A stretch of DNA of 64,000 bases from Patescibacteria group bacterium. GTDB lineage: Bacteria > Patescibacteriota > Microgenomatia > JAMCZE01. The position numbers and the translations under genes are program-made. The notes under the pieces were generated by a model. That model did no database searches. It was not told the origin of the DNA and was given only the letters and a program-made list of their open reading frames with translations. Of the stretch, positions 1-64,000 are shown piece by piece (position 1 is the first letter of the stretch; each line of letters begins with the position of its first letter). The stretch lies in NCBI GenBank assembly GCA_023485845.1, contig JAMCZE010000010.1:156046-220045 (forward strand). Direction: 5' to 3'.

Positions 1-468
1 GCTGGGAAGAGTGGGATCTCGGCGGAATTTCAAGTTCACTAGATTATCTTTTCCATCAAAGATTGGCGTTACGATATTCTTACCGTCCCAACCGATTAAA
101 AATTTTTTTATTGTGTCATCAGTATACCCACGTTTTTTATGTAGCCAATCCAAAATATCTTTATGATTCCAAAGGTCGTTGTGATACCGGAGAATATCTT
201 CCTTGTCTAACGGTGGGAGTTCATATTCCTCTTTTTCTGTTAAACTCTTGAATTGAATGTCTCCGTCGGGTAATGAGAGTTCTTTTTGAAGTGTAGGAAA
301 CACACCCCCCTCACCGCAGTGGAAACAGTGCCAAAGTCCAGAAGCTGAGTTAATGTAGCATTTTTGTTTGGGGTTTTTGCAAAAAGGGCAAACTATCCGA
401 ACTTCCTTACCTTCGGAAGTAGAAATAAAAAGAATGTTTTGCCGTGTAAGATATTCTGAAAATGTCAT
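1..468 (-). CDS. DNA primase, N-terminal part (zf-CHC2 zinc finger); gene runs off the window start
   Basis: My own translation of the minus strand gives an open frame from ATG at 468 to position 1: MTFSEYLTRQNILFISTSEGKEVRIVCPFCKNPKQKCYINSASGLWHCFHCGEGGVF...RGYTDDTIKKFLIGW... The CPFC...CFHCGEGG pattern is the CHC2 zinc ribbon of DnaG-type primases. The ORF track omits it because there is no stop inside the window. Confidence 0.6.
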   Translation of the reverse strand, partial: MTFSEYLTRQNILFISTSEGKEVRIVCPFCKNPKQKCYINSASGLWHCFHCGEGGVFPTLQKELSLPDGDIQFKSLTEKEEYELPPLDKEDILRYHNDLWNHKDILDWLHKKRGYTDDTIKKFLIGWDGKNIVTPIFDGKDNLVNLKFRRDPTLPS

Positions 469-659
469 TTTTTCCTCACTTCCCCTTCCATTTGCAATTT
501 GTTTTTCCAACATCTCGGGGCAGCTTCCGAATAAATCAAGCGAAAAAGTTTAAGCATCGCAATAGCCTTCACTTCCGCTTCCGCATCAGAAAGATGTTCA
601 CCGAATTGCGTGACATAAATTTCTTTGAAACTGGAAATTGCTTCTGCCGATAAAGTCAT
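465..659 (-). CDS. hypothetical 64-aa protein, translationally coupled to the primase
   Basis: ORF present. Its stop overlaps the primase start as ATGA (465-468). No recognisable domain. Confidence 0.4.
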   Translation of the reverse strand: MTLSAEAISSFKEIYVTQFGEHLSDAEAEVKAIAMLKLFRLIYSEAAPRCWKNKLQMEGEVRKK

Positions 660-937
660 GTTTTGTCATTTGAAATTTGATAAAGTTTGTCTTTTAGTGT
701 TTTGGTTGCCATCTCGAATTCACGAGCGTCAACCATCACTTCCGGAGAATTTTTTTCTGCAAAATTAAACGACTGCACCAAGCTTTTTCTTTCCAATGTA
801 TCCAAAAACACAAACTGTGATCTTTGGGGAATTGCCCGATCAATGTCAACCAATCGAAGACCCTTTACATACAAGAAAATCGCACAGTAGAAGTTCGAGG
901 TAGCAAAATGTTCATTGCCATACGAATTTTTATCCAT
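656..937 (-). CDS. hypothetical 93-aa protein
   Basis: ORF present. It overlaps the next ORF by ATGA (656-659). No recognisable domain. Confidence 0.4.
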   Translation of the reverse strand: MDKNSYGNEHFATSNFYCAIFLYVKGLRLVDIDRAIPQRSQFVFLDTLERKSLVQSFNFAEKNSPEVMVDAREFEMATKTLKDKLYQISNDKT

Positions 938-996
938 ATGGCAATCGTAAAAAATATTAAGTTACTTGCATATTGTAGACTTAGCGGCCCCAAAAC

Positions 997-1497
997 CTAC
1001 ACCCCCTTCAAGAAATCACGATATTGCTTAATAGCTCTTATTATTGCCCCCTCTGTAACATTCTTTTCCAACTTATATATGGCTTTATAACTCACCCCGT
1101 TCATATGTTGCCGGTACCACTTTCTATCTCGTTGCAAATTCGACACGGTGTCTGGGAGTTTTCTATACGGTTCGTCGTTAAATACCGCGACTAGTTTATC
1201 GTCATTAGCAACTGCGATTGTTTTAAAGTAATACTTCCGCATAAAATTGAAGGTTTCCATCACCTCACTTGGGGAAGACTCCTTGTTCACTTGAATAGTT
1301 GCAACTTCGTTACCTTCGTCCATTTCATCCCGTAATTCTTTAACTGTTTTGCTATCTAAAATAAGCATTTGAGTTGCCAAAAAATCATCCGATTGAACGC
1401 GTCCATTCAAGATAGAGGCCAAAATAACAGGCAGGTAGAGTCTATGCTTTTTATGTTTTTTTTGTAAAACCTCGGCGAAAACGAGAGCCGCAGCCAA
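997..1497 (-). CDS. hypothetical protein (166 aa)
   Basis: ORF present. Acidic central region and a helical C-terminus. No motif recognised. Confidence 0.35.
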   Translation of the reverse strand: MAAALVFAEVLQKKHKKHRLYLPVILASILNGRVQSDDFLATQMLILDSKTVKELRDEMDEGNEVATIQVNKESSPSEVMETFNFMRKYYFKTIAVANDDKLVAVFNDEPYRKLPDTVSNLQRDRKWYRQHMNGVSYKAIYKLEKNVTEGAIIRAIKQYRDFLKGV

Positions 1498-1554
1498 AGG
1501 CTTATCGAGTTGACTAAGATAGATATGTTTTTCATCACAAACCCCTCGAAGTAA

Positions 1555-2099
1555 GTGACACTCCTCGCAGCAAGCTGCGAGGCATCTGCATTGCTAAAAT
1601 AGCCTGAGTTGGTCTTTTGATATTTGGACATAGTCTTTTGGTCTTCCTTGGTTTCTGATGTACTTTTGGATGACTGTCTCAGAATTGCTTCGTCCTACTG
1701 AATTTACGAAATACCCGTCAGTCCAAAACTGGGCTCCCCAAAGGCTTTCCCTCAACCCGGCAACTCGTTTGAGAAGTTCCCGGGCCAGGATACTTTTGAC
1801 CGTTCTGGCAATTTTGGTAGGAGAATATGTAGGCACTGACTGGATCAAAAAATGGACATGATCACCGTCGGCCCCAATCTCCACAAAATGCATCTCGTAC
1901 CTTTGGGAAATTTCCTGACAGATCTGTTTTAGTTGGGCATCCACCTCTGTCGAGATCACGAGTTGCCTTCCCTTGGCCACACAAACCAGATGGTACAAAA
2001 GCACCGAGACATTGTGCGCTTTGTGTATGTAGATACTCACGCATACAATTTTACCCTCTCGCGGCAAAGCCGCGGGGAATGAACCCTAAAAGAGATTCA
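1555..2099 (-). mobile_element. IS200/IS605-family insertion sequence, copy 1 (545 bp)
   Basis: Identical at every position to the 545-bp blocks at 17333-17877 and 18381-18925. It has subterminal hairpins (ctcgcagcaagctgcgag at one end, ccgcggcaaagccgcgg at the other) and no terminal inverted repeats, as expected for IS200. Confidence 0.85.
1594..2067 (-). CDS. tnpA: IS200-like Y1 (HUH) transposase TnpA
   Basis: 157 aa. HUH motif DHVHFLI and a downstream catalytic Tyr region (SVPTYSPTKIARTVKS). Typical IS200 TnpA size. Confidence 0.9.
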   Translation of the reverse strand: MPREGKIVCVSIYIHKAHNVSVLLYHLVCVAKGRQLVISTEVDAQLKQICQEISQRYEMHFVEIGADGDHVHFLIQSVPTYSPTKIARTVKSILARELLKRVAGLRESLWGAQFWTDGYFVNSVGRSNSETVIQKYIRNQGRPKDYVQISKDQLRLF

Positions 2100-2329
2100 A
2101 CTGTACCAAAAATGTTTAAATGTCCATTTTTATAAAAATTAACAACATTGTTCGCTTCACCATAAGTAAACTTGGGAAATAAATATGGTACAGACGTAAT
2201 CCCCGCCTTTCTCCTAACATCTGCAATATCAATTAAGAAACTTTCCTGGTCTACAAGGCGAGCAACCAAGCGAGCTTTATTTTCATCATCCCTGATGTCA
2301 ATATAAATTAACTGGGTGCACATATTCAT
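2051..2329 (-). pseudogene. 5' portion of a gene interrupted by IS200 copy 1; only 2100-2329 is native sequence
   Basis: The ORF reads from native DNA into the IS end at 2099. The final 16 codons are IS-derived. The native part has a vague thioredoxin-fold flavour (VNFYKNGH) but no CXXC motif. Confidence 0.35.
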
Positions 2330-2355
2330 CTTTATTTATATTTTTAAATTATCTT

Positions 2356-2724
2356 TTAAACATTCATTTCTAACATGCCCTTGAACCTCTGCTTCCGGTA
2401 TTTCAGGTTCAGGCACTTTCGACAACCAATTAAACTATTTACTATGTGCCGGTATATTACTCCCACTCGACGGGAGCACCTAGGACATATGAACCAAAAT
2501 CTCTCGCCGTCAAATTTGGTCTTTGAGGTTGTTAGCTTAATTTGAACCCCTAAGACATCCGTGTTTGCTGTTAAAAACAGCTTCTTAAACTCCTTATTTG
2601 CCAGTCTTGTCAACTCGTCAACTGACAATTTTTCGGATAACTCAACGAGCTGTAAAGTTCCTAAATCGTATGGGCTTATTAAATTATTCATGGTTATTTG
2701 CTTGTACAATCTGGTTTTGTCCAA
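2356..2724 (-). CDS. zinc-ribbon protein (CPRC...CRKC), function unknown
   Basis: 122-aa ORF with four Cys in two CxxC pairs near the C-terminus. Confidence 0.4.
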   Translation of the reverse strand: MDKTRLYKQITMNNLISPYDLGTLQLVELSEKLSVDELTRLANKEFKKLFLTANTDVLGVQIKLTTSKTKFDGERFWFICPRCSRRVGVIYRHIVNSLIGCRKCLNLKYRKQRFKGMLEMNV

Positions 2725-3301
2725 CTACCGCTGTCTCCGTCTTGATATTGACCTGCATAGTTGGCTGTCGCATAGTTTTTAGGGCCTGCATGGATGCTAG
2801 AAAGTGCCTATTTGCCCTGTCTAGTTCTTGGCCTAATACCTCTAAAAATCTTATATCTATCTTTGAAAGCCCTTCCTCCCTCGATAAGATACTATTTATT
2901 CTTTGTTGAGTTTGCATTGCCCTAACGAGATTTATTGCTGCTATTTCAGCGAGGGCGTTCTCACTTGGGGTTTTACAATCAAATTCGGCTCGGAGCTTTT
3001 GAAAGTAATCAAGCGCGAAGGTTCGAAAGAGATCAGAAACGGAGTTCCCTAACAATAGTCCCCTATCAAATTCAAAGACCGTCAGTGCTTTATAGAAATT
3101 ACTTTCTGGTTTTAATGGCCCAGCTTTTTGACCAATCTCCTTAATTCCTTCTTGTAGGACATGTTTTGGGTCGATGCTCAATTCAAGTTCTAGAAGGGAT
3201 TTTCTAATTTCATCAAATGTTTTTACTGGCACAACTGCTTTTTTCTTCATACCGCATTGTAATGCCCCGTTATATGTTATTGTCAAGTTAATTGAAACCA
3301 A
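2684..3301 (-). CDS. hypothetical protein (about 190-205 aa)
   Basis: ORF present. The start may be the internal Met (MKKKAVV...). No motif recognised. Confidence 0.4.
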   Translation of the reverse strand: MVSINLTITYNGALQCGMKKKAVVPVKTFDEIRKSLLELELSIDPKHVLQEGIKEIGQKAGPLKPESNFYKALTVFEFDRGLLLGNSVSDLFRTFALDYFQKLRAEFDCKTPSENALAEIAAINLVRAMQTQQRINSILSREEGLSKIDIRFLEVLGQELDRANRHFLASMQALKTMRQPTMQVNIKTETAVVGQNQIVQANNHE

Positions 3302-3319
3302 GGAAGTAACCAGAAAGCT

Positions 3320-3535
3320 TTAGTCGAATAGCTCAGAAAGTTTTATTCCTAAAACACGGGAGATTTTATCGGCGGTTTTAATTGATGGTACGCGCTGACC
3401 TTGTTCAATAAATCCGACGTAAGTAGAAGAAACGCCGATTCTTTCGGCTAATTCCTCTTGTGTAAGTTCAGCTTTCTTTCTGGCTTTTTGAATTTTTTGT
3501 CCAACATTTTTTAGTTGCCTAGTATTCACTCTCAT
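3320..3535 (-). CDS. XRE-family helix-turn-helix transcriptional regulator
   Basis: 71 aa. The segment LTQEELAERIGVSSTYVGFIEQGQRVPSIKTADKISRVLGIKLSELF is a Cro/C1-type HTH. Confidence 0.8.
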   Translation of the reverse strand: MRVNTRQLKNVGQKIQKARKKAELTQEELAERIGVSSTYVGFIEQGQRVPSIKTADKISRVLGIKLSELFD

Positions 3536-3638
3536 GACGCTATTATTACTAGCGTAGAGAGTATCTGCCTCAAACTATTTGTTAGGCTTTGTGCTAATAT
3601 CGAATAGAGAAGATTGTCTAACTATATGTTTGGGCAAT

Positions 3639-4229
3639 ATGAAAAAGATTGAAGATTTAAACAAAGGAGATCTTATTAAGGCAGACTTATATTCAAGGCC
3701 AAATTACATGGTCGGTAACTATAAAAATGGTCAAATCGTAGGACTAAATAATTTAGAAGAGGTTAAGAGTAGTGACGTTTTCTTTTTGGAAACATTAAAA
3801 GTAAGAGCTGATTCCGCTGATAAAATTTTCGCCGAGGCTGAAGCCCAAGGTAAAGATTTAAGTGATCCAAATGTATTGAAAAAATTAGGTGAAGAAATTA
3901 ACAATTTAGGAACTCCAGTTCATCAAAGTCAGTCGATAATGACGGCAGTTTTTGTTTCGTTACGATTGATGGCGTATTACGGAATTGCTATAGGGATTTG
4001 GGGACTAGTCCTTAAAAAGGGCTTCTTCGTATTTGTTTTTTATGGGGTTGTTGCGGGGTTTTTAATCAGTTTATTATCTGTCGCACCCGTAGTTGCTTTT
4101 CAGAGGACAAGGGAACGTATCAGGAATATGGTATTTGGCGCAGGTTTACTGTGGGGAAATTTAGGAATAGTTATTGGCGTTGGGGGTTTAATTGCGCTAA
4201 TCATTAGGATAATCTTTTTAGGTAAGTGA
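3639..4229 (+). CDS. membrane protein: soluble N-terminal domain plus 3-4 C-terminal transmembrane helices
   Basis: ORF 3579-4229; the likely start is MKKIEDL at 3639. Hydrophobic helices after about residue 110. Its stop overlaps the next gene by ATGA (4226-4229). Confidence 0.5.
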   Translation: MKKIEDLNKGDLIKADLYSRPNYMVGNYKNGQIVGLNNLEEVKSSDVFFLETLKVRADSADKIFAEAEAQGKDLSDPNVLKKLGEEINNLGTPVHQSQSIMTAVFVSLRLMAYYGIAIGIWGLVLKKGFFVFVFYGVVAGFLISLLSVAPVVAFQRTRERIRNMVFGAGLLWGNLGIVIGVGGLIALIIRIIFLGK

Positions 4230-4759
4230 TAAGTCCCAAATTGTTCCGTCTAATTAAATCCCAATATGATCTACCCATTAACTCTTTACATGGTTTACCT
4301 CACTGGAAGCATGTAGAAGCCCTTGGAAGGCGTCTAGCAACCTCGACCAAAGCTGATCTGCGTGTAATTACCCTTTTCGCGTATCTCCATGATTCTTGTC
4401 GTAAAAATGATGATTTTGATCCCGAGCATGGAGTCCGTGCAGTAAAATTTGTTAAAGAGTTGTTTGAAGCTAAAATGCTTAATATCACCACAAAACAACT
4501 TGAGACTTTAGTCTTTGCATGCCAGTTCCATAATCAAAAACAAATTAAGCCAAAGAATATAACTGTGGCGACTTGTTGGGATGCTGATAAATTGGATCTA
4601 GAAAGAATGGGAACTACTCCAGACTCCAATTATCTTTTTACAGAAGTGGCTAAGAAATATAACGCTGCTGGTCCAGGGGCTTCTCTGGCTATCCGAGAAC
4701 TAGCAGGATTTCTTTTGAGTAAATACAATCTTCTAACCCAAACTGGGAAAGAAATATAG
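4226..4759 (+). CDS. HD-domain metal-dependent phosphohydrolase (small, 177 aa)
   Basis: H...H (GLPHWKHV), HD (AYLHDS), H (CQFHNQ) and D (CWDADKLD) in the spacing expected for an HD domain. Confidence 0.55.
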   Translation: MISPKLFRLIKSQYDLPINSLHGLPHWKHVEALGRRLATSTKADLRVITLFAYLHDSCRKNDDFDPEHGVRAVKFVKELFEAKMLNITTKQLETLVFACQFHNQKQIKPKNITVATCWDADKLDLERMGTTPDSNYLFTEVAKKYNAAGPGASLAIRELAGFLLSKYNLLTQTGKEI

Positions 4760-4789
4760 TTGAAAAACTAAGAAGCGTTATGGCACCAG

Positions 4790-5803
4790 TTAGTTAACCG
4801 GGTGGGGATTTGCGAGACTTAATAACTGAGTAGCAATTATTTGGGCAATGATTGGATGACTTAATAGCTTACTGTTGATATCTCCCGGAATCTTCTTAAT
4901 TTTATCCCAAAGATCTCTAACTTTATTTTGTTCAGGTGTTGATTTTTGAATTTCAGTCTCAAGTTGAGAAACTAACTGAACCGCTTCTTCATTATTTTCG
5001 ATGTCCATCTTTCTAATTTCTTTCTTAACAGCATTAAACGCATCGCTAACCTGAGATTTAACAATGGTTGTGTTATTACTTCCATTGATTGTGGTAGCCA
5101 GAATATCTCCCCCAACATTTATTGTTTGTTGCTCAATTTGTAACGAAAAGAGTGAGTTAAATGTGGTCGGATTCTCATAAACATCAATTCCGTGTTTAGT
5201 TATTATTACTGCAACATAACCAATCGAACTTAAGTTAGCCTCAATAAAACCTCCCTCTTTTAGGTACTTTAGATTTCTTTCAATTTCAACGTCGGTAACA
5301 GGAATAGCTTTTTGCAGTCTGCCTTTTGTTACATAAGAATGGGGCGATTCCTGCCATTTCGCATAGCAAACTTTTATAATTTCCCTCCTTATTTGGGTAT
5401 TTGTTGGCATACTACTGGCAAAAATAACCTCTCGGGCAGTTGCCTCCATTGTCATAGCGGCTTGAAAGTAAATGACTCCTTCTTGTTTTTGGATACTGTC
5501 ATTACAGTGAAACACTATTTGTTTTCTTTCAGAGTCAGAAGGGTTGATTAAAGCCGGCAAAACTTGCCAAACAAAATCAGTTAGCTCGTCTTCGGATATT
5601 TTTCTACCAACACTTGCGGTCCACTGATTGATAACTCTATCGGTGACAGAAATAGAGATACCTTTTGCATTTTTATTTCCATCGATGTTGTATCTTAAAC
5701 CGACACCATAAATTATGTTAAGCGGCCCCTGAAAGCCTTTGCCCATTAACTGGATGGTATATTCGTGTTCATCGATATTTAGTGTCCTTTTGTCTTCGTT
5801 CAT
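4790..5803 (-). CDS. hypothetical protein (337 aa), co-transcribed downstream of the membrane trypsin-like protease
   Basis: ORF present. The upstream protease stop (5805) is 2 nt from this start (5803). No recognisable domain. Confidence 0.5.
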   Translation of the reverse strand: MNEDKRTLNIDEHEYTIQLMGKGFQGPLNIIYGVGLRYNIDGNKNAKGISISVTDRVINQWTASVGRKISEDELTDFVWQVLPALINPSDSERKQIVFHCNDSIQKQEGVIYFQAAMTMEATAREVIFASSMPTNTQIRREIIKVCYAKWQESPHSYVTKGRLQKAIPVTDVEIERNLKYLKEGGFIEANLSSIGYVAVIITKHGIDVYENPTTFNSLFSLQIEQQTINVGGDILATTINGSNNTTIVKSQVSDAFNAVKKEIRKMDIENNEEAVQLVSQLETEIQKSTPEQNKVRDLWDKIKKIPGDINSKLLSHPIIAQIIATQLLSLANPHPVN

Positions 5804-5804
5804 T

Positions 5805-7103
5805 TCAATAAATATTATTCAACCTCTGGGCGATACTGCCAGATTCATAACTCATCTTAACTACAGCATCCCACATAATAAGATCGTCCTGGGTCGCATT
5901 CTTTCCTGAGCCTAGCCGATTGACCAAAGTTTGACAAAAGATAATTTGCCGGTCGAAAGAATCCAGTAACTTGTTAATATCATCACTGGGATACTTATCT
6001 CTGTGTTTGAGCCAACTGTCTCGCCAACCATATAAATTATTAAGATAAGTTTGTATCTCTCCCAAGTTAAGAGTTGGGCTGTTGGAAGGAACGTTGGGAC
6101 TATTTGTATAAGTAGTGGTTTTTGCTACACCTGGGATTGCTGTATTTTCACTACCTTCTTTTATTAATTTATCAACAAGTGGAGCAATAGTCTGGGAAGA
6201 AATAGCGTTTCCCAATCCCTCAAGTGGTCGGGGCAACTGTTCGTCGGTCCAAATTTCTTTTAAGGTATTGATTCCTACAACACCACATTCGTTAATCAGC
6301 GGCCCGCCAGAATTGCCGGGGTTGATCGCCGCGTCGGTTTGAACGAAATCCAAACCACCTTCGTAGCGATTCAGTCGAGAATAGATTCCCTTTGTAATCG
6401 TGGAATCACCAACCGCCGTATTTGGCCAGCCTACAGCATACAACTCTTCGGCTAAATTAAGTTTTGAGGAGTCAAACCAGTTAATAGTAAATCCTTCATT
6501 GGGAAGCTTTATGATGGCAATATCCATCGTTGGGGAGTAATTCCAAAGTTTAAGTTCTTTTCTTTCCCCGTTAAGCCAGGTGTAAAGCTTTTTGGCTCCC
6601 TCGACAACGTGTTTGTTGGTAACCGCAAATCCTTTGGCCGTCGAAAAAGCACTGCCATGACCGCCATCGTCTCTCTCGACAAGCATTGTGCTCGACTTTG
6701 CCAAAGCGATCGTTTTCTCACGGTTACAACCGTTTCGGTTTTCGATCATATTGTCACTTACCGTTACACTAGAAGACGGTTGATTATAGGAACCACTCTT
6801 GGAAATAATGACAACCAAAATCGTTCCCATGATCCAACAAGCGATAAAACCAACGGCTACCAACCTAAAAGTTTTTTTCCAAAAAGTAAAAAAGGTAACG
6901 ATCATTGTGGCAAAGGCATAAAGAAATACGATTCGAACCACATTAATCATTCCTGTTTGTGCCATTTCTGACTGGCTACCGCTAGCTTGATTAAGAAAAG
7001 GAAACATGGCTACGAAACTAACAATATTAAGAATTACAAAAAGAAGTCCACTAAGAGCAAGTTTGCCAAAAATCGAGCCAATTTTTTTGATTTTTCCTGT
7101 CAC
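5805..7103 (-). CDS. membrane-anchored trypsin-like (S1 family) serine protease
   Basis: About 4 N-terminal TM helices. The catalytic triad is in trypsin order: H in TNKHVVEG, D in MDIAIIKL, S in GNSGGPL. A DegP-like terminal helix (AISSQTIAPLVDKLIKEG) is followed by about 110 aa of unknown domain. Confidence 0.8.
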   Translation of the reverse strand: MTGKIKKIGSIFGKLALSGLLFVILNIVSFVAMFPFLNQASGSQSEMAQTGMINVVRIVFLYAFATMIVTFFTFWKKTFRLVAVGFIACWIMGTILVVIISKSGSYNQPSSSVTVSDNMIENRNGCNREKTIALAKSSTMLVERDDGGHGSAFSTAKGFAVTNKHVVEGAKKLYTWLNGERKELKLWNYSPTMDIAIIKLPNEGFTINWFDSSKLNLAEELYAVGWPNTAVGDSTITKGIYSRLNRYEGGLDFVQTDAAINPGNSGGPLINECGVVGINTLKEIWTDEQLPRPLEGLGNAISSQTIAPLVDKLIKEGSENTAIPGVAKTTTYTNSPNVPSNSPTLNLGEIQTYLNNLYGWRDSWLKHRDKYPSDDINKLLDSFDRQIIFCQTLVNRLGSGKNATQDDLIMWDAVVKMSYESGSIAQRLNNIY

Positions 7104-7140
7104 ACGTAAATTATAATCCAGTCAGCTTATAATAGAAATT

Positions 7141-7980
7141 ATGAAAAGATACCGATTATATAATTTTGATTTTGATTCCCGCGCTAGTGTTTTAAACCTC
7201 GAAATTAAAGAAGAGTGGAAAGAGGAGACTAAACGACTGCATCGAGAAAATAAAATTAAGATTGAAGAGATGTTTATTGAGGAATATGGAAAGTTAAACT
7301 GGGACCAGAAAGTTAAAAACATAAAAGACTTGGGGTCGAAACCAATTTCCATTGTCGCCTTCCATAATCGTTTTTTTAATCAGATACGGAGCAGTTTTAT
7401 TATTGGCTCTTACTACCCAGCGCTCACAGGAGCTTGTGCGTTGGGGGAACGCATATTGAACCACTTAATTTTTGCTTTGAAGGAAGACTTTAGAAACACG
7501 CCAGAGTATAAAAAGGTCTATAACATAGAATCTATTGATGATTGGGATGAGATGTTGGATATTCTGGAAAAATGGAAAATTCTCTTACCTGACGTCATAT
7601 CCAATTATCGTTTGCTAAAAAATATTAGGAATAAGAAGGCCATTCATTTTGATAAAGAAACCGACACCGAAGATAGAAAGTTGGCGCTTGAAGCAATTAA
7701 GCTTTTGGCAATGATTATCACTGGGCAATTCTCATATGCAGGATACCAGCCATGGTTTATTGAAAATACCAGAGGATCGTTTTACATAAAGAAAAACTGG
7801 GAAGACAAACCGTTCATTAAAAGAATTTATCTTCCAAATTGTCGCTTAGTTGGGCCATATCACAAACTAGGAACCAATTTTGAGGTAATTGACAATTATC
7901 CCTATACTGATAAAGAAATTACCGACGCAGAGTTTGTTAGATTGATGGAACAAGCCCGGCAAGGTATATTTTTAAAATAA
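7141..7980 (+). CDS. hypothetical protein with a possible HEPN-type Rx5H motif (Abi-like?)
   Basis: 279 aa. RNKKAIH fits the Rx4-6H HEPN motif. Size is similar to AbiD/AbiF-type proteins. Weak support only. Confidence 0.4.
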   Translation: MKRYRLYNFDFDSRASVLNLEIKEEWKEETKRLHRENKIKIEEMFIEEYGKLNWDQKVKNIKDLGSKPISIVAFHNRFFNQIRSSFIIGSYYPALTGACALGERILNHLIFALKEDFRNTPEYKKVYNIESIDDWDEMLDILEKWKILLPDVISNYRLLKNIRNKKAIHFDKETDTEDRKLALEAIKLLAMIITGQFSYAGYQPWFIENTRGSFYIKKNWEDKPFIKRIYLPNCRLVGPYHKLGTNFEVIDNYPYTDKEITDAEFVRLMEQARQGIFLK

Positions 7981-7984
7981 AAGT

Positions 7985-8518
7985 ATGGATAATACATACG
8001 AGGCTGTAAGGCGTGTATTAAATGCACTAAACATAGATCAAAGCCAAAGAGATCAAGCGGAGTTATATGGAAAAATACGAAGGAAAGAAATTTCTTTGGA
8101 TGAATTTTTTGTTGTGCAAAAGCGATTGGATTTATCGATGATTAGCAAATCTACACCGTTTTCATGGAAAGATCTACTAAGAGAAAACGTTGATACCTAT
8201 AATCACGAAAGACGACATGAGGCTGTCTGGTACAAATATGGTGTAAAGACAAATTTGTTTAATTGGAACATACACCCTGACGCGTATTTTGTAATGGATT
8301 TGGATTTTCCAGAGGTTACAAAAACAAATGGCTTTAATGTCGACAAAGTAATCTCAATCTACAAAGAAATGTTGTCAGCTTCTTTCAAAAATCAAAACCA
8401 AATTACAAACTCTTACCTGATGGATGTGTTTTTCTTCGAAGTTTTGGACAAATTAGATGATTTTCGAGCAAACAGTATTTACGAGGTTTTCAAAAAGTAT
8501 AATTGGCAATACCCATAA
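7985..8518 (+). CDS. hypothetical protein (177 aa)
   Basis: ORF 5 bp downstream of the previous gene. No motif recognised. Confidence 0.4.
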   Translation: MDNTYEAVRRVLNALNIDQSQRDQAELYGKIRRKEISLDEFFVVQKRLDLSMISKSTPFSWKDLLRENVDTYNHERRHEAVWYKYGVKTNLFNWNIHPDAYFVMDLDFPEVTKTNGFNVDKVISIYKEMLSASFKNQNQITNSYLMDVFFFEVLDKLDDFRANSIYEVFKKYNWQYP

Positions 8519-8564
8519 TAGTGAATTCTGCTGAATAAAAACTTGAACTTTGCTAAAATAAGAT

Positions 8565-8960
8565 ATGAGTTCAAACGTCGAGAATAGCCCGTTGAATGAT
8601 GTTTTTCAAAACGTTAATACTTGGCAAGATTTTGCTGATGCCCTTCCACCTAGTTTAATAGAAACTTTTGGGAATGATGAGCAATTTTTTCTAACAATGC
8701 GACTTCTAGATGTTAATACCCCATCAAACACTCCTATAACCCATGATGCTTTTAAAGCACTTGTGGCAGTCAAAAGAAGTGATAAGGGATTTGTTCCGTT
8801 ACCCGGAGATGAAGCGGACCAGTTATTAGACAGTTCGTTAAAATCTGGCCTATTGCTACCAATGACTACAGAAGGCCCTCTTGGGTCTCGTTTTGCCCCC
8901 AATCCCCTGTTCAAGGAGGCAATCGCACGATTTGATAAGAACGAGCCAAAAGCTGAGTAG
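8565..8960 (+). CDS. hypothetical protein (131 aa)
   Basis: ORF present. No motif recognised. Confidence 0.35.
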   Translation: MSSNVENSPLNDVFQNVNTWQDFADALPPSLIETFGNDEQFFLTMRLLDVNTPSNTPITHDAFKALVAVKRSDKGFVPLPGDEADQLLDSSLKSGLLLPMTTEGPLGSRFAPNPLFKEAIARFDKNEPKAE

Positions 8961-9120
8961 TAATTTCATTTGAAGATTTTGAACGTAAAAAGTTTGAATG
9001 TGTTCCATCCGGGGCTGCTAAGAATAGTCTAGAGCGTATTGACGGCCTTAATTATGGCGTGACTGACAACAGGAACTTTGAAGAGTATTTGATCGGTGGT
9101 GCTATTCCCCACTCAACTCC

Positions 9121-9149
9121 TTGACAATCTTAAAAATACTTCCTACAAT
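9121..9149 (+). promoter_or_regulatory. sigma70-type promoter (TTGACA-17-TACAAT) with a 7-bp dyad operator (TATGAAT-GTAT-ATTCATA) just downstream, ahead of arsR
   Basis: Perfect consensus hexamers at 9121-9126 and 9144-9149. The dyad at 9149-9166 overlaps the arsR start region. Confidence 0.55.
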
Positions 9150-9153
9150 ATGA

Positions 9154-9522
9154 ATGTATATTCATATTATGTCGACAGAAACTAAAAAACTCCAGAAAAT
9201 ATTAAGTCTTATCGCCAATGACAATAAGCTAAAAATTGTCCTTCACCTGGCAAAAGGCGAAGCCTGTGTCTGCGATATGGGGGAAAAATTAGGAATTGAA
9301 CAATCGCTGGTTTCTCATCATCTTAATTCCTTAAAAGAAGCCAGACTGGTTAAGGATCGAAAAATCGGTGCATGGGTGCACTACTCTCTTAATAAGCAGG
9401 AGATGGAAAATTTTTTTCAACTAATTAGCAAACATCTCGGACCGAACAATATTTCCGGCAAAATGTGTTCGGTTCATGAGGCGTGTAAATGTCTGACGGA
9501 AGGAGTCGCGTATGCAACCTAA
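9154..9522 (+). CDS. arsR: ArsR/SmtB-family metalloregulator
   Basis: HTH plus the metal-binding CVCD motif (LAKGEACVCDMGEKLGIEQSLVSHHLNSLKEARLV). The true start may be MSTETKK at 9169. Confidence 0.85.
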   Translation: MYIHIMSTETKKLQKILSLIANDNKLKIVLHLAKGEACVCDMGEKLGIEQSLVSHHLNSLKEARLVKDRKIGAWVHYSLNKQEMENFFQLISKHLGPNNISGKMCSVHEACKCLTEGVAYAT

Positions 9523-9820
9523 ATTTATTATTTATGACCCGCCGATGTGTTGCTCAACCGGTGTCTGCGGACCCAACCCTGATCAATCCCTGATAAAACT
9601 GCAGGATACTCTGGCAGCCCTTAAAAAGTCCGGTTATGAGGTGGAAAGGTATCTTATCACCCAATCCCCGGAGAAATTCAAAGAAAATCCGGAAGTAATA
9701 AAACTAATTCAGGAACAACAATTAAAAGTCCTGCCAATTACTACCATGGACGGGGTAATTGTGAAGACCGGCGGTTATCCGGCATTGGAAGAATTTAAAA
9801 AGTTTGCTGAGAGCAAATAA
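9512..9820 (+). CDS. arsD: ArsD arsenic metallochaperone/repressor
   Basis: N-terminal MCCSTGVCG (vicinal Cys12-Cys13 plus Cys18 signature). About 100 aa. Sits between arsR and arsA. Confidence 0.85.
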   Translation: MQPKFIIYDPPMCCSTGVCGPNPDQSLIKLQDTLAALKKSGYEVERYLITQSPEKFKENPEVIKLIQEQQLKVLPITTMDGVIVKTGGYPALEEFKKFAESK

Positions 9821-9853
9821 ACAGAGTTTGTTTCTCGCTTAGCTCGAAATAAT

Positions 9854-11698
9854 ATGCGGACTAAATTTTATTTTTATTCAGGCAAGGGCGGGGTTGGCAA
9901 AACTACCATGGCCGCCGCCAGTGCTATTCATTTTGCCGCTTCAGGGAAGAAAACACTCATAATTACCACCGATCCCGCTTCAAATTTGGCCGATGTCTTT
10001 GAACAGCCGATTGGTCACAAAGTCACCTCAATTAAAGGAATACCAAACCTTTACGCGATGGAGCTTGATCCGGATATTGCCACGGCGGAATACAAGGAAA
10101 GAACTCTGGCTCCCCTACGGGGGCTTATCCCCGTTGAAAGTTTTGCCGTTCTTGAAGAGCAACTTAATTCCCCCTGCACCGCGGAAATGGCCGCTTTTGA
10201 CCGTTTCACTGATTTCTTAGGGGAATCGGAATATGAAGTTGTCATCTTTGATACGGCACCGACGGGTCACACTCTCCGACTTTTAGAATTGCCGGTTGAA
10301 TGGAGTGGCGTGATTGAAAAAGCTGCCAATGATGGCAGTGGCGGCCAAACCTGTATCGGTCCGGCAGCCGCCCTTGCCGAGTCCAAGGCGAAATTCGACA
10401 GGGCAATCAACGCTATGCGGGATCCCAGGCAAACTGTTTTTGTTTTTGTCCTAAGACCGGAAGTAACCCCCATATACGAAGCCAAAAGATCAATCGCTGA
10501 ACTCTTAAAATTAAAGATCACTTCACAGGAGCTTATCGTCAACAGCATTTACCCTAAAAGTGCCTGTGACAATCCCTTTATGCTCCGACGTTTTGCTAAG
10601 CAACAGGAGTTTTTGCAAAACATCAAAGATGCTTTTTCCATTCCGATTACCCTAATGGAACTTGAGCCGGGGGAAATAAAAGGCGGAAAACTCCTAACAA
10701 TCATCGGAAAAAAACTTTATGAAAAACCGATTATGCTTGCCGACTACACACCGGAAAAGATTGAAATAAAAGGAGACGGAATCACCAATAAATTTCCTAA
10801 GACCGGTAAAAATATCGTCAGCCTTCTGACCCCGAAAAACGGCAACAGACGAACGATATTTTTCGCCGGGAAAGGTGGTGTCGGCAAAACGTCAGTATCA
10901 GCCGCTACCGCTATTTGGGTCGCTAATCAGGGCTATAAAACTCTGCTTTTAACCACCGATCCGGCTTCCCACCTGGGTCAGATCTTTGAAACAGAAGTAA
11001 CCGATAAACCCACTCCAATTAAAGATCAACCAAACCTTTTTGTTACCAGGATTGATGCCCAAAAAGCCACCCGGGAATATAAGGAAAAAATTCTCGCTGA
11101 AGCCCGCCGGAAGTTTGATCAAAACCGGGTGATGGCCATTGAAGAAGAGCTAAACTCCCCCTGCACGGAAGAGATGGCGACTTTTGAAAAGTTTATTGAG
11201 TTTGCCACACTAAAAGATTTTCAGGTGGTCGTTTTTGACACCGCCCCCACCGGCCACACTCTCCGCCTGTTGGAATTACCGGTTGACTGGAATAAGCAGC
11301 TGGAAATCAAAACCTTTACCTCGACTGGGGAAACCGAGGTGGACAAAATCACTAAATCCCGCTTCAAAGAGGTTATCGACATGATGCAGGACATTGAAAA
11401 AACGACTTTCAGTTTTGTCATGTATCCCGAGTCCACGCCGATTGAGGAAGCCAGCCGGGCAATGAAGGAACTTCTGACCATCGGCGTCCCAACGGGACTG
11501 GTGGTAGCTAACTTTATTCTGCCGGATTCGATTGTTACCAATGACTACCTTAAGAAGCGTAAGGCGATGCAGGACAAATACCTTAAAGAGATGGATACCC
11601 GCTTTACCGCTCCCATTGTAAAGCTGTCTCTTCTGCCTGATGATTTAATTGGCAAAGATAAATTAGAAGAAGCCGGTTATTTACTTTATGGAAAATAA
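9854..11698 (+). CDS. arsA: ArsA arsenite-stimulated ATPase (two homologous halves)
   Basis: Two P-loops (GKGGVGKTT, GKGGVGKTS) and two DTAPTGHTLRLL signature sequences. 614 aa. Confidence 0.95.
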   Translation: MRTKFYFYSGKGGVGKTTMAAASAIHFAASGKKTLIITTDPASNLADVFEQPIGHKVTSIKGIPNLYAMELDPDIATAEYKERTLAPLRGLIPVESFAVLEEQLNSPCTAEMAAFDRFTDFLGESEYEVVIFDTAPTGHTLRLLELPVEWSGVIEKAANDGSGGQTCIGPAAALAESKAKFDRAINAMRDPRQTVFVFVLRPEVTPIYEAKRSIAELLKLKITSQELIVNSIYPKSACDNPFMLRRFAKQQEFLQNIKDAFSIPITLMELEPGEIKGGKLLTIIGKKLYEKPIMLADYTPEKIEIKGDGITNKFPKTGKNIVSLLTPKNGNRRTIFFAGKGGVGKTSVSAATAIWVANQGYKTLLLTTDPASHLGQIFETEVTDKPTPIKDQPNLFVTRIDAQKATREYKEKILAEARRKFDQNRVMAIEEELNSPCTEEMATFEKFIEFATLKDFQVVVFDTAPTGHTLRLLELPVDWNKQLEIKTFTSTGETEVDKITKSRFKEVIDMMQDIEKTTFSFVMYPESTPIEEASRAMKELLTIGVPTGLVVANFILPDSIVTNDYLKKRKAMQDKYLKEMDTRFTAPIVKLSLLPDDLIGKDKLEEAGYLLYGK

Positions 11699-12059
11699 TA
11701 TGAACGATTTTAATCAAAAGGTTAATGATTTTACTACCCTTATTCTGGAAACCCCCGAGTTTGCAGAACTCAAAGCAGCCACAGAAGAATTAAAAAAAGA
11801 TCCAAAGGCGACAAAACTAATAGACGACGTTCAAGCTAAAAAAGAAACAGTTATGACTTTACAGCAAACTGGATTACCAGTTTCCAAAAACCAGGAGCTT
11901 GATTTACAAGATGCTTTTGCCAACATGCGTTCCAACCCTACCTGTATGCGGCTTATTAAAGCCCAAAACGCTGCTATCCAAATAGCTAGAAAAGTATGCA
12001 ATCGGTTGACAGTGGCAACGGGAATACCCTTCTCCAGGGGCGGCGGTTGTTGCGGATAA
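11688..12059 (+). CDS. YlbF/YheA (UPF0342)-like helical protein with a C-terminal GGGCCG tail
   Basis: 123 aa. Helical pattern resembles the YlbF family. It ends in RGGGCCG, a vicinal Cys pair. Overlaps the arsA stop. Confidence 0.45.
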   Translation: MENNMNDFNQKVNDFTTLILETPEFAELKAATEELKKDPKATKLIDDVQAKKETVMTLQQTGLPVSKNQELDLQDAFANMRSNPTCMRLIKAQNAAIQIARKVCNRLTVATGIPFSRGGGCCG

Positions 12060-12063
12060 TTTT

Positions 12064-12546
12064 ATGCACAAATTTTATAAACTCCAATCGTTAGTTCTGC
12101 TCGCCGGGACAATTTTTGTCTGGTTCACGGTTTATACTGATTTCAGTCGATTTTATAAATTCTATGGCTCTTTAACCCGTATACAAAATTGCGTTATCCC
12201 CAACCCCATAACTACGCCATGTTTTTATGGTGCCTTTGCTTTCTTAATTGCTTTTATTTGGTCACTGTTTATCCTCAAAAAGAAAGTTGAAGAAAGATTG
12301 CCCCAGGAAATTAAACTAAGAATCCTTTTGATCGCTTCTACAATTTTCGCTTGGAGCAACTTTTTCTTGGGAATCAATCAATATTATTCTGCTATAAGCG
12401 GCCCAAAAGTTTCTTGTTCCGGAGTACCGACAAATAACCCCATTCTCACTGCTTGTTTTTTTGGTTCGATTATATTTTTGATAGCTCTTGCCGTTTCAAT
12501 AACTATTATCCGTAGCAATAGGCATTCTGCTGATAGTAGTTGCTAA
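12064..12546 (+). CDS. small 4-TM membrane protein with an internally duplicated TM-(Cys-x10-12-Cys loop)-TM unit
   Basis: 160 aa. Loops CVIPNPITTPCFYG and CSGVPTNNPILTACFFG each sit between two hydrophobic helices. Confidence 0.5.
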   Translation: MHKFYKLQSLVLLAGTIFVWFTVYTDFSRFYKFYGSLTRIQNCVIPNPITTPCFYGAFAFLIAFIWSLFILKKKVEERLPQEIKLRILLIASTIFAWSNFFLGINQYYSAISGPKVSCSGVPTNNPILTACFFGSIIFLIALAVSITIIRSNRHSADSSC

Positions 12547-12596
12547 CGTAGTTCACTAGGGACTGCCATTTTTCTAGGCACGATTTTAATATCAAA

Positions 12597-13775
12597 CTAC
12601 ATTAGGCCCGCAAAAGGAATCGAACTAATAAAACTTTTTTCCAGAATATCTAGCCCTCTATTTAAGTTTCTATTGCTAATTATCGCTGGTGGAAAAATAT
12701 CAATTACTCTTTCGTTAAGAGCCTCAATAACTAGCCCGTTTTCCAAACATTTATCAGCTATTTTCTTGGCCAATCCGTCTCGTTCAAACTCTATGAATGT
12801 TGCTAAACCTTTGCTGCGAATAGTACTCCCACTGGGTAAGTTCATACTTAAAAGTCTTTTATTAATAATTAAATTTAGTGAATTTACTTTTCCCAAAATA
12901 CTTTGTTTGTTTTTTAAAAAGTATTTTAGATATGCTAGCGTGATATCCACGTTAAGTGGTTGCCATGCAAATGTTGAATAATAGCTAAATTCAAATTCCA
13001 TCGTTTTCGCCAGTTTTTGATTCATAAGAGTTGCTCCTAAAACGGCATTCCCACCCGTTAATCCCTTTCCCAAACAAACAATATCTGGGAACAAATCAAA
13101 GTATTCTGAAGCAAACATTTTACCCGTTCGACCAAACCCTGTAGCTACCTCATCAATGATAAAAACAGTGCCATATTTTTTACAGGATTCCTGAACTAAT
13201 TGAAAATATTCTTTGCTTGGCTCAACTAGTCCGTTATTAAATATAAACGGTTCGGAAATGTAAGCAGCAATATCTCCCTTATTTATTCTATTAGCTACTT
13301 TTTGTCCAATTTTTCTATCTAGCTGCCCTTTAACCTTTTCGCAGGGCCACAAATGCGGAAATAAATCTTTGTAATGGGAAAACCCTACACTTAAAGCGGC
13401 TAATGAGTGACCATGATATCCTTCTGGAGAAATAAATTTCGATCTCTTAGTATGAAGGATTGCCGCTTGGAGAGCAATTTCGACAGCTTCGGTACCACCT
13501 GTTGCCCGAAAGACCTTTCCCATTTTTCCCGGCGCAATAGAAATCAGTAACTTAGCCAATTCTTCCCATGGTTCGTAAGAGAAGTTTGGATCAACGTAGG
13601 TCGGGCCAAGAAAGTTTTTTCTGGCACTTTGTACTTCCGGGAGACTCCAACCTAAGATACCGCACCAGTTAGTAGAGAAATCAATATATTTCTTGCCAGA
13701 AACGTCGAACAAGTTCTCCCCCTTGGCAGATTTAACATTAATTCTTCTTGCCGGAACATCTCGACCTAAATACAT
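12597..13775 (-). CDS. class III PLP-dependent aminotransferase
   Basis: Motifs DEVATGFGRTGKMFA and LGKGLTGG (PLP-lysine region). 392 aa. Confidence 0.85.
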   Translation of the reverse strand: MYLGRDVPARRINVKSAKGENLFDVSGKKYIDFSTNWCGILGWSLPEVQSARKNFLGPTYVDPNFSYEPWEELAKLLISIAPGKMGKVFRATGGTEAVEIALQAAILHTKRSKFISPEGYHGHSLAALSVGFSHYKDLFPHLWPCEKVKGQLDRKIGQKVANRINKGDIAAYISEPFIFNNGLVEPSKEYFQLVQESCKKYGTVFIIDEVATGFGRTGKMFASEYFDLFPDIVCLGKGLTGGNAVLGATLMNQKLAKTMEFEFSYYSTFAWQPLNVDITLAYLKYFLKNKQSILGKVNSLNLIINKRLLSMNLPSGSTIRSKGLATFIEFERDGLAKKIADKCLENGLVIEALNERVIDIFPPAIISNRNLNRGLDILEKSFISSIPFAGLM

Positions 13776-13906
13776 AAATCACAATAAGGCCTATTCTATC
13801 ATTTACCTTGGTAACAAGTTGCTGACATAGTTTATTAGGGTCTGCCAATTTTCTAGGCACGATTTTCGTAACAAACAACGTCAGACCCGCAAGAGGAATC
13901 GGACTT

Positions 13907-14620
13907 CTAAAAATTTTTACCAGTTCTGGAGATTTCGTCAATGAAACTTAAATTACCTTTAAAGGCTTTAACGATATTGATTTCTCTCATGAAAGCTTCC
14001 TTTGTCTGAAACGGTTTCGTGATGTAATTTTCTACTTCTGCTGCCTTAACCCACTCGTATTTACCTTCCTCACTTTCTACTAATTTACCTTCTGGATTTC
14101 TGAAAACGCATAACGCCAATAATAAATCGTCAAGTAATTCGCTCGTGGCTTCGTCAAGCGTGCAGTAGTGTAAAATTGCCACCACTTCCGGCTCACCGTT
14201 TAATCCTGTTTCTTCAAATAACTCTCTTTTCGCTGCGTCACCAAATCTTTCACCTAATTCCACTTTCCCTGCGGGAAAACCCTGACAACCATAAAATGGG
14301 TGTTTTAATCTAGTGTAAAGTAAAAACTTGGCGCCTTCCTTTTCTTCTTTTACACAGCACACTGCTACCCCAATTTTTGCTTGCTGGCGAATAGTTGCTT
14401 CCCCCAAATCCATACGTGCAGCAAATTTTTTCCCTTGTGTTGTTAAATAATATTTTCCGTCGTTTTTTTGAATACGACCTAATTTAATAAGCTGGTCCAA
14501 ATGAAACTGAAACTGGTTATTACCCATATCTTTATCTGGCTTAAGCTTGGTATAAGAGAGAGGCTGTTCGAAGGCAAGTTTCTTAATTATCTCAAGTTGG
14601 GTCTTATGTATATTCTCCAT
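13907..14620 (-). CDS. NUDIX hydrolase with an N-terminal winged-helix DNA-binding domain
   Basis: Nudix box GFPAGKVELGERFGDAAKRELFEETGL in the C-terminal half. The N-terminal roughly 90 aa is wHTH-like. Confidence 0.7.
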   Translation of the reverse strand: MENIHKTQLEIIKKLAFEQPLSYTKLKPDKDMGNNQFQFHLDQLIKLGRIQKNDGKYYLTTQGKKFAARMDLGEATIRQQAKIGVAVCCVKEEKEGAKFLLYTRLKHPFYGCQGFPAGKVELGERFGDAAKRELFEETGLNGEPEVVAILHYCTLDEATSELLDDLLLALCVFRNPEGKLVESEEGKYEWVKAAEVENYITKPFQTKEAFMREINIVKAFKGNLSFIDEISRTGKNF

Positions 14621-14889
14621 ATAAAGGGATTATACCTTGCTAGCAGCTCATTTCTAGTCTAGCCTTATTGACTACGCAGAAGATACTAGAACCGCCCTGC
14701 ATTTTCTTGGTAGTAGTTACTACTACAGTTCACTGGGATCTACTTGTGCAAGCATTACACAACTATAAACTTTTGAGCACAATAAGTTCGAATGTGTTCC
14801 ATCCAGGGCTGCCAATTTTCACTTTCAGAGTATTTAGCTACTATGTTGAATGGTACTGTCAAGTACCCCTTTTGTTGCACACTCTTTCT

Positions 14890-15654
14890 CTAAACCCGGC
14901 TTAGAAATTTTGCCTTGAATTTGACCGGGGAAGTCTTGAGCTTGGTGTGGATCCTCTCGTGGTTGTAATAGTTGATGGTTTTGTGAATAGCCTCCACAAA
15001 CTCGCCGATCGTCTCAAATCTTTCAAATTCCAATCCTAAGTCTGTTTTAAAGTTGTCGTAGAAGGATTCCTGGTAACCGTTCTCCCAAGGACTGGCTTTA
15101 GCAGACATGCTCACCTGGATTCCCAGGCCTTCTAAAAAGTTGGTGTAATCCTTCGAGTTGTACTCGGCTCCCTGATCAGTGTGAGCCACTACTGGTTTAC
15201 CCACTGTTTTAATGGCATCCAAGAAAGCCTCAAGAACCAACTCTGTAGTGTGCCTGGTGGAAATTGACCAGCCAACAATTTCCCGGGTAAACAGATCCAT
15301 AAAAGTGGCTAGGTAAATAATCCTCTGGTTCCAGGCTAGCCGGGTAAAATCCCCGGCAAAATAGACTCGGGGTTTGATGGGACAACTACCCTTAATTAGA
15401 TTGGGAAACTTTGACAGTGGATTTCCCCAATCTTTCTTTTTTGTCCACCTGGCCTTTCTCTTGTAGGGTTTAATCCCAAATAATTTCATCACTCGTCTGA
15501 CTCGTTTCTTCCCGATTTCCAAAGCCAAAGCTACTCTCCGGTGGCCATAACTAGGATTAGTTTCCAAGATCTTAAGGATTTGCTCTTTTAGAGCCGAATC
15601 TTTTGTCCCTTGCCTAAGGTTGTCGGTGTAAAGATTTCTTCGGGAGATGCCCAA
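14890..15654 (-). CDS. IS3-family transposase OrfB (DDE integrase core)
   Basis: rve-type core: D in HTDQGAEY, E in SPWENGYQESF. The frame is open upstream to the A-run. The track start is TTG. Confidence 0.85.
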   Translation of the reverse strand: MGISRRNLYTDNLRQGTKDSALKEQILKILETNPSYGHRRVALALEIGKKRVRRVMKLFGIKPYKRKARWTKKKDWGNPLSKFPNLIKGSCPIKPRVYFAGDFTRLAWNQRIIYLATFMDLFTREIVGWSISTRHTTELVLEAFLDAIKTVGKPVVAHTDQGAEYNSKDYTNFLEGLGIQVSMSAKASPWENGYQESFYDNFKTDLGLEFERFETIGEFVEAIHKTINYYNHERIHTKLKTSPVKFKAKFLSRV

Positions 15655-15706
15655 AGAATTGGAAATAAGGGACTTGGGTATTTGAGGAAGCTTGGCTTCG
15701 ACAATT

Positions 15707-15961
15707 TTACCTAAGTTTCTTTTTTTTTACCTTCTCCACTTCCAGAGACAAAACCCCAATGATCTCCTTTAGTTGCCGGTTCTCTTTTTTAAGTCTCAGG
15801 TGCTCAATCCAGCTGACTTTGTTGGTGGTGTTCCACCTAAGCCAGCCATAAATGGTTTTGGGGGAGATTCCGTAAGTTTGGGCCAGAGTGGCGGCAGATT
15901 CCCCGGATTTAATCTTGGCCAGGACCTCCTCTTTGACCTCTTTGGCAATAGCGGTTTTCAA
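15707..15961 (-). CDS. IS3-family transposase OrfA (HTH plus leucine zipper)
   Basis: 84 aa, HTH (LAQTYGISPKTIYGWLRW). It ends in the A9G slippery run GTAAAAAAAAAG. Confidence 0.85.
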   Translation of the reverse strand: MKTAIAKEVKEEVLAKIKSGESAATLAQTYGISPKTIYGWLRWNTTNKVSWIEHLRLKKENRQLKEIIGVLSLEVEKVKKKKLR

Positions 15962-16011
15962 AAATATTCACCCCCTTAAATAAGTGTCCTTAGTTTACAG
16001 ACACTGTGTGC

Positions 16012-16040
16012 ATTTTAAGGGGTACCTGTCCTACTGTCAA
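16012..16040 (-). promoter_or_regulatory. junction promoter formed by the abutted IS3 ends: TTGACA (16040-16035), 17-nt spacer, TAAAAT (16017-16012), reading toward orfA of copy A
   Basis: The -35 hexamer lies in the end of copy B and the -10 hexamer in the end of copy A. The 17-nt spacer was read directly from the sequence. Confidence 0.6.
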
Positions 16041-16067
16041 GTACCCCTTTTGTTGCACACTCTTTCT

Positions 16068-16832
16068 CTAAACCCGGCTTAGAAATTTTGCCTTGAATTT
16101 GACCGGGGAAGTCTTGAGCTTGGTGTGGATCCTCTCGTGGTTGTAATAGTTGATGGTTTTGTGAATAGCCTCCACAAACTCGCCGATCGTCTCAAATCTT
16201 TCAAATTCCAATCCTAAGTCTGTTTTAAAGTTGTCGTAGAAGGATTCCTGGTAACCGTTCTCCCAAGGACTGGCTTTAGCAGACATGCTCACCTGGATTC
16301 CCAGGCCTTCTAAAAAGTTGGTGTAATCCTTCGAGTTGTACTCGGCTCCCTGATCAGTGTGAGCCACTACTGGTTTACCCACTGTTTTAATGGCATCCAA
16401 GAAAGCCTCAAGAACCAACTCTGTAGTGTGCCTGGTGGAAATTGACCAGCCAACAATTTCCCGGGTAAACAGATCCATAAAAGTGGCTAGGTAAATAATC
16501 CTCTGGTTCCAGGCTAGCCGGGTAAAATCCCCGGCAAAATAGACTCGGGGTTTGATGGGACAACTACCCTTAATTAGATTGGGAAACTTTGACAGTGGAT
16601 TTCCCCAATCTTTCTTTTTTGTCCACCTGGCCTTTCTCTTGTAGGGTTTAATCCCAAATAATTTCATCACTCGTCTGACTCGTTTCTTCCCGATTTCCAA
16701 AGCCAAAGCTACTCTCCGGTGGCCATAACTAGGATTAGTTTCCAAGATCTTAAGGATTTGCTCTTTTAGAGCCGAATCTTTTGTCCCTTGCCTAAGGTTG
16801 TCGGTGTAAAGATTTCTTCGGGAGATGCCCAA
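16068..16832 (-). CDS. IS3-family transposase OrfB (copy B)
   Basis: Identical to 14890-15654. Confidence 0.85.
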   Translation of the reverse strand: MGISRRNLYTDNLRQGTKDSALKEQILKILETNPSYGHRRVALALEIGKKRVRRVMKLFGIKPYKRKARWTKKKDWGNPLSKFPNLIKGSCPIKPRVYFAGDFTRLAWNQRIIYLATFMDLFTREIVGWSISTRHTTELVLEAFLDAIKTVGKPVVAHTDQGAEYNSKDYTNFLEGLGIQVSMSAKASPWENGYQESFYDNFKTDLGLEFERFETIGEFVEAIHKTINYYNHERIHTKLKTSPVKFKAKFLSRV

Positions 16833-16884
16833 AGAATTGGAAATAAGGGACTTGGGTATTTGAGGAAGCTTGGCTTCGACAATT

Positions 16885-17139
16885 TTACCTAAGTTTCTTT
16901 TTTTTTACCTTCTCCACTTCCAGAGACAAAACCCCAATGATCTCCTTTAGTTGCCGGTTCTCTTTTTTAAGTCTCAGGTGCTCAATCCAGCTGACTTTGT
17001 TGGTGGTGTTCCACCTAAGCCAGCCATAAATGGTTTTGGGGGAGATTCCGTAAGTTTGGGCCAGAGTGGCGGCAGATTCCCCGGATTTAATCTTGGCCAG
17101 GACCTCCTCTTTGACCTCTTTGGCAATAGCGGTTTTCAA
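16885..17139 (-). CDS. IS3-family transposase OrfA (copy B)
   Basis: Identical to 15707-15961. Confidence 0.85.
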   Translation of the reverse strand: MKTAIAKEVKEEVLAKIKSGESAATLAQTYGISPKTIYGWLRWNTTNKVSWIEHLRLKKENRQLKEIIGVLSLEVEKVKKKKLR

Positions 17140-17332
17140 AAATATTCACCCCCTTAAATAAGTGTCCTTAGTTTACAGACACTGTGTGCATTTTAAGGGG
17201 TACCTGTCCACTTTATAAAGATAATGCAACCATAAGGCAAGCGGATTTCCCATTGTTAATTGATGTTTTTTTTGAAAATGCTAAGCCTAATATCCAAAAA
17301 CTTTTGGCTGTAGAAGCAGAAATTATTAGAGA

Positions 17333-17877
17333 GTGACACTCCTCGCAGCAAGCTGCGAGGCATCTGCATTGCTAAAATAGCCTGAGTTGGTCTTTTGATA
17401 TTTGGACATAGTCTTTTGGTCTTCCTTGGTTTCTGATGTACTTTTGGATGACTGTCTCAGAATTGCTTCGTCCTACTGAATTTACGAAATACCCGTCAGT
17501 CCAAAACTGGGCTCCCCAAAGGCTTTCCCTCAACCCGGCAACTCGTTTGAGAAGTTCCCGGGCCAGGATACTTTTGACCGTTCTGGCAATTTTGGTAGGA
17601 GAATATGTAGGCACTGACTGGATCAAAAAATGGACATGATCACCGTCGGCCCCAATCTCCACAAAATGCATCTCGTACCTTTGGGAAATTTCCTGACAGA
17701 TCTGTTTTAGTTGGGCATCCACCTCTGTCGAGATCACGAGTTGCCTTCCCTTGGCCACACAAACCAGATGGTACAAAAGCACCGAGACATTGTGCGCTTT
17801 GTGTATGTAGATACTCACGCATACAATTTTACCCTCTCGCGGCAAAGCCGCGGGGAATGAACCCTAAAAGAGATTCA
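17333..17877 (-). mobile_element. IS200/IS605-family insertion sequence, copy 2
   Basis: Identical to the 545-bp copy 1. Confidence 0.85.
17372..17845 (-). CDS. tnpA: IS200-like Y1 transposase TnpA (copy 2)
   Basis: Identical to 1594-2067. Confidence 0.9.
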   Translation of the reverse strand: MPREGKIVCVSIYIHKAHNVSVLLYHLVCVAKGRQLVISTEVDAQLKQICQEISQRYEMHFVEIGADGDHVHFLIQSVPTYSPTKIARTVKSILARELLKRVAGLRESLWGAQFWTDGYFVNSVGRSNSETVIQKYIRNQGRPKDYVQISKDQLRLF

Positions 17878-17899
17878 CAATCTTAAAATAGCTTTTAAT

Positions 17900-18355
17900 T
17901 CAGATAACCAGTTTTGCAAAAAGACTTTTGGAGGGAGGCGTGAGTTTAACCTTTGCTAATTCTTCAAGAGTAAACCATTTGTATTCTGACAATTCATCAT
18001 CAAGCTGAACTTTTACCTCACTGCTATTTCTATCATTGATGTCAATTCGATAGACGTTGAAATGCATTTCAACAAGAACCCTCTCATTTGTGTCCTTTAA
18101 GGTTTTTTCTGATGTTCCCGTTCCCTCATCATTAACAAGTTCAGTTGCGTACCCTTCAACCTCTAACCCTATTTCTTCTTTCAGTTCTCTTCTTAATGCC
18201 TGAGTCTTGTTTTCGCCTTGATCCACACCTCCTCCTGGAATATGCCAGCAATCAATATAAACTCCACCGCCAGTTGGATTCTTTTTTACCATCAATAATC
18301 TTTTATCTTTTGAAAAAAGTAAGCCCGATACAATTTCTCTCTTGATCGTTCTCAT
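17900..18355 (-). CDS. NUDIX hydrolase
   Basis: Nudix box GGGVDQGENKTQALRRELKEEIGL. 151 aa. Lies between IS200 copies 2 and 3. Confidence 0.85.
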   Translation of the reverse strand: MRTIKREIVSGLLFSKDKRLLMVKKNPTGGGVYIDCWHIPGGGVDQGENKTQALRRELKEEIGLEVEGYATELVNDEGTGTSEKTLKDTNERVLVEMHFNVYRIDINDRNSSEVKVQLDDELSEYKWFTLEELAKVKLTPPSKSLFAKLVI

Positions 18356-18380
18356 ATTATTTCTTTACGTTGTAATGTAA

Positions 18381-18925
18381 GTGACACTCCTCGCAGCAAG
18401 CTGCGAGGCATCTGCATTGCTAAAATAGCCTGAGTTGGTCTTTTGATATTTGGACATAGTCTTTTGGTCTTCCTTGGTTTCTGATGTACTTTTGGATGAC
18501 TGTCTCAGAATTGCTTCGTCCTACTGAATTTACGAAATACCCGTCAGTCCAAAACTGGGCTCCCCAAAGGCTTTCCCTCAACCCGGCAACTCGTTTGAGA
18601 AGTTCCCGGGCCAGGATACTTTTGACCGTTCTGGCAATTTTGGTAGGAGAATATGTAGGCACTGACTGGATCAAAAAATGGACATGATCACCGTCGGCCC
18701 CAATCTCCACAAAATGCATCTCGTACCTTTGGGAAATTTCCTGACAGATCTGTTTTAGTTGGGCATCCACCTCTGTCGAGATCACGAGTTGCCTTCCCTT
18801 GGCCACACAAACCAGATGGTACAAAAGCACCGAGACATTGTGCGCTTTGTGTATGTAGATACTCACGCATACAATTTTACCCTCTCGCGGCAAAGCCGCG
18901 GGGAATGAACCCTAAAAGAGATTCA
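18381..18925 (-). mobile_element. IS200/IS605-family insertion sequence, copy 3
   Basis: Identical to the 545-bp copy 1. Confidence 0.85.
18420..18893 (-). CDS. tnpA: IS200-like Y1 transposase TnpA (copy 3)
   Basis: Identical to 1594-2067. Confidence 0.9.
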   Translation of the reverse strand: MPREGKIVCVSIYIHKAHNVSVLLYHLVCVAKGRQLVISTEVDAQLKQICQEISQRYEMHFVEIGADGDHVHFLIQSVPTYSPTKIARTVKSILARELLKRVAGLRESLWGAQFWTDGYFVNSVGRSNSETVIQKYIRNQGRPKDYVQISKDQLRLF

Positions 18926-18958
18926 GGAATGGGAAGCACAAGGAGGATTTAATAAGAA

Positions 18959-19174
18959 ATGAAGCTCGGAAAATACCAACATTCCAAAACTGGAAACTTC
19001 TACAGAGTTATTGGTATTGCAAAACACTCTGAAACACTTGAGGATTTGGTCGTTTATGAATGTTTATACGATAACCCTAAAAGCAAGCTATGGGTACGCC
19101 CTAAGAAAATGTTTTTAGAAAAAGTTGAGATCAACGGAAAGAAAGTACCTCGCTTTAAGTTTATTGAAGAATAA
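18959..19174 (+). CDS. DUF1653-family protein
   Basis: YRVIGIAKHSETLEDLVVYECLY...LWVRPKKMFLEKV...VPRFKFI matches the DUF1653 pattern. Confidence 0.7.
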   Translation: MKLGKYQHSKTGNFYRVIGIAKHSETLEDLVVYECLYDNPKSKLWVRPKKMFLEKVEINGKKVPRFKFIEE

Positions 19175-19295
19175 TAGCTGGTTGAGGATTTAAGAACTGT
19201 CTGATCTTTCCAACGTCAAAAGAGCTTATTTCATGCCAAACTTGTCGAAGTTCGGACACGAAGGCCTGCCCTTGAAATTCTGCTAAAATACACAC

Positions 19296-19637
19296 ATGCA
19301 AATTGCCACCGGAACTGTCCACACGGTGCCCCCGGACTTGAAAAAAGCCCTGGCGGCTGACCCCGGCGCGCTGGAAAAATGGAACAGTCTGACGCCGCTG
19401 GCCCGAAACGAATGGATTTGCTGGACAACTTTTGTTAAAAAAGCGCAGACCAGGGAAGAGCACGTTGACCGGGTGTGCTCCGAACTTAAAGACGGCATGC
19501 GCCGGCCGTGTTGCTGGCTAGGCTGCATTCACCGCCCCGACAAACCCCTAAGTCCGTCAGTGAAATATGTGCTTAGCCGAAAAAATATGGTAAAATGGAG
19601 GCATGGTGAATTGGTCCACGGACGAAAAAAAGTTTAA
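19296..19637 (+). CDS. YdeI/OmpD-associated family protein
   Basis: Pattern LKKALAADPGALEKWNSLTPLARNEWICW...AQTREEHVDRV is typical of that family. Confidence 0.6.
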   Translation: MQIATGTVHTVPPDLKKALAADPGALEKWNSLTPLARNEWICWTTFVKKAQTREEHVDRVCSELKDGMRRPCCWLGCIHRPDKPLSPSVKYVLSRKNMVKWRHGELVHGRKKV

Positions 19638-19854
19638 GCGGAACTATCCCAGGGAATATAAACTTTGGCACTTAATCCAACTTATTAATTATGGACTTGA
19701 AGGGGAGAAGCTTGACGAGAAAGAGGTTAGGAAAGCCTGGCCAAGAATAAGGGACCAGTTAGACCCCCATAAGGCAACTTATCTTGAATTCTTATTATGG
19801 GATCACAAACCATCCTCAATCCAATTCAACGAGAATTTCTGGGCCTTATCATAA
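19603..19854 (+). CDS. hypothetical 83-aa protein overlapping the start of the next gene
   Basis: ORF only. 58-bp overlap with the NTase gene in another frame. Confidence 0.3.
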   Translation: MVNWSTDEKKFKRNYPREYKLWHLIQLINYGLEGEKLDEKEVRKAWPRIRDQLDPHKATYLEFLLWDHKPSSIQFNENFWALS

Positions 19855-20462
19855 AGGAACCATATATTCTCAAACATTATTACTGGACCGGTGGGACCGC
19901 ACTGGCTGAATTCTATCTTCGCCATCGGGAATCGGAAGATATTGATCTGTTTTCGGAAAACGAAGTTAATGTCGGGGCGATCTCAAATTTCGTTGGAGCG
20001 ATGGCCAAAAAAATTGAAGCGACCGATATAACCAGCCAGCGTTTCCTTGGGCTCTACAGTTTCACTTTCCACCTGCCGAAAACATCACTAAAAGTTGATT
20101 TTAACTACTATCCTTTCCTTCGAATTGATCAAAAGAAAAAATGGCAAGGATTAGCCGTTGACAGTCTCGAGGACATCGCCGTCAATAAAGTGCACACGAT
20201 GTTTATGAAGCCGCGGGCGAGGGATTTTGTTGATCTTTACTTTATTCTCAAAAAAGAATACGAGTTTTCTTTGGAAAGATTAATCAATCTAGCCGATGCC
20301 AAGTTTGATTGGCACATCGAACCGGTGCAGCTCGGAGAAAACTTTGCCAAAGTGGTTGCAATTAAAGATTTCCCAAAAATGCTCGTTCCTTTTGACAAAA
20401 AAGCCATGGAAAAATTTTTTCTGAATTTAGCAAAATCACTAAAACCGCAGATTTTCCAATAA
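19797..20462 (+). CDS. AbiEii/DUF1814-like nucleotidyltransferase
   Basis: The GGTAL...SEDIDLF motif (GSx10DxD NTase signature) lies near the N-terminus. About 220 aa. Confidence 0.5.
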   Translation: MGSQTILNPIQREFLGLIIKEPYILKHYYWTGGTALAEFYLRHRESEDIDLFSENEVNVGAISNFVGAMAKKIEATDITSQRFLGLYSFTFHLPKTSLKVDFNYYPFLRIDQKKKWQGLAVDSLEDIAVNKVHTMFMKPRARDFVDLYFILKKEYEFSLERLINLADAKFDWHIEPVQLGENFAKVVAIKDFPKMLVPFDKKAMEKFFLNLAKSLKPQIFQ

Positions 20463-21247
20463 TGATCACCAGCATTCATAATCCACTAATTAAAGAGGTT
20501 CGGGGCTTGCAACAGATGAGAAAACGCAAGCAGGCGGGGCTGACGGTGCTGGAGGGTTTCCGGACACTGCGCCACGCGGCGCAAAATGGTTGGAAAATTC
20601 GCACTGTTCTCTTTGTTCCCGAAAAAATTAACGCCGATGACAAAAAGTTATTGGACCAATGCCGGGCGGCCGGAGCCAGGCTGGAAGAAATCACCGAGCC
20701 GATTCTGGAGAAACTTTCCCGCCGGGAAGGGCCGTTGGGGGCCATTGCCGTGATTTTTTGGCAGGAAAAATATACTTTGGAGACTTTGCCGCTGCCAAAA
20801 AATCCTTTAATTCTGGTGGCCGAGGCGATCGAGAAGCCGGGCAACTTGGGAGTGTTAATCCGCTCCGCCTCCGCTGCCGGAGCCGACGGCGTGATTTTGT
20901 GCGACGCGCTCACCGCTTTCCATGACCCTTCCTGTGTCCACTCGTCCTTAGGTTCCGTGTTCACTCTCCCCTGCGTGACTACCACCACCCGGGAGTGTCT
21001 GGCCTGGCTAAAGGCGAAAAACATCACCTCGGTGGTCACCACCCCGGCGGGAAAAATCGCTTATACCCGGCAGGATTTCACCCGCCCCACCGCCATCATC
21101 ATGGGCAACGAACACGCCGGGGCCAGTCAGGCTTTCCTGGACCAGGGCGTCACCGTCCAAATCCCGATGCATGGGCCGATGGACAGCCTTAACGTTTCCG
21201 TCGCCGGCGCTCTGTTTCTCTTTGAAGCCATCCGCCAACGCTCCTAG
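20462..21247 (+). CDS. TrmH/SpoU-family RNA 2'-O-methyltransferase (SPOUT)
   Basis: SPOUT motifs EKPGNLGVLIRSASAAG, IIMGNEHAG and SLNVSVAGALFLFE. Confidence 0.85.
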   Translation: MITSIHNPLIKEVRGLQQMRKRKQAGLTVLEGFRTLRHAAQNGWKIRTVLFVPEKINADDKKLLDQCRAAGARLEEITEPILEKLSRREGPLGAIAVIFWQEKYTLETLPLPKNPLILVAEAIEKPGNLGVLIRSASAAGADGVILCDALTAFHDPSCVHSSLGSVFTLPCVTTTTRECLAWLKAKNITSVVTTPAGKIAYTRQDFTRPTAIIMGNEHAGASQAFLDQGVTVQIPMHGPMDSLNVSVAGALFLFEAIRQRS

Positions 21248-21432
21248 TTTTTCAGTCTTTACTCAGACGGGGGAAATAAGCTAAGATCACGTTACAATAA
21301 ATATATGTATCTTGATCCGGGAACCGGGAGTTATTTGTTCCAAATGTTAATCGCCGGCCTTTTGGCCGGGGGATTTGTTTTCAAAGACCGCCTGGCCAAA
21401 GCCGCCGGTTGGTTTAAGGACAAACTTAAAAA

Positions 21433-22749
21433 ATGACCATTCTCCCCTCCTCGTTTAAGGACCCCGCCGGCTTCATGTTTAAACAAAACGGCCAGTTGTT
21501 TCGCCAAATAAATCCCGCCGGCGCCGCCGATTTCGCCCAATTTTGCCAATCCGGCTTGTGCGACGAGCTAGTGGCGCAAAAAATGCTCATCCCCCATCAG
21601 CAAATCAGACCCGGGGTCATTAAGCCGCAGTTGGTGCCGTTTATTTCCTATGCCTATGAATGGTGTTTTGACCAGCTTAAAGACGCGGCCCTTCTCACCC
21701 TGGCCATCGAGAAAATTGCCCTGAAGCATGACATGACCCTTAAGGACGCCGCCAGTTTTAATATCCAATTTCTTTGTGGAGCGCCGGTTTTAATCGACAC
21801 GTTATCCTTCACTAAATATGTTCCCGGCCAACCATGGATCCCCTATAAACAGTTTTGTGAACAATTTTTGGCCCCGTTAGCGCTGATGGCGGCTAGGGAT
21901 ATCCGCTTAGGCCGGCTGCTGCGCTCCTTTGTCGGCGGCCTGCCACTAGACTTGGTGGCTAGTCTCCTGCCGGTCAAAAGCAAACTCCAGCCGGGAATTT
22001 TAATGCATTTGGTTCTTCACGCCCGCAGCCAGGGGCAAGCGCGTCGGGCCAAAATCAGCCGGCCGGCCAACTTTAGCCGGCAGTCTTTGCTGGGATTGAT
22101 TGACAGCTTGGAAAGCACCATTGAATCCCTAAAATGGGATCCGCCAGCCGGCGGATCCTGGGCCGACTATCAGATCTCGGCCGGCAAGGAAAAAATTGTC
22201 GCCGGCATGCTTAAAATCGCCAAACCAAAAGCCCTGTGGGACATCGGCGCCAACACCGGCACTTTCTCCCGCCTGGCCGCCGGCCAAAAAATTAACGTGC
22301 TGGCCATCGACAGCGATCCAGCCGTGGTGGAAACCAACTATCAACAGATAAAAAAGGATAAGGAAACCAGGATTTTACCGTTGTGGCTGGACATTGCCAA
22401 TCCCAGCCCGGCGCTGGGCTGGGCCAATCAGGAACGCGATGACCTTTTTTCCCGGTCCCGCCCGGACGCGGTTTTATCCTTAGCCCTAATCCACCATTTA
22501 GCCATCAGCCAAAACTTGCCCCTGCCCCGGCTGGCCAAGTTTTTTGCCGCCCTTTCCCCTAATTTAATCATCGAATTTGTTCCCAAGGATGACCCCAGAG
22601 TTCGGGAGCTGCTGGCTTTGCGCCAAGACATTTTTCCAAACTATAATCAGGTATCTTTTGAAAAAGGGTTTGCCCGTTATTTTAAAATAATCCGCCGGAC
22701 GAGCCTGCCAAAATCCGGCCGCCAGGTATACTTAATGAAACACCGATGA
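21433..22749 (+). CDS. class I SAM-dependent methyltransferase with an N-terminal domain of unknown function
   Basis: Motif I LWDIGANTGTFSRLAA in the C-terminal half. 438 aa. Confidence 0.6.
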   Translation: MTILPSSFKDPAGFMFKQNGQLFRQINPAGAADFAQFCQSGLCDELVAQKMLIPHQQIRPGVIKPQLVPFISYAYEWCFDQLKDAALLTLAIEKIALKHDMTLKDAASFNIQFLCGAPVLIDTLSFTKYVPGQPWIPYKQFCEQFLAPLALMAARDIRLGRLLRSFVGGLPLDLVASLLPVKSKLQPGILMHLVLHARSQGQARRAKISRPANFSRQSLLGLIDSLESTIESLKWDPPAGGSWADYQISAGKEKIVAGMLKIAKPKALWDIGANTGTFSRLAAGQKINVLAIDSDPAVVETNYQQIKKDKETRILPLWLDIANPSPALGWANQERDDLFSRSRPDAVLSLALIHHLAISQNLPLPRLAKFFAALSPNLIIEFVPKDDPRVRELLALRQDIFPNYNQVSFEKGFARYFKIIRRTSLPKSGRQVYLMKHR

Positions 22750-24227
22750 CTAAACTTTTTCTCACCCCGATTTTGTTAACCGTGGCCTACATCGGCATGG
22801 TTTTTTTGACCAACATTAATCTTTTGTCGCTAAGCGAAATCATCCCCCCGCTGCTGACTTTTGGCCTTGGCGCCGTTATTGTTTGCGCCCTGTTTCTGCT
22901 TTTTTCCAAAAACAAAACCAAGGCGGCTGTCGCCTGCTCCCTCTGTGCGGTGGCCTTTTTTTCCTATGGCCTGGTTCATGAGTGGTCCGGTGCCGCGCTC
23001 CTGGTGGTTCTAGTTTTAATCTGGCGGACCAAACGGGACCTGGCCCCGGTCGCTCGGGTCTTGTTTGCCGCCGCGGTGATTATCACCCTGATCAGCTTCC
23101 TGCGCATTGCCGTTTTTCAAATCCAGCGGACGACCAAAACTAATAATCCCAGCCCGCTTGTGTTGCCGGCCGTGGCCACCCCCGCAAAATTGCCCGACAT
23201 CTATTATATTGTCCCCGAAGATTATTCTTCAGCGGCCGTGATGGCCAAATATTTTTCCACCGACATCTCCGATTTTCTCGGCTTTCTCACCGATAACGGC
23301 TTTTTTGTCGCTTCCCAAAGCGCTTCCAATTATCCCAAATCGTTTCTTTCCATCGCCTCAACACTGAATATGGAATATCTCGATTATCTGTCCAAATACA
23401 AAAATTCTTCCGATCAAACCATCGCCACTCCACTGATTGAGGACAACAACGTGATGCGTTTTTTGCGCGGCCAGGGCTATAAATATTACCAGATGGGCTC
23501 CTGGTGGGACCCGACCAAGGTCAACCCCTTTGCCGATGACAATTTTGTTTTGGAGGACGCCAACAACGCCGGGGTGGACGAGTTAACCTACACCGCCCTG
23601 GAGGGAACAATGGTCCGGCCGATTCTGAATCGGATTTTCCCCCAGGCGCTGATCACCGACTCCAACAAGGATAAGCGCCGGAGGATTCTCTACCAATTTG
23701 ACAAACTGCCTGACGTTATTGATTTGCCCGGACCGAAATTTGTTTTCCTCCATGTCATCGCCCCACACGGGCCCTATGTTTTCGACCAGGACTGCAAGTT
23801 CATCGGTGCCGCGATCGTCAACGCCCAGCCGGAGACCAAAAGCTATGGCGACCAGGCCCACTGCATTAACTTAAAACTGGAAAACGCCATTAACCAAATT
23901 ATTTCCGGCTCGGCCACCCCGCCGGTGATTTTGCTGCAAACCGATGAAGGAGCGCCGTTTCTGGGAGGGATGGTGTCGCCGGCGGACAATTGGAAAACCG
24001 CCAGCCCGGATCTGTTGAAAGAGAAGTTCCCCATTATCGCCGCCTACTATCTGCCGGGAATAAAAGCCACCGGCCTCTATCCCGCCATCACCCCGGTCAA
24101 TTCTTTCCGCTTAATTTTGAATGATTATTTCCACACTAACTTTCCCCTTTTGCCGGACGAGAACTTCATCTTTGCCGACGCCAACCACCTTTATGAGTTC
24201 ACCGACGTGACCGCCATTGCCCACTAG
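22746..24227 (+). CDS. membrane-anchored alkaline-phosphatase-superfamily protein (sulfatase/LtaS-like)
   Basis: N-terminal TM helices, then an extracytoplasmic domain with the HVIAPHGPY motif. Confidence 0.5.
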   Translation: MTKLFLTPILLTVAYIGMVFLTNINLLSLSEIIPPLLTFGLGAVIVCALFLLFSKNKTKAAVACSLCAVAFFSYGLVHEWSGAALLVVLVLIWRTKRDLAPVARVLFAAAVIITLISFLRIAVFQIQRTTKTNNPSPLVLPAVATPAKLPDIYYIVPEDYSSAAVMAKYFSTDISDFLGFLTDNGFFVASQSASNYPKSFLSIASTLNMEYLDYLSKYKNSSDQTIATPLIEDNNVMRFLRGQGYKYYQMGSWWDPTKVNPFADDNFVLEDANNAGVDELTYTALEGTMVRPILNRIFPQALITDSNKDKRRRILYQFDKLPDVIDLPGPKFVFLHVIAPHGPYVFDQDCKFIGAAIVNAQPETKSYGDQAHCINLKLENAINQIISGSATPPVILLQTDEGAPFLGGMVSPADNWKTASPDLLKEKFPIIAAYYLPGIKATGLYPAITPVNSFRLILNDYFHTNFPLLPDENFIFADANHLYEFTDVTAIAH

Positions 24228-26524
24228 CTCCGATAGGCCGCTTTTGCCAACTCAGTGATTTGCATCCATAAAAGTGACCAGAGCCAGACGAAAAGAATTA
24301 AGGACAAAGGCAGGGCCGCCGGCATAAACAAGCCAAAGAAAACGGCAATTGAGGCCGCCAGCTGGGTGATGGTCGTGGCGGCAATCACCGGCCGGCTGGG
24401 CAGCCAGCGCCACCAGCGTTCTTTCGTGTGGGCCACATAGATGAGCAAATGGCCGGAAACGGTTAATTTAAGAAAATAAGCCGTTTGAATAATCGGCCAG
24501 GCCAGGTGCCAACCAGAATACATTAAAGTGAACAGCAATAAACTGTTAGCCACTCCCGCCAGCCCAAAAAGAGAACTCAAAACAAAACGACTCCGGACGT
24601 TAATTTTGGCCGGACTAAGGGTGTTGGCCACCCGGTCGGTGGCCAGAGAAATAATGGGGATGTCATTAAGCAAGGCGATCAGAATAATCTGCAGGGGGGT
24701 TAAAGGATAGGTCCGAAAGATCAATCCCAAAATGACAATGGTGACAATGAGCCGGAAACTTTCCGAGAGCCGGTAGAGGGAATAGGTGTAGAGCCGGGAG
24801 AAAATCTTGCGGCCCTCAATGATCGCGTCTTTAATGACGGCAATGCCGTTGGCGAGAAGCACGATGTCGGCCGTGGCTTTCAGGGCGGAGACGGCGTTAG
24901 CCACGGCAATCCCCACGTTGGCCTCCTTCACCGCCGGCAGATCATTAATACCATCGCCGTTAGTAGCCACGGTGAAAAACTTCTTGGCCCGGCGCACCAG
25001 CGCCAACTTATCTTCCGGATAGATCTCGGCAAAGGCCTGGGTCTGGCGAAAAAAATTAATGTCCAGGTTATCCCAATCTAATTTTTCCAACTGGTCCTTG
25101 GTGACAATCTGGCTGCCGGGAATGGCCAACTGCCGGCCGATGTCAGCGGCAATAGTCCGGTTGTCCCCGGTGACCATCGCCACTTCAATTTGGTTGGCCG
25201 CCAGAAAAGCCATCACCTCCGCCGCTTCCGGCCGGACCTCGTCGGACAGCCCCAGCAGCCCAACTAATTTAAACTTGCCGTCAACCTTTTGCGCCACGGC
25301 AATCGTTCGCGCCCCGGCCAGCGGATTTATCTTGGCATCACAAAGGGCGGCAATCACCTGCGGTGCCCCGGCCGTCACCTCATAGGTTTTGCCCGCCAAT
25401 TTCACCGTGGCCGCCGTTCGCTTATTCACCGAATCGCCGGGAGTGAAAGCTAGCACTTGGGGATTTTCGACTTTAATTTCCGCTGCTTGAAATTTCTGGC
25501 CAATGGCCAGACTAATTAAACTTCGCTCATCCTTAAACGAGGCCAAATAGGCCGCCAGCATTAAGTCCCGATCGGAAAACTCGCCCGCCGGCGCCATTTG
25601 AGAAACGACAATCTGGTTTTTAGTCAGCGTTCCCGTTTTGTCGGTTAAAAGCAAATCCACTTTGGCCAAATCCTCCAGGGCGGACAGCCGCCGGACCACC
25701 GCCTGTTTTTTGGAAAGCTCCAGCACCCCGAGGGCAATAATGAGCGTCATCACCGTGGGTAAACTCACCGGAATGCCGGCAATAATTAAACTCAGGCCCA
25801 AGGTTAGCAGTTCCGGCAGCGGCACTTTTTCCCAAAAGAAAACGGTCGTAATAATCACCGTCCCCGCCAGGCTTAAGACAGAAAGAAATTTGGAAATGCG
25901 AATGATGTCCTCTTCCAAAAAGCTTTTTTTTGCTGTGGTTTCCACCGCGCTGACCGTTTTGCCAAACTTGGTGTTCGGGCCAATTGCCGTGACCGCCATC
26001 ACCGCAATCCCGGTGGTGATAAACGAGCCGGAAAATAGCCAATCACCGACCTTTTTCTCTTTGGGCAGCGACTCACCGGTGAGGGCCGCTTCACTGACAG
26101 ACACGTTGCTGTCCTGGGTCAAATGGCCGTCGGCGGGAACCACTTCCCCAGCCGCCAGTTGGACCACATCCCCCGCCACCAGTTCCCGAGTGGGCAAATC
26201 CTGCCAGTTCCCGTCCCGGCGCACTTTCACCAAGCTCTTAAGTTGGTCATTTAGTTTGGCAATCGCGTCGTCGGCTTTGGCCTCCTGCCAAACGGACACG
26301 CCGACGTTAATTAGAAGCAAAACTAAAATAAACGCCCCGTCGAAGGTTTTTTGGTCAAAAAAGGACAGGCCGGCGGCGGCCAAAAGCATCAGGGAAATCG
26401 GCGAGAAAAACAGCCGCACCAGATTGCCCGCCGCGGACTGTTTCTTTTCCGCCAGCTCATTAAACCCAAATTTTTTCTGGAGCTCCTGCGCCTCTTTGGT
26501 CGTCAGCCCACCCAAATTTTCCAT
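24224..26524 (-). CDS. cation-transporting P-type ATPase
   Basis: Motifs DKTGTLT, TGDN and GDGINDLPA. The N-terminal GGLTTKEAQELQKKFGFNEL resembles the P-type IIIA/IIA N-terminus. 766 aa. Confidence 0.9.
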   Translation of the reverse strand: MENLGGLTTKEAQELQKKFGFNELAEKKQSAAGNLVRLFFSPISLMLLAAAGLSFFDQKTFDGAFILVLLLINVGVSVWQEAKADDAIAKLNDQLKSLVKVRRDGNWQDLPTRELVAGDVVQLAAGEVVPADGHLTQDSNVSVSEAALTGESLPKEKKVGDWLFSGSFITTGIAVMAVTAIGPNTKFGKTVSAVETTAKKSFLEEDIIRISKFLSVLSLAGTVIITTVFFWEKVPLPELLTLGLSLIIAGIPVSLPTVMTLIIALGVLELSKKQAVVRRLSALEDLAKVDLLLTDKTGTLTKNQIVVSQMAPAGEFSDRDLMLAAYLASFKDERSLISLAIGQKFQAAEIKVENPQVLAFTPGDSVNKRTAATVKLAGKTYEVTAGAPQVIAALCDAKINPLAGARTIAVAQKVDGKFKLVGLLGLSDEVRPEAAEVMAFLAANQIEVAMVTGDNRTIAADIGRQLAIPGSQIVTKDQLEKLDWDNLDINFFRQTQAFAEIYPEDKLALVRRAKKFFTVATNGDGINDLPAVKEANVGIAVANAVSALKATADIVLLANGIAVIKDAIIEGRKIFSRLYTYSLYRLSESFRLIVTIVILGLIFRTYPLTPLQIILIALLNDIPIISLATDRVANTLSPAKINVRSRFVLSSLFGLAGVANSLLLFTLMYSGWHLAWPIIQTAYFLKLTVSGHLLIYVAHTKERWWRWLPSRPVIAATTITQLAASIAVFFGLFMPAALPLSLILFVWLWSLLWMQITELAKAAYRS

Positions 26525-26560
26525 GTAACCATCTTAGTCGCACCTTGCCAGTCAAGCAAA

Positions 26561-26812
26561 TCAGGCGCTGGCGAAGCGGGTTTCGAGGTGTTCCACCCGC
26601 CCTTTGAGGTCATCAAACTCTTTGATTGTCGGGGTGTCATCTTCCAGTTCGGCAATTTGTTCGCCAAGTTTATCAAGCCGCTCCGTGACTGTCTTAAAAC
26701 CGCTCACTGTCTCTGTCTTGAGCGCTACGATCTGATCCAGAATTGCCTGCAATAGTTTATTGTCCGCCATAATTCTATTTTTCCCCATTGATGAATCAAA
26801 TGCAAGGGCCAA
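26561..26812 (-). CDS. small coiled-coil protein between the two P-type ATPases
   Basis: ORF; heptad-like sequence. The start is probably an internal Met (MADNKLL). Confidence 0.35.
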   Translation of the reverse strand: MALAFDSSMGKNRIMADNKLLQAILDQIVALKTETVSGFKTVTERLDKLGEQIAELEDDTPTIKEFDDLKGRVEHLETRFASA

Positions 26813-29206
26813 TTAACTAAAATCCAAAAACCGGAAACGGGCGTTGAGGAATTTCAGAAAGTCAAAGATAAGAATGAAAACAAAGGCGGCGGCCAGAGCC
26901 ATCAACCACTCCCGGCCACCAAGCGGCGTGGTTTCAAAAACGGTGTTAATCGGCAGATAAATAATCGCCAGAGAGAGAACTAGGGACAACCCGGCGGCGC
27001 CGAAAAGATAGCCGTTGGTCAGCGGCGACCGGGTGAGACTCTGCTGGCGCAGCGAGCGAAAATTAAAAGCATTGGCCACCTCCAGAATAATTAAAGCTAA
27101 CAGCGCCTCGGTTCGGCCCGCCAGCCCAAAGACCAGCAGGGTTAAGACCGTCATCAACCCCCCGGCCAAAAAAGCCACCAGAATAAGCCGATTGGTGAGA
27201 ATCTCCGGCTTCTTTCTCGGCGGCTCATCCATGACGTCCTGCGACGATCTATTAAACGCGAAGGTGATCGCCGGCAAATCATCAGTCACCAAATTTAAAA
27301 ATAAAATCTGCAGGGCCAACAGCACCGGCGTTTGCCAGCCAAAAAGCGGCGCCAACAGCACCCCGAAAAACAAAATTGCCAGTTCCGCCAAATTGCAGGA
27401 AAGTTGATAAGTGACAAACTTGCGCATGTTATTAAAAATGGTCCGGCCTTCCCGGATGGCCGTGACAATCGTGGCGAAATTATTATCTTTCAGCGTTAAA
27501 TCGGCCACCGACCGAGCCACATCTGTCCCCCCGATCCCCATCGCCACCCCAATATGCGCCTCTTTGAGAGCCGGACTGTCATTAACGCCGTCGCCGGTCA
27601 TCGTTACCACCTCGCCGAGACTGCGAAGGGCTTTAACGATGCGCAGTTTGTGCTCTGGCCGAACCCGAGCAAAAATGGCCGTTTGCGCCACCACCCGGCC
27701 CAGCTCGTCATCAGTCATCTGGTCCAGTTTCGTTCCTTCCAGCACTTCTCCGGTTAAACCGATTTGCCCGGCCACTGCCAGGGCCGTTTGGCGATGGTCC
27801 CCGGTGATCATCTTAACGGCGATCCCCGCCGCCCGCGCCTCGACGATGGCTTCTTTGACTTCCGGCCGCGGCGGATCGGCCAGCCCCACCAGGCCAAAAA
27901 ACGTTAGATTTGTTTCTCCCCGGCTCGGCCGACCGGCCAGGGCAATTGTGCGATAGGCCGCCCCTGTCCACTCCTGATTAATTTTTTCAATTTCCGTTTT
28001 ATTAAAATTTTTGCACCGGGCTAATACCACTTCCGGCGCCCCTTTAATAAAGGAATAATTTTTCCCGCCCATCTTGCCAAAAACCGCCATCATTTTTTTC
28101 TCAGAACTGAAAGGAATTTCTTCCTCCCGGGTAAAATTTAAGTCCTCACGGAAAACTTTTTCTTTGGCTGCTGCCGCCAAAAGCGCTGCTTCCGTCCCCC
28201 GCCCATTCCCTCCGGCGGGCGTGTCATTGCACAGCACCGCCGCTTGCCAGAGCTTTTCCAAATTCTTGCTGAAAACTTTTTCCACCGTCATCTGCCCGGT
28301 GGTAATCGTCCCCGTCTTGTCCGCGCAAATCACTGTCGTTTCCCCCAGTGTTTCAATAATGGACATCCGGTTAACGATGGCGTTTTTCTTGGCCATCCGG
28401 GAAGCGCCCATCGCCAATGATGTGGCCAAAACCACCGGCATCCCCTCGGGAAAGGCCGAGACCATCAGGGCAATCACCACCACTAAAATGTGAACCAGGG
28501 TTTCCATTGTCACCACCGGGGCGCGAACTATTAATAGGAAACCCGTTAGGGCGGAAATAATAATTGCGATCACCACCATGACCCGGGCAATATTATTGAC
28601 CTTGCCGGCTAGCGGCAATTCTTTTTCGGTGCGCGCGACCAGTTTCACGATCTGGCCAAATTTTGTGCTCATTCCCGTATGTTGGATCGTCGCTGTGGCC
28701 CGGCCGGCCAGGATATATGTGCCGGCAAAAACCATCTCCCCGACTTTTTTGGTGATTGGTTCTGACTCGCCGGTTAACACCGCTTCATCCACCGCCAGCT
28801 GGGACAACTGTGTGATTTTTCCGTCGGCCGGGATCTTTTCCCCAGCCCGCAAAATCACCGTGTCTCCCGGAACAACCGCCGTGGTGGGCACCGATTGTTC
28901 CTGGCCGTCGCGCACCACGGTGGAGCTGGCGGCGGTCATCTCCCGCAACCTTGCCACCGCATTTTCTGCCCGGTATTCCTGAAAAAAGCCCATCCCCACC
29001 ACCAGGAAAATTACACCCGTCACCGTCACTCCCGTCACGTTCTCCCTGATTAGAAAGGAAATTAAGGCTGCCAAAATCAGCAGATAGACAATGAGGTTAC
29101 CCTTAATCTGGGCCAGAACAATGCGCACCGCCGACACCGCGTCCGGGTTAATAATTTTATTCGGCCCCCATTGGACCAAAAGTTTGGCTGCCTCTTGACT
29201 GCTCAC
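26813..29206 (-). CDS. cation-transporting P-type ATPase (P2-like)
   Basis: Motifs CADKTGTITT, MITGDH and VTMTGDGVNDSPALKEAHIGVAMG. 797 aa. Confidence 0.9.
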   Translation of the reverse strand: MSSQEAAKLLVQWGPNKIINPDAVSAVRIVLAQIKGNLIVYLLILAALISFLIRENVTGVTVTGVIFLVVGMGFFQEYRAENAVARLREMTAASSTVVRDGQEQSVPTTAVVPGDTVILRAGEKIPADGKITQLSQLAVDEAVLTGESEPITKKVGEMVFAGTYILAGRATATIQHTGMSTKFGQIVKLVARTEKELPLAGKVNNIARVMVVIAIIISALTGFLLIVRAPVVTMETLVHILVVVIALMVSAFPEGMPVVLATSLAMGASRMAKKNAIVNRMSIIETLGETTVICADKTGTITTGQMTVEKVFSKNLEKLWQAAVLCNDTPAGGNGRGTEAALLAAAAKEKVFREDLNFTREEEIPFSSEKKMMAVFGKMGGKNYSFIKGAPEVVLARCKNFNKTEIEKINQEWTGAAYRTIALAGRPSRGETNLTFFGLVGLADPPRPEVKEAIVEARAAGIAVKMITGDHRQTALAVAGQIGLTGEVLEGTKLDQMTDDELGRVVAQTAIFARVRPEHKLRIVKALRSLGEVVTMTGDGVNDSPALKEAHIGVAMGIGGTDVARSVADLTLKDNNFATIVTAIREGRTIFNNMRKFVTYQLSCNLAELAILFFGVLLAPLFGWQTPVLLALQILFLNLVTDDLPAITFAFNRSSQDVMDEPPRKKPEILTNRLILVAFLAGGLMTVLTLLVFGLAGRTEALLALIILEVANAFNFRSLRQQSLTRSPLTNGYLFGAAGLSLVLSLAIIYLPINTVFETTPLGGREWLMALAAAFVFILIFDFLKFLNARFRFLDFS

Positions 29207-30038
29207 CCTTCCAGTCTAGCAAATTCAACAGGGCCTTGCCCACCCGGCCTCCCGGGCGCAGGCGAAAGAGAAAGAAGCGGTTTGCCGGGCTTTGGACCAG
29301 GCCGGGCAACGTGGAAACGGCCGTGCGAAAACCGGACGCTTTAACAACACTGATGGCCTGGGCGTCAAAAGAACCATAGGGATAAGCAAAGGAAACGACC
29401 CGTTTATTAATAATCTGTTCCAACTGCCATTTGCTCTGGAGAATTTCCGTTTGCGACCGGGCGGACGGCAGGCCCCGCAGTCCAACGTGGTGGACGGTGT
29501 GGGCGCCGATCTCCACCAAACCGTCGGCGGCAATTTGGGCAATCTCCCCCGCCGTCATGTGGTCCACAGCCCCAATCATTCCGGAAATAACATATTGGGT
29601 CGCCGCCGCGTGGTATTTTTTCAAAATCGGATAAACGTCGACATAAAAATCACTGTAGCCGTCGTCAAAAGTCAACAGCACCGGCCTTTCCGGCAGAGCT
29701 TTTTTATTATCCAAAACGTCCGCCAGGTCGGCGGCGGTCAAAAAAGAATAACCGGCGTCGGCCAAGGTTTTAACCTCCAGATCAAAAGTCGCCGGGCTGG
29801 TGTCCAGAGACAGACGGGTTTTGTCATCCTTGTTTTGGAGATATTCCACGTAGTGGAACATTAAAATCGGCACTTTGATCTGGCCCGAGGCGCTGGCGCT
29901 ATCCGCCACCAGCTTTTTGATGTCAGCCGGCACTGGCGCCGGAGCCGGTGTCGGCACTCTGGCCCAGGTCATCCCCGCCCAAAAAGCCAGTCCGGTAACC
30001 AATATTAACAGCAGAAAAAACACCCCAATTTTCCTCAC
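29157..30038 (-). CDS. polysaccharide deacetylase (NodB-homology domain), secreted
   Basis: Signal/TM N-terminus. Motifs LTFDDGY and HTVHH. Confidence 0.85.
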   Translation of the reverse strand: MRKIGVFFLLLILVTGLAFWAGMTWARVPTPAPAPVPADIKKLVADSASASGQIKVPILMFHYVEYLQNKDDKTRLSLDTSPATFDLEVKTLADAGYSFLTAADLADVLDNKKALPERPVLLTFDDGYSDFYVDVYPILKKYHAAATQYVISGMIGAVDHMTAGEIAQIAADGLVEIGAHTVHHVGLRGLPSARSQTEILQSKWQLEQIINKRVVSFAYPYGSFDAQAISVVKASGFRTAVSTLPGLVQSPANRFFLFRLRPGGRVGKALLNLLDWKGEQSRGSQTFGPMGAE

Positions 30039-30161
30039 CCGCTAATCATAACATCTTTTAATTAGGGAGAGACCCTGCCGCCCCACAGGGTCTCTCCCTG
30101 CGAAGGTGCAAATTTTGTCAAATTGGAATAAGGGCTGTATAATCAATCTAATTACGAAATT

Positions 30162-30407
30162 ATGGCAATAATTGAAATAAAAGAGGCCACTTACAAACCA
30201 TCCGGTACCTTGCGAATTGTATTGGATACCCCACTAAGTTATCACCAGTTGCTCTCTCTCGCTGGATCAGTTTCTCAAAGATTGAAGAAAATGGCCGAGA
30301 CTCTCGACCCGGATCCAAGCGAAAAGTTCGAGGTAGACGCACGCCCCATGCGCCCTATTGAGGAACCAGAAATTTGGTTCAATCTGGGTAAAAAATACTA
30401 CATTTAG
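30162..30407 (+). CDS. hypothetical small protein
   Basis: ORF in an AT-rich patch. Confidence 0.3.
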   Translation: MAIIEIKEATYKPSGTLRIVLDTPLSYHQLLSLAGSVSQRLKKMAETLDPDPSEKFEVDARPMRPIEEPEIWFNLGKKYYI

Positions 30408-30513
30408 GCCGAATGAATTAATCCTTCATGCCCGCCATGACCGCCTTGGTTTGGATAGCAACCCGTTAGACCGCCAAGTGGAATATTATTAGAACCGCTG
30501 AATATTAACTACC

Positions 30514-30882
30514 ATGACAGAAGCAGAAGGAGAAAAATTACGAGGGAAAGTCAATTGGCAAATGAAAGCATCTTCGCCGGGCGGAGCGAGATATATAAGT
30601 GGCCTCGAAGAACTTGAACAGGATATCCCCTTTTTTAAAAAGCGCGATGGTATTGTTTTTTGGCTCTTTCGGGACATTGCGATTGCAAAAGGTAATCCCG
30701 GAGGCGAGCAACAGGATGTTGTCAAAAATGCCAAACTACTGGTGGAGCAAGGCAAACTTACTCAAGATCAATTAAATCATATTTACCACCAATTTGAGTT
30801 TGACCCGGAAACATATCGGCCGCTGAACCTAAAAGCCCAATGGGAAAGAATAGCTAACGCCTTACGAGATAGAACCAGTTAG
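30514..30882 (+). CDS. hypothetical protein (122 aa)
   Basis: ORF in an AT-rich patch. Confidence 0.35.
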   Translation: MTEAEGEKLRGKVNWQMKASSPGGARYISGLEELEQDIPFFKKRDGIVFWLFRDIAIAKGNPGGEQQDVVKNAKLLVEQGKLTQDQLNHIYHQFEFDPETYRPLNLKAQWERIANALRDRTS

Positions 30883-30936
30883 TTTATATTTGAATCTTAC
30901 TAAATAGCCAGGAGCCTAGGATTAATAGGGCGGCGG

Positions 30937-32070
30937 CTAGAGAATAAAGTCTAGATAGTTTTCCCGGTTGATGGCGGAAAACTTGGAACCCGGGTAGGCA
31001 GTAGACCAGCCGATTGGCGCCCGGGGCTTCCTATCACCAAACTTAAATTCAAACCCGGAAAGTTTCCCGTCTTTATCCTCCACGTAGTCCAATTCCGCCC
31101 CAGTGTAGGTCCGCCAAAAATAAGCGGCGGCAAAATCCTGGGTGTAGGCCAGTTTTTTCATCCGCTCAACCATGAGAAAATTTTCCCACAATTGCCCGGC
31201 ATCGTTGCGGTCCCGAAGTGGCTTGTGGTTATCAATAAGAACGTTGCGCACCCCTAAATCATAAAAATAAATCTTATCCATCTTCACCACTTCCTTGCGC
31301 AGATTCCGGCTCAAGCCCTTAAGCCGAAAAATGACATAGGATTTTTCCAATAGGTCAATGTAGCGGGCCACCGTTTCTTTGCCCGCCCTGAGTGCGCCGG
31401 CAAGCTCTGAAAGCGACGCCTGCGACCCAACCTGGAAGGCCAACAACTTTAATAAGTCGCGTATTTGAGCGGAGTTTCGCAACCCGCCAAATTCAATTAA
31501 ATCTTTGTATAAATAAGCGTCGCTCAAATTTTGCAGGTATTCCCGCCGCTGGGTCTCGCCCGGTAGAGAAAAAATTTCCGGATAGGAACCGAAGATTAAT
31601 CTTTCTTCCAACTGCGCGTCCAATTCCGCCCGGTTATGAATTTTTGCCAGCTCCAAAAAAGTCATCGGGAAAAGATGATAGCTCCAGGTCCGGCCCGTGA
31701 GCGGCTCACTGATTTTACTGGCCAAATTCAGCGACGAGGAACCGGTCACCAAAACTTTCAACGGAGCAAGGTTGTCCAGAATAATTTTTAAGTTCAGGCC
31801 AATCTCGGGAATGCGCTGAGCCTCATCAATAAAAAGCAACTCATAACCGGCAGTCAGCGCTTTAATCCTTCCCAAATCCCGGCTGGAAAAAACGTCCTGA
31901 AACCGGCTCTGATCACCGTTAACAGTCAGGGTCTTAAGCCCCAGCTCGCGGATCACCTCATTAGCCAAAGTGGTCTTACCCACCTGCCGGGCGCCATAGA
32001 TCACCACTCCCTTCGACGAGGTTTTAAGCTTACTAACAACCGTTTTAATAAGAATTCGCGGCAACATCAC
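30937..32070 (-). CDS. AAA-type ATP-binding protein (AAA_14 plus DUF4143-like)
   Basis: P-loop GARQVGKTT. C-terminal YFWRT...ELDYV pattern typical of the DUF4143 ATPase family. Confidence 0.7.
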   Translation of the reverse strand: MMLPRILIKTVVSKLKTSSKGVVIYGARQVGKTTLANEVIRELGLKTLTVNGDQSRFQDVFSSRDLGRIKALTAGYELLFIDEAQRIPEIGLNLKIILDNLAPLKVLVTGSSSLNLASKISEPLTGRTWSYHLFPMTFLELAKIHNRAELDAQLEERLIFGSYPEIFSLPGETQRREYLQNLSDAYLYKDLIEFGGLRNSAQIRDLLKLLAFQVGSQASLSELAGALRAGKETVARYIDLLEKSYVIFRLKGLSRNLRKEVVKMDKIYFYDLGVRNVLIDNHKPLRDRNDAGQLWENFLMVERMKKLAYTQDFAAAYFWRTYTGAELDYVEDKDGKLSGFEFKFGDRKPRAPIGWSTAYPGSKFSAINRENYLDFIL

Positions 32071-32114
32071 TGCATATTAGCGCGAATTGCGCCGGTTGTC
32101 AAGCGGAATTAACG

Positions 32115-32948
32115 CTAAATCTGTATCTTTGAGAACAGCCAGGAGCCCAGGACCAGAAGGGCAACAGTGACACCACAGAGAACCAAGAGATCCAAGGACA
32201 GTGGGAAATAGCCGGCGCCGGTCAGGGTCTGGCGCAGGCCGTCGACCCCATAGGACAGCGGATCAATTTTAACCACCACCTCAAGCGCCCCCGGCAGGTT
32301 ACTTAGCGGAAACAGCGCCCCGGACAGGAAAAACAGCGGCATAATCAAGAAATTCATAATTAATTGAAACCCCTGCATGTCTTCCAGCACCGAAGCAATC
32401 GCCGTTCCCAGGGCGGTGAACAGCGTGGCCGTAAGAATCATAATTAAAATTGCCGGGATAACGGACCAGAGGCTGACAGGACGAAACCCGGCCAGTGTGG
32501 CAATAACCAGAACAATCACGCCCTGCAGTGTCGCCACCGTCGCTCCCCCGGCGGTCCGCCCGATCATAATGGACAGCCGTGACACCGGCGCCACCAGGGT
32601 TTCTTTCAAAAAACCAAACTGGCGGTCCCAAATAATTTCAATGCCGGTGAAAACGGAGGTGAACAGCACCGCCATGGCCACCACGCCCGGGGCCAAAAAC
32701 TCCAAATAGTTGCCGGCCCCGGCTTTTTGGAAAACCGGGCCAAAGCCAAACCCGAGGGCCACCAAAAACAAAATCGGCTGGCCCAAAGAACCGACAATGC
32801 GTGAACGGGAGCGCAAATAGCGCTTCAGTTGCCGCAACCATAATATGTATATCGCGTTCATAGTTAATTTGAAATTGTTTTTATCGTCTCCTCCCCCACA
32901 TTCTTGCTCCGGCGCGCAAATGGTCAATCGCCCCTGCTTCTTCATCAC
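32115..32948 (-). CDS. ABC-2-type transporter permease
   Basis: Six hydrophobic segments. The likely start is MNAIYILWLRQ at about 32861. Confidence 0.75.
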   Translation of the reverse strand: MMKKQGRLTICAPEQECGGGDDKNNFKLTMNAIYILWLRQLKRYLRSRSRIVGSLGQPILFLVALGFGFGPVFQKAGAGNYLEFLAPGVVAMAVLFTSVFTGIEIIWDRQFGFLKETLVAPVSRLSIMIGRTAGGATVATLQGVIVLVIATLAGFRPVSLWSVIPAILIMILTATLFTALGTAIASVLEDMQGFQLIMNFLIMPLFFLSGALFPLSNLPGALEVVVKIDPLSYGVDGLRQTLTGAGYFPLSLDLLVLCGVTVALLVLGSWLFSKIQI

Positions 32949-33711
32949 GAATTGCGTGGCCGGTGAGGGTCAGGAAAGCATCCTCCATGGAAGTCTTTTT
33001 TGTCTGTTTTTTCAGCTGGGCGGGGGTGCCGGCAGCAATAATCTTGCCGTGGTCCATAATCGCCACCTTGCCTGCCGGCAGGCAGGCCCGCTCGGCCTCG
33101 TCCATATAATGCGTTGTGAAGAACACGGTGATGTTTTCTGTTTTATTCAAATTTTTGATGTACTCCCAAATATGATTGCGCGTCTGTGGGTCCAGTCCTT
33201 GGGTTGGCTCGTCCAGAAAGAAAATCTTCGGATGATGAAGCAGGCCGCGAGCAATCTCTAACCGCCGCTTCATTCCCCCGGAAAAGTTTTTCACTAAATC
33301 ATTGCGCCGCTCCCAAAGTTCAACAAATTTTAAAAGTTCCTCGGCTCTTTTGCGACCCAGGTCGCGCGGGACACCATAAAGCACTCCATGAAACTCCAGG
33401 TTTTCCCAGGCCGTCAGCTCGTCATCCAGGCTGGGATCCTGAAAAACAATGCCGAAAGCCCGGCGGACTGCCTCCTGGTCGGTCGCCGGGTCGGCGCCAT
33501 TAATTTCAATCCTGCCCGATGTCGGCGCCAAAAGGGTGGTCAGCATTTTAATCGTCGTGGTCTTGCCCGCCCCGTTGGGCCCCAAAAACGCGAAAATCTC
33601 CCCGGCGGCCACATCAAAAGAAATGTTGTCCACCGCCAGAAAATTATTGAACTTTTTTGTCAACCCGGAAACTTTAATCATGAAAGTTATGCTATCATTG
33701 GACGATGCCAA
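32881..33711 (-). CDS. ABC transporter ATP-binding protein
   Basis: Walker A GPNGAGKTT, signature LSGGMKRRLEIARGL, Walker B IFFLDEPTQGLD. Confidence 0.9.
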   Translation of the reverse strand: MASSNDSITFMIKVSGLTKKFNNFLAVDNISFDVAAGEIFAFLGPNGAGKTTTIKMLTTLLAPTSGRIEINGADPATDQEAVRRAFGIVFQDPSLDDELTAWENLEFHGVLYGVPRDLGRKRAEELLKFVELWERRNDLVKNFSGGMKRRLEIARGLLHHPKIFFLDEPTQGLDPQTRNHIWEYIKNLNKTENITVFFTTHYMDEAERACLPAGKVAIMDHGKIIAAGTPAQLKKQTKKTSMEDAFLTLTGHAIRDEEAGAIDHLRAGARMWGRRR

Positions 33712-34727
33712 AATACAAGCCGGAGATTGACATCCTCAAAGCGACCGCCATTATCGCCGTGGTTTTGATTCACGTCAGCGCCGCCTATATGGCCCACGGC
33801 TACGATCTAATTAACCTGACAGTCAACCAGGCCGCCCGTTTTGCAGTCCCTGTTTTTGTTGCTCTGTCCAGTTTTGGCTTGGCCGGTAAATACCTAGCAA
33901 CTAAGCTGGAGTTGAAAGATTTCTTCGTCCGTCGGGCCCTGCGGCTTTTACCCTGGTTTTTCTTCTGGGAGGTCATCATTTTTGTCACCGTCACCTATGT
34001 TTTGCGCCAAAGCTGGATTCTTTATGACGGGCTGCCATTATGGAAAATTTTTATACTCGGAAAGGCCGATTATCACCTCTATTTCGTGCCAATGATCTTC
34101 GTTCTTTATCTGTTTTTTCCGATATTATTGCAATTTATTAAACGCTTTCCAAAGCTGACCTTGCTAGCTGCTTTTCTGTTTCAAATTTACTGGTATTGGC
34201 AAATCACGACCCAAACCGAACTGCTTTCCAACCGCAATAATGTCTGGACGGACCAAATGCAATATCTCAACCCCCTCACCTGGATTTTTTACTTCGTTTT
34301 CGGCATGTTTTTAGCTCGTGCTAAAAGCTACAAGCTACAAGCTATTAGCCTAGTTGCTTTGTTAGTTGGTCTTGTCTGGACTGTTGCCAGTTCTGGTTAT
34401 CTGATGTCGTCTGGTTTTGAGATCACCGTCGCCACCCGTTTCACCCGCTTCCCGGTCCTACTCTACTCGATTGGGGTAATCTTGTCTGGCCTTCTCGTCT
34501 TACCTTCTCTCCCGCTTACCCGCTTACCCACTTTCCTCACCCGTCTTGGTAAATTATCGTTATTGGTTTATCTCTGCCACACCCTCGTTCTTCGCGCTGT
34601 GCCGCTAACCTTTCCCGAACCGATAGTCTTTATTTTAGTTTTGGCCGGCAGTTATCTCATCGCTGAAGTTTGCTCCCACATTAGCTTCAAGAGACCACCT
34701 CTCGTGAAGCTACTTGCAAAAAACTGA
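33705..34727 (+). CDS. acyltransferase-3 (OafA-like) family membrane acyltransferase
   Basis: N-terminal IDILKATAIIAVVLIHV motif plus about 10 TM segments. Confidence 0.75.
   Translation: MPKYKPEIDILKATAIIAVVLIHVSAAYMAHGYDLINLTVNQAARFAVPVFVALSSFGLAGKYLATKLELKDFFVRRALRLLPWFFFWEVIIFVTVTYVLRQSWILYDGLPLWKIFILGKADYHLYFVPMIFVLYLFFPILLQFIKRFPKLTLLAAFLFQIYWYWQITTQTELLSNRNNVWTDQMQYLNPLTWIFYFVFGMFLARAKSYKLQAISLVALLVGLVWTVASSGYLMSSGFEITVATRFTRFPVLLYSIGVILSGLLVLPSLPLTRLPTFLTRLGKLSLLVYLCHTLVLRAVPLTFPEPIVFILVLAGSYLIAEVCSHISFKRPPLVKLLAKN
34682..34712 (+). repeat. 31-bp hairpin-containing repeat tagcttcaagagaccacctctcgtgaagcta (left flank of the RAYT gene)
   Basis: Identical to 35408-35438. Contains the imperfect palindrome cttcaagaga-ccacc-tctcgtgaag. 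Confidence 0.8.
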
Positions 34728-34747
34728 GAATCAACTATGATTAAACC

Positions 34748-35410
34748 ATGGCGGCCAAAAACTCGATCAAGGCTTACATCCCTGATGGCTACTACCATTT
34801 ATATAATCGTGGGGTTGCTAAAAATGATATTTACCACGATGAAGTTGACTACGCAGTTTTCTTATCCTATTTAAAAGCCTATTTGCTCCCCAAAGACGAA
34901 GAAAAACTACTAGCTATTGTTGCTTCTCCCCAGGCTAGTTATAAGGAAAAGTATCAGGCAACGAAGCTACTGAACTTAAAAAATTTCTGCGGGGAAATAA
35001 CCTTGCTGGCCTATGCTCTCATGCCTAATCATTTCCATTTGTTAATCAAGCAAAAATCGGCCAGCACAATCGATAATTTTATGAATGCGTTGGGCACCAG
35101 ATATGCTGGTTTCTTTAATCGCAAATATCATCGGGTGGGGCCGTTATTCCAGGGGGTTTACAAAGCCGTTCCGATCCAAACCGAAGAACAACTACTCCAT
35201 GTCTCCCGATATATTCACTTAAACCCTAAGGGACAAGGAAATCTGCCCACTTCTCTACCAGAATATCTTGGCCAACGCGACACCGCTTGGGTAAATAGCA
35301 GTGACATCTTGCACCACTTTAACAAGAAAAGTCAAAATAACTCTTATATTGATTTTATGAAAGCCGTTCCCGACTTGACCACAATTCCCCAACTATTAAT
35401 CGACCTTTAG
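34748..35410 (+). CDS. IS200-like/REP-associated Y1 (HUH) transposase (RAYT-type)
   Basis: N-terminal YHLYNRG, HUH motif MPNHFHLLI, catalytic Tyr region GPLFQGVYKAV. 220 aa. AT-rich. Confidence 0.75.
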   Translation: MAAKNSIKAYIPDGYYHLYNRGVAKNDIYHDEVDYAVFLSYLKAYLLPKDEEKLLAIVASPQASYKEKYQATKLLNLKNFCGEITLLAYALMPNHFHLLIKQKSASTIDNFMNALGTRYAGFFNRKYHRVGPLFQGVYKAVPIQTEEQLLHVSRYIHLNPKGQGNLPTSLPEYLGQRDTAWVNSSDILHHFNKKSQNNSYIDFMKAVPDLTTIPQLLIDL

Positions 35411-35438
35411 CTTCAAGAGACCACCTCTCGTGAAGCTA
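35408..35438 (+). repeat. 31-bp hairpin-containing repeat (right flank of the RAYT gene)
   Basis: Identical to 34682-34712. Confidence 0.8.
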
Positions 35439-35457
35439 ATCGCGGAGACATCCAGTG

Positions 35458-36144
35458 CTACTGGCGCAGCTCTTCGGAGACTTGCTCGATCCGTTGCCGA
35501 ACCTGGGCATTTCGAAAACTCCCTTTAGTCGCCCACCAACCAGTGGCACCGCCAAAGGCCAAACCGGTCAACAAGATGTAATTTTGGACATTACCATCAG
35601 TCGTTTTCCCAGCAAAGTCTAATGCCAGCCCAGCAAGCCCACCGCCCAAAAAGCTGAGAGCCTTGTTTTTTAGGCCTTCTTGGCTAGTAATGTCTGGATG
35701 GCCCAAAACCTCAACCGACTTTTCCAATTGAAGTAGAGAGCCGAGAACACCACCAACCAAGCCACTGGTGAAATATTGGTGACTGCCATTAATAAGGTCA
35801 GCAGATTTGAGAACTATAACAATTCCGGCGCCAAGAAGAAATTTTTCCACCAAAGAACGATCGAACTTCCACTTTTCCCCCCTCAGATAAATAAGGCTTG
35901 CCAGGCCACCGAGCGCAATATTGCCCAGGTCCGTTTCCACTGCCGCTTTGATAAGGGTAAGAGTAGTATTAACCCCCAAATTTCCAGCGTTGCCAGCAAC
36001 ACTCGCCACATCGGGGGCATTGCAGCCGGTCAGAGCCAGGGCACCCAAAATCAACGCCGAGGCAGCGACCACCTTCGGATCAATTTTAATCCCCCGCTTT
36101 TTTTCCGCCGTCTTCTCACCATTACTATAGTCTATTTCTTTCAT
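35458..36144 (-). CDS. glycine-rich membrane protein, unknown function
   Basis: ORF with several Gly/Ala-rich hydrophobic segments. Confidence 0.4.
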   Translation of the reverse strand: MKEIDYSNGEKTAEKKRGIKIDPKVVAASALILGALALTGCNAPDVASVAGNAGNLGVNTTLTLIKAAVETDLGNIALGGLASLIYLRGEKWKFDRSLVEKFLLGAGIVIVLKSADLINGSHQYFTSGLVGGVLGSLLQLEKSVEVLGHPDITSQEGLKNKALSFLGGGLAGLALDFAGKTTDGNVQNYILLTGLAFGGATGWWATKGSFRNAQVRQRIEQVSEELRQ

Positions 36145-36228
36145 GGGTCATATATTAACCTATAATGAAACAAATTTCAACTTCTATAGGTTGATTATTT
36201 AATTATAACATAGTATAATCCCTGCCAT

Positions 36229-36561
36229 ATGGACAAAAATGAGACACGGGGAGCGAGATATAGAGATGTCACTGGAAGATGGCGTAACGCTAGGGATCAG
36301 GGTCGCGAAGCAACTGATGTTGCCATCGGCCAAGGACTAGACCATGACAGCTCTCTGGCAATTGGCCTACACGTTGCTACCACTGCCGGTGGTGTAGATG
36401 CAGCCAAAGAGCTTACACAGATGTACTATCAAGCACAAACGTCCAAAGGGATTATAAGAGTGGTCCTAGCAGAACCAAAAGTTGCCCACAAAAAGAACGA
36501 GGGACCTGGCCTTTTACGCCGTCTTTTCATCGTTGCCTTTGCCAGAAATAAGCCTTATTAA
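36229..36561 (+). CDS. hypothetical protein (110 aa)
   Basis: ORF only. Confidence 0.3.
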   Translation: MDKNETRGARYRDVTGRWRNARDQGREATDVAIGQGLDHDSSLAIGLHVATTAGGVDAAKELTQMYYQAQTSKGIIRVVLAEPKVAHKKNEGPGLLRRLFIVAFARNKPY

Positions 36562-37775
36562 CTCTTTTTTACCCCGATGATGATTTCAATCTCCGCGCTG
36601 GTGGAAGCCAGCGGTTCCACAGCCACGGTTTGATAAGTTTGTAAAAGAAGCGTTTGGAGTCCGGCCACGATTTTCTCCGGAACATCTGACGTCGCTAGGA
36701 TCTTTGTCGTGGTGAAACCCGCCGAGGTGGCGTTTTTGGCGTCCAAAACAGTGTAGCCGTCGCCCTTAAGCGTGTCCGCCAATCGGCCCGCTTCTCCAGT
36801 CACCAGTGTTCCATTAAGAACACGGACCGGATAATCGGAAATCTTGGGTTCGGGGGCTGGCGGTGGGGCTGGCTGCTCAACGACTGGTGAGGGCGTCTCT
36901 GGTTTTTGCTGCCCGACAGTCTTTATAATCACGGCCGTTAAGAGCGCCCCGACAATAATAGCCGCTAAAAGCAGAAGAACTTTTTTGCTTGGCCGGCCGG
37001 CAGGCAGATTGGGCAACCTAAAATTAAATCTCCGACCAGTGCGGGCGGAAAGATTAACAATTTGGTCATAAATATCCGTTGTTGCCAAAGGGGTGATTTC
37101 CAGCCCTTGCTGGGTCCGCAATTTATTAGCTGTTTCCGGGTCAAACACCCCGACGGTGTAGGCTTTTTTGATCCCGTCAAGATTATGATTGGCGACAAAC
37201 TCGCCAAATCGGGTAACAAAAACACTTTTTTCAAAAGCGGCAATCTCGGAAACCGCCCCGTTGAGCGCCACCGCCACAGCAATCTCCTTGTCAAACGAGG
37301 CTAATAGCAAATATTGTCCCTGTTGGGGCAAACCGGTTATCAACACATTAAGGGCACTTTTCACCGCCACCACCTTTTTGCCCGATTCCAAAAAAGGTTT
37401 TTGCAAATCTTCGACCAATTTTTTTTCAAAAGCAACATAAGTTATTTTGTCCTTGCCTAACTGATTATTGGAGATGACTAATTCTTCCTTAAAATAGGGC
37501 AGGGACTGGACAAAACCGTCCACCGGATCGGTGGCGGGCAGGGTTTTAGTGAAAGTTTTGTCCGCCGGCAAAAACAGCGTCACTTCCGGGTCTTCCCGCA
37601 GAGCGTCTTTTTGGGAAAAGGCCATTTTCAATTGGCCGGAAAACTTGGCAGCGTCAGCCACATAAGCATCGCGCAGCACCTCAGGGGAGAAACTGATCTG
37701 GCCGGCAAACAAGCGTGTGCTGCCTTTATAAGCCAATAGTTTCACATTGTCCTTCTCCAGAAAGGCCACTAACAT
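36558..37775 (-). CDS. membrane protein with a C-terminal LytR_C domain
   Basis: TM helix near residue 250, a Pro-rich linker, then YPVRVLNGTLVTGEAGRLADTLKGDGYTV (LytR_C-like). Confidence 0.55.
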   Translation of the reverse strand: MLVAFLEKDNVKLLAYKGSTRLFAGQISFSPEVLRDAYVADAAKFSGQLKMAFSQKDALREDPEVTLFLPADKTFTKTLPATDPVDGFVQSLPYFKEELVISNNQLGKDKITYVAFEKKLVEDLQKPFLESGKKVVAVKSALNVLITGLPQQGQYLLLASFDKEIAVAVALNGAVSEIAAFEKSVFVTRFGEFVANHNLDGIKKAYTVGVFDPETANKLRTQQGLEITPLATTDIYDQIVNLSARTGRRFNFRLPNLPAGRPSKKVLLLLAAIIVGALLTAVIIKTVGQQKPETPSPVVEQPAPPPAPEPKISDYPVRVLNGTLVTGEAGRLADTLKGDGYTVLDAKNATSAGFTTTKILATSDVPEKIVAGLQTLLLQTYQTVAVEPLASTSAEIEIIIGVKKS

Positions 37776-37787
37776 AGCAGTTCTAGT

Positions 37788-38411
37788 CTAGATAAAGTTT
37801 TTAACAAAAGCAAGTCGGTGAAAGCGGCTTGGGCCGTGCTTTTTAATCGCGGCGATGTGTTTCGCCGTTCCATACCCCTTATTTTGGCGCCAGCCATAGA
37901 CACTGCGCTTTTTCATTAATCTGTCCCGGTGAACCTTGGCAATAATGGAAGCGGCGGCGATGGAAAGAGACTTTTGGTCGCCCTTAATAATGGCTCTTTG
38001 ATTGGCCAGTCCCACGCCGGGAATATATTTAATATGGAAAGCGTCCACTAACACAAATTGACGATCCCCGGCCACCTGGGCCACGGCGCTTCGCATGGCT
38101 TTAGCTGTCGCCTTGACAATGCCGTGCTTATTAATAAAGCTCACACTTGCCTCCCCAATCCCCCAGGCCGCGTTCTGTTTAATTATTTTCGCCAGTTCTT
38201 CCCTTTTCTTCGCCGACAGTCTCTTCGAGTCATCAATCTCGTCTAAAAAAGAACCGTTCTTAAAAAGAACAGTTCTTTTTAAGCTAACCGCCCCCGCCAC
38301 GACCGGGCCAGCCAGGGCTCCCCGCCCCACTTCGTCCACCCCGATTACCGTTTTATATCCTCGCCGCCAGGCCTGTTTCTCAAAACCGAAATCCGGTTTT
38401 TTGCTAATCAT
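37788..38411 (-). CDS. rnhB: ribonuclease HII
   Basis: VIGVDEVGRGALAGPVVAGAV active-site region. 207 aa. Confidence 0.9.
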   Translation of the reverse strand: MISKKPDFGFEKQAWRRGYKTVIGVDEVGRGALAGPVVAGAVSLKRTVLFKNGSFLDEIDDSKRLSAKKREELAKIIKQNAAWGIGEASVSFINKHGIVKATAKAMRSAVAQVAGDRQFVLVDAFHIKYIPGVGLANQRAIIKGDQKSLSIAAASIIAKVHRDRLMKKRSVYGWRQNKGYGTAKHIAAIKKHGPSRFHRLAFVKNFI

Positions 38412-38433
38412 CAGCCAATTTTAGCACTCCAAC

Positions 38434-38790
38434 TTGACAAATCGACTATCAAGATGGAAAATGCCATTAATGACAATTAGGGAAAGAAATCGCATTTTAC
38501 ATGGGGTTGACAAGTTAGCTGATAAAAGTGCCAAGGTTGCTTTTAAGTCCGAGGAAAAGGATCAGCCTGTCCACTCTATTAAATCATTATTAGCAGGACT
38601 TGACGGGCTAAAAGGTTATAGTGAGGTAGCGACTTCCTGTAATAGACTTGGGCTGTTGACTTCAGAGGAGAAAGAAGTAGTCGGTGACCACATAAAAGCA
38701 ACACGAAGCGCACTTTCCCACGCCGTTGATGAGGCCTTAACCGATGAGCGGCTTAGGGTCCGGGCGGCTAAGTCCAAAAAGTCCTCTTGA
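38434..38790 (+). CDS. hypothetical protein (118 aa)
   Basis: ORF only. Confidence 0.3.
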   Translation: MTNRLSRWKMPLMTIRERNRILHGVDKLADKSAKVAFKSEEKDQPVHSIKSLLAGLDGLKGYSEVATSCNRLGLLTSEEKEVVGDHIKATRSALSHAVDEALTDERLRVRAAKSKKSS

Positions 38791-38856
38791 TTTCCTAATT
38801 AAGGCAGAGTATACTAGCCCTTGACAACTCCGGAAGGAGTATTTTTTTAGGCTTAT

Positions 38857-39087
38857 ATGGCCAATATTGGCGACAATTTCACGATCACCAGACCGGATTT
38901 TGGCAAGAACCCGGTGGTGTTTTTTCAGGAAGTCAAAGCCGAGTTGTCCAAAGTGATTTGGCCAAAGCGCCCGGAGCTTATTAAACTGACCGCGGTGGTC
39001 ATCGGCGTTTCTGCCCTTGTCGCCGCCTATTTAGGCGGGTTAGACTATATATTTTCTAAAGGGATAGAATTACTGTTAAAAAAGTAG
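38857..39087 (+). CDS. secE: preprotein translocase subunit SecE
   Basis: FQEVKAELSKVIWPKRPELIKLTAVVIGVSALVAAYL. Position immediately upstream of nusG. Confidence 0.75.
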   Translation: MANIGDNFTITRPDFGKNPVVFFQEVKAELSKVIWPKRPELIKLTAVVIGVSALVAAYLGGLDYIFSKGIELLLKK

Positions 39088-39110
39088 CACAATTTAAAAT
39101 TTGTAAAGGT

Positions 39111-39677
39111 ATGGACGATCAGACTCAACAGACAACTCAGGAGGTCATTCCCGACAATGCCCGGTGGTACGTGCTGCACACATATTCCGGTCATGAGAAC
39201 AAGGTGGCGGCGGCAATCCGCCAGCGCGTGGACGCGATGAAAATTGTGGGGCGCGTGTTTGACATTTTGGTGCCCACCCGGGAGATTGTGACCGTGAAGC
39301 GGGGCAAGAAAGAGGAAGTTAAGGAAAAGATTTTTCCGGGCTATATCCTGGTCCGCATGATTTTGGATGATGATTCCTGGCTGGTCGTCCGGACCACTCC
39401 CGGTGTCACCTCCTTTGTTGGCACCGGCAACCGGCCCACGCCGTTGTCAGAAAAAGAAGTCGACGCGATCATGAAGTTTTCCGCCCTGGCGGCGCCGAAA
39501 TTCAAGTCCACCTTCTCCGCCGGCGAAGCGGTCAAAATTGTGGACGGCCCATTTGCCGACTTTTTGGGCACGGTGGAAAGTCTGGACGACGCGCGAGGAA
39601 AAGTCAAAGTGCTAGTAAGCATATTTGGCCGAGAGACACCAGTGGAACTCGACTTTTTGCAAGTCTCAAAACTTTAA
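39111..39677 (+). CDS. nusG: transcription antitermination factor NusG
   Basis: NGN domain (WYVLHTYSGHENKV) plus KOW motif (GEAVKIVDGPFADFLGTV). Confidence 0.9.
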   Translation: MDDQTQQTTQEVIPDNARWYVLHTYSGHENKVAAAIRQRVDAMKIVGRVFDILVPTREIVTVKRGKKEEVKEKIFPGYILVRMILDDDSWLVVRTTPGVTSFVGTGNRPTPLSEKEVDAIMKFSALAAPKFKSTFSAGEAVKIVDGPFADFLGTVESLDDARGKVKVLVSIFGRETPVELDFLQVSKL

Positions 39678-39678
39678 A

Positions 39679-40104
39679 ATGGCCAAGAAAGTTAAAACAA
39701 TCATTAAATTAAATTTGAAGGCCGGGGAAGCCACTCCTGCCCCGCCGGTGGGTCCGGCATTGGGCCAGCACGGGCTGCCGATCATGGACTTTGTCCGGGC
39801 CTACAACGAAAAAACCGCCGACAAAAAAGGCCAGGTTATTCCAGCCGTGATCACGGTTTATGAAGACCGAACGTTTTCTTTTGTCACCAAACTGCCGCCG
39901 GTGTCCGAACTGATTAAGAAAGAATTAAAACTAGAGCACGGGTCAAAAAAACCAGGCCGGGAAGAGGCGGGCGTGTTAACCACGGCTGCGGCTAAAATCA
40001 TCGCTAAAGTTAAAATGCAGGATCTTAATGCCGACGGCGACCTTGAGGCGGCCACAAAAATCGTCCAAGGCACAGCAAGAAGCATGGGGATACGCACAGA
40101 ATGA
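39679..40104 (+). CDS. rplK: 50S ribosomal protein L11
   Basis: MAKKVKTIIKLNLKAGEATPAPPVGPALGQHG. The start was chosen at the internal ATG at 39679. Confidence 0.95.
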   Translation: MAKKVKTIIKLNLKAGEATPAPPVGPALGQHGLPIMDFVRAYNEKTADKKGQVIPAVITVYEDRTFSFVTKLPPVSELIKKELKLEHGSKKPGREEAGVLTTAAAKIIAKVKMQDLNADGDLEAATKIVQGTARSMGIRTE

Positions 40105-40120
40105 GCAATGAGCAATAACT

Positions 40121-40873
40121 ATGGGAAAAATTAAAACTGTCAAAATGGGTGATTTGGAAGCAGAAGAGAAAGCTCGGGAGAAAGCCGAGGTCAAACGTGA
40201 GCAAAAGAAAGCAGCCAAGGGAGAGATAAAAGAAGAAAAGCCAGAGACTAAAATCAAGAAAAAAGAGATCAAAAAAGCAGGCCGCGGCAAGAGATATCTT
40301 GAGGTGCGAAGCCTGGTTGACACCAAGAAAAAATATTCGATTGCGCAGGCGGTGGAATTAGTCAAGAAAACCTCAATTTCCAAGTTTGACGGCGCGGTGG
40401 AAGTGCACATTAATGTGGCAGACAACCTGCCTGCCGGCAGGCAGGGGGCTTTGCGCGGCAGTGTTGCTCTCCCCCACGGCGCGGGCAAACAGGTGCGCGT
40501 CCGCGTTGCTGACGACGAGCTAATTGCTAATCCAAAAATCGATTTTGACATTTTAGTTGCCAGTCCGGAGATGATGCCAAAACTGGCCAAGATCGCCAAA
40601 ATCCTCGGCCCGCGGGGGCTGATGCCCAACCCAAAGAACGGCACCATTGGTGATGATCCGGAAAAACTGGCCCTTCGACTCCGCTCTGGGCAGCAAAGCT
40701 GGAAAACGGAGACCGCTGCCCCGATTATTCACACCATTATCGGCAAAGTCTCCTTTGAACCCAAAAAACTGGAAGAAAACTTTTCCGCGTTGACAAAATC
40801 GGTCGGAACGGATAAAATAAAATCGCTTTTTATCAAAGCGACCATGGGGCCGAGTATTCAACTCGAACTCTAA
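40121..40873 (+). CDS. rplA: 50S ribosomal protein L1
   Basis: LRGSVALPHGAGK and ASPEMMPKLAKIAKILGPRGLMPNPK motifs. Confidence 0.95.
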   Translation: MGKIKTVKMGDLEAEEKAREKAEVKREQKKAAKGEIKEEKPETKIKKKEIKKAGRGKRYLEVRSLVDTKKKYSIAQAVELVKKTSISKFDGAVEVHINVADNLPAGRQGALRGSVALPHGAGKQVRVRVADDELIANPKIDFDILVASPEMMPKLAKIAKILGPRGLMPNPKNGTIGDDPEKLALRLRSGQQSWKTETAAPIIHTIIGKVSFEPKKLEENFSALTKSVGTDKIKSLFIKATMGPSIQLEL

Positions 40874-40936
40874 AGCGACGAGCAAGTCGCGATTCCAGAG
40901 ACCGTAAGCGTTAACTAAGTCTTACGCAGGAAATAT

Positions 40937-41431
40937 ATGGCAAACCAAAAAAACATTGATATTGTTTCTTCACTCTCGGAAAAACTTTCCCGGGCAAAAT
41001 CTGTCGTCCTCACCGACTACCGCGGCCTGACCCACAAACAATCGGAAGAACTGCACCGCGCCGTTAAAAAAGTCGGCGGTGAATATGTTATTGCCAAAAA
41101 CTCCCTTTTAAAAATAGCCTGCCTGCCGGCAGGCAGGCCGGTGCCCAATTTGACGGAGCCAACGGGAGCGCTCCTGGCTTATGACGACGCCCTGGCCCCC
41201 CTTAAGGAGCTGTTCAAAACCGTCAAGACTCTGGGGATTCCCAAAGTGAAGTTTGGTTTTATTGAAAACAAGGAGTACTCCGGTAGCGAAATTGAGACTA
41301 TCGCCAAAATCCCCTCTCGGGAAATCCTGCTGGGACAACTTGTTTTTACTCTGAACTACAACATTCAACAATTAGCATATGTTCTCGATCAAGTTAAAAA
41401 TCAAAAGTCAAAAGTCAAAAATTCAAGTTAA
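40937..41431 (+). CDS. rplJ: 50S ribosomal protein L10
   Basis: Position and sequence (VVLTDYRGLTHKQSEELHRAV...VIAKNSLL). Confidence 0.9.
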   Translation: MANQKNIDIVSSLSEKLSRAKSVVLTDYRGLTHKQSEELHRAVKKVGGEYVIAKNSLLKIACLPAGRPVPNLTEPTGALLAYDDALAPLKELFKTVKTLGIPKVKFGFIENKEYSGSEIETIAKIPSREILLGQLVFTLNYNIQQLAYVLDQVKNQKSKVKNSS

Positions 41432-41463
41432 AATTTTTAATTTTGTGTGAGAGGTGGTGAATT

Positions 41464-41850
41464 ATGTCTGACAAGATTACTAAAATTATTGAGGAGGTTG
41501 ACAAACTGACGGTCATTGAACTGTCGGAGCTGGTGAAAGCGCTGGAGGAAAAATTTGGCGTTTCCGCGGCCCCGTTGGCGGTGGCCAGTGCCCCGGTCGG
41601 CGAAGCGGGGACGAGCGCAGCTGATGCTCCCGAACAAACGACTTTCAATGTGGTTCTCACCAACGCGGGCGCCAATAAGATTTCGGTTATTAAAGCCGTT
41701 CGGGAAGTGGTTCCCACTCTAGGACTGGCCGAAGCCAAGACTCTGGTGGAATCCGCCCCGAAAGAGGTAGTGACCGGCGTCAATAAAGAAACTGCCCAGG
41801 AGGCCAAAACAAAACTGGAAGCCGCCGGAGCAACGGTGGAATTAAAGTGA
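41464..41850 (+). CDS. rplL: 50S ribosomal protein L7/L12
   Basis: [29 protein letters not shown]...[31 protein letters not shown]. Confidence 0.95.
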
Positions 41851-41868
41851 AATTAAAAGTAAAAGAAG

Positions 41869-42084
41869 TTAAGCGGTTTTTTGCTCGATTCCCAAGAGCC
41901 AAAGGACCGCTTCTTTTTTGTAGCGCCGATCCCCCCGGGAGTTAATGCGCAGGGGAACCAGTTTCCCTCTTTTGCCCCAGCGCTTAATCGTTAAAATGGA
42001 AACCCGAAAAATGCTGGCCACCTCTTTGACCGTTAAAAGATCTGGTAAGTTATCAAGTGATAGCTTTTGAGCAACATCAGGCAT
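41869..42084 (-). CDS. excisionase/MerR-type HTH DNA-binding protein
   Basis: LTVKEVASIFRVSILTIKRWGKRGKL (HTH_17-like). 71 aa. Confidence 0.55.
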   Translation of the reverse strand: MPDVAQKLSLDNLPDLLTVKEVASIFRVSILTIKRWGKRGKLVPLRINSRGDRRYKKEAVLWLLGIEQKTA

Positions 42085-42250
42085 AGAACTATACTTTTCT
42101 AATTGTTTATATAACCAAACACATCATCTGTCAAGACACAAAATCAATAAAAAAAATTATTTTAAAATTTCGAGCGAATAAAAAGCGCAGACGAGGTACC
42201 GCGAGCGAAGCGAAGTGGTCAAAGAGCGAGCATTCTTATTGCGAGAAATT

Positions 42251-43186
42251 TTAGATTGCCGCTTTATACTCCTCCGCTGCTTGTTTCGGATCGACAATGT
42301 TGACCGACAGTCCCGTTCCCAATTCCAATCCCGCCCGGTGAATCAACCGCGGGATAATGCGCAAATACCAATCCAGGCCGTGATAAATATAGAAATTATA
42401 GGGAATGTCCGTCTCTCCCTTGAACTTGCCAACCACCACCTTCAAAATTTTTTGCAGCAACGCCGCCAAGTCGGCAATTTGCTCGTCAGTAATCTGACCA
42501 AAATTAAAATTATTCGCATTAATTTGCTCTTGATTCGCATCCATTCGCATGTTTGGTGAGACCCAAATCTCATATGGCCATTGGGAGAAATTGGGACAGT
42601 AGGCGGTGAAACGCGTCGTTTGCGCGACCACATTTTCCACCGGCTCCTTTGGCAGCGTTTCCAAACTAATTTCCCGCGGCACCACGACCAGCTGGGAATG
42701 GGGATGGCCTAGACTGGCCCCGGCGTGAATGTCGTGGTTATTAAAAACAAGGACAGTTCCAAATTGTTTATTATAGTTATACCGCGCCCGGTAGGTCTGC
42801 AAAATCAGTTCAACTTGAGATAGCGGCAGTTCATCAATGTCTTTGTTGTGATCCGGGCTGTGGATAATCACCTCGTGTATGTCGGTTAAGGGATACTTAT
42901 TAGTAATAACGCGGACTTGCCACGGATCTCCCACGCTGAATAATTCCTTATTCAACTCTTCCTGTCCCGGGCAAAATGGACACAGTTTAGACGAACCAGA
43001 CGATTTGTCAGACAAACCAGACGCACTCGCGGAAATTTCCTGTCCATCGTCTGCTCGCCGTCTCATCATCGTCTGATTTCCCGTCTGATTATCTGGTACC
43101 GATGGATTATCGTGGGGTCTCTTCACTCGCCCCGGGGCAATTATTACCCAGCGATTGGTCTTGGTGTCATGAACAAATCTCGCCAT
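42251..43186 (-). CDS. galactose-1-phosphate uridylyltransferase-like (HIT superfamily, GalT family)
   Basis: CPFCPGQEE zinc motif and the HPHSQ (HxHxQ) nucleotidyl-histidine motif. Contains a low-complexity insert. Confidence 0.65.
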   Translation of the reverse strand: MARFVHDTKTNRWVIIAPGRVKRPHDNPSVPDNQTGNQTMMRRRADDGQEISASASGLSDKSSGSSKLCPFCPGQEELNKELFSVGDPWQVRVITNKYPLTDIHEVIIHSPDHNKDIDELPLSQVELILQTYRARYNYNKQFGTVLVFNNHDIHAGASLGHPHSQLVVVPREISLETLPKEPVENVVAQTTRFTAYCPNFSQWPYEIWVSPNMRMDANQEQINANNFNFGQITDEQIADLAALLQKILKVVVGKFKGETDIPYNFYIYHGLDWYLRIIPRLIHRAGLELGTGLSVNIVDPKQAAEEYKAAI

Positions 43187-43189
43187 AAT

Positions 43190-44089
43190 TTATTGGCACT
43201 CCCCTTTCGTCTTAATTATTTCCCCATTATCAATCTGGACACAATAGTCTTCTCCGGTAGTCTTGTCAGGAATAACAATCCCCTTGCCCACCGAGAGCTG
43301 GCCGGAAATGGTGGCATCACCGGCGACATTAAGATTACTATTAACAGTCACCAGGCCGGTGAGGCTGGAAATTTCCGCTTTGATGTCGTCAAAATGCAGG
43401 AACCCAACTTGCAAATTTCCCCCAATGGTGGTGTTAGCCAATTGGGCGTCGCCGATTACCGTGAGCTGGCCGGAAATGGTGGCCAGGTCCGCAGAAAGAG
43501 AGGCAAACGAGCTGGAGAGTGGGAGAGCAGGTAAGACGGAAAGTAAGGAACTTACCTGCTCTCCTGCTAACCTGCTTCCCGACTCGTCTTCGTGCCAGCC
43601 CGGGTTCACTTTCACCAACACTGTCCCGTCGGGCTGCTGGCCCGCCACCGCGATGCCGACAATATAGCCTCTGGTTGTCTGTTTTTGGCCATATCCATTA
43701 TTTACCACGCCGATGGCATCACCGGGGGTAATCATAGCAGAGCCGGTGGCAATTTTAACGGGGATCTGGCCGATCATGCCCACAATCACTTTGTTATCAC
43801 CGGGAATTCCACCCAAAAAACCGGTGTGGGCGGAAACCACACCAACAATCCTAGCACTGTCGCTAGCGGTGCACGGTGCCACACCACTAGCTCCCTGGCA
43901 CATAATCGTCCCTTCATTGGGCAACTTACTTGCTAGTGTCATATATTCTCCAAAATCTGCTACCCCTTGGACGGCGTAAGCAATTCCGCTAGTGCCGTTT
44001 GCCTGGATGCTGCCAATGTTTACCCCGTTGAGATCCAGGAAATTAAGAAAGTGAGAGGTTGAATTTAACGTTGTCGAATCCAACTTCAC
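43190..44089 (-). CDS. hypothetical secreted beta-helix-like protein
   Basis: Repetitive Gly/Thr-rich sequence. C-terminal CVQIDNGEIIKTKGEC. Confidence 0.4.
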   Translation of the reverse strand: MKLDSTTLNSTSHFLNFLDLNGVNIGSIQANGTSGIAYAVQGVADFGEYMTLASKLPNEGTIMCQGASGVAPCTASDSARIVGVVSAHTGFLGGIPGDNKVIVGMIGQIPVKIATGSAMITPGDAIGVVNNGYGQKQTTRGYIVGIAVAGQQPDGTVLVKVNPGWHEDESGSRLAGEQVSSLLSVLPALPLSSSFASLSADLATISGQLTVIGDAQLANTTIGGNLQVGFLHFDDIKAEISSLTGLVTVNSNLNVAGDATISGQLSVGKGIVIPDKTTGEDYCVQIDNGEIIKTKGECQ

Positions 44090-44091
44090 CG

Positions 44092-46539
44092 TTAATCCGG
44101 TAATCCGGAGATATTAGAATTGGTGGAAGTATTTTCAACAAAGGCTGAACTCGTCGACGTGCTCGAACTTACCACATCTAAAACCGTTCTCGGTGTCGTC
44201 GTTCCGATCCCCACATTGCCACTTTGTTTAACTACAAAACGGGAAAGTCCTGACGATGAAGCCGTGAAGAGGTCGCCAATGGAATTATCGACAACTAATG
44301 CTGCTTTACTTGTTGCCCCGGAAACAGTTGCCACAGGCAATGTGCCTGATAAAGCCCGAATATCAAGTGTGCCCAAATAGGAGCTTGTCCCAATGCCGAC
44401 ACTGCCTAAGGTATAGATTGGGGGGGTGCTATTAACCACATCGCCAATTCCTATGCTCCAGGCACTTAATAATGACAGGTCGGCTACGTTCCGAGCAAAT
44501 ATCAAATTATATGGAGGACCAGAAGCATCAAACGTGTTGGTGATCGAATACAAACCCCCGGGCACTGCCGTCCCACCGCCAAAATAACTGGTAGTGAGAA
44601 TACTGGTAACTTCCCCCGTTTTTGGAGCCAAAATCAATTGCGGGATGATTCCCGCCGCTTGTGGGGCCCGGATTTCTACCCGACCAGTTGGCGTTGTCGT
44701 TCCGATCCCCACATTCCCGTTCTGGGTAATCACAAAGCGAGAGAGGCCGGAGGAGGAGGCAGTGAAAAGGTCGCCAATACCTTTATTATCCACGATTAAA
44801 CTGGCCATTGCCGTCTGACCGGAAATGGAGGCCACGGGGGTAATCCCGGAATTGCCCCGAAGATCCAAAGTGCCCAGAGGCAGGGTTGTCCCAATTCCTA
44901 AGTTGCCAGAGCTATCCAGTCTCATTCGCTCCACTGCCACGGAACCATTTCCGGTATAAAAGGCCAAGACTCTAGTGTCAGGCAAACCGATTCCCGCCCC
45001 GCCGGCGGCCAACGTCGTTGATACGCCGGGACCAAAGGCCAAGCCGGGCACAGTTGCGCCAAAAGTGGAATTATCAAAGGAAAATCGCGGTTGTGCCTCG
45101 GTGGTGTAATACCCCGCAAGTGTACCAGCGGTGCCACTGGTAGTAAACCGGATATTGACTCCTGTCGTTGAGCCAATTTGAAATTGAGTTAACGGCGTTG
45201 TTGTCCCAATTCCCACATTCCCCGTCCCAGCCACGTAGAGACCTAATGTATTATTTGGATAGAGTTTAACCCCACCAGTGGTAGCACCACCAAGAACCAG
45301 ATCGGCCATACTGGTAGTTCCAATCGATGGTGTGTTATAAACGGTTAAAGCACCGGAAATGGAGGCAGTAGAGTCACTCTTAAAAATAGCTCCATTCACA
45401 GTCACCGAGGCGCCGTTAATGAGAGTAGCCGCGCCATTGCGACCGATGGTTAGCGATGTCTGATTAGCTGTGCCAATCCCCAGAGTACCTGTGGCATCAA
45501 GGGTCTGTGAACCGGTGAGATTAATATTGCCAGCAGTAACGGTTATCCCGTTAGAAACTAGCAGACCAGAGGCGCCACTGATGGTTACCAAGCTGCCATT
45601 ATCAGTGATTGTGGAATCAGCAATCGTTGTCGCATCCGAGAATTTAGCTAAATAGTTTGCCGTTCCCGATCCGTTGATCGTTCCGGTGGGACAATTGCCG
45701 GAAGTGAGACATATCGTTCCGGTTTGATCGGGTACCGTTATTTGGCTGCCGGACCCAACCACAATTTGGCCCGATGCTGCCGGCAAAGTGAGCGAGGTGA
45801 TGCTAATGTCACTTGCCAGAGCCAAACTTGTGCTGCCACCCAGACTGACATCGCCGCCGCCGGAAAGATTGGACCCGGCCGTCACCGTCACTTTGGAATT
45901 GGCCAGAGCGGAATTAGGAATGTTCGTGAAAGTGTTCGCCGAGCCGGAGAGAGATTTATTCGTTAGAGTCTGGGTGCTATCGGGAAGAACCAAAGTCCCA
46001 GCCGTTAGGGTTAAATTGGCGAAAGTGGGGGTCGAGGTGGTCGTCAGGGGCTGATCCAATCCAGCAGCATATTGCAAGTTATTGGCAGTTAAATTGCCAT
46101 TCACCGTGACATCGGTGTTTACTTCTAAAAATTGTCCGCTGGGGGTGGCTGTAGCGAGAACGGAACCACCCGGGATGTTTCTCAAGACGTGGTCTTGTTC
46201 GACAAGACCACGTCTTATAAAGATTCCCCCGATTATCAGCCCCGCCAGAACAGCAAAAACAGGCAAAGCAATCTTCTTGTATATAGTAGTCTTTGGCGCC
46301 ACAAAAGAAATTTCTTCCATCGGCGCTTCCACCACCACTGGCTTGATCCACTCTTCGGGCGCCGGCGGCGGGGTGCTTGGCGGCAAGGGTGGCTTGGGAA
46401 ACTGTGTCACGTCATAAACCCTTGTTCCTCCGGGGGTGCGGACGGAGAGCAGTTTACCGGAGTTGCTCCAGCGCCGCACGGTGTCGATGGAAACACCCAG
46501 GATCTTTGCCGCTTCACCTATCTTAACAGTCTGCTTCAT
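44092..46539 (-). CDS. large repetitive surface protein with an N-terminal HTH domain and TM anchor
   Basis: The start was chosen at MKQTVKIGEAAKILGVSIDTVRRW (HTH). One TM helix follows, then about 700 aa of G/T/S-rich repeats (GNVGIGTTTP). Confidence 0.55.
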   Translation of the reverse strand: MKQTVKIGEAAKILGVSIDTVRRWSNSGKLLSVRTPGGTRVYDVTQFPKPPLPPSTPPPAPEEWIKPVVVEAPMEEISFVAPKTTIYKKIALPVFAVLAGLIIGGIFIRRGLVEQDHVLRNIPGGSVLATATPSGQFLEVNTDVTVNGNLTANNLQYAAGLDQPLTTTSTPTFANLTLTAGTLVLPDSTQTLTNKSLSGSANTFTNIPNSALANSKVTVTAGSNLSGGGDVSLGGSTSLALASDISITSLTLPAASGQIVVGSGSQITVPDQTGTICLTSGNCPTGTINGSGTANYLAKFSDATTIADSTITDNGSLVTISGASGLLVSNGITVTAGNINLTGSQTLDATGTLGIGTANQTSLTIGRNGAATLINGASVTVNGAIFKSDSTASISGALTVYNTPSIGTTSMADLVLGGATTGGVKLYPNNTLGLYVAGTGNVGIGTTTPLTQFQIGSTTGVNIRFTTSGTAGTLAGYYTTEAQPRFSFDNSTFGATVPGLAFGPGVSTTLAAGGAGIGLPDTRVLAFYTGNGSVAVERMRLDSSGNLGIGTTLPLGTLDLRGNSGITPVASISGQTAMASLIVDNKGIGDLFTASSSGLSRFVITQNGNVGIGTTTPTGRVEIRAPQAAGIIPQLILAPKTGEVTSILTTSYFGGGTAVPGGLYSITNTFDASGPPYNLIFARNVADLSLLSAWSIGIGDVVNSTPPIYTLGSVGIGTSSYLGTLDIRALSGTLPVATVSGATSKAALVVDNSIGDLFTASSSGLSRFVVKQSGNVGIGTTTPRTVLDVVSSSTSTSSAFVENTSTNSNISGLPD

Positions 46540-46678
46540 GCAAATTGTAAATTGAAAATTCGTGTGTATCCAGTGTGCCCAGATTTGCATAGATTTGTCA
46601 AGAGTGTACATAGATTTTTGTGAAAATAGAATCAAAAAGTAGAGCAAAGTATATCAAATTTGTGAAGGAACCGTGAAG

Positions 46679-49125
<2,447 letters not shown>

Positions 49126-49126
49126 G

Positions 49127-50650
49127 TTATTTCACTGGCTGCGGTGCCTCAATAGGCACAGCTGCTTTTTTTATCTGTGTCACATTTGAGGGTATCATGG
49201 TTTCTAGTTTGTCTTTGACACCATCCAAATCCACGATCAAACTATCGAGATTATCATTGCTGAATGATTCATCGCGAATTTTTTTCAGGGCAGGGTCAGT
49301 TCCGAAGGCAGTAACTATCTTATCAAGATTAGCCTTGACAAAAGTTCGGTCTTTGTCAGCCAAAAATTTGCTAAACGGCAAAGACAACAAGATAACTTGC
49401 ATCTCTTTAGTAAATGACTGTCCGGACTTTTGAATCAAGAGCTCCTCGATTAAACCTTTTTGGGATAGAATTCGCTTAGTTTCCAGGGGCAATTCTGAGC
49501 CAAAACGACTGACAATTTCCAATTGACCACCCCGGGCGAGAGTTTCTTTGACTCTCGTTGCTAAGGAATTTTGGAGGCGTTTTTGTGTTTGCGAGCCCAC
49601 CCGAGTGACAGACAAACTTAAATCCAGCGCCGGCTGTTGGCCCTTTTGTGCCAGAGCAGAACGAAACAGGAGATGGCCATCAGTCATACCCATCAAATTC
49701 GTCGGAATAAATGCCTGGAGATCAGACAAAGCCAATTCAATCACGGGTAAAGCAGTTATTGATCCTCCTCCGGCTTTTTCGTCAAAGCTACCTGCTCGTT
49801 CCAAGAGACGAGCCTGTTGGTAGAAAATATCACCAGGATAAGATTCCCGACCAGGAGGCCGGCCGGAAACCAGAGAAAGTTCCCGATAATTACGGGCATG
49901 AACTCCCATGTCGTCCAAGATTACTAACACATCCTTTCGTTTCCTTCGGAAGAAATCTGCCACAGTCAAGGCCGTCTGTGGCGTGAGAAAAACCATTGGC
50001 GCCGGATCAGTTGAGGTTGACATCACCACCACAGTGTGCGTCAATATTCCTCGGTTTTCCAGTTGGCGCCAAACGTCCCTTGCCTCCGCGATTGGCTTGC
50101 CAATGAGACAAAGTACACAGATAACCCCCTGATCTTTCTGGTTCGCAATGACATCAAGAAGAAAAGCTGTTTTCCCGGCTCGCGATTCGCCGATCACTAA
50201 TTCCCGCTGACCCTTGCCTAATGGGAACAGTGTGTCAATCACTATTATTCCTGTCTCAAACTGTTCTTCAATATATCGTCGCCCAACGATTCCTACAGCT
50301 GGCTGGTCTAAGGAGACCTTGTCTGTTGCCTCCATTTTTTGACCAATCGCCCCCTTTTCATCAAGGGGGATACCTAGGGGGCTGATAACCCGACCCAGGA
50401 GACCATCGCTTGGAATAACGCCCAAAAAATCACCACTGCGGCGAAACATTTGGCCTGGCTCGACATTATCATCGGAAAGCAGGTAAACCTCAATATAGTC
50501 GACAAATAGTCCAGCTATATAGCCTTGGGCCCCGTTTTCGCCAACCACCAATTCCCCAACTTTGGCACTGGGCAGCCCGGAAACGCTGGCAATTTTGCCT
50601 TTAACACTCTGGACAAACCCGACTTCTTCGATTTTGGACGAATTGTTCAT
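49127..50650 (-). CDS. atpA: F-type ATP synthase alpha subunit
   Basis: GESRAGKTAFLLD P-loop. 507 aa. Confidence 0.95.
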   Translation of the reverse strand: MNNSSKIEEVGFVQSVKGKIASVSGLPSAKVGELVVGENGAQGYIAGLFVDYIEVYLLSDDNVEPGQMFRRSGDFLGVIPSDGLLGRVISPLGIPLDEKGAIGQKMEATDKVSLDQPAVGIVGRRYIEEQFETGIIVIDTLFPLGKGQRELVIGESRAGKTAFLLDVIANQKDQGVICVLCLIGKPIAEARDVWRQLENRGILTHTVVVMSTSTDPAPMVFLTPQTALTVADFFRRKRKDVLVILDDMGVHARNYRELSLVSGRPPGRESYPGDIFYQQARLLERAGSFDEKAGGGSITALPVIELALSDLQAFIPTNLMGMTDGHLLFRSALAQKGQQPALDLSLSVTRVGSQTQKRLQNSLATRVKETLARGGQLEIVSRFGSELPLETKRILSQKGLIEELLIQKSGQSFTKEMQVILLSLPFSKFLADKDRTFVKANLDKIVTAFGTDPALKKIRDESFSNDNLDSLIVDLDGVKDKLETMIPSNVTQIKKAAVPIEAPQPVK

Positions 50651-50879
50651 AAATCCCCTTTAAAATATCTTCGTTTTCGGCAAATTTCGCTTTTAACGAA
50701 TAATCTTTATATAAACCATTAATGGATAAGGCCGCCCCACCGATTAATGACGGGTCGATTTTAATTTCCACCGGCTGGCCGGCTTTGTCGGCCAATTGGG
50801 CGACTTGGTCATCAGACAACGGCGCCGGAGTGCAAATGACTAGCTTATCAGATAAATTTGTCTTTTTTGGCATCGTCAA
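50601..50879 (-). CDS. atpH: F-type ATP synthase delta (OSCP) subunit, C-terminal domain only
   Basis: IDPSLIGGAALSINGLYKDYSLKAKF matches the delta C-terminal domain. The N-terminal helical domain is not in this ORF. Confidence 0.5.
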   Translation of the reverse strand: MTMPKKTNLSDKLVICTPAPLSDDQVAQLADKAGQPVEIKIDPSLIGGAALSINGLYKDYSLKAKFAENEDILKGIYEQFVQNRRSRVCPEC

Positions 50880-51417
50880 GCGCTTGGGAGATTAACTGTG
50901 TCTGGTCTTGCGAAGAAAGTTGCTTGCCGATTAATGTTTTGATCACCCGGTCCAACACTTCGACTACATCCTGGTCGGTGAGGGCCAGCATCTTCTGCCG
51001 GTAGGCTTGTGCTTCTAATTTCACCCGTATCGTCTCCTCCTGAGCTAACTTAAGAATCTGGTCTTCAACCGCCGTCATTTTTTCTTCCAGTCTTTTAGTG
51101 AAGCCTGTCATAGCATCGTCAACCACCGCGGCGCTATTTTTTTGCAACCCGGACAAAAACTTGCCATACTCCTGCTGGGCAGCGGCAATTACTCCCGCCA
51201 GATCCTTTTCCATCCGGGTGTCCACCTGATGCAGTTGATCCTCATATCCGGATGTGATTTTTGCCTCGTCCTCCCGGGTTTTATGGACTGTCCGGTGCCA
51301 GAGAGTTTCGTTGCGCCGGAGAAAATCCCGCTCCGTTTTCCAAAGATACACTGCCAGGGCAATCTGGCCTACGGCCAAGAGGGCAAATAACACTAAATAT
51401 ATATTAGGCAGGAACAT
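50848..51417 (-). CDS. atpF: F-type ATP synthase b subunit (single TM plus coiled coil)
   Basis: N-terminal TM helix followed by a long charged helix. Position in the operon. Confidence 0.6.
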   Translation of the reverse strand: MFLPNIYLVLFALLAVGQIALAVYLWKTERDFLRRNETLWHRTVHKTREDEAKITSGYEDQLHQVDTRMEKDLAGVIAAAQQEYGKFLSGLQKNSAAVVDDAMTGFTKRLEEKMTAVEDQILKLAQEETIRVKLEAQAYRQKMLALTDQDVVEVLDRVIKTLIGKQLSSQDQTQLISQALDDAKKDKFI

Positions 51418-51431
51418 AAAATTAGTGTAGA

Positions 51432-52196
51432 TTAAAATCTAAGAATTAGCAAGGCACCGGCAATGCCGATAATCCCCACTACGGCAATCATTCCCACGTT
51501 AAGCGCCATGGACAAATAAATCGTGTGCCGGGCCAAGGGATTGCGCCCGATCGCCTCGACCGCTTTGGGCAGCGACCGGGAAAAAGTGATAAAACCGAAG
51601 CCAAAGCTAATGAGCAAAACCACGGCCGCCAAGATATAGCGGACAATCATCCCGAACTGCTCCGGGTTCTTCACATTAGAGAAGAAAGATGCCCCAAGAT
51701 ACTCTAACAACCGATTGGCGTTACGCGCTGTTGTTAGTTCCGCATACTCAATCCGCAGTGCCACCGGAACTTGGCCATCCTTATCGGCGCTAGCCAAAGC
51801 AATACCCAAAACATAGCCCGATTGGGTGGCTTTCTGGGCCTTGCCGGGAGTTTGTGACGAGGTCAAATAGTCCCCGGCGGCAATTGCTCCGTTGGCCATC
51901 ACCACGTTAACAGTGGCCACTCCGGTGCGCGCCACTGGCCGAGCGCCAGCTTCCCCACTTTGCAGCACCACCACAGAGTTATCGGCTAAAACACCGAAAA
52001 TATTATTGTCATAAGGAATCGTCGCTCGTTTAAAGCCGTTTTGGGTGCTAACAATAATATCACCACTGGTTGCACCAGGATCGTTAATCGCAAATGTCCC
52101 AGCCGCATCAAGCCCCTCCGCGTGAACGGGAATTGGGCTAATTGGATTAATTAGGTAAATTAGACTAATTAGACAAATTTGAATTATTTTCATCAT
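51432..52196 (-). CDS. c-subunit-like 2-TM hairpin fused to a roughly 170-aa N-terminal secreted domain, in the atpE position
   Basis: The C-terminus GFGFITFSRSLPKAVEAIGRNPLARHTIYLSMALNVGMIAVVGII resembles c-subunit helix-loop-helix (GxGxG, SR...IARQPE, MIAV). No Asp/Glu in TM2. Signal peptide at the N-terminus. Confidence 0.4.
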   Translation of the reverse strand: MMKIIQICLISLIYLINPISPIPVHAEGLDAAGTFAINDPGATSGDIIVSTQNGFKRATIPYDNNIFGVLADNSVVVLQSGEAGARPVARTGVATVNVVMANGAIAAGDYLTSSQTPGKAQKATQSGYVLGIALASADKDGQVPVALRIEYAELTTARNANRLLEYLGASFFSNVKNPEQFGMIVRYILAAVVLLISFGFGFITFSRSLPKAVEAIGRNPLARHTIYLSMALNVGMIAVVGIIGIAGALLILRF

Positions 52197-52876
52197 TTCC
52201 AGAATACCAGCTTTTCTTGCAGAAGCAAAAGGGGAAAGATAATTGTTGCATTAATAATTCTTTTGACATGGTTTGGTCGATTATGTTCCCGTACTAGTCG
52301 CCAAACCCATTCCAGACCAAGTTTGGCCAACCACTCCGGCGGCAAGGGTTTTGTCCCGGAAATATAATCAAAAGCCCCACCGACACCCATACCCACACGA
52401 AATTTACAATTTACAACTTTCAATTTACAATCCCAAAGAAACTTTTCTTGTTTTGGGTGGCCAAGGGCAACGAAGAATAAATCGGGGTTTTGAGAAACGA
52501 TCTTTATCCCGGGGAAAAGTTGGCACAAGCGGTCGGCAGTTTTTTCCGCCACTCCCGCCGCTGCCCCATACAGTCCCACCGTCCAGTTTTTTTTGGCCGC
52601 CAGCCGGCAAAGGTCTAGCATTAACTCTCGACCCGGCAGTCGATGTTTTATCTTTCCAAAAAGTCGTAAGCCAATCCCCTCCGGTAAACTTAAATCCGTG
52701 TTGTCCAAAATCTCTTTAAACGCCAAATCTTTTTGGGCGGTGACCAAAAATTCCGGGCCGACTGTCACTATAAGTCTTTGTTTTTTAGACTTCCCTATAA
52801 GCCATGAAGAAATAATCCCAAGAACTTCATTTTTTGGGTAATCATCGATTTTTATGCCTAAGATTTTTTTTGTCAT
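52193..52876 (-). CDS. WecB/TagA/CpsF-family glycosyltransferase
   Basis: GHPKQEKF...VGGAFDY...LGLEWVWRL signature. Confidence 0.8.
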   Translation of the reverse strand: MTKKILGIKIDDYPKNEVLGIISSWLIGKSKKQRLIVTVGPEFLVTAQKDLAFKEILDNTDLSLPEGIGLRLFGKIKHRLPGRELMLDLCRLAAKKNWTVGLYGAAAGVAEKTADRLCQLFPGIKIVSQNPDLFFVALGHPKQEKFLWDCKLKVVNCKFRVGMGVGGAFDYISGTKPLPPEWLAKLGLEWVWRLVREHNRPNHVKRIINATIIFPLLLLQEKLVFWK

Positions 52877-53054
52877 CTGATCCGGTTTGATCCACTCCCG
52901 TTGGGATCTCCCCTGCTAAAAACTCTAAGATAGAAAATTGTCACTTTTTTAAAACTGCCAAACTGCCAAATCTGAACACTTTTTTTCGAGCCTAAAATCT
53001 GGTTTATGTGACTTAAGTAACTTAAGTTACTTAAGTCACTTATAGGTCGTCGCT

Positions 53055-54059
53055 TCAGCGACGACTTAGGCTCTTTTTATAAAATTCAATGTTCTCCATC
53101 GCTACCCCGCAGCCCTTGACGACACAAAAAAGTGGGTCATCGGCCACATGGACCGGAACACCAAGAGTATGGGTCATCAACTTATCTAAATTTCGCAGAT
53201 TAGCCGTCCCTCCACTAAGCACGATGCCCTTATCAATTATGTCTGAGGCTAATTCTGGGGGGGTTTCCTCTAGCACTCCCTTTACGGCACTGATAACGAG
53301 CGTCAAGGTCGCCGTTATCGCCTCCACGACCTCATTGGAAGTCAAATTAAGCATTCGGGGCAGCCCGGACGCGCCATCTCGACCGCGAACTTCCATTTGC
53401 CCGGTGGCTGGCAGGGCCGAGCCAATAGTCATTTTAATCTCTTCCGCAGTGCGTTCCCCCACCATGAGATTATATTTTTTCTTAAGATAAGTTTGGATTG
53501 CTTCGTCGATTTTGTTGCCCGCCACCCGGGCCGACCGATGAATCACCACTCCACCCAAAGAGATCACTGCCGCTTCGGTGCTGCCGCCGCCGATGTCCAC
53601 GATCATTGACCCATTGGGGTTGGCAATGGGAATTTTCGCCCCGATGGCCGCCGCCAGCGGTTCGTCAATTAAGTAAGCCGTCTTAGCCCCGGCAGAAACG
53701 GTGGCGTCCATCACCGCCCGGCGCTCCACCTGTGTCACACCGGCGGGAACGCAGATCATCACCTCCGGACGAAACAGGCGGGAATTGCCGCAGGTCCGAT
53801 CAATAAAATAAGCCAGCATTGCCTGGGTGACTTCGTAGTCGGCAATCACCCCGTCGCGCATCGGCCGCTTGGCCATGATGTTGCCGGGGGTCCGCCCGAG
53901 CATTTGTTTGGCTTCATTGCCCACCGCCACCACTTTACCGTCATCCACCGTCACCACCACCACGGTCGGTTCATTAAGCACCACCCCCTGGCCCACCAAA
54001 AAGACCAGGGAGTTTGCTGTCCCCAAATCAATGCCTAACCGCTTTCCAAAATTAAACAT
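53055..54059 (-). CDS. mreB: rod shape-determining protein MreB
   Basis: LGIDLGTANS, DIGGGSTE and LSGGTA actin-fold motifs. Confidence 0.95.
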   Translation of the reverse strand: MFNFGKRLGIDLGTANSLVFLVGQGVVLNEPTVVVVTVDDGKVVAVGNEAKQMLGRTPGNIMAKRPMRDGVIADYEVTQAMLAYFIDRTCGNSRLFRPEVMICVPAGVTQVERRAVMDATVSAGAKTAYLIDEPLAAAIGAKIPIANPNGSMIVDIGGGSTEAAVISLGGVVIHRSARVAGNKIDEAIQTYLKKKYNLMVGERTAEEIKMTIGSALPATGQMEVRGRDGASGLPRMLNLTSNEVVEAITATLTLVISAVKGVLEETPPELASDIIDKGIVLSGGTANLRNLDKLMTHTLGVPVHVADDPLFCVVKGCGVAMENIEFYKKSLSRR

Positions 54060-54195
54060 AATTCGCGAATTTGAAATTTGAAATTTTCAATTTGAACTAA
54101 AACTTAACAATTCTTCAAATTCTAATTTTCAAATTGAATATTCAATTCAAATTTTAAATTGTAAATTTCAAATTGTTTTGTGCTAGAATTGTGTC

Positions 54196-55368
54196 GTGTC
54201 TCGTTCTACCATTGCCATTATATCAGCCCTGGTGATCCTTGGTGGGGCAATTTTTGTGGCCATTGCCCTGGCCCGCGGCTTCCAATTTGACCTTTCGAAA
54301 AGATCTCTGTCACCCACCGGCATTCTGGTGGCCACTTCCGATCCCGACGGCGCCGAGGTTTTTATTAACAGCAAACTAGCCACTGCTACCAATAACACCA
54401 TTAATCTTGCCCCGGGCCGCTACAGCGTAAAAATTACCAAGGACGGTTTTGTCTCTTGGGAAAAAAACATTGAGATTAAGCCGGAGGAAGTCTACAAAAC
54501 TAATGTTTTTTTGTTTCCCTCCCTGCCGGATTTGCGGCCGCTGACTTTAACCGGCGCCCAGGATCCCAGTTTGTCCTCAGATGGCACCAAGATTGCCTAC
54601 GTGGTCGCCTCCGCGTCCGCTGCGGAACGCAATGGGGTGTGGATTGCCGACATGGGCCGGCTGATTCCCTCGCCGTTTGCTTCCAGCGCCGATCTGCGTC
54701 AAATCTACCGCGGCGACATTAGCACCGCCAGTTTTCTCTGGTCCCCCGACGGCACTCAACTGCTGGCGTCTGTCAGCGGGAAACTAAATATTCTTCTGGT
54801 GACCAGCCAAATTAATGACCAACCCACATTCCTGGCCACCCCCGGCGCCACCCTGGCTTTGTGGGCAAGCCAGGCGGCGGCAAAACTCGCCACCCAGGAA
54901 ACCAAGCTCGCCCCAACCGTGCTGGCCACCCTGGCGACCGCCAGCGCTGATCTCACTTTCTCCCCCGATGAAACTAAAATCCTCTACCAAGCCACTTCTT
55001 CCGCCTACTTACCTACTTACCTACTTACCTACTTACCGGGGACTAACCCGACCCCCCAAGTTCGCCATCTCACCGCCGGCAACACCTATGTTTATGACCT
55101 AAAAGAAGACCGAAATTATTTAATTAAAAACTGTTCTAATTGCACCTGGTTTCCGTCATCAAGGCATCTGTTGTCCCATACGGACAAGGTTATTTCGGCC
55201 ATGGAATATGACGGCACCAATGAGGCGATCCTCTATGCCGGACCATTTGTTCCTCCGCCGGCCGGCGGGGTTTTTGCCTGGCCCAATTGGAGCAAAATTG
55301 TCATCCTCACCTCCCTCAACGGCGCCGGGGGAATCGGAGAAAACTTGTACACGATTAATCTTAGATAA
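54196..55368 (+). CDS. PEGA-domain plus TolB-like beta-propeller protein, membrane anchored
   Basis: N-terminal TM. PEGA-like (PDGAEVFINSKLA) region. Repeated SPDG(T/E)K motifs of TolB-like blades. Confidence 0.6.
   Translation: MSRSTIAIISALVILGGAIFVAIALARGFQFDLSKRSLSPTGILVATSDPDGAEVFINSKLATATNNTINLAPGRYSVKITKDGFVSWEKNIEIKPEEVYKTNVFLFPSLPDLRPLTLTGAQDPSLSSDGTKIAYVVASASAAERNGVWIADMGRLIPSPFASSADLRQIYRGDISTASFLWSPDGTQLLASVSGKLNILLVTSQINDQPTFLATPGATLALWASQAAAKLATQETKLAPTVLATLATASADLTFSPDETKILYQATSSAYLPTYLLTYLPGTNPTPQVRHLTAGNTYVYDLKEDRNYLIKNCSNCTWFPSSRHLLSHTDKVISAMEYDGTNEAILYAGPFVPPPAGGVFAWPNWSKIVILTSLNGAGGIGENLYTINLR
55006..55037 (+). repeat. octanucleotide microsatellite (tacttacc) x4 inside the PEGA/TolB-like gene
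   Basis: Four exact tandem units. Encodes YLPTYLLTYLP. Confidence 0.85.
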
Positions 55369-55452
55369 TTTAAAAATCAAAATTTAAAAGTTAAAAGTTC
55401 GAGTTAAAATTATTAATTCTGACTTGCAATTTTGCCTTTTGATTTTTGAATT

Positions 55453-56118
55453 TTAACTTGTTTTTAACCGGGCAAACACCAGCAACCGTTCCAGCGTTGT
55501 TCCCGGTGGCCAACAGGTCTGGAGTGTCAGCATGGAGAAATTCGCCTGAGCGGTTAAATAGCCGGTGGCGTCCGGCGGGACAATCTTCTTGTCATAGACC
55601 ACGTAGATAAACCGCCGACCCTGGTAGAAAAGATCCACTTCATCGCCGGGGGCCAGCTCCCGCAGCAGATAGAACACCGCGTTCCAACGGTTGACTTCCC
55701 AGAAATTACCCACCGAATGGGCAAAAAGAAACACGTCACCGACCTGGCCAGGATTAACCGTTCCCCTGGCCTGGGCCACCCCTTGTTTTAAGGCCGCCAA
55801 ATACTCCGTTTCATTGCCCGGGTCAACATTGGGAATCACTTTCGCGTTAGCGTTAATCTTGGGAATAACCACGCCAAAATCGAGGTCCACTGGGGTGATT
55901 GGCAGAGTGTTGGGAGCCACGGCCAGGAGATTAGCTCGCTGCTGCGGTGTGTCCACCACCACAAACTGTTTGCCGGCCAGATTATCATAGCGATAAACCA
56001 CTTCCGCCTGGATCGCCGGAGAAAAGGTCAAAATGACCCCGGCAATCGCCGAAAGCAACAAAAAATTGCCAACAGTTCTCAAAACGAAAATTTTGATGAA
56101 ATCACTACCAATCGTCAT
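55453..56118 (-). CDS. sortase-family transpeptidase
   Basis: N-terminal TM. His in FAHS, the LTLQTC (TLxTC) active-site Cys motif, and a downstream Arg. Confidence 0.7.
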   Translation of the reverse strand: MTIGSDFIKIFVLRTVGNFLLLSAIAGVILTFSPAIQAEVVYRYDNLAGKQFVVVDTPQQRANLLAVAPNTLPITPVDLDFGVVIPKINANAKVIPNVDPGNETEYLAALKQGVAQARGTVNPGQVGDVFLFAHSVGNFWEVNRWNAVFYLLRELAPGDEVDLFYQGRRFIYVVYDKKIVPPDATGYLTAQANFSMLTLQTCWPPGTTLERLLVFARLKTS

Positions 56119-56155
56119 TGAAAATTGTAAATTGGAAATTGAAAATTCGCGTGTG

Positions 56156-56229
56156 TGCTCCCGGGCAGAGTCGAACTGCCAGTCTTTCCCTTAGGACGGG
56201 ACTGCTCGATCCAATTGAGCTACGGGAGC
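56156..56229 (-). tRNA. tRNA-Arg (anticodon CCT)
   Basis: Cloverleaf folded by hand. 7-bp acceptor stem GCTCCCG/CGGGAGC, T-loop TTCGACT, anticodon loop GTCCTAA. Confidence 0.75.
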
Positions 56230-56272
56230 TCACTCCTAATTATACTGCTTAATTATGTTAAAATGGGGTTCA

Positions 56273-56347
56273 CGGGGTGTAGGTCATCGGTAGACCGCTC
56301 GGTTCGGGTCCGAGAGGCAGTGGGTTCAATTCCCGCCACCCCGACCA
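56273..56347 (+). tRNA. tRNA-Pro (anticodon CGG), CCA encoded
   Basis: Acceptor stem CGGGGTG/CACCCCG, anticodon stem-loop CTCGG-TTCGGGT-CCGAG, T-loop TTCAATT, 3' ACCA. Confidence 0.8.
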
Positions 56348-56958
56348 GGCTTTTTCTCCCAATCAACCGAATAAAGGATCTCGTCCTGCGCCCGTTTATA
56401 ATCGAAAATTTCCTCCGGTTTAAACCAAATTTTGATCTCATGCTCAGCCTCTTCGACTGTTCCGGAAGCGTGAACCAAAGTACGCACTGACCGGCGATCC
56501 TCATCAGCCAAAAAGTAAGAATCAACCGTATAATCCGCGGTGATCGTTCCCACTTCGGCCTGCAACGGGTTGGTGTGTCCGCGCATCTTGCGCACTTGGG
56601 CCACCGCGTGAGCTCCCTCAATCACCATCACCAACACCGGACCGGCCGAGAGATAACTTTTCAGCCATGACTGAATTCTTTTGGCAATTTGCAGCGGGGT
56701 TTCCTTCATCTCAATCCCCCGCTCCCTAAATGAGGCGATTGTTCGCTCCCCCAAAAGCCGGGCGGCCGACTCCGGCTGGTCATAGTGAATGCCAGCTAGC
56801 TTCTCATCCGGCCAAACCATCTTCATCGCCACAATTTTCAGACCCTTGCGCTCAAACCGGGTGATAATTTCTCCCATGATCCCCCGCGCCACCACATCCG
56901 GTTTTAAAATCACCAGTGTTTGCTCAATGAATTTAGATTTCTTAGGCATATAAAACAA
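56326..56958 (-). CDS. ndk: nucleoside diphosphate kinase
   Basis: TLVILKPDVV, NPLQAEVGTI and VHASGTVEEA motifs. The ORF 3' end overlaps tRNA-Pro on the other strand, so the true stop may differ. Confidence 0.85.
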   Translation of the reverse strand: MFYMPKKSKFIEQTLVILKPDVVARGIMGEIITRFERKGLKIVAMKMVWPDEKLAGIHYDQPESAARLLGERTIASFRERGIEMKETPLQIAKRIQSWLKSYLSAGPVLVMVIEGAHAVAQVRKMRGHTNPLQAEVGTITADYTVDSYFLADEDRRSVRTLVHASGTVEEAEHEIKIWFKPEEIFDYKRAQDEILYSVDWEKKPGRGGGN

Positions 56959-56987
56959 AATGACGCGAACAAATTTTTAATTGAGCG

Positions 56988-58250
56988 TCATAATTTTATA
57001 ATTTTATCAAATTCCCCTTCATTTTTGAACGGGCCGATGATGGCCAGATTTAGGTTTTTATTTTGGAAAATGTCCCGGGCAACGCGCTGGATGTCGGCAG
57101 CCGTCACCTTGTTGACCTTCTCCAAAATCTCCTCCGGTGTTTCGATTTTATTTAACAACACTTCTTGGGAAGTGTAGAAGGAGGCAACTCGGAAGGAATC
57201 CTCCAGGGCCAGGACCATTTTCCCTTCGGTGTTGTCCTTTGCCCGTTGAAGCTCAACGGCGGAGACAGGCTTGGCGGTCAGCTTACCAAACTCTTCCACA
57301 ATCACCTTGACCGCGTCAGCGGCTTTAGGTAAGCTCACCCCCGCTTGGGCCACCAGATAGCCAACATCATGAAACTCTTCGGCGCTGGAGTGGACATAAT
57401 AGGCCAAACCACGTTTCTCGCGAACCTGTAAAAATAGCCGACTGGACATGTTTCCGCCCAAAATATTATTGAGAACCCCTAGAACATAACGATCGGGATG
57501 ATCGGCCGGATAGGCCCGCACTCCCAAACATAGATGCGCTTGGTCGGTTTTTTTAAAATGCACCAACCTGGCCGGTTTGGTTTGTTGGTCTTTGGCCACG
57601 ACAAATTTATTTTCCTGGCCGGCAGTGACTTCTTCGAAATACTTTCCTACTTTCTTGCTTTCTTGCTCTCCAACTCCCCCGGCAATCCCGACCACAACCG
57701 ATTGGGTGTGATACATTGTGTTAACATAGTCCACCATGTCCCGGCGGGAAATCTCCAGGATATTTTTTTTCTCCCCGGAAATGCGCCGGGCCAGCGGATG
57801 GTTCTGATAGAGCAGTTGCTCGAAAAGTTCCCCCACTCGGGCCTGCGGCTGGTCTTCATACATGTTAATTTCTTCAATAATTACGCCCCGCTCTTTGTTC
57901 ATTTCCCGGCTGTCAAACAGCGAGTTGGTCAGCATGTCCGAGAGGACATCCAGAATTAAATCGCGATGCTCGGCGGCCGCTTTAATGTAGAAGCCGGTGG
58001 TTTCCTTGTCGGTAAACGCGTTGAAACTGCCGCCGATGCCGTCCACCAGCGAGGTGATGGCCAGACTGTTGGGTCGTTTCTTGGTCCCCTTGAAAATCAT
58101 GTGCTCCAAAAAGTGGGAGATGCCGTTATTCTTGGCAGTTTCGTAGCGGCTGCCGGCGGCCACCATAACGAGGGCCGCGACGCTTTTAACCTGGGGCATG
58201 GGAACAGAAATCACCCGCAGTCCGCCGGGCAAAGTCGTTTTTTTAAACAT
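56988..58250 (-). CDS. M16-family (pitrilysin-like) zinc peptidase
   Basis: HFLEHMIFKGT (HxxEH) zinc-binding motif. Confidence 0.85.
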   Translation of the reverse strand: MFKKTTLPGGLRVISVPMPQVKSVAALVMVAAGSRYETAKNNGISHFLEHMIFKGTKKRPNSLAITSLVDGIGGSFNAFTDKETTGFYIKAAAEHRDLILDVLSDMLTNSLFDSREMNKERGVIIEEINMYEDQPQARVGELFEQLLYQNHPLARRISGEKKNILEISRRDMVDYVNTMYHTQSVVVGIAGGVGEQESKKVGKYFEEVTAGQENKFVVAKDQQTKPARLVHFKKTDQAHLCLGVRAYPADHPDRYVLGVLNNILGGNMSSRLFLQVREKRGLAYYVHSSAEEFHDVGYLVAQAGVSLPKAADAVKVIVEEFGKLTAKPVSAVELQRAKDNTEGKMVLALEDSFRVASFYTSQEVLLNKIETPEEILEKVNKVTAADIQRVARDIFQNKNLNLAIIGPFKNEGEFDKIIKL

Positions 58251-58267
58251 GAAGGGATTGTAGCAGA

Positions 58268-58450
58268 TTAACCTTCTTTTGTCTCTGGGCGATTCCTTTT
58301 TTCTCGAGCCCGCCTCTCCACTTCCTCCGCTAACCGCCGGTTAGCTTCTTGTTGCAGTTGGGTCACGTCGCCACGATCAGCTGCCTTTTGTTCCTGCTGT
58401 CTGATCTGTGCTTCTTTAAGTCTTTTTGTTAGTGGTCCAGCCATCATCAC
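58268..58450 (-). CDS. small charged hypothetical protein
   Basis: ORF only. Confidence 0.3.
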   Translation of the reverse strand: MMMAGPLTKRLKEAQIRQQEQKAADRGDVTQLQQEANRRLAEEVERRAREKRNRPETKEG

Positions 58451-60057
58451 ATCCTTTCCAAGGCTTCGATGCCCAAAAGATTTAAGCCGTTTTTTAAAAC
58501 ATCCGCTGTCGTCGCGGTCAATTTCAACCGCAAATCATTGCCCAAAATCGGGCAATTGTTATAGAAATTATTATAGCGCTTCGCCAGTTCAAATAAATAG
58601 GAACAGACTAAATTTGGGGCATATTGCCTAGCCGCCGCCTCCACCACCTCGGGAAAACGGTAGAGATAGCGCAAAAGAGCCAGTTCTTCATTAGTTAGTT
58701 CTCCCGTGATTTTTGCCTTTTGATTTTTGCCTTTTGATTTGCGAAGTACGCTCTGCGCACGAGCAAACGTGTATTGCAAATACGGCCCCGAGTCACCCTG
58801 CAGTTCAAACATTTTCTCCCAATCAAAAACAATGTCGCTTTGGACACCATGTTTTAAGTCAAAATATTTAATCGCCCCAATCCCCACAGCCTGGGCAGCT
58901 TCCTGACTGCCCAATTTAGCCGCCCTGGCAATCGCCTCCTGTAAGATGCCTTCCAATTTTGGTGTGTTTCCTTCTCTGGTCCGGAATCGGCCGCTGGGCC
59001 AGCGGTACATCCCATGGCGAGTGTGGCACAAAATCGCTCCCTGTTTAACATAGCCCAGTTGTCTTGCCACCGCAAAAACCTGACGAAAATGCAGTTCCTG
59101 ATCAACACCCACTTCATAGATCATTATGTCCGGATTCCACTGTTCTTTACGAAATTTTAACGTGGCCAAATCACGAGTGGCGTAAGTGGTTGCCCCATCG
59201 CTTTTAACCAGCATCAGCGGGATTTTAATGCCGGGAATTTCAACCACTCGGGCGCCATCACTTAACTTGGAAATTTTTTGCGCGTCCATAATCACTGCCG
59301 GCATTTTGTCCTCATAGAAACTTTCCCCATAAGCAAAGTCAATCTTCACACCAAGCAGGTCAAAAATCCGGTTAAATTCTTCCATGGAAACATCCACGCA
59401 CTTTTTCCAAAGATTCCGGGCCTTTTTGTCGCCGTCTTCCAGCCGCTTGAACCAGAATCTGGCGGCCGCTTCCATCTGCGGTGTTGACTGCCGGTGAAAT
59501 TCAACGTACCATTTTTCCAAATCATCAATGGTGAAATCGCCCTTTGCCTTCTCGTTAATCATGTAGAGCAGCTTGCCGAATTGGGTTCCCCAGTCGCCCA
59601 GATGGTTGTCACCGATCACTTTGTAGCCCAATGACTGATAAATGTTATAAAGAGCCTGGCCAATGATCGTGGAGCGCAGATGGCCCACGCCAAAACGGCG
59701 GGCAATGTTAGGAGCCGCATAGTCAATCACCACCGTTTTTCCTTTGCCAATTGGCGCGATCTCAATCTTTTGCGCTGCTTCCATTAACGCTGCTGGGGAC
59801 AAGGTGAAGTTAATAAATCCCGGCCCAGCAACACTAGCTTCAAGAGAGGTGGTCTCTTGAAGCTGGACCACAATTTTTTGTGCCACTTCCCGGGGATGGC
59901 CAGTTTTTAACTTCAGGGCAATGTTTGTGGAATAATCGCGGTGCTCCTGGGCTGTCGGGTGTTCCAGCTCAATATCTTCCGGCTTTAGATTAATTTCCGG
60001 GAAAGCTGTTTTCACAGCTTTTAAAACGGCCTGGCGAATGTCATCGGCAATCATCAT
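58447..60057 (-). CDS. argS: arginyl-tRNA synthetase
   Basis: AGPGFINF, the class I HIGH-type region (APNIARRFGVGHLRST), and overall length. Confidence 0.9.
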   Translation of the reverse strand: MMIADDIRQAVLKAVKTAFPEINLKPEDIELEHPTAQEHRDYSTNIALKLKTGHPREVAQKIVVQLQETTSLEASVAGPGFINFTLSPAALMEAAQKIEIAPIGKGKTVVIDYAAPNIARRFGVGHLRSTIIGQALYNIYQSLGYKVIGDNHLGDWGTQFGKLLYMINEKAKGDFTIDDLEKWYVEFHRQSTPQMEAAARFWFKRLEDGDKKARNLWKKCVDVSMEEFNRIFDLLGVKIDFAYGESFYEDKMPAVIMDAQKISKLSDGARVVEIPGIKIPLMLVKSDGATTYATRDLATLKFRKEQWNPDIMIYEVGVDQELHFRQVFAVARQLGYVKQGAILCHTRHGMYRWPSGRFRTREGNTPKLEGILQEAIARAAKLGSQEAAQAVGIGAIKYFDLKHGVQSDIVFDWEKMFELQGDSGPYLQYTFARAQSVLRKSKGKNQKAKITGELTNEELALLRYLYRFPEVVEAAARQYAPNLVCSYLFELAKRYNNFYNNCPILGNDLRLKLTATTADVLKNGLNLLGIEALERM

Positions 60058-60062
60058 ATATA

Positions 60063-61316
60063 TTAAACCACATCAGCCCGCTTTCTTCCAGACCACCCCA
60101 AAATCAATCCCCCTAACAAGAGATAGTAGCCAAAGACAAATGTCAAATCAACCCCGGTTATCTTTAGCAAAAATTCCGGGTGACTGCCAAAGGCATTGAC
60201 CACCCAAAGGAAGAAATCCAGAAGTACGCTCGCCGGCAACATTACCAGCCGAGCTAGATCAATCGATATCACACCCACTAAACCAGTAAAACCACCCAAA
60301 ATCATTAACGGTTCCACCGTCCAGAGGACTAAAACGTTAGTTATGAGTGAAACCAATGAAAAACTGGTGAAAAAAATCAGGATTATTGGGAGCGTGAAGG
60401 TTATGGCCAGAAAACTCTGGAGAAAATTCTCAATAATTAATTGTCTAACGTTTGGCAATTTAATCTTAAGACTGCTAAGAAATATCTGGCTGGCCATGGA
60501 AGTGAAACTCAATAAAAAGCTCGCGCTCACCAGAAGCTCTGGCAGGGCCCATAACATCAGGTAGGCGGCAGTTAACAGGCTCACTAGGCCGGCTTTTTGC
60601 CGCCCAAGGTACTCCCCAAGCAGGGCAACCACCGCCATGATGGTGGCACGCACAATTGGGGGCGCAAACCCGGTTATAGTGCAGTAAAACCCTATCGAAA
60701 TAATAATTAATAGCGCTCTTACTATCTTTGTGGGTCGGAAAGCGTTAATTAACCAAATGACAAAACCCGAAAACAGGCTCACATTCATTCCGGAGGCGGC
60801 CACCACATGGGTTAGGCCAACATTGGCCAACTTAATTTTAAACTGGCGATCCAACCCAATGCTCCCCAAGACAATACCGGACAAAAGCTGGGCTTGATTA
60901 TTAAAAAGGGCCTCGCGGTAGATAGTGGTGAACCGGCCGCGCACCGCCAGGGCCGTTTTCACCCACCAGTTGGGTTCTCGGCTGGCCACCAGTTCCACAG
61001 TAACTTTGGTCAGACAGCTTCCCGAACAGGCCACCGTGCCGCTGGTTTTTAACCGGTCACCATACTGCCAAACCGGGGCCAGCGGCGCGTAGACACGCAT
61101 TTGATCAATCATAAAGACCTGCCGGCCCTGATCCACCGTCGGCTGCTCACCCAGCTCTCCTTCCAGTGTCACCTGTTGGCCGACAACATAAGTGATCCTG
61201 TCAAATTGCCAATAATGCCAGACTCGCAGCAGCAGGGTAACAAAGAGGAAGCTAATAAACAGCCACCGCATCTTTAATCTTATCATAAACTGACTGGCTA
61301 ACAACCTTGCGGTCAA
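60063..61316 (-). CDS. comEC: ComEC/Rec2-family competence channel protein (no metallo-beta-lactamase domain)
   Basis: Competence-domain motif GLTHVVAASGMNVSLF. Multiple TM helices. 417 aa. Confidence 0.7.
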   Translation of the reverse strand: MTARLLASQFMIRLKMRWLFISFLFVTLLLRVWHYWQFDRITYVVGQQVTLEGELGEQPTVDQGRQVFMIDQMRVYAPLAPVWQYGDRLKTSGTVACSGSCLTKVTVELVASREPNWWVKTALAVRGRFTTIYREALFNNQAQLLSGIVLGSIGLDRQFKIKLANVGLTHVVAASGMNVSLFSGFVIWLINAFRPTKIVRALLIIISIGFYCTITGFAPPIVRATIMAVVALLGEYLGRQKAGLVSLLTAAYLMLWALPELLVSASFLLSFTSMASQIFLSSLKIKLPNVRQLIIENFLQSFLAITFTLPIILIFFTSFSLVSLITNVLVLWTVEPLMILGGFTGLVGVISIDLARLVMLPASVLLDFFLWVVNAFGSHPEFLLKITGVDLTFVFGYYLLLGGLILGWSGRKRADVV

Positions 61317-61842
61317 TCAAATCGGAAATACTCTGATAGGGCCGACTAGTAATAATCTTAGTGGCCGTCGCCGGACCGACCCCGGGAAGGGCATCCAGTT
61401 CCTGGGCCGTGGCCGAATTAATATTAATTAAGTTACCTAAGTTATTATTTTGAGATTCCTCCTGCGTCGGAATAAAGATTTTCATCCCGTCAGTTAATCG
61501 TTGAGCTAGATTGATTGATTTAGACACATACATTCGGTCGGCATTCGCTGCCAGTCCTCCTGCGGAAATGAGCACGTCATTGACGCGGGAATCATTTGGC
61601 ATTTCATATAATCCGGGCTTCTCCACCGCTCCAGAGATGTCAATTTTCACTGTTTTTGCTTTTATTACCCCGGCGGACGACGCCACCCCGGTTGAATCTG
61701 ACAAGGTTTCTGATGTTGTTTGGTTCGTTTTGAAATAGTTAATGGTTAAGCCGGCAACCATTAAAATAACACCGGCCCCCGCCATAATTAGGGGAAGAAA
61801 TTTCTTAAGCGGTGACAAAATTGATAATTTTTCCGGGAACAT
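61252..61842 (-). CDS. comEA: ComEA DNA-binding protein (helix-hairpin-helix)
   Basis: INSATAQELDALPGVGPATATKII HhH motif. N-terminal TM. Confidence 0.8.
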   Translation of the reverse strand: MFPEKLSILSPLKKFLPLIMAGAGVILMVAGLTINYFKTNQTTSETLSDSTGVASSAGVIKAKTVKIDISGAVEKPGLYEMPNDSRVNDVLISAGGLAANADRMYVSKSINLAQRLTDGMKIFIPTQEESQNNNLGNLININSATAQELDALPGVGPATATKIITSRPYQSISDLIDRKVVSQSVYDKIKDAVAVY

Positions 61843-63976
61843 AAACAGTCTTGAGAATCTTCTTGCCGGCTAAGTTCTTAGCCACGCGTTCCTGGTTTTG
61901 GGCCATGGCAATCACCTTATCTTCCTTAAGCGCTTCCTTATCATGACTGCCAATCTCCAGCACGGCCCGGGTTTTGCCATTCACACAGACGGCCAGGCGA
62001 ACTGTCTCGATAACTTCCGCTTCTGCTTTGGCCTGCGGCCAGGCTTGCTGATGCACGCTGTCCCTTCTCCCCAGCCGGCTCCACAACTCCTGCGCTAAAT
62101 GAGGAACAAAGGGGGCCAGAATTTTAATGAAGACTTCCCGATCTGCTAAAGACAGTTTAGCACTCTTCTCCCAAAGATTGACAAACTCCATCATCGCCGC
62201 CACCGCCGTGTTAAATTTGAAGCTCTCAATATCCGCGCCGACTTTTTGCACTAATCGGTTCAGAGCAATGGTCAAAGCGTCATCGGTCGGCTTGGGCTCT
62301 TGAACCGAAAGGTTATAGATCCGGTTCACAAACCGATGGACGCCGGCGACGCTGTTGACGTTCCAGGGCTTGTCAACCTCGAACGGAGCCATGAACATCT
62401 CATAGAGGCGCATCGTGTCGGCGCCATATTGTTCGACGACGTCGTCGGGGGTGATCACATTATTCCAGCGCTTACTCATTTTGCGGCTGTCCGGTCCCAG
62501 AATCCAGCCGGGGACTTTCAGGGTCGAAAACGGCTCATCGCCGACGCTTTTGCCCAGATAACCGGCGTCAAAAAGGACCTTCTCAAAAAACCGGGCAAAT
62601 AATAAATGCTGGACGGTGTGCCCGCCGCCGACGTAGGTGTCCACCGGCAGCCATTTTTTAATTTCATTTTTGGCGGCAAACTCTTTCTTATTTCTGGGGT
62701 CAACAAAGCGCAGGAAATACCAGGAGGAGTCTACAAATGTGTCCATGGTGTCCACCTCACGCCGGGCCGGGCCGTGACAATTCGGACAGACAACGCCTCT
62801 CTGAAAGGACGCGGAGCGGCCGATCGGGCTCTCCCCGGTCGGGCGAAAATCCACGTCTGTGGGCAGCCGCACCGGCAGTTCTTCCTCGGGCACCGGTTGC
62901 CATTGGCATTTTTCACACCAGATCATCGGAATCGGCGCCCCCCAATAACGCTGCCTGCTCACTAGCCAATCGCGCAAATGATAGGTCACCGCTTTTTTGC
63001 CATAAACTTGATCCGTAAACTTTGCCTCGACGACCGGCAAATTATGTTTCTTGGCAAAAACCAGATCACGCTGGTCATAAGCCGGCACTCCCATGATCGC
63101 CCCGGTGCCCACCTCGTCAAGAACATATTCATCAACAAAAACGGGGATTTCTTTCTCGGTCGCCGGGTTGGTAACCGTCTTAACCTTGCCGGCCAGCGGA
63201 TGGTTGGGAGAGAGAACAACGAACGCCGCTCCTAAAATCGTTTCCGGCCGGGTAGTGAAAACTTCCACCACCCCAAACTTAATCAGGCTCCCCTCTTTGC
63301 GGCCGATCCAATTTTTTTGCATCAACCTTGTTGATTTTGGCCAGTCAATCCGATCCAAACCCTCAATCAACCGATCGGCGTAGGCAGTGATTTTGAAAAA
63401 CCACTGGTCCAGGTCCTTTTGCACCACCGGTGTGCCGCAGCGCTCACACTTGCCGTCCACCACTTGTTCATTGGCCAGGACCGTTTCGCAAGACGGACAC
63501 CAATTAGCCGGGGCTTTTTTCTTGTAGGCCAAACCCATTTTAAAAAGAAGAATAAAAAGCCACTGAGTCCACTTATAATAGTCAGGGTCGCTGGTGTCGA
63601 TTTCCCGGTCCCAGTCATAGGAAAGGCCGAGCATTTTCAGCTGCTGGCGAAAAGTGTCGATATTTTTGTGTGTGGATTGGTCCGGTGGCACCCCGGTTTT
63701 GATGGCATAGTTTTCCGCCGGCAGCCCAAAAGCATCCCAGCCCATTGGGTGCAGCACCGAAAAACCTTTCATGCGCAGATAGCGGCTGAAAACGTCGGTG
63801 GCGACATAACCCTCCATGTGGCCCACATGCAGCACCGCGCCGGAGGGATAAGGATACATGTCTAAAACATACTTCTTGGGGCGTTCTCCTGTCGGCTCGG
63901 GGGTTCTATCAAGTTTCTTTTTCTTCCACCACGCCTGCCATTTAGGCTCAATCTCCGCCGGATCATATTTCTCCAT
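61805..63976 (-). CDS. leuS: leucyl-tRNA synthetase (short form)
   Basis: HVGHMEGY (HIGH-type motif), KMSKR (KMSKS-like motif), WIGRKEGS LeuRS-specific region. Confidence 0.9.
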   Translation of the reverse strand: MEKYDPAEIEPKWQAWWKKKKLDRTPEPTGERPKKYVLDMYPYPSGAVLHVGHMEGYVATDVFSRYLRMKGFSVLHPMGWDAFGLPAENYAIKTGVPPDQSTHKNIDTFRQQLKMLGLSYDWDREIDTSDPDYYKWTQWLFILLFKMGLAYKKKAPANWCPSCETVLANEQVVDGKCERCGTPVVQKDLDQWFFKITAYADRLIEGLDRIDWPKSTRLMQKNWIGRKEGSLIKFGVVEVFTTRPETILGAAFVVLSPNHPLAGKVKTVTNPATEKEIPVFVDEYVLDEVGTGAIMGVPAYDQRDLVFAKKHNLPVVEAKFTDQVYGKKAVTYHLRDWLVSRQRYWGAPIPMIWCEKCQWQPVPEEELPVRLPTDVDFRPTGESPIGRSASFQRGVVCPNCHGPARREVDTMDTFVDSSWYFLRFVDPRNKKEFAAKNEIKKWLPVDTYVGGGHTVQHLLFARFFEKVLFDAGYLGKSVGDEPFSTLKVPGWILGPDSRKMSKRWNNVITPDDVVEQYGADTMRLYEMFMAPFEVDKPWNVNSVAGVHRFVNRIYNLSVQEPKPTDDALTIALNRLVQKVGADIESFKFNTAVAAMMEFVNLWEKSAKLSLADREVFIKILAPFVPHLAQELWSRLGRRDSVHQQAWPQAKAEAEVIETVRLAVCVNGKTRAVLEIGSHDKEALKEDKVIAMAQNQERVAKNLAGKKILKTVYVPGKIINFVTA

Positions 63977-64000
63977 AATCTTGATGCTTGCTTGACTAAC

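Follow-up and report, generated by a model that had tools for sequence, protein, structure and literature searches.

How does a stem–loop of the kind that flanks a transposase-like gene come to lie in frame inside argS, the gene of an essential aminoacyl-tRNA synthetase? The question is posed by a stretch of DNA from the ultra-small Patescibacteria, 64 kb long (64,000 nucleotides, in the following called the window as a whole), in which an initial annotation had noticed, inside argS, a copy of the repeat beside a 'RAYT' gene. Two readings had been offered for this copy: that it is a footprint or target of the element, or that argS is the source from which the element captured its hairpin.

Intragenic REPs, also in tRNA synthetase genes, have already been documented, and so have TAG stop codons contributed by REP feet (Di Nocera et al. 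2013, PMC3733652). For the TnpAY1 subclass 2.4 'double-foot' REPs as well as in-frame REPs within the tnpAREP genes have been described (Quentin et al. 2018, PMC6006769); Patescibacteria are not mentioned in that survey. The E. coli protein TnpAREP requires a GTAG foot together with the hairpin and cuts at CT dinucleotides (PMC3479197).

The stem–loop structure in argS

The forward strand of the window reads AGCTTCAAGAGAGGTGGTCTCTTGAAGCT at positions 59836-59864, which forms a stem–loop structure. The initial annotation had placed a repeat copy here, in frame in argS, and both its coordinates and its sequence were confirmed. The stem is perfect, as had been stated, but it comprises 12 bp with a 5-nt loop and not 10 bp. 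As DNA the structure has a folding energy of -12.6 kcal/mol (z = -5.0). Of 200 shuffled sequences not one folded equally well; across the hairpin copies of the window z lies between -4 and -5.

The argS copy is indeed a copy of the repeat beside the transposase-like gene. It shares 28 of 29 bases with the two flank copies over the palindrome and 29 of 31 when the feet are included, so that the near identity first reported holds, with these figures in place of 30/31. A search of the window that tolerated 3 mismatches or fewer yielded, apart from the argS copy, just the two flank copies at 34683-34711 and 35409-35437, on the opposite strand and with 1 mismatch each. No hairpin match at all was obtained in 100 dinucleotide shuffles of the window, which rules out chance similarity. 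A covariance model built from the family copies described below (R1) finds the argS copy with 36.3 bits (E = 6e-8). It has exactly three matches in the window, and it detects numerous sites in related loci. The copies visible in the 64 kb accordingly number three (Table 1).

On the sense strand of argS the hairpin reads (C)AGCTTCAAGAGACCACCTCTCTTGAAGCT(A). It extends from the second base of codon Q65 to A74, in frame, and encodes QLQETTSLEA, which is followed by S75, V76 and the motif AGPGFINF. The 'reverse orientation' ascribed to this copy applies to the forward strand only; with respect to the sense strand of the host gene the orientation (CCACC loop) is that of the copies beside the transposase-like gene. 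The GC skew is negative at both loci, and the flank copies and the argS copy are thus oppositely oriented on one replichore. As the unit is nearly palindromic, we attach no meaning to this.

The argS DNA including the hairpin showed 0 differences in three Logan assemblies and in the NCBI assembly GCA_023378825.1, so that five assemblies in all are identical. Since four further independent assemblies carry the same sequence, an assembly artefact or chimera is ruled out, and the hairpin is genuine and fixed across the sampled populations.

Table 1. Positions of the hairpin copies and of the genes next to or around them in the window.
Feature	Position	Strand	Characteristics
220-aa Y1 HUH transposase-like (RAYT-like) gene	34748..35410	+	Pfam Y1_Tnp 36.1 bits; H95, H97, Y155
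Upstream flank hairpin, 36 nt before the transposase-like ORF	34683..34711	+	A.G stem mismatch; covariance model 40.5 bits
Downstream flank hairpin, orientation as upstream copy	35409..35437	+	covariance model 42.6 bits
argS, arginine--tRNA ligase, 536 aa, host of the solo copy	58447..60057	-	TIGR00456 410.9 bits; tRNA-synt_1d 266 bits; DALR_1; Arg_tRNA_synt_N
Solo hairpin inside argS	59836..59864	-	12-bp perfect stem, 5-nt loop; match to flank copies, fold, covariance model

The transposase-like gene and its flanks

The gene between the two flank copies lies 24 kb from the argS hairpin. Its 220-aa product passes the Pfam Y1_Tnp cutoff of 23 bits (Table 1) and scores 39.2 bits against the NCBIfam model REP_Tyr_transpos (RAYT), which is below the cutoff of 80. 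The HUH motif (H95, H97) and Y155, the hallmarks of the Y1 fold, are invariant in the alignment of the protein family (A1). The protein is part of a very large Patescibacteria family; a protein search at E <= 1e-5 returned 7,892 members, with a best non-self match of 66% identity. A look-up of the exact transposase-like protein yielded no recorded contig. When solved structures were searched with the single transposase-like sequence nothing relevant was found; the family profile matched only ISDra2 TnpA, weakly (E = 0.04) and with both motifs aligned. 'RAYT-like Y1 HUH protein' is a fair description of a protein that does not reach the curated RAYT cutoff.

The flank copies overlap with coding sequence on both sides. 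The last codons of an acyltransferase ORF (33705-34727) read through the upstream copy, and the TAG foot of the downstream copy (35408-35410) doubles as the stop codon of the transposase-like gene. Two Logan contigs terminate within the downstream copy, which is expected because the repeat is of k-mer length. In the window the transposase-like unit is present as a single copy, and the gene is devoid of the internal hairpin copy found in many homologues.

A hairpin family of Patescibacteria

In a scan of species genomes 551 relatives of the Y1 gene were confirmed in contigs, and 79 of the loci (designated by L numbers) were fetched. In most of these 79 loci a 31-nt hairpin is situated on both sides of the gene. 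The family unit consists of a 13-bp stem and a 5-nt loop with double feet, NTAG...CTAN (consensus T-TAGCYTCGCAAGG-N5-CCTTGCGARGCTA-A). In the hairpin alignment (A2) no copy departs from the A, the G and the C of the foot, and hardly any from the T before them; the first position is usually occupied by T, otherwise by C or G. With a stem of 12-13 bp and a loop of 5 nt the element is a short palindrome, and its foot NTAG, mirrored by CTAN at the 3' end, is related but not identical to the canonical REP foot 5' GT[AG]G.

In the loci where a strict scan found copies, the upstream copy is most commonly spaced 25 nt before the start of the gene and the downstream copy often begins right after the last codon, so that its foot TAG acts as the stop codon. 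The two copies at the flanks usually point in the same direction (10:3). The internal copy lies about 470-540 nt from the start, at the same place in transposase-like genes that are only about 50% identical, and yet it matches the flanks of its own locus. It appears as an indel in alignment A1.

Pairing is conserved in the family. Among 33 aligned hairpins 96% of the cells are paired and compensatory changes occur in 6 of the 13 pairs, one of which is CG in 16 and UA in 15 sequences. Upstream, internal, downstream and solo copies of the same locus agree in the peculiarities of loop and stem. Contig L068 contains two copies of the gene, each with its own hairpin variant and its own solo copies; where other genomes hold multiple copies of the gene, these are divergent paralogues (54-62% identical to the query). 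Hence, as with REPs, copies of a gene-specific variant flank a Y1 HUH gene in the window and in most of the 79 loci, and between genomes the hairpin changes along with the gene. A comparison of the copies in the window and in metagenome contigs revealed no shared sequence beyond the hairpin. Rfam contains no match to the hairpins, and we rejected a CRISPR-like repeat because two copies bracket one gene and solo copies are found elsewhere. Taken by its distribution, the hairpin appears to belong to the Y1 gene family and not to argS.

The variant of the window (inner stem AAGAGA/TCTCKT) is common to its closest relatives L008-L010. At stem position 23 the flank copies as well as the copies L001 and L003 carry G, which forms the A.G mismatch, whereas the argS copy and L002 carry T. 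Because the related hairpins L009 and L010 also have T, the T is probably ancestral and the G probably derived, having spread later among some of the copies. A change from g to t in the argS copy had been proposed initially; the direction is probably the reverse. In argS the T gives Leu72, while a G would give Arg.

The reading frame of the argS copy

Read from its sequence, the 29-nt hairpin core is open in four of the six frames, and the canonical 31-nt unit with its TAG feet in only two of the six. The argS copy sits in a frame in which the canonical foot would be TAG. Here the 5' foot is CAG, the outer T of the 31-nt family unit being replaced by C, and the argS frame stays open only because of this. 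The intact foot CTAG (59834-59837) lies on the antisense strand, that is, the forward strand of the window. A CAG foot also occurs outside genes, namely in L001. Just as intragenic REPs do, the argS copy lies in frame inside an ORF without introducing a stop.

The hairpin does not lengthen ArgS

The initial annotation had suggested an inserted segment, to be recognized in an alignment of ArgS orthologues. The alignment shows that the residues are not extra. The stretch encoded by the hairpin aligns one to one with E. coli ArgS (HLDLNGIASKVE) and human ArgS (HLPDNECIEKVE), and the protein of the window is even 1 residue shorter. Between the DYSTN anchor and AGPGF we counted 31 residues in the window protein and 21-47 (median 34, with one outlier of 237) in 97 Patescibacteria orthologues. 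From a nearer anchor in the preceding helix (A.KI) to AGPGF, a manual reading of the printed sequences gave at least 9 residues in every orthologue counted. Without the 10 codons of the hairpin only 4 residues would be left, and a simple 30-nt insertion into a short-loop ancestor was therefore rejected.

The AlphaFold2 model of ArgS has a mean pLDDT of 91.4, with 94 and 91 in the two blocks covering the segment. In this model Q65-T69 fall within the final turn of helix 55-69 and T70-L72 within the loop that leads on to strand 73-77, which opens with E73-A74. Among ArgS orthologues this segment varies in sequence and length, and in one of them (P0007) an insert of about 190 aa is located there. 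Conservation of the segment in ArgS of unrelated bacteria that lack the element had been named as what would speak against the initial reading as a whole; unrelated organisms do have the structural segment, but without conservation of its sequence. The segment is a permissive site at which, judging from the alignments, the hairpin replaces resident codons instead of adding to them. A search of 119 other ArgS orthologues for a hairpin-type peptide in any frame found none; the nearest relative is 64% identical. Most likely the argS copy is a tolerated passenger and not a functional part of ArgS.

Solo copies in other genes

When 185,579 species genomes were scanned for the exact pattern of the hairpin variant of the window, nothing turned up, and a scan of metagenomes for the exact variant found three short contigs with unrelated contexts. 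The copy in L001 is intergenic. In L002 the copy, a T variant with a perfect stem, lies just upstream of an acyltransferase gene, and in L003 a P-type ATPase gene draws its final seven codons and its TGA stop from the copy.

In 1.15 Mb of related loci the strict scan yielded 75 hairpins, 21 of them upstream, 15 internal, 19 downstream and 20 solo. The solo copies are mainly intergenic or situated at gene ends. Six lie deep in long ORFs, namely in ArgS, in an M16 peptidase (L040), in CarA (L035), in a DUF2298 membrane protein (L066) and in a PMT_2-type and a YfhO-like protein (both L068). To these a weaker match to the covariance model adds a seventh intragenic copy, in the gene of PBP1A (L043). 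The parallel initially drawn to a second palindrome family, 'LPAGR', in other conserved genes was borne out.

Four of these cases were examined for the length of the encoded protein, and the net change at the hairpin is between -1 and +1 residues (ArgS, M16 peptidase, CarA, PBP1A). The copy in the M16 peptidase (LALQGESLRSY) aligns without gaps to ten homologues, and the length of the region is shared by 114 of 120 orthologues. In CarA 1 aa is gained in comparison with human CPS1. The PBP1A copy, located in the transglycosylase domain, adds 1 aa in comparison with Aquifex PBP1a; its 3' arm supplies the Q and the G of the invariant QGGST. A true insertion was also found: in the YfhO-like ORF (L068:126) there is a gap of exactly 10 aa relative to a paralogue at the position of the hairpin.

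The site in the M16 peptidase is used in more than one genome. Hairpin-type peptides are present in 18 of the 120 orthologues (65-75% identical), with differing middle residues. At the DNA level L089 and L090 contain true family hairpins (12 of 13 pairs) with different stems and loops, and L091 contains no hairpin. The L040 copy is identical to the flank hairpin of the same genome in 30 of 31 positions. The closest relative of the L040 M16 peptidase is 75% identical. In a rough NJ tree the hairpin state is scattered and requires 11 changes. The copies at fixed sites are either homogenized, or the same codon site has been hit repeatedly.

Origin of the argS copy

We consider it likely that the argS hairpin is a solo, REP-like copy of the family that belongs to the Y1 HUH gene, and that it became fixed in argS in place of about 10 codons. 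On the model of E. coli TnpAREP and of IS200/IS605, the protein would bind the hairpin in single-stranded DNA, cut beside it and join strands, and by cutting and joining it could spawn or refresh hairpin copies elsewhere. One such copy would then have been fixed in argS, in the part of the N-terminal domain with the lowest conservation, where the CAG foot would keep the frame open and the copy would stand in for about ten resident codons, leaving the length of the protein unchanged. Against this explanation stand the score of the protein below the RAYT cutoff, its weak match to a solved structure and the small number of copies, three, visible in 64 kb. Moreover, plain transposition predicts about 10 extra codons, which are not seen in ArgS. 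Candidate routes of arrival, for argS and for the other length-neutral cases, are an insertion with loss of resident codons, filtered by selection; a one-step exchange; or a templated patch.

This leads to a second explanation, which we regard as possible but hold only tentatively: copies may be written over resident sequence in place, with the length kept, and refreshed later, by a transposase-dependent cassette exchange or by short-patch gene conversion or template switching from other copies. The argS copy would then be a rewritten patch of 10 codons. Three observations and an old proposal favour it. The length changes are -1 aa in ArgS (against both E. coli and human), 0 aa in the M16 peptidase and +1 aa each in CarA and PBP1A; flank and internal copies at fixed positions carry the same locus-specific variants; and the hairpins of L040, L089 and L090 occupy one and the same M16 codon site although their stems and loops differ, the L040 copy being matched to its own flank. 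Homogenization of REPs by gene conversion was proposed by Higgins (1988), as cited in PMC3116915. The concerted evolution at fixed sites hints at overwriting in place over plain insertion. On the other hand, plain insertions of 10 aa do exist, in the YfhO-like ORF and as the internal copies of the transposase-like genes, and in structured enzymes survivorship could favour outcomes that leave the length unchanged. Homology between donor and recipient is not visible outside the hairpin, the case is built on four genes, and the scattered hairpin state of the M16 site could also reflect decay, or a hot spot at which the hairpin was gained repeatedly. The general form of this idea, that the Patescibacteria hairpin family overwrites stretches of about 10 codons (ArgS, M16 peptidase, CarA, PBP1A) with their length kept and the copies matched to the current variant of the genome, is in our view rather doubtful.

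It is unlikely that the argS hairpin has been co-opted, be it as an mRNA structure that modulates the translation or stability of argS or as a protein-binding site. The sense RNA would indeed adopt the hairpin, as part of a local fold that is stable (-36.5 kcal/mol over 101 nt, z = -3.2), the copy is fixed in all five assemblies, and its stem is perfect while those of the flank copies are not. However, the T that perfects the stem is probably ancestral and not an adaptation; the hairpin is specific to this lineage among 120 ArgS orthologues; and solo copies occur in many unrelated genes and intergenic sites. We looked for a terminator-like T tract at the argS hairpin and found none, for which reason a reading as terminator was rejected, and there is the missing Rfam match as well.

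That argS is the source and the element captured its hairpin from there is very improbable. Nothing but the near identity of the copies speaks for it. Homologous Y1 genes in dozens of Patescibacteria genomes, many of them with an ArgS that lacks the hairpin, are flanked by the same family, in which the feet are conserved and the stems covary (none of the 119 others carries a hairpin-type peptide), and the variant of the window is shared with the relatives L008-L010; capture from argS, one of the two initial readings, was therefore rejected. Chance similarity or a chimeric assembly, finally, has practically nothing left to recommend it after 100 shuffles without a match and four further identical assemblies.

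Comparison with known systems

The system resembles the REP/RAYT 'REPtrons' of Proteobacteria (PMC3479197, PMC3337134, PMC3116915) in that a Y1 HUH gene is flanked by short hairpins whose conserved foot contains TAG, every such gene has a cognate hairpin variant, and the dispersed solo copies lie mostly near the 3' ends of genes. It differs from them in the foot, which is NTAG (mostly TTAG) and not GT[AG]G, in the mostly direct orientation of the flank copies, in an apparently low copy number, in a protein below the NCBIfam RAYT cutoff and in its host phylum, Patescibacteria. REPIN doublets were not seen here. The NTAG feet, the mostly direct flanks, the low apparent copy number and the phylum are what is new in relation to the published kinds. 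REP/RAYT-type systems and intragenic REPs are hereby extended to Patescibacteria.

With intragenic REPs and the palindromic elements of Rickettsia (PMC3733652 and the work on the latter cited there) the hairpin shares the position in frame inside coding genes including that of a tRNA synthetase, and with the former also the TAG stops that REP feet give to neighbouring ORFs, in our case to the transposase-like gene. A selfish hairpin can thus become fixed inside an essential aminoacyl-tRNA synthetase gene. In that literature the elements are described as insertions by which residues are added, whereas ArgS, M16 peptidase, CarA and PBP1A change by at most 1 residue. This length-neutral, concerted behaviour of the intragenic copies is the most interesting aspect of the family. 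If both patterns hold, HUH enzymes may rewrite short stretches of genes in place. Overwriting, if true, would mean that coding sequence is edited in place by a cassette exchange driven by the transposase or by conversion of short patches, and would bear on the spread and uniformity of REPs, a question since the 1980s, and on the use of HUH enzymes as editing tools.

Feet on both sides of the hairpin are also known from the TnpAY1 subclass 2.4 (PMC6006769), as is a further copy in frame inside the transposase gene, here the third copy in many homologues. The internal copy is, however, located after the Tyr motif (around codons 160-172) and not between HUH and Y. IS200/IS605 elements likewise have a Y1 HUH enzyme, and their compact gene unit is bounded at either end by hairpins that lie on one strand, but here multiple identical full-length units are absent from the window, and the solo unit that is mobile or copied is the hairpin alone. 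A classical IS200 TnpA of 157 aa is also encoded in the window, in three identical copies.

Hairpin copies within genes

In many homologues of the transposase-like gene, encountered in the loci fetched from related genomes (L handles), a third copy of the hairpin was found in frame within the gene itself, directly past the catalytic Tyr motif. These internal copies encode peptides such as LASQGDALR and match in sequence the flank copies of their own locus; the nine loci named in the table are examples, and further loci carry such a copy. The transposase-like gene of the window has no internal hairpin copy.

Other genes were found to carry family hairpins as well. Several genomes have a hairpin at the identical codon site of the M16 peptidase gene, with stems and loops that differ from genome to genome. 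Hairpin-type peptides are present at this site in 18 of the 120 orthologues (P0241-P0360); in others the site sequences look like decayed hairpins (LRASDASTLRTY versus LLASQGSTLRGY), all of these being equal in length. In the PBP1A gene of the related locus L043, the intragenic copy matches neither of the two hairpin variants of the transposase gene at that locus. The 8-mer GGATCAAC is common to its loop and to resident sequence downstream (QGSTLQGGSTITQQ), which hints that local templating or duplication may have taken place when the copy was formed.

The ArgS orthologue P0007 contains an insert of ~190 aa at exactly the helix-strand connection that corresponds to the loop of codons 65-75 in the argS gene of the window. 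Consequently, this site tolerates large additions. Directly upstream of argS a comEC-like and a comEA-like gene are situated.

The reading frame of the acyltransferase ORF runs through the upstream hairpin copy. As the Pfam domain match stops at residue 319 of 340 and the final ~16 residues (...HISFKRPPLVKLLAKN) lie past its end, the C-terminus of this protein is partly encoded by the repeat.

Other mobile elements and palindromes in the window

A classical IS200-type TnpA of 157 aa, which scores 117.6 bits against Pfam Y1_Tnp, occurs in three identical copies in the window, and the palindrome CCTCGCAGCAAGCTGCGAGG comes after every one of them. Two distinct Y1 HUH systems are therefore present in this genome. 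Two identical rve-type integrase ORFs (IS3-like, 254 aa) are located 1.2 kb apart. The IS copies are clustered in the first 20 kb, the part of lower GC content (0.38-0.44 in positions 1-20000 versus 0.47-0.54 in the rest of the window).

The palindromes (G)CCTGCCTGCCGGCAGGCAGG(C) form a second family, represented by three in-frame genic copies, for which no transposase partner was identified. The encoded peptide is NLPAGRQG in ribosomal protein L1, where the segment adds just one amino acid relative to L1 of B. subtilis, and CLPAGRPV in L10.

Three further palindromic structures were identified. The hairpin AAGACGTGGTCTTGTTCGACAAGACCACGTCTT, a single copy in the window with a perfect 15-bp stem and a 3-nt loop, lies within an 851-aa ORF having a MerR-type HTH at its N-terminus. 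The perfect 32-nt palindrome GTGACTTAAGTAACTTAAGTTACTTAAGTCAC looks like an operator and is intergenic; the ORFs on either side of the gap have their ends at 52876 and 53055. A hairpin with a 14-bp stem (AGGGAGAGACCCTG..CAGGGTCTCTCCCT) directly follows the ORF at 29157-30038.

Table. Location of hairpins, palindromes and genes
Feature	Position	Strand	Remark
Internal copy	L014 10496-10528
Internal copy	L064 10505-10537
Internal copy	L071 10505-10537
Internal copy	L065 10475-10507
Internal copy	L051 10481-10513
Internal copy	L080 8459-8491
Internal copy	L054 1289-1321
Internal copy	L072 918-950
Internal copy	L078 7035-7067
M16-site hairpin	L040 13592-13622
M16-site hairpin	L089 10503-10533
M16-site hairpin	L090 8835-8865
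PBP1A intragenic copy	L043 2646-2678
Acyltransferase ORF	window 33705-34727
IS200-type TnpA	window 1594-2067, 17372-17845, 18420-18893	all minus
CCTCGCAGCAAGCTGCGAGG palindromes	window 1563-1582, 17341-17360, 18389-18408
rve-type integrase ORFs	window 14890-15654, 16068-16832	minus
(G)CCTGCCTGCCGGCAGGCAGG(C) palindromes	window 33069-33090, 40426-40445, 41117-41138		ABC ATPase, L1, L10 genes
AAGACGTGGTCTTGTTCGACAAGACCACGTCTT hairpin	window 46184-46216
GTGACTTAAGTAACTTAAGTTACTTAAGTCAC palindrome	window 53008-53039
AGGGAGAGACCCTG..CAGGGTCTCTCCCT hairpin	window 30064-30099
comEC-like	window 60063-61842 (with comEA-like)	minus	Competence, PF03772
comEA-like	window 60063-61842 (with comEC-like)	minus	SLBB + HHH_3
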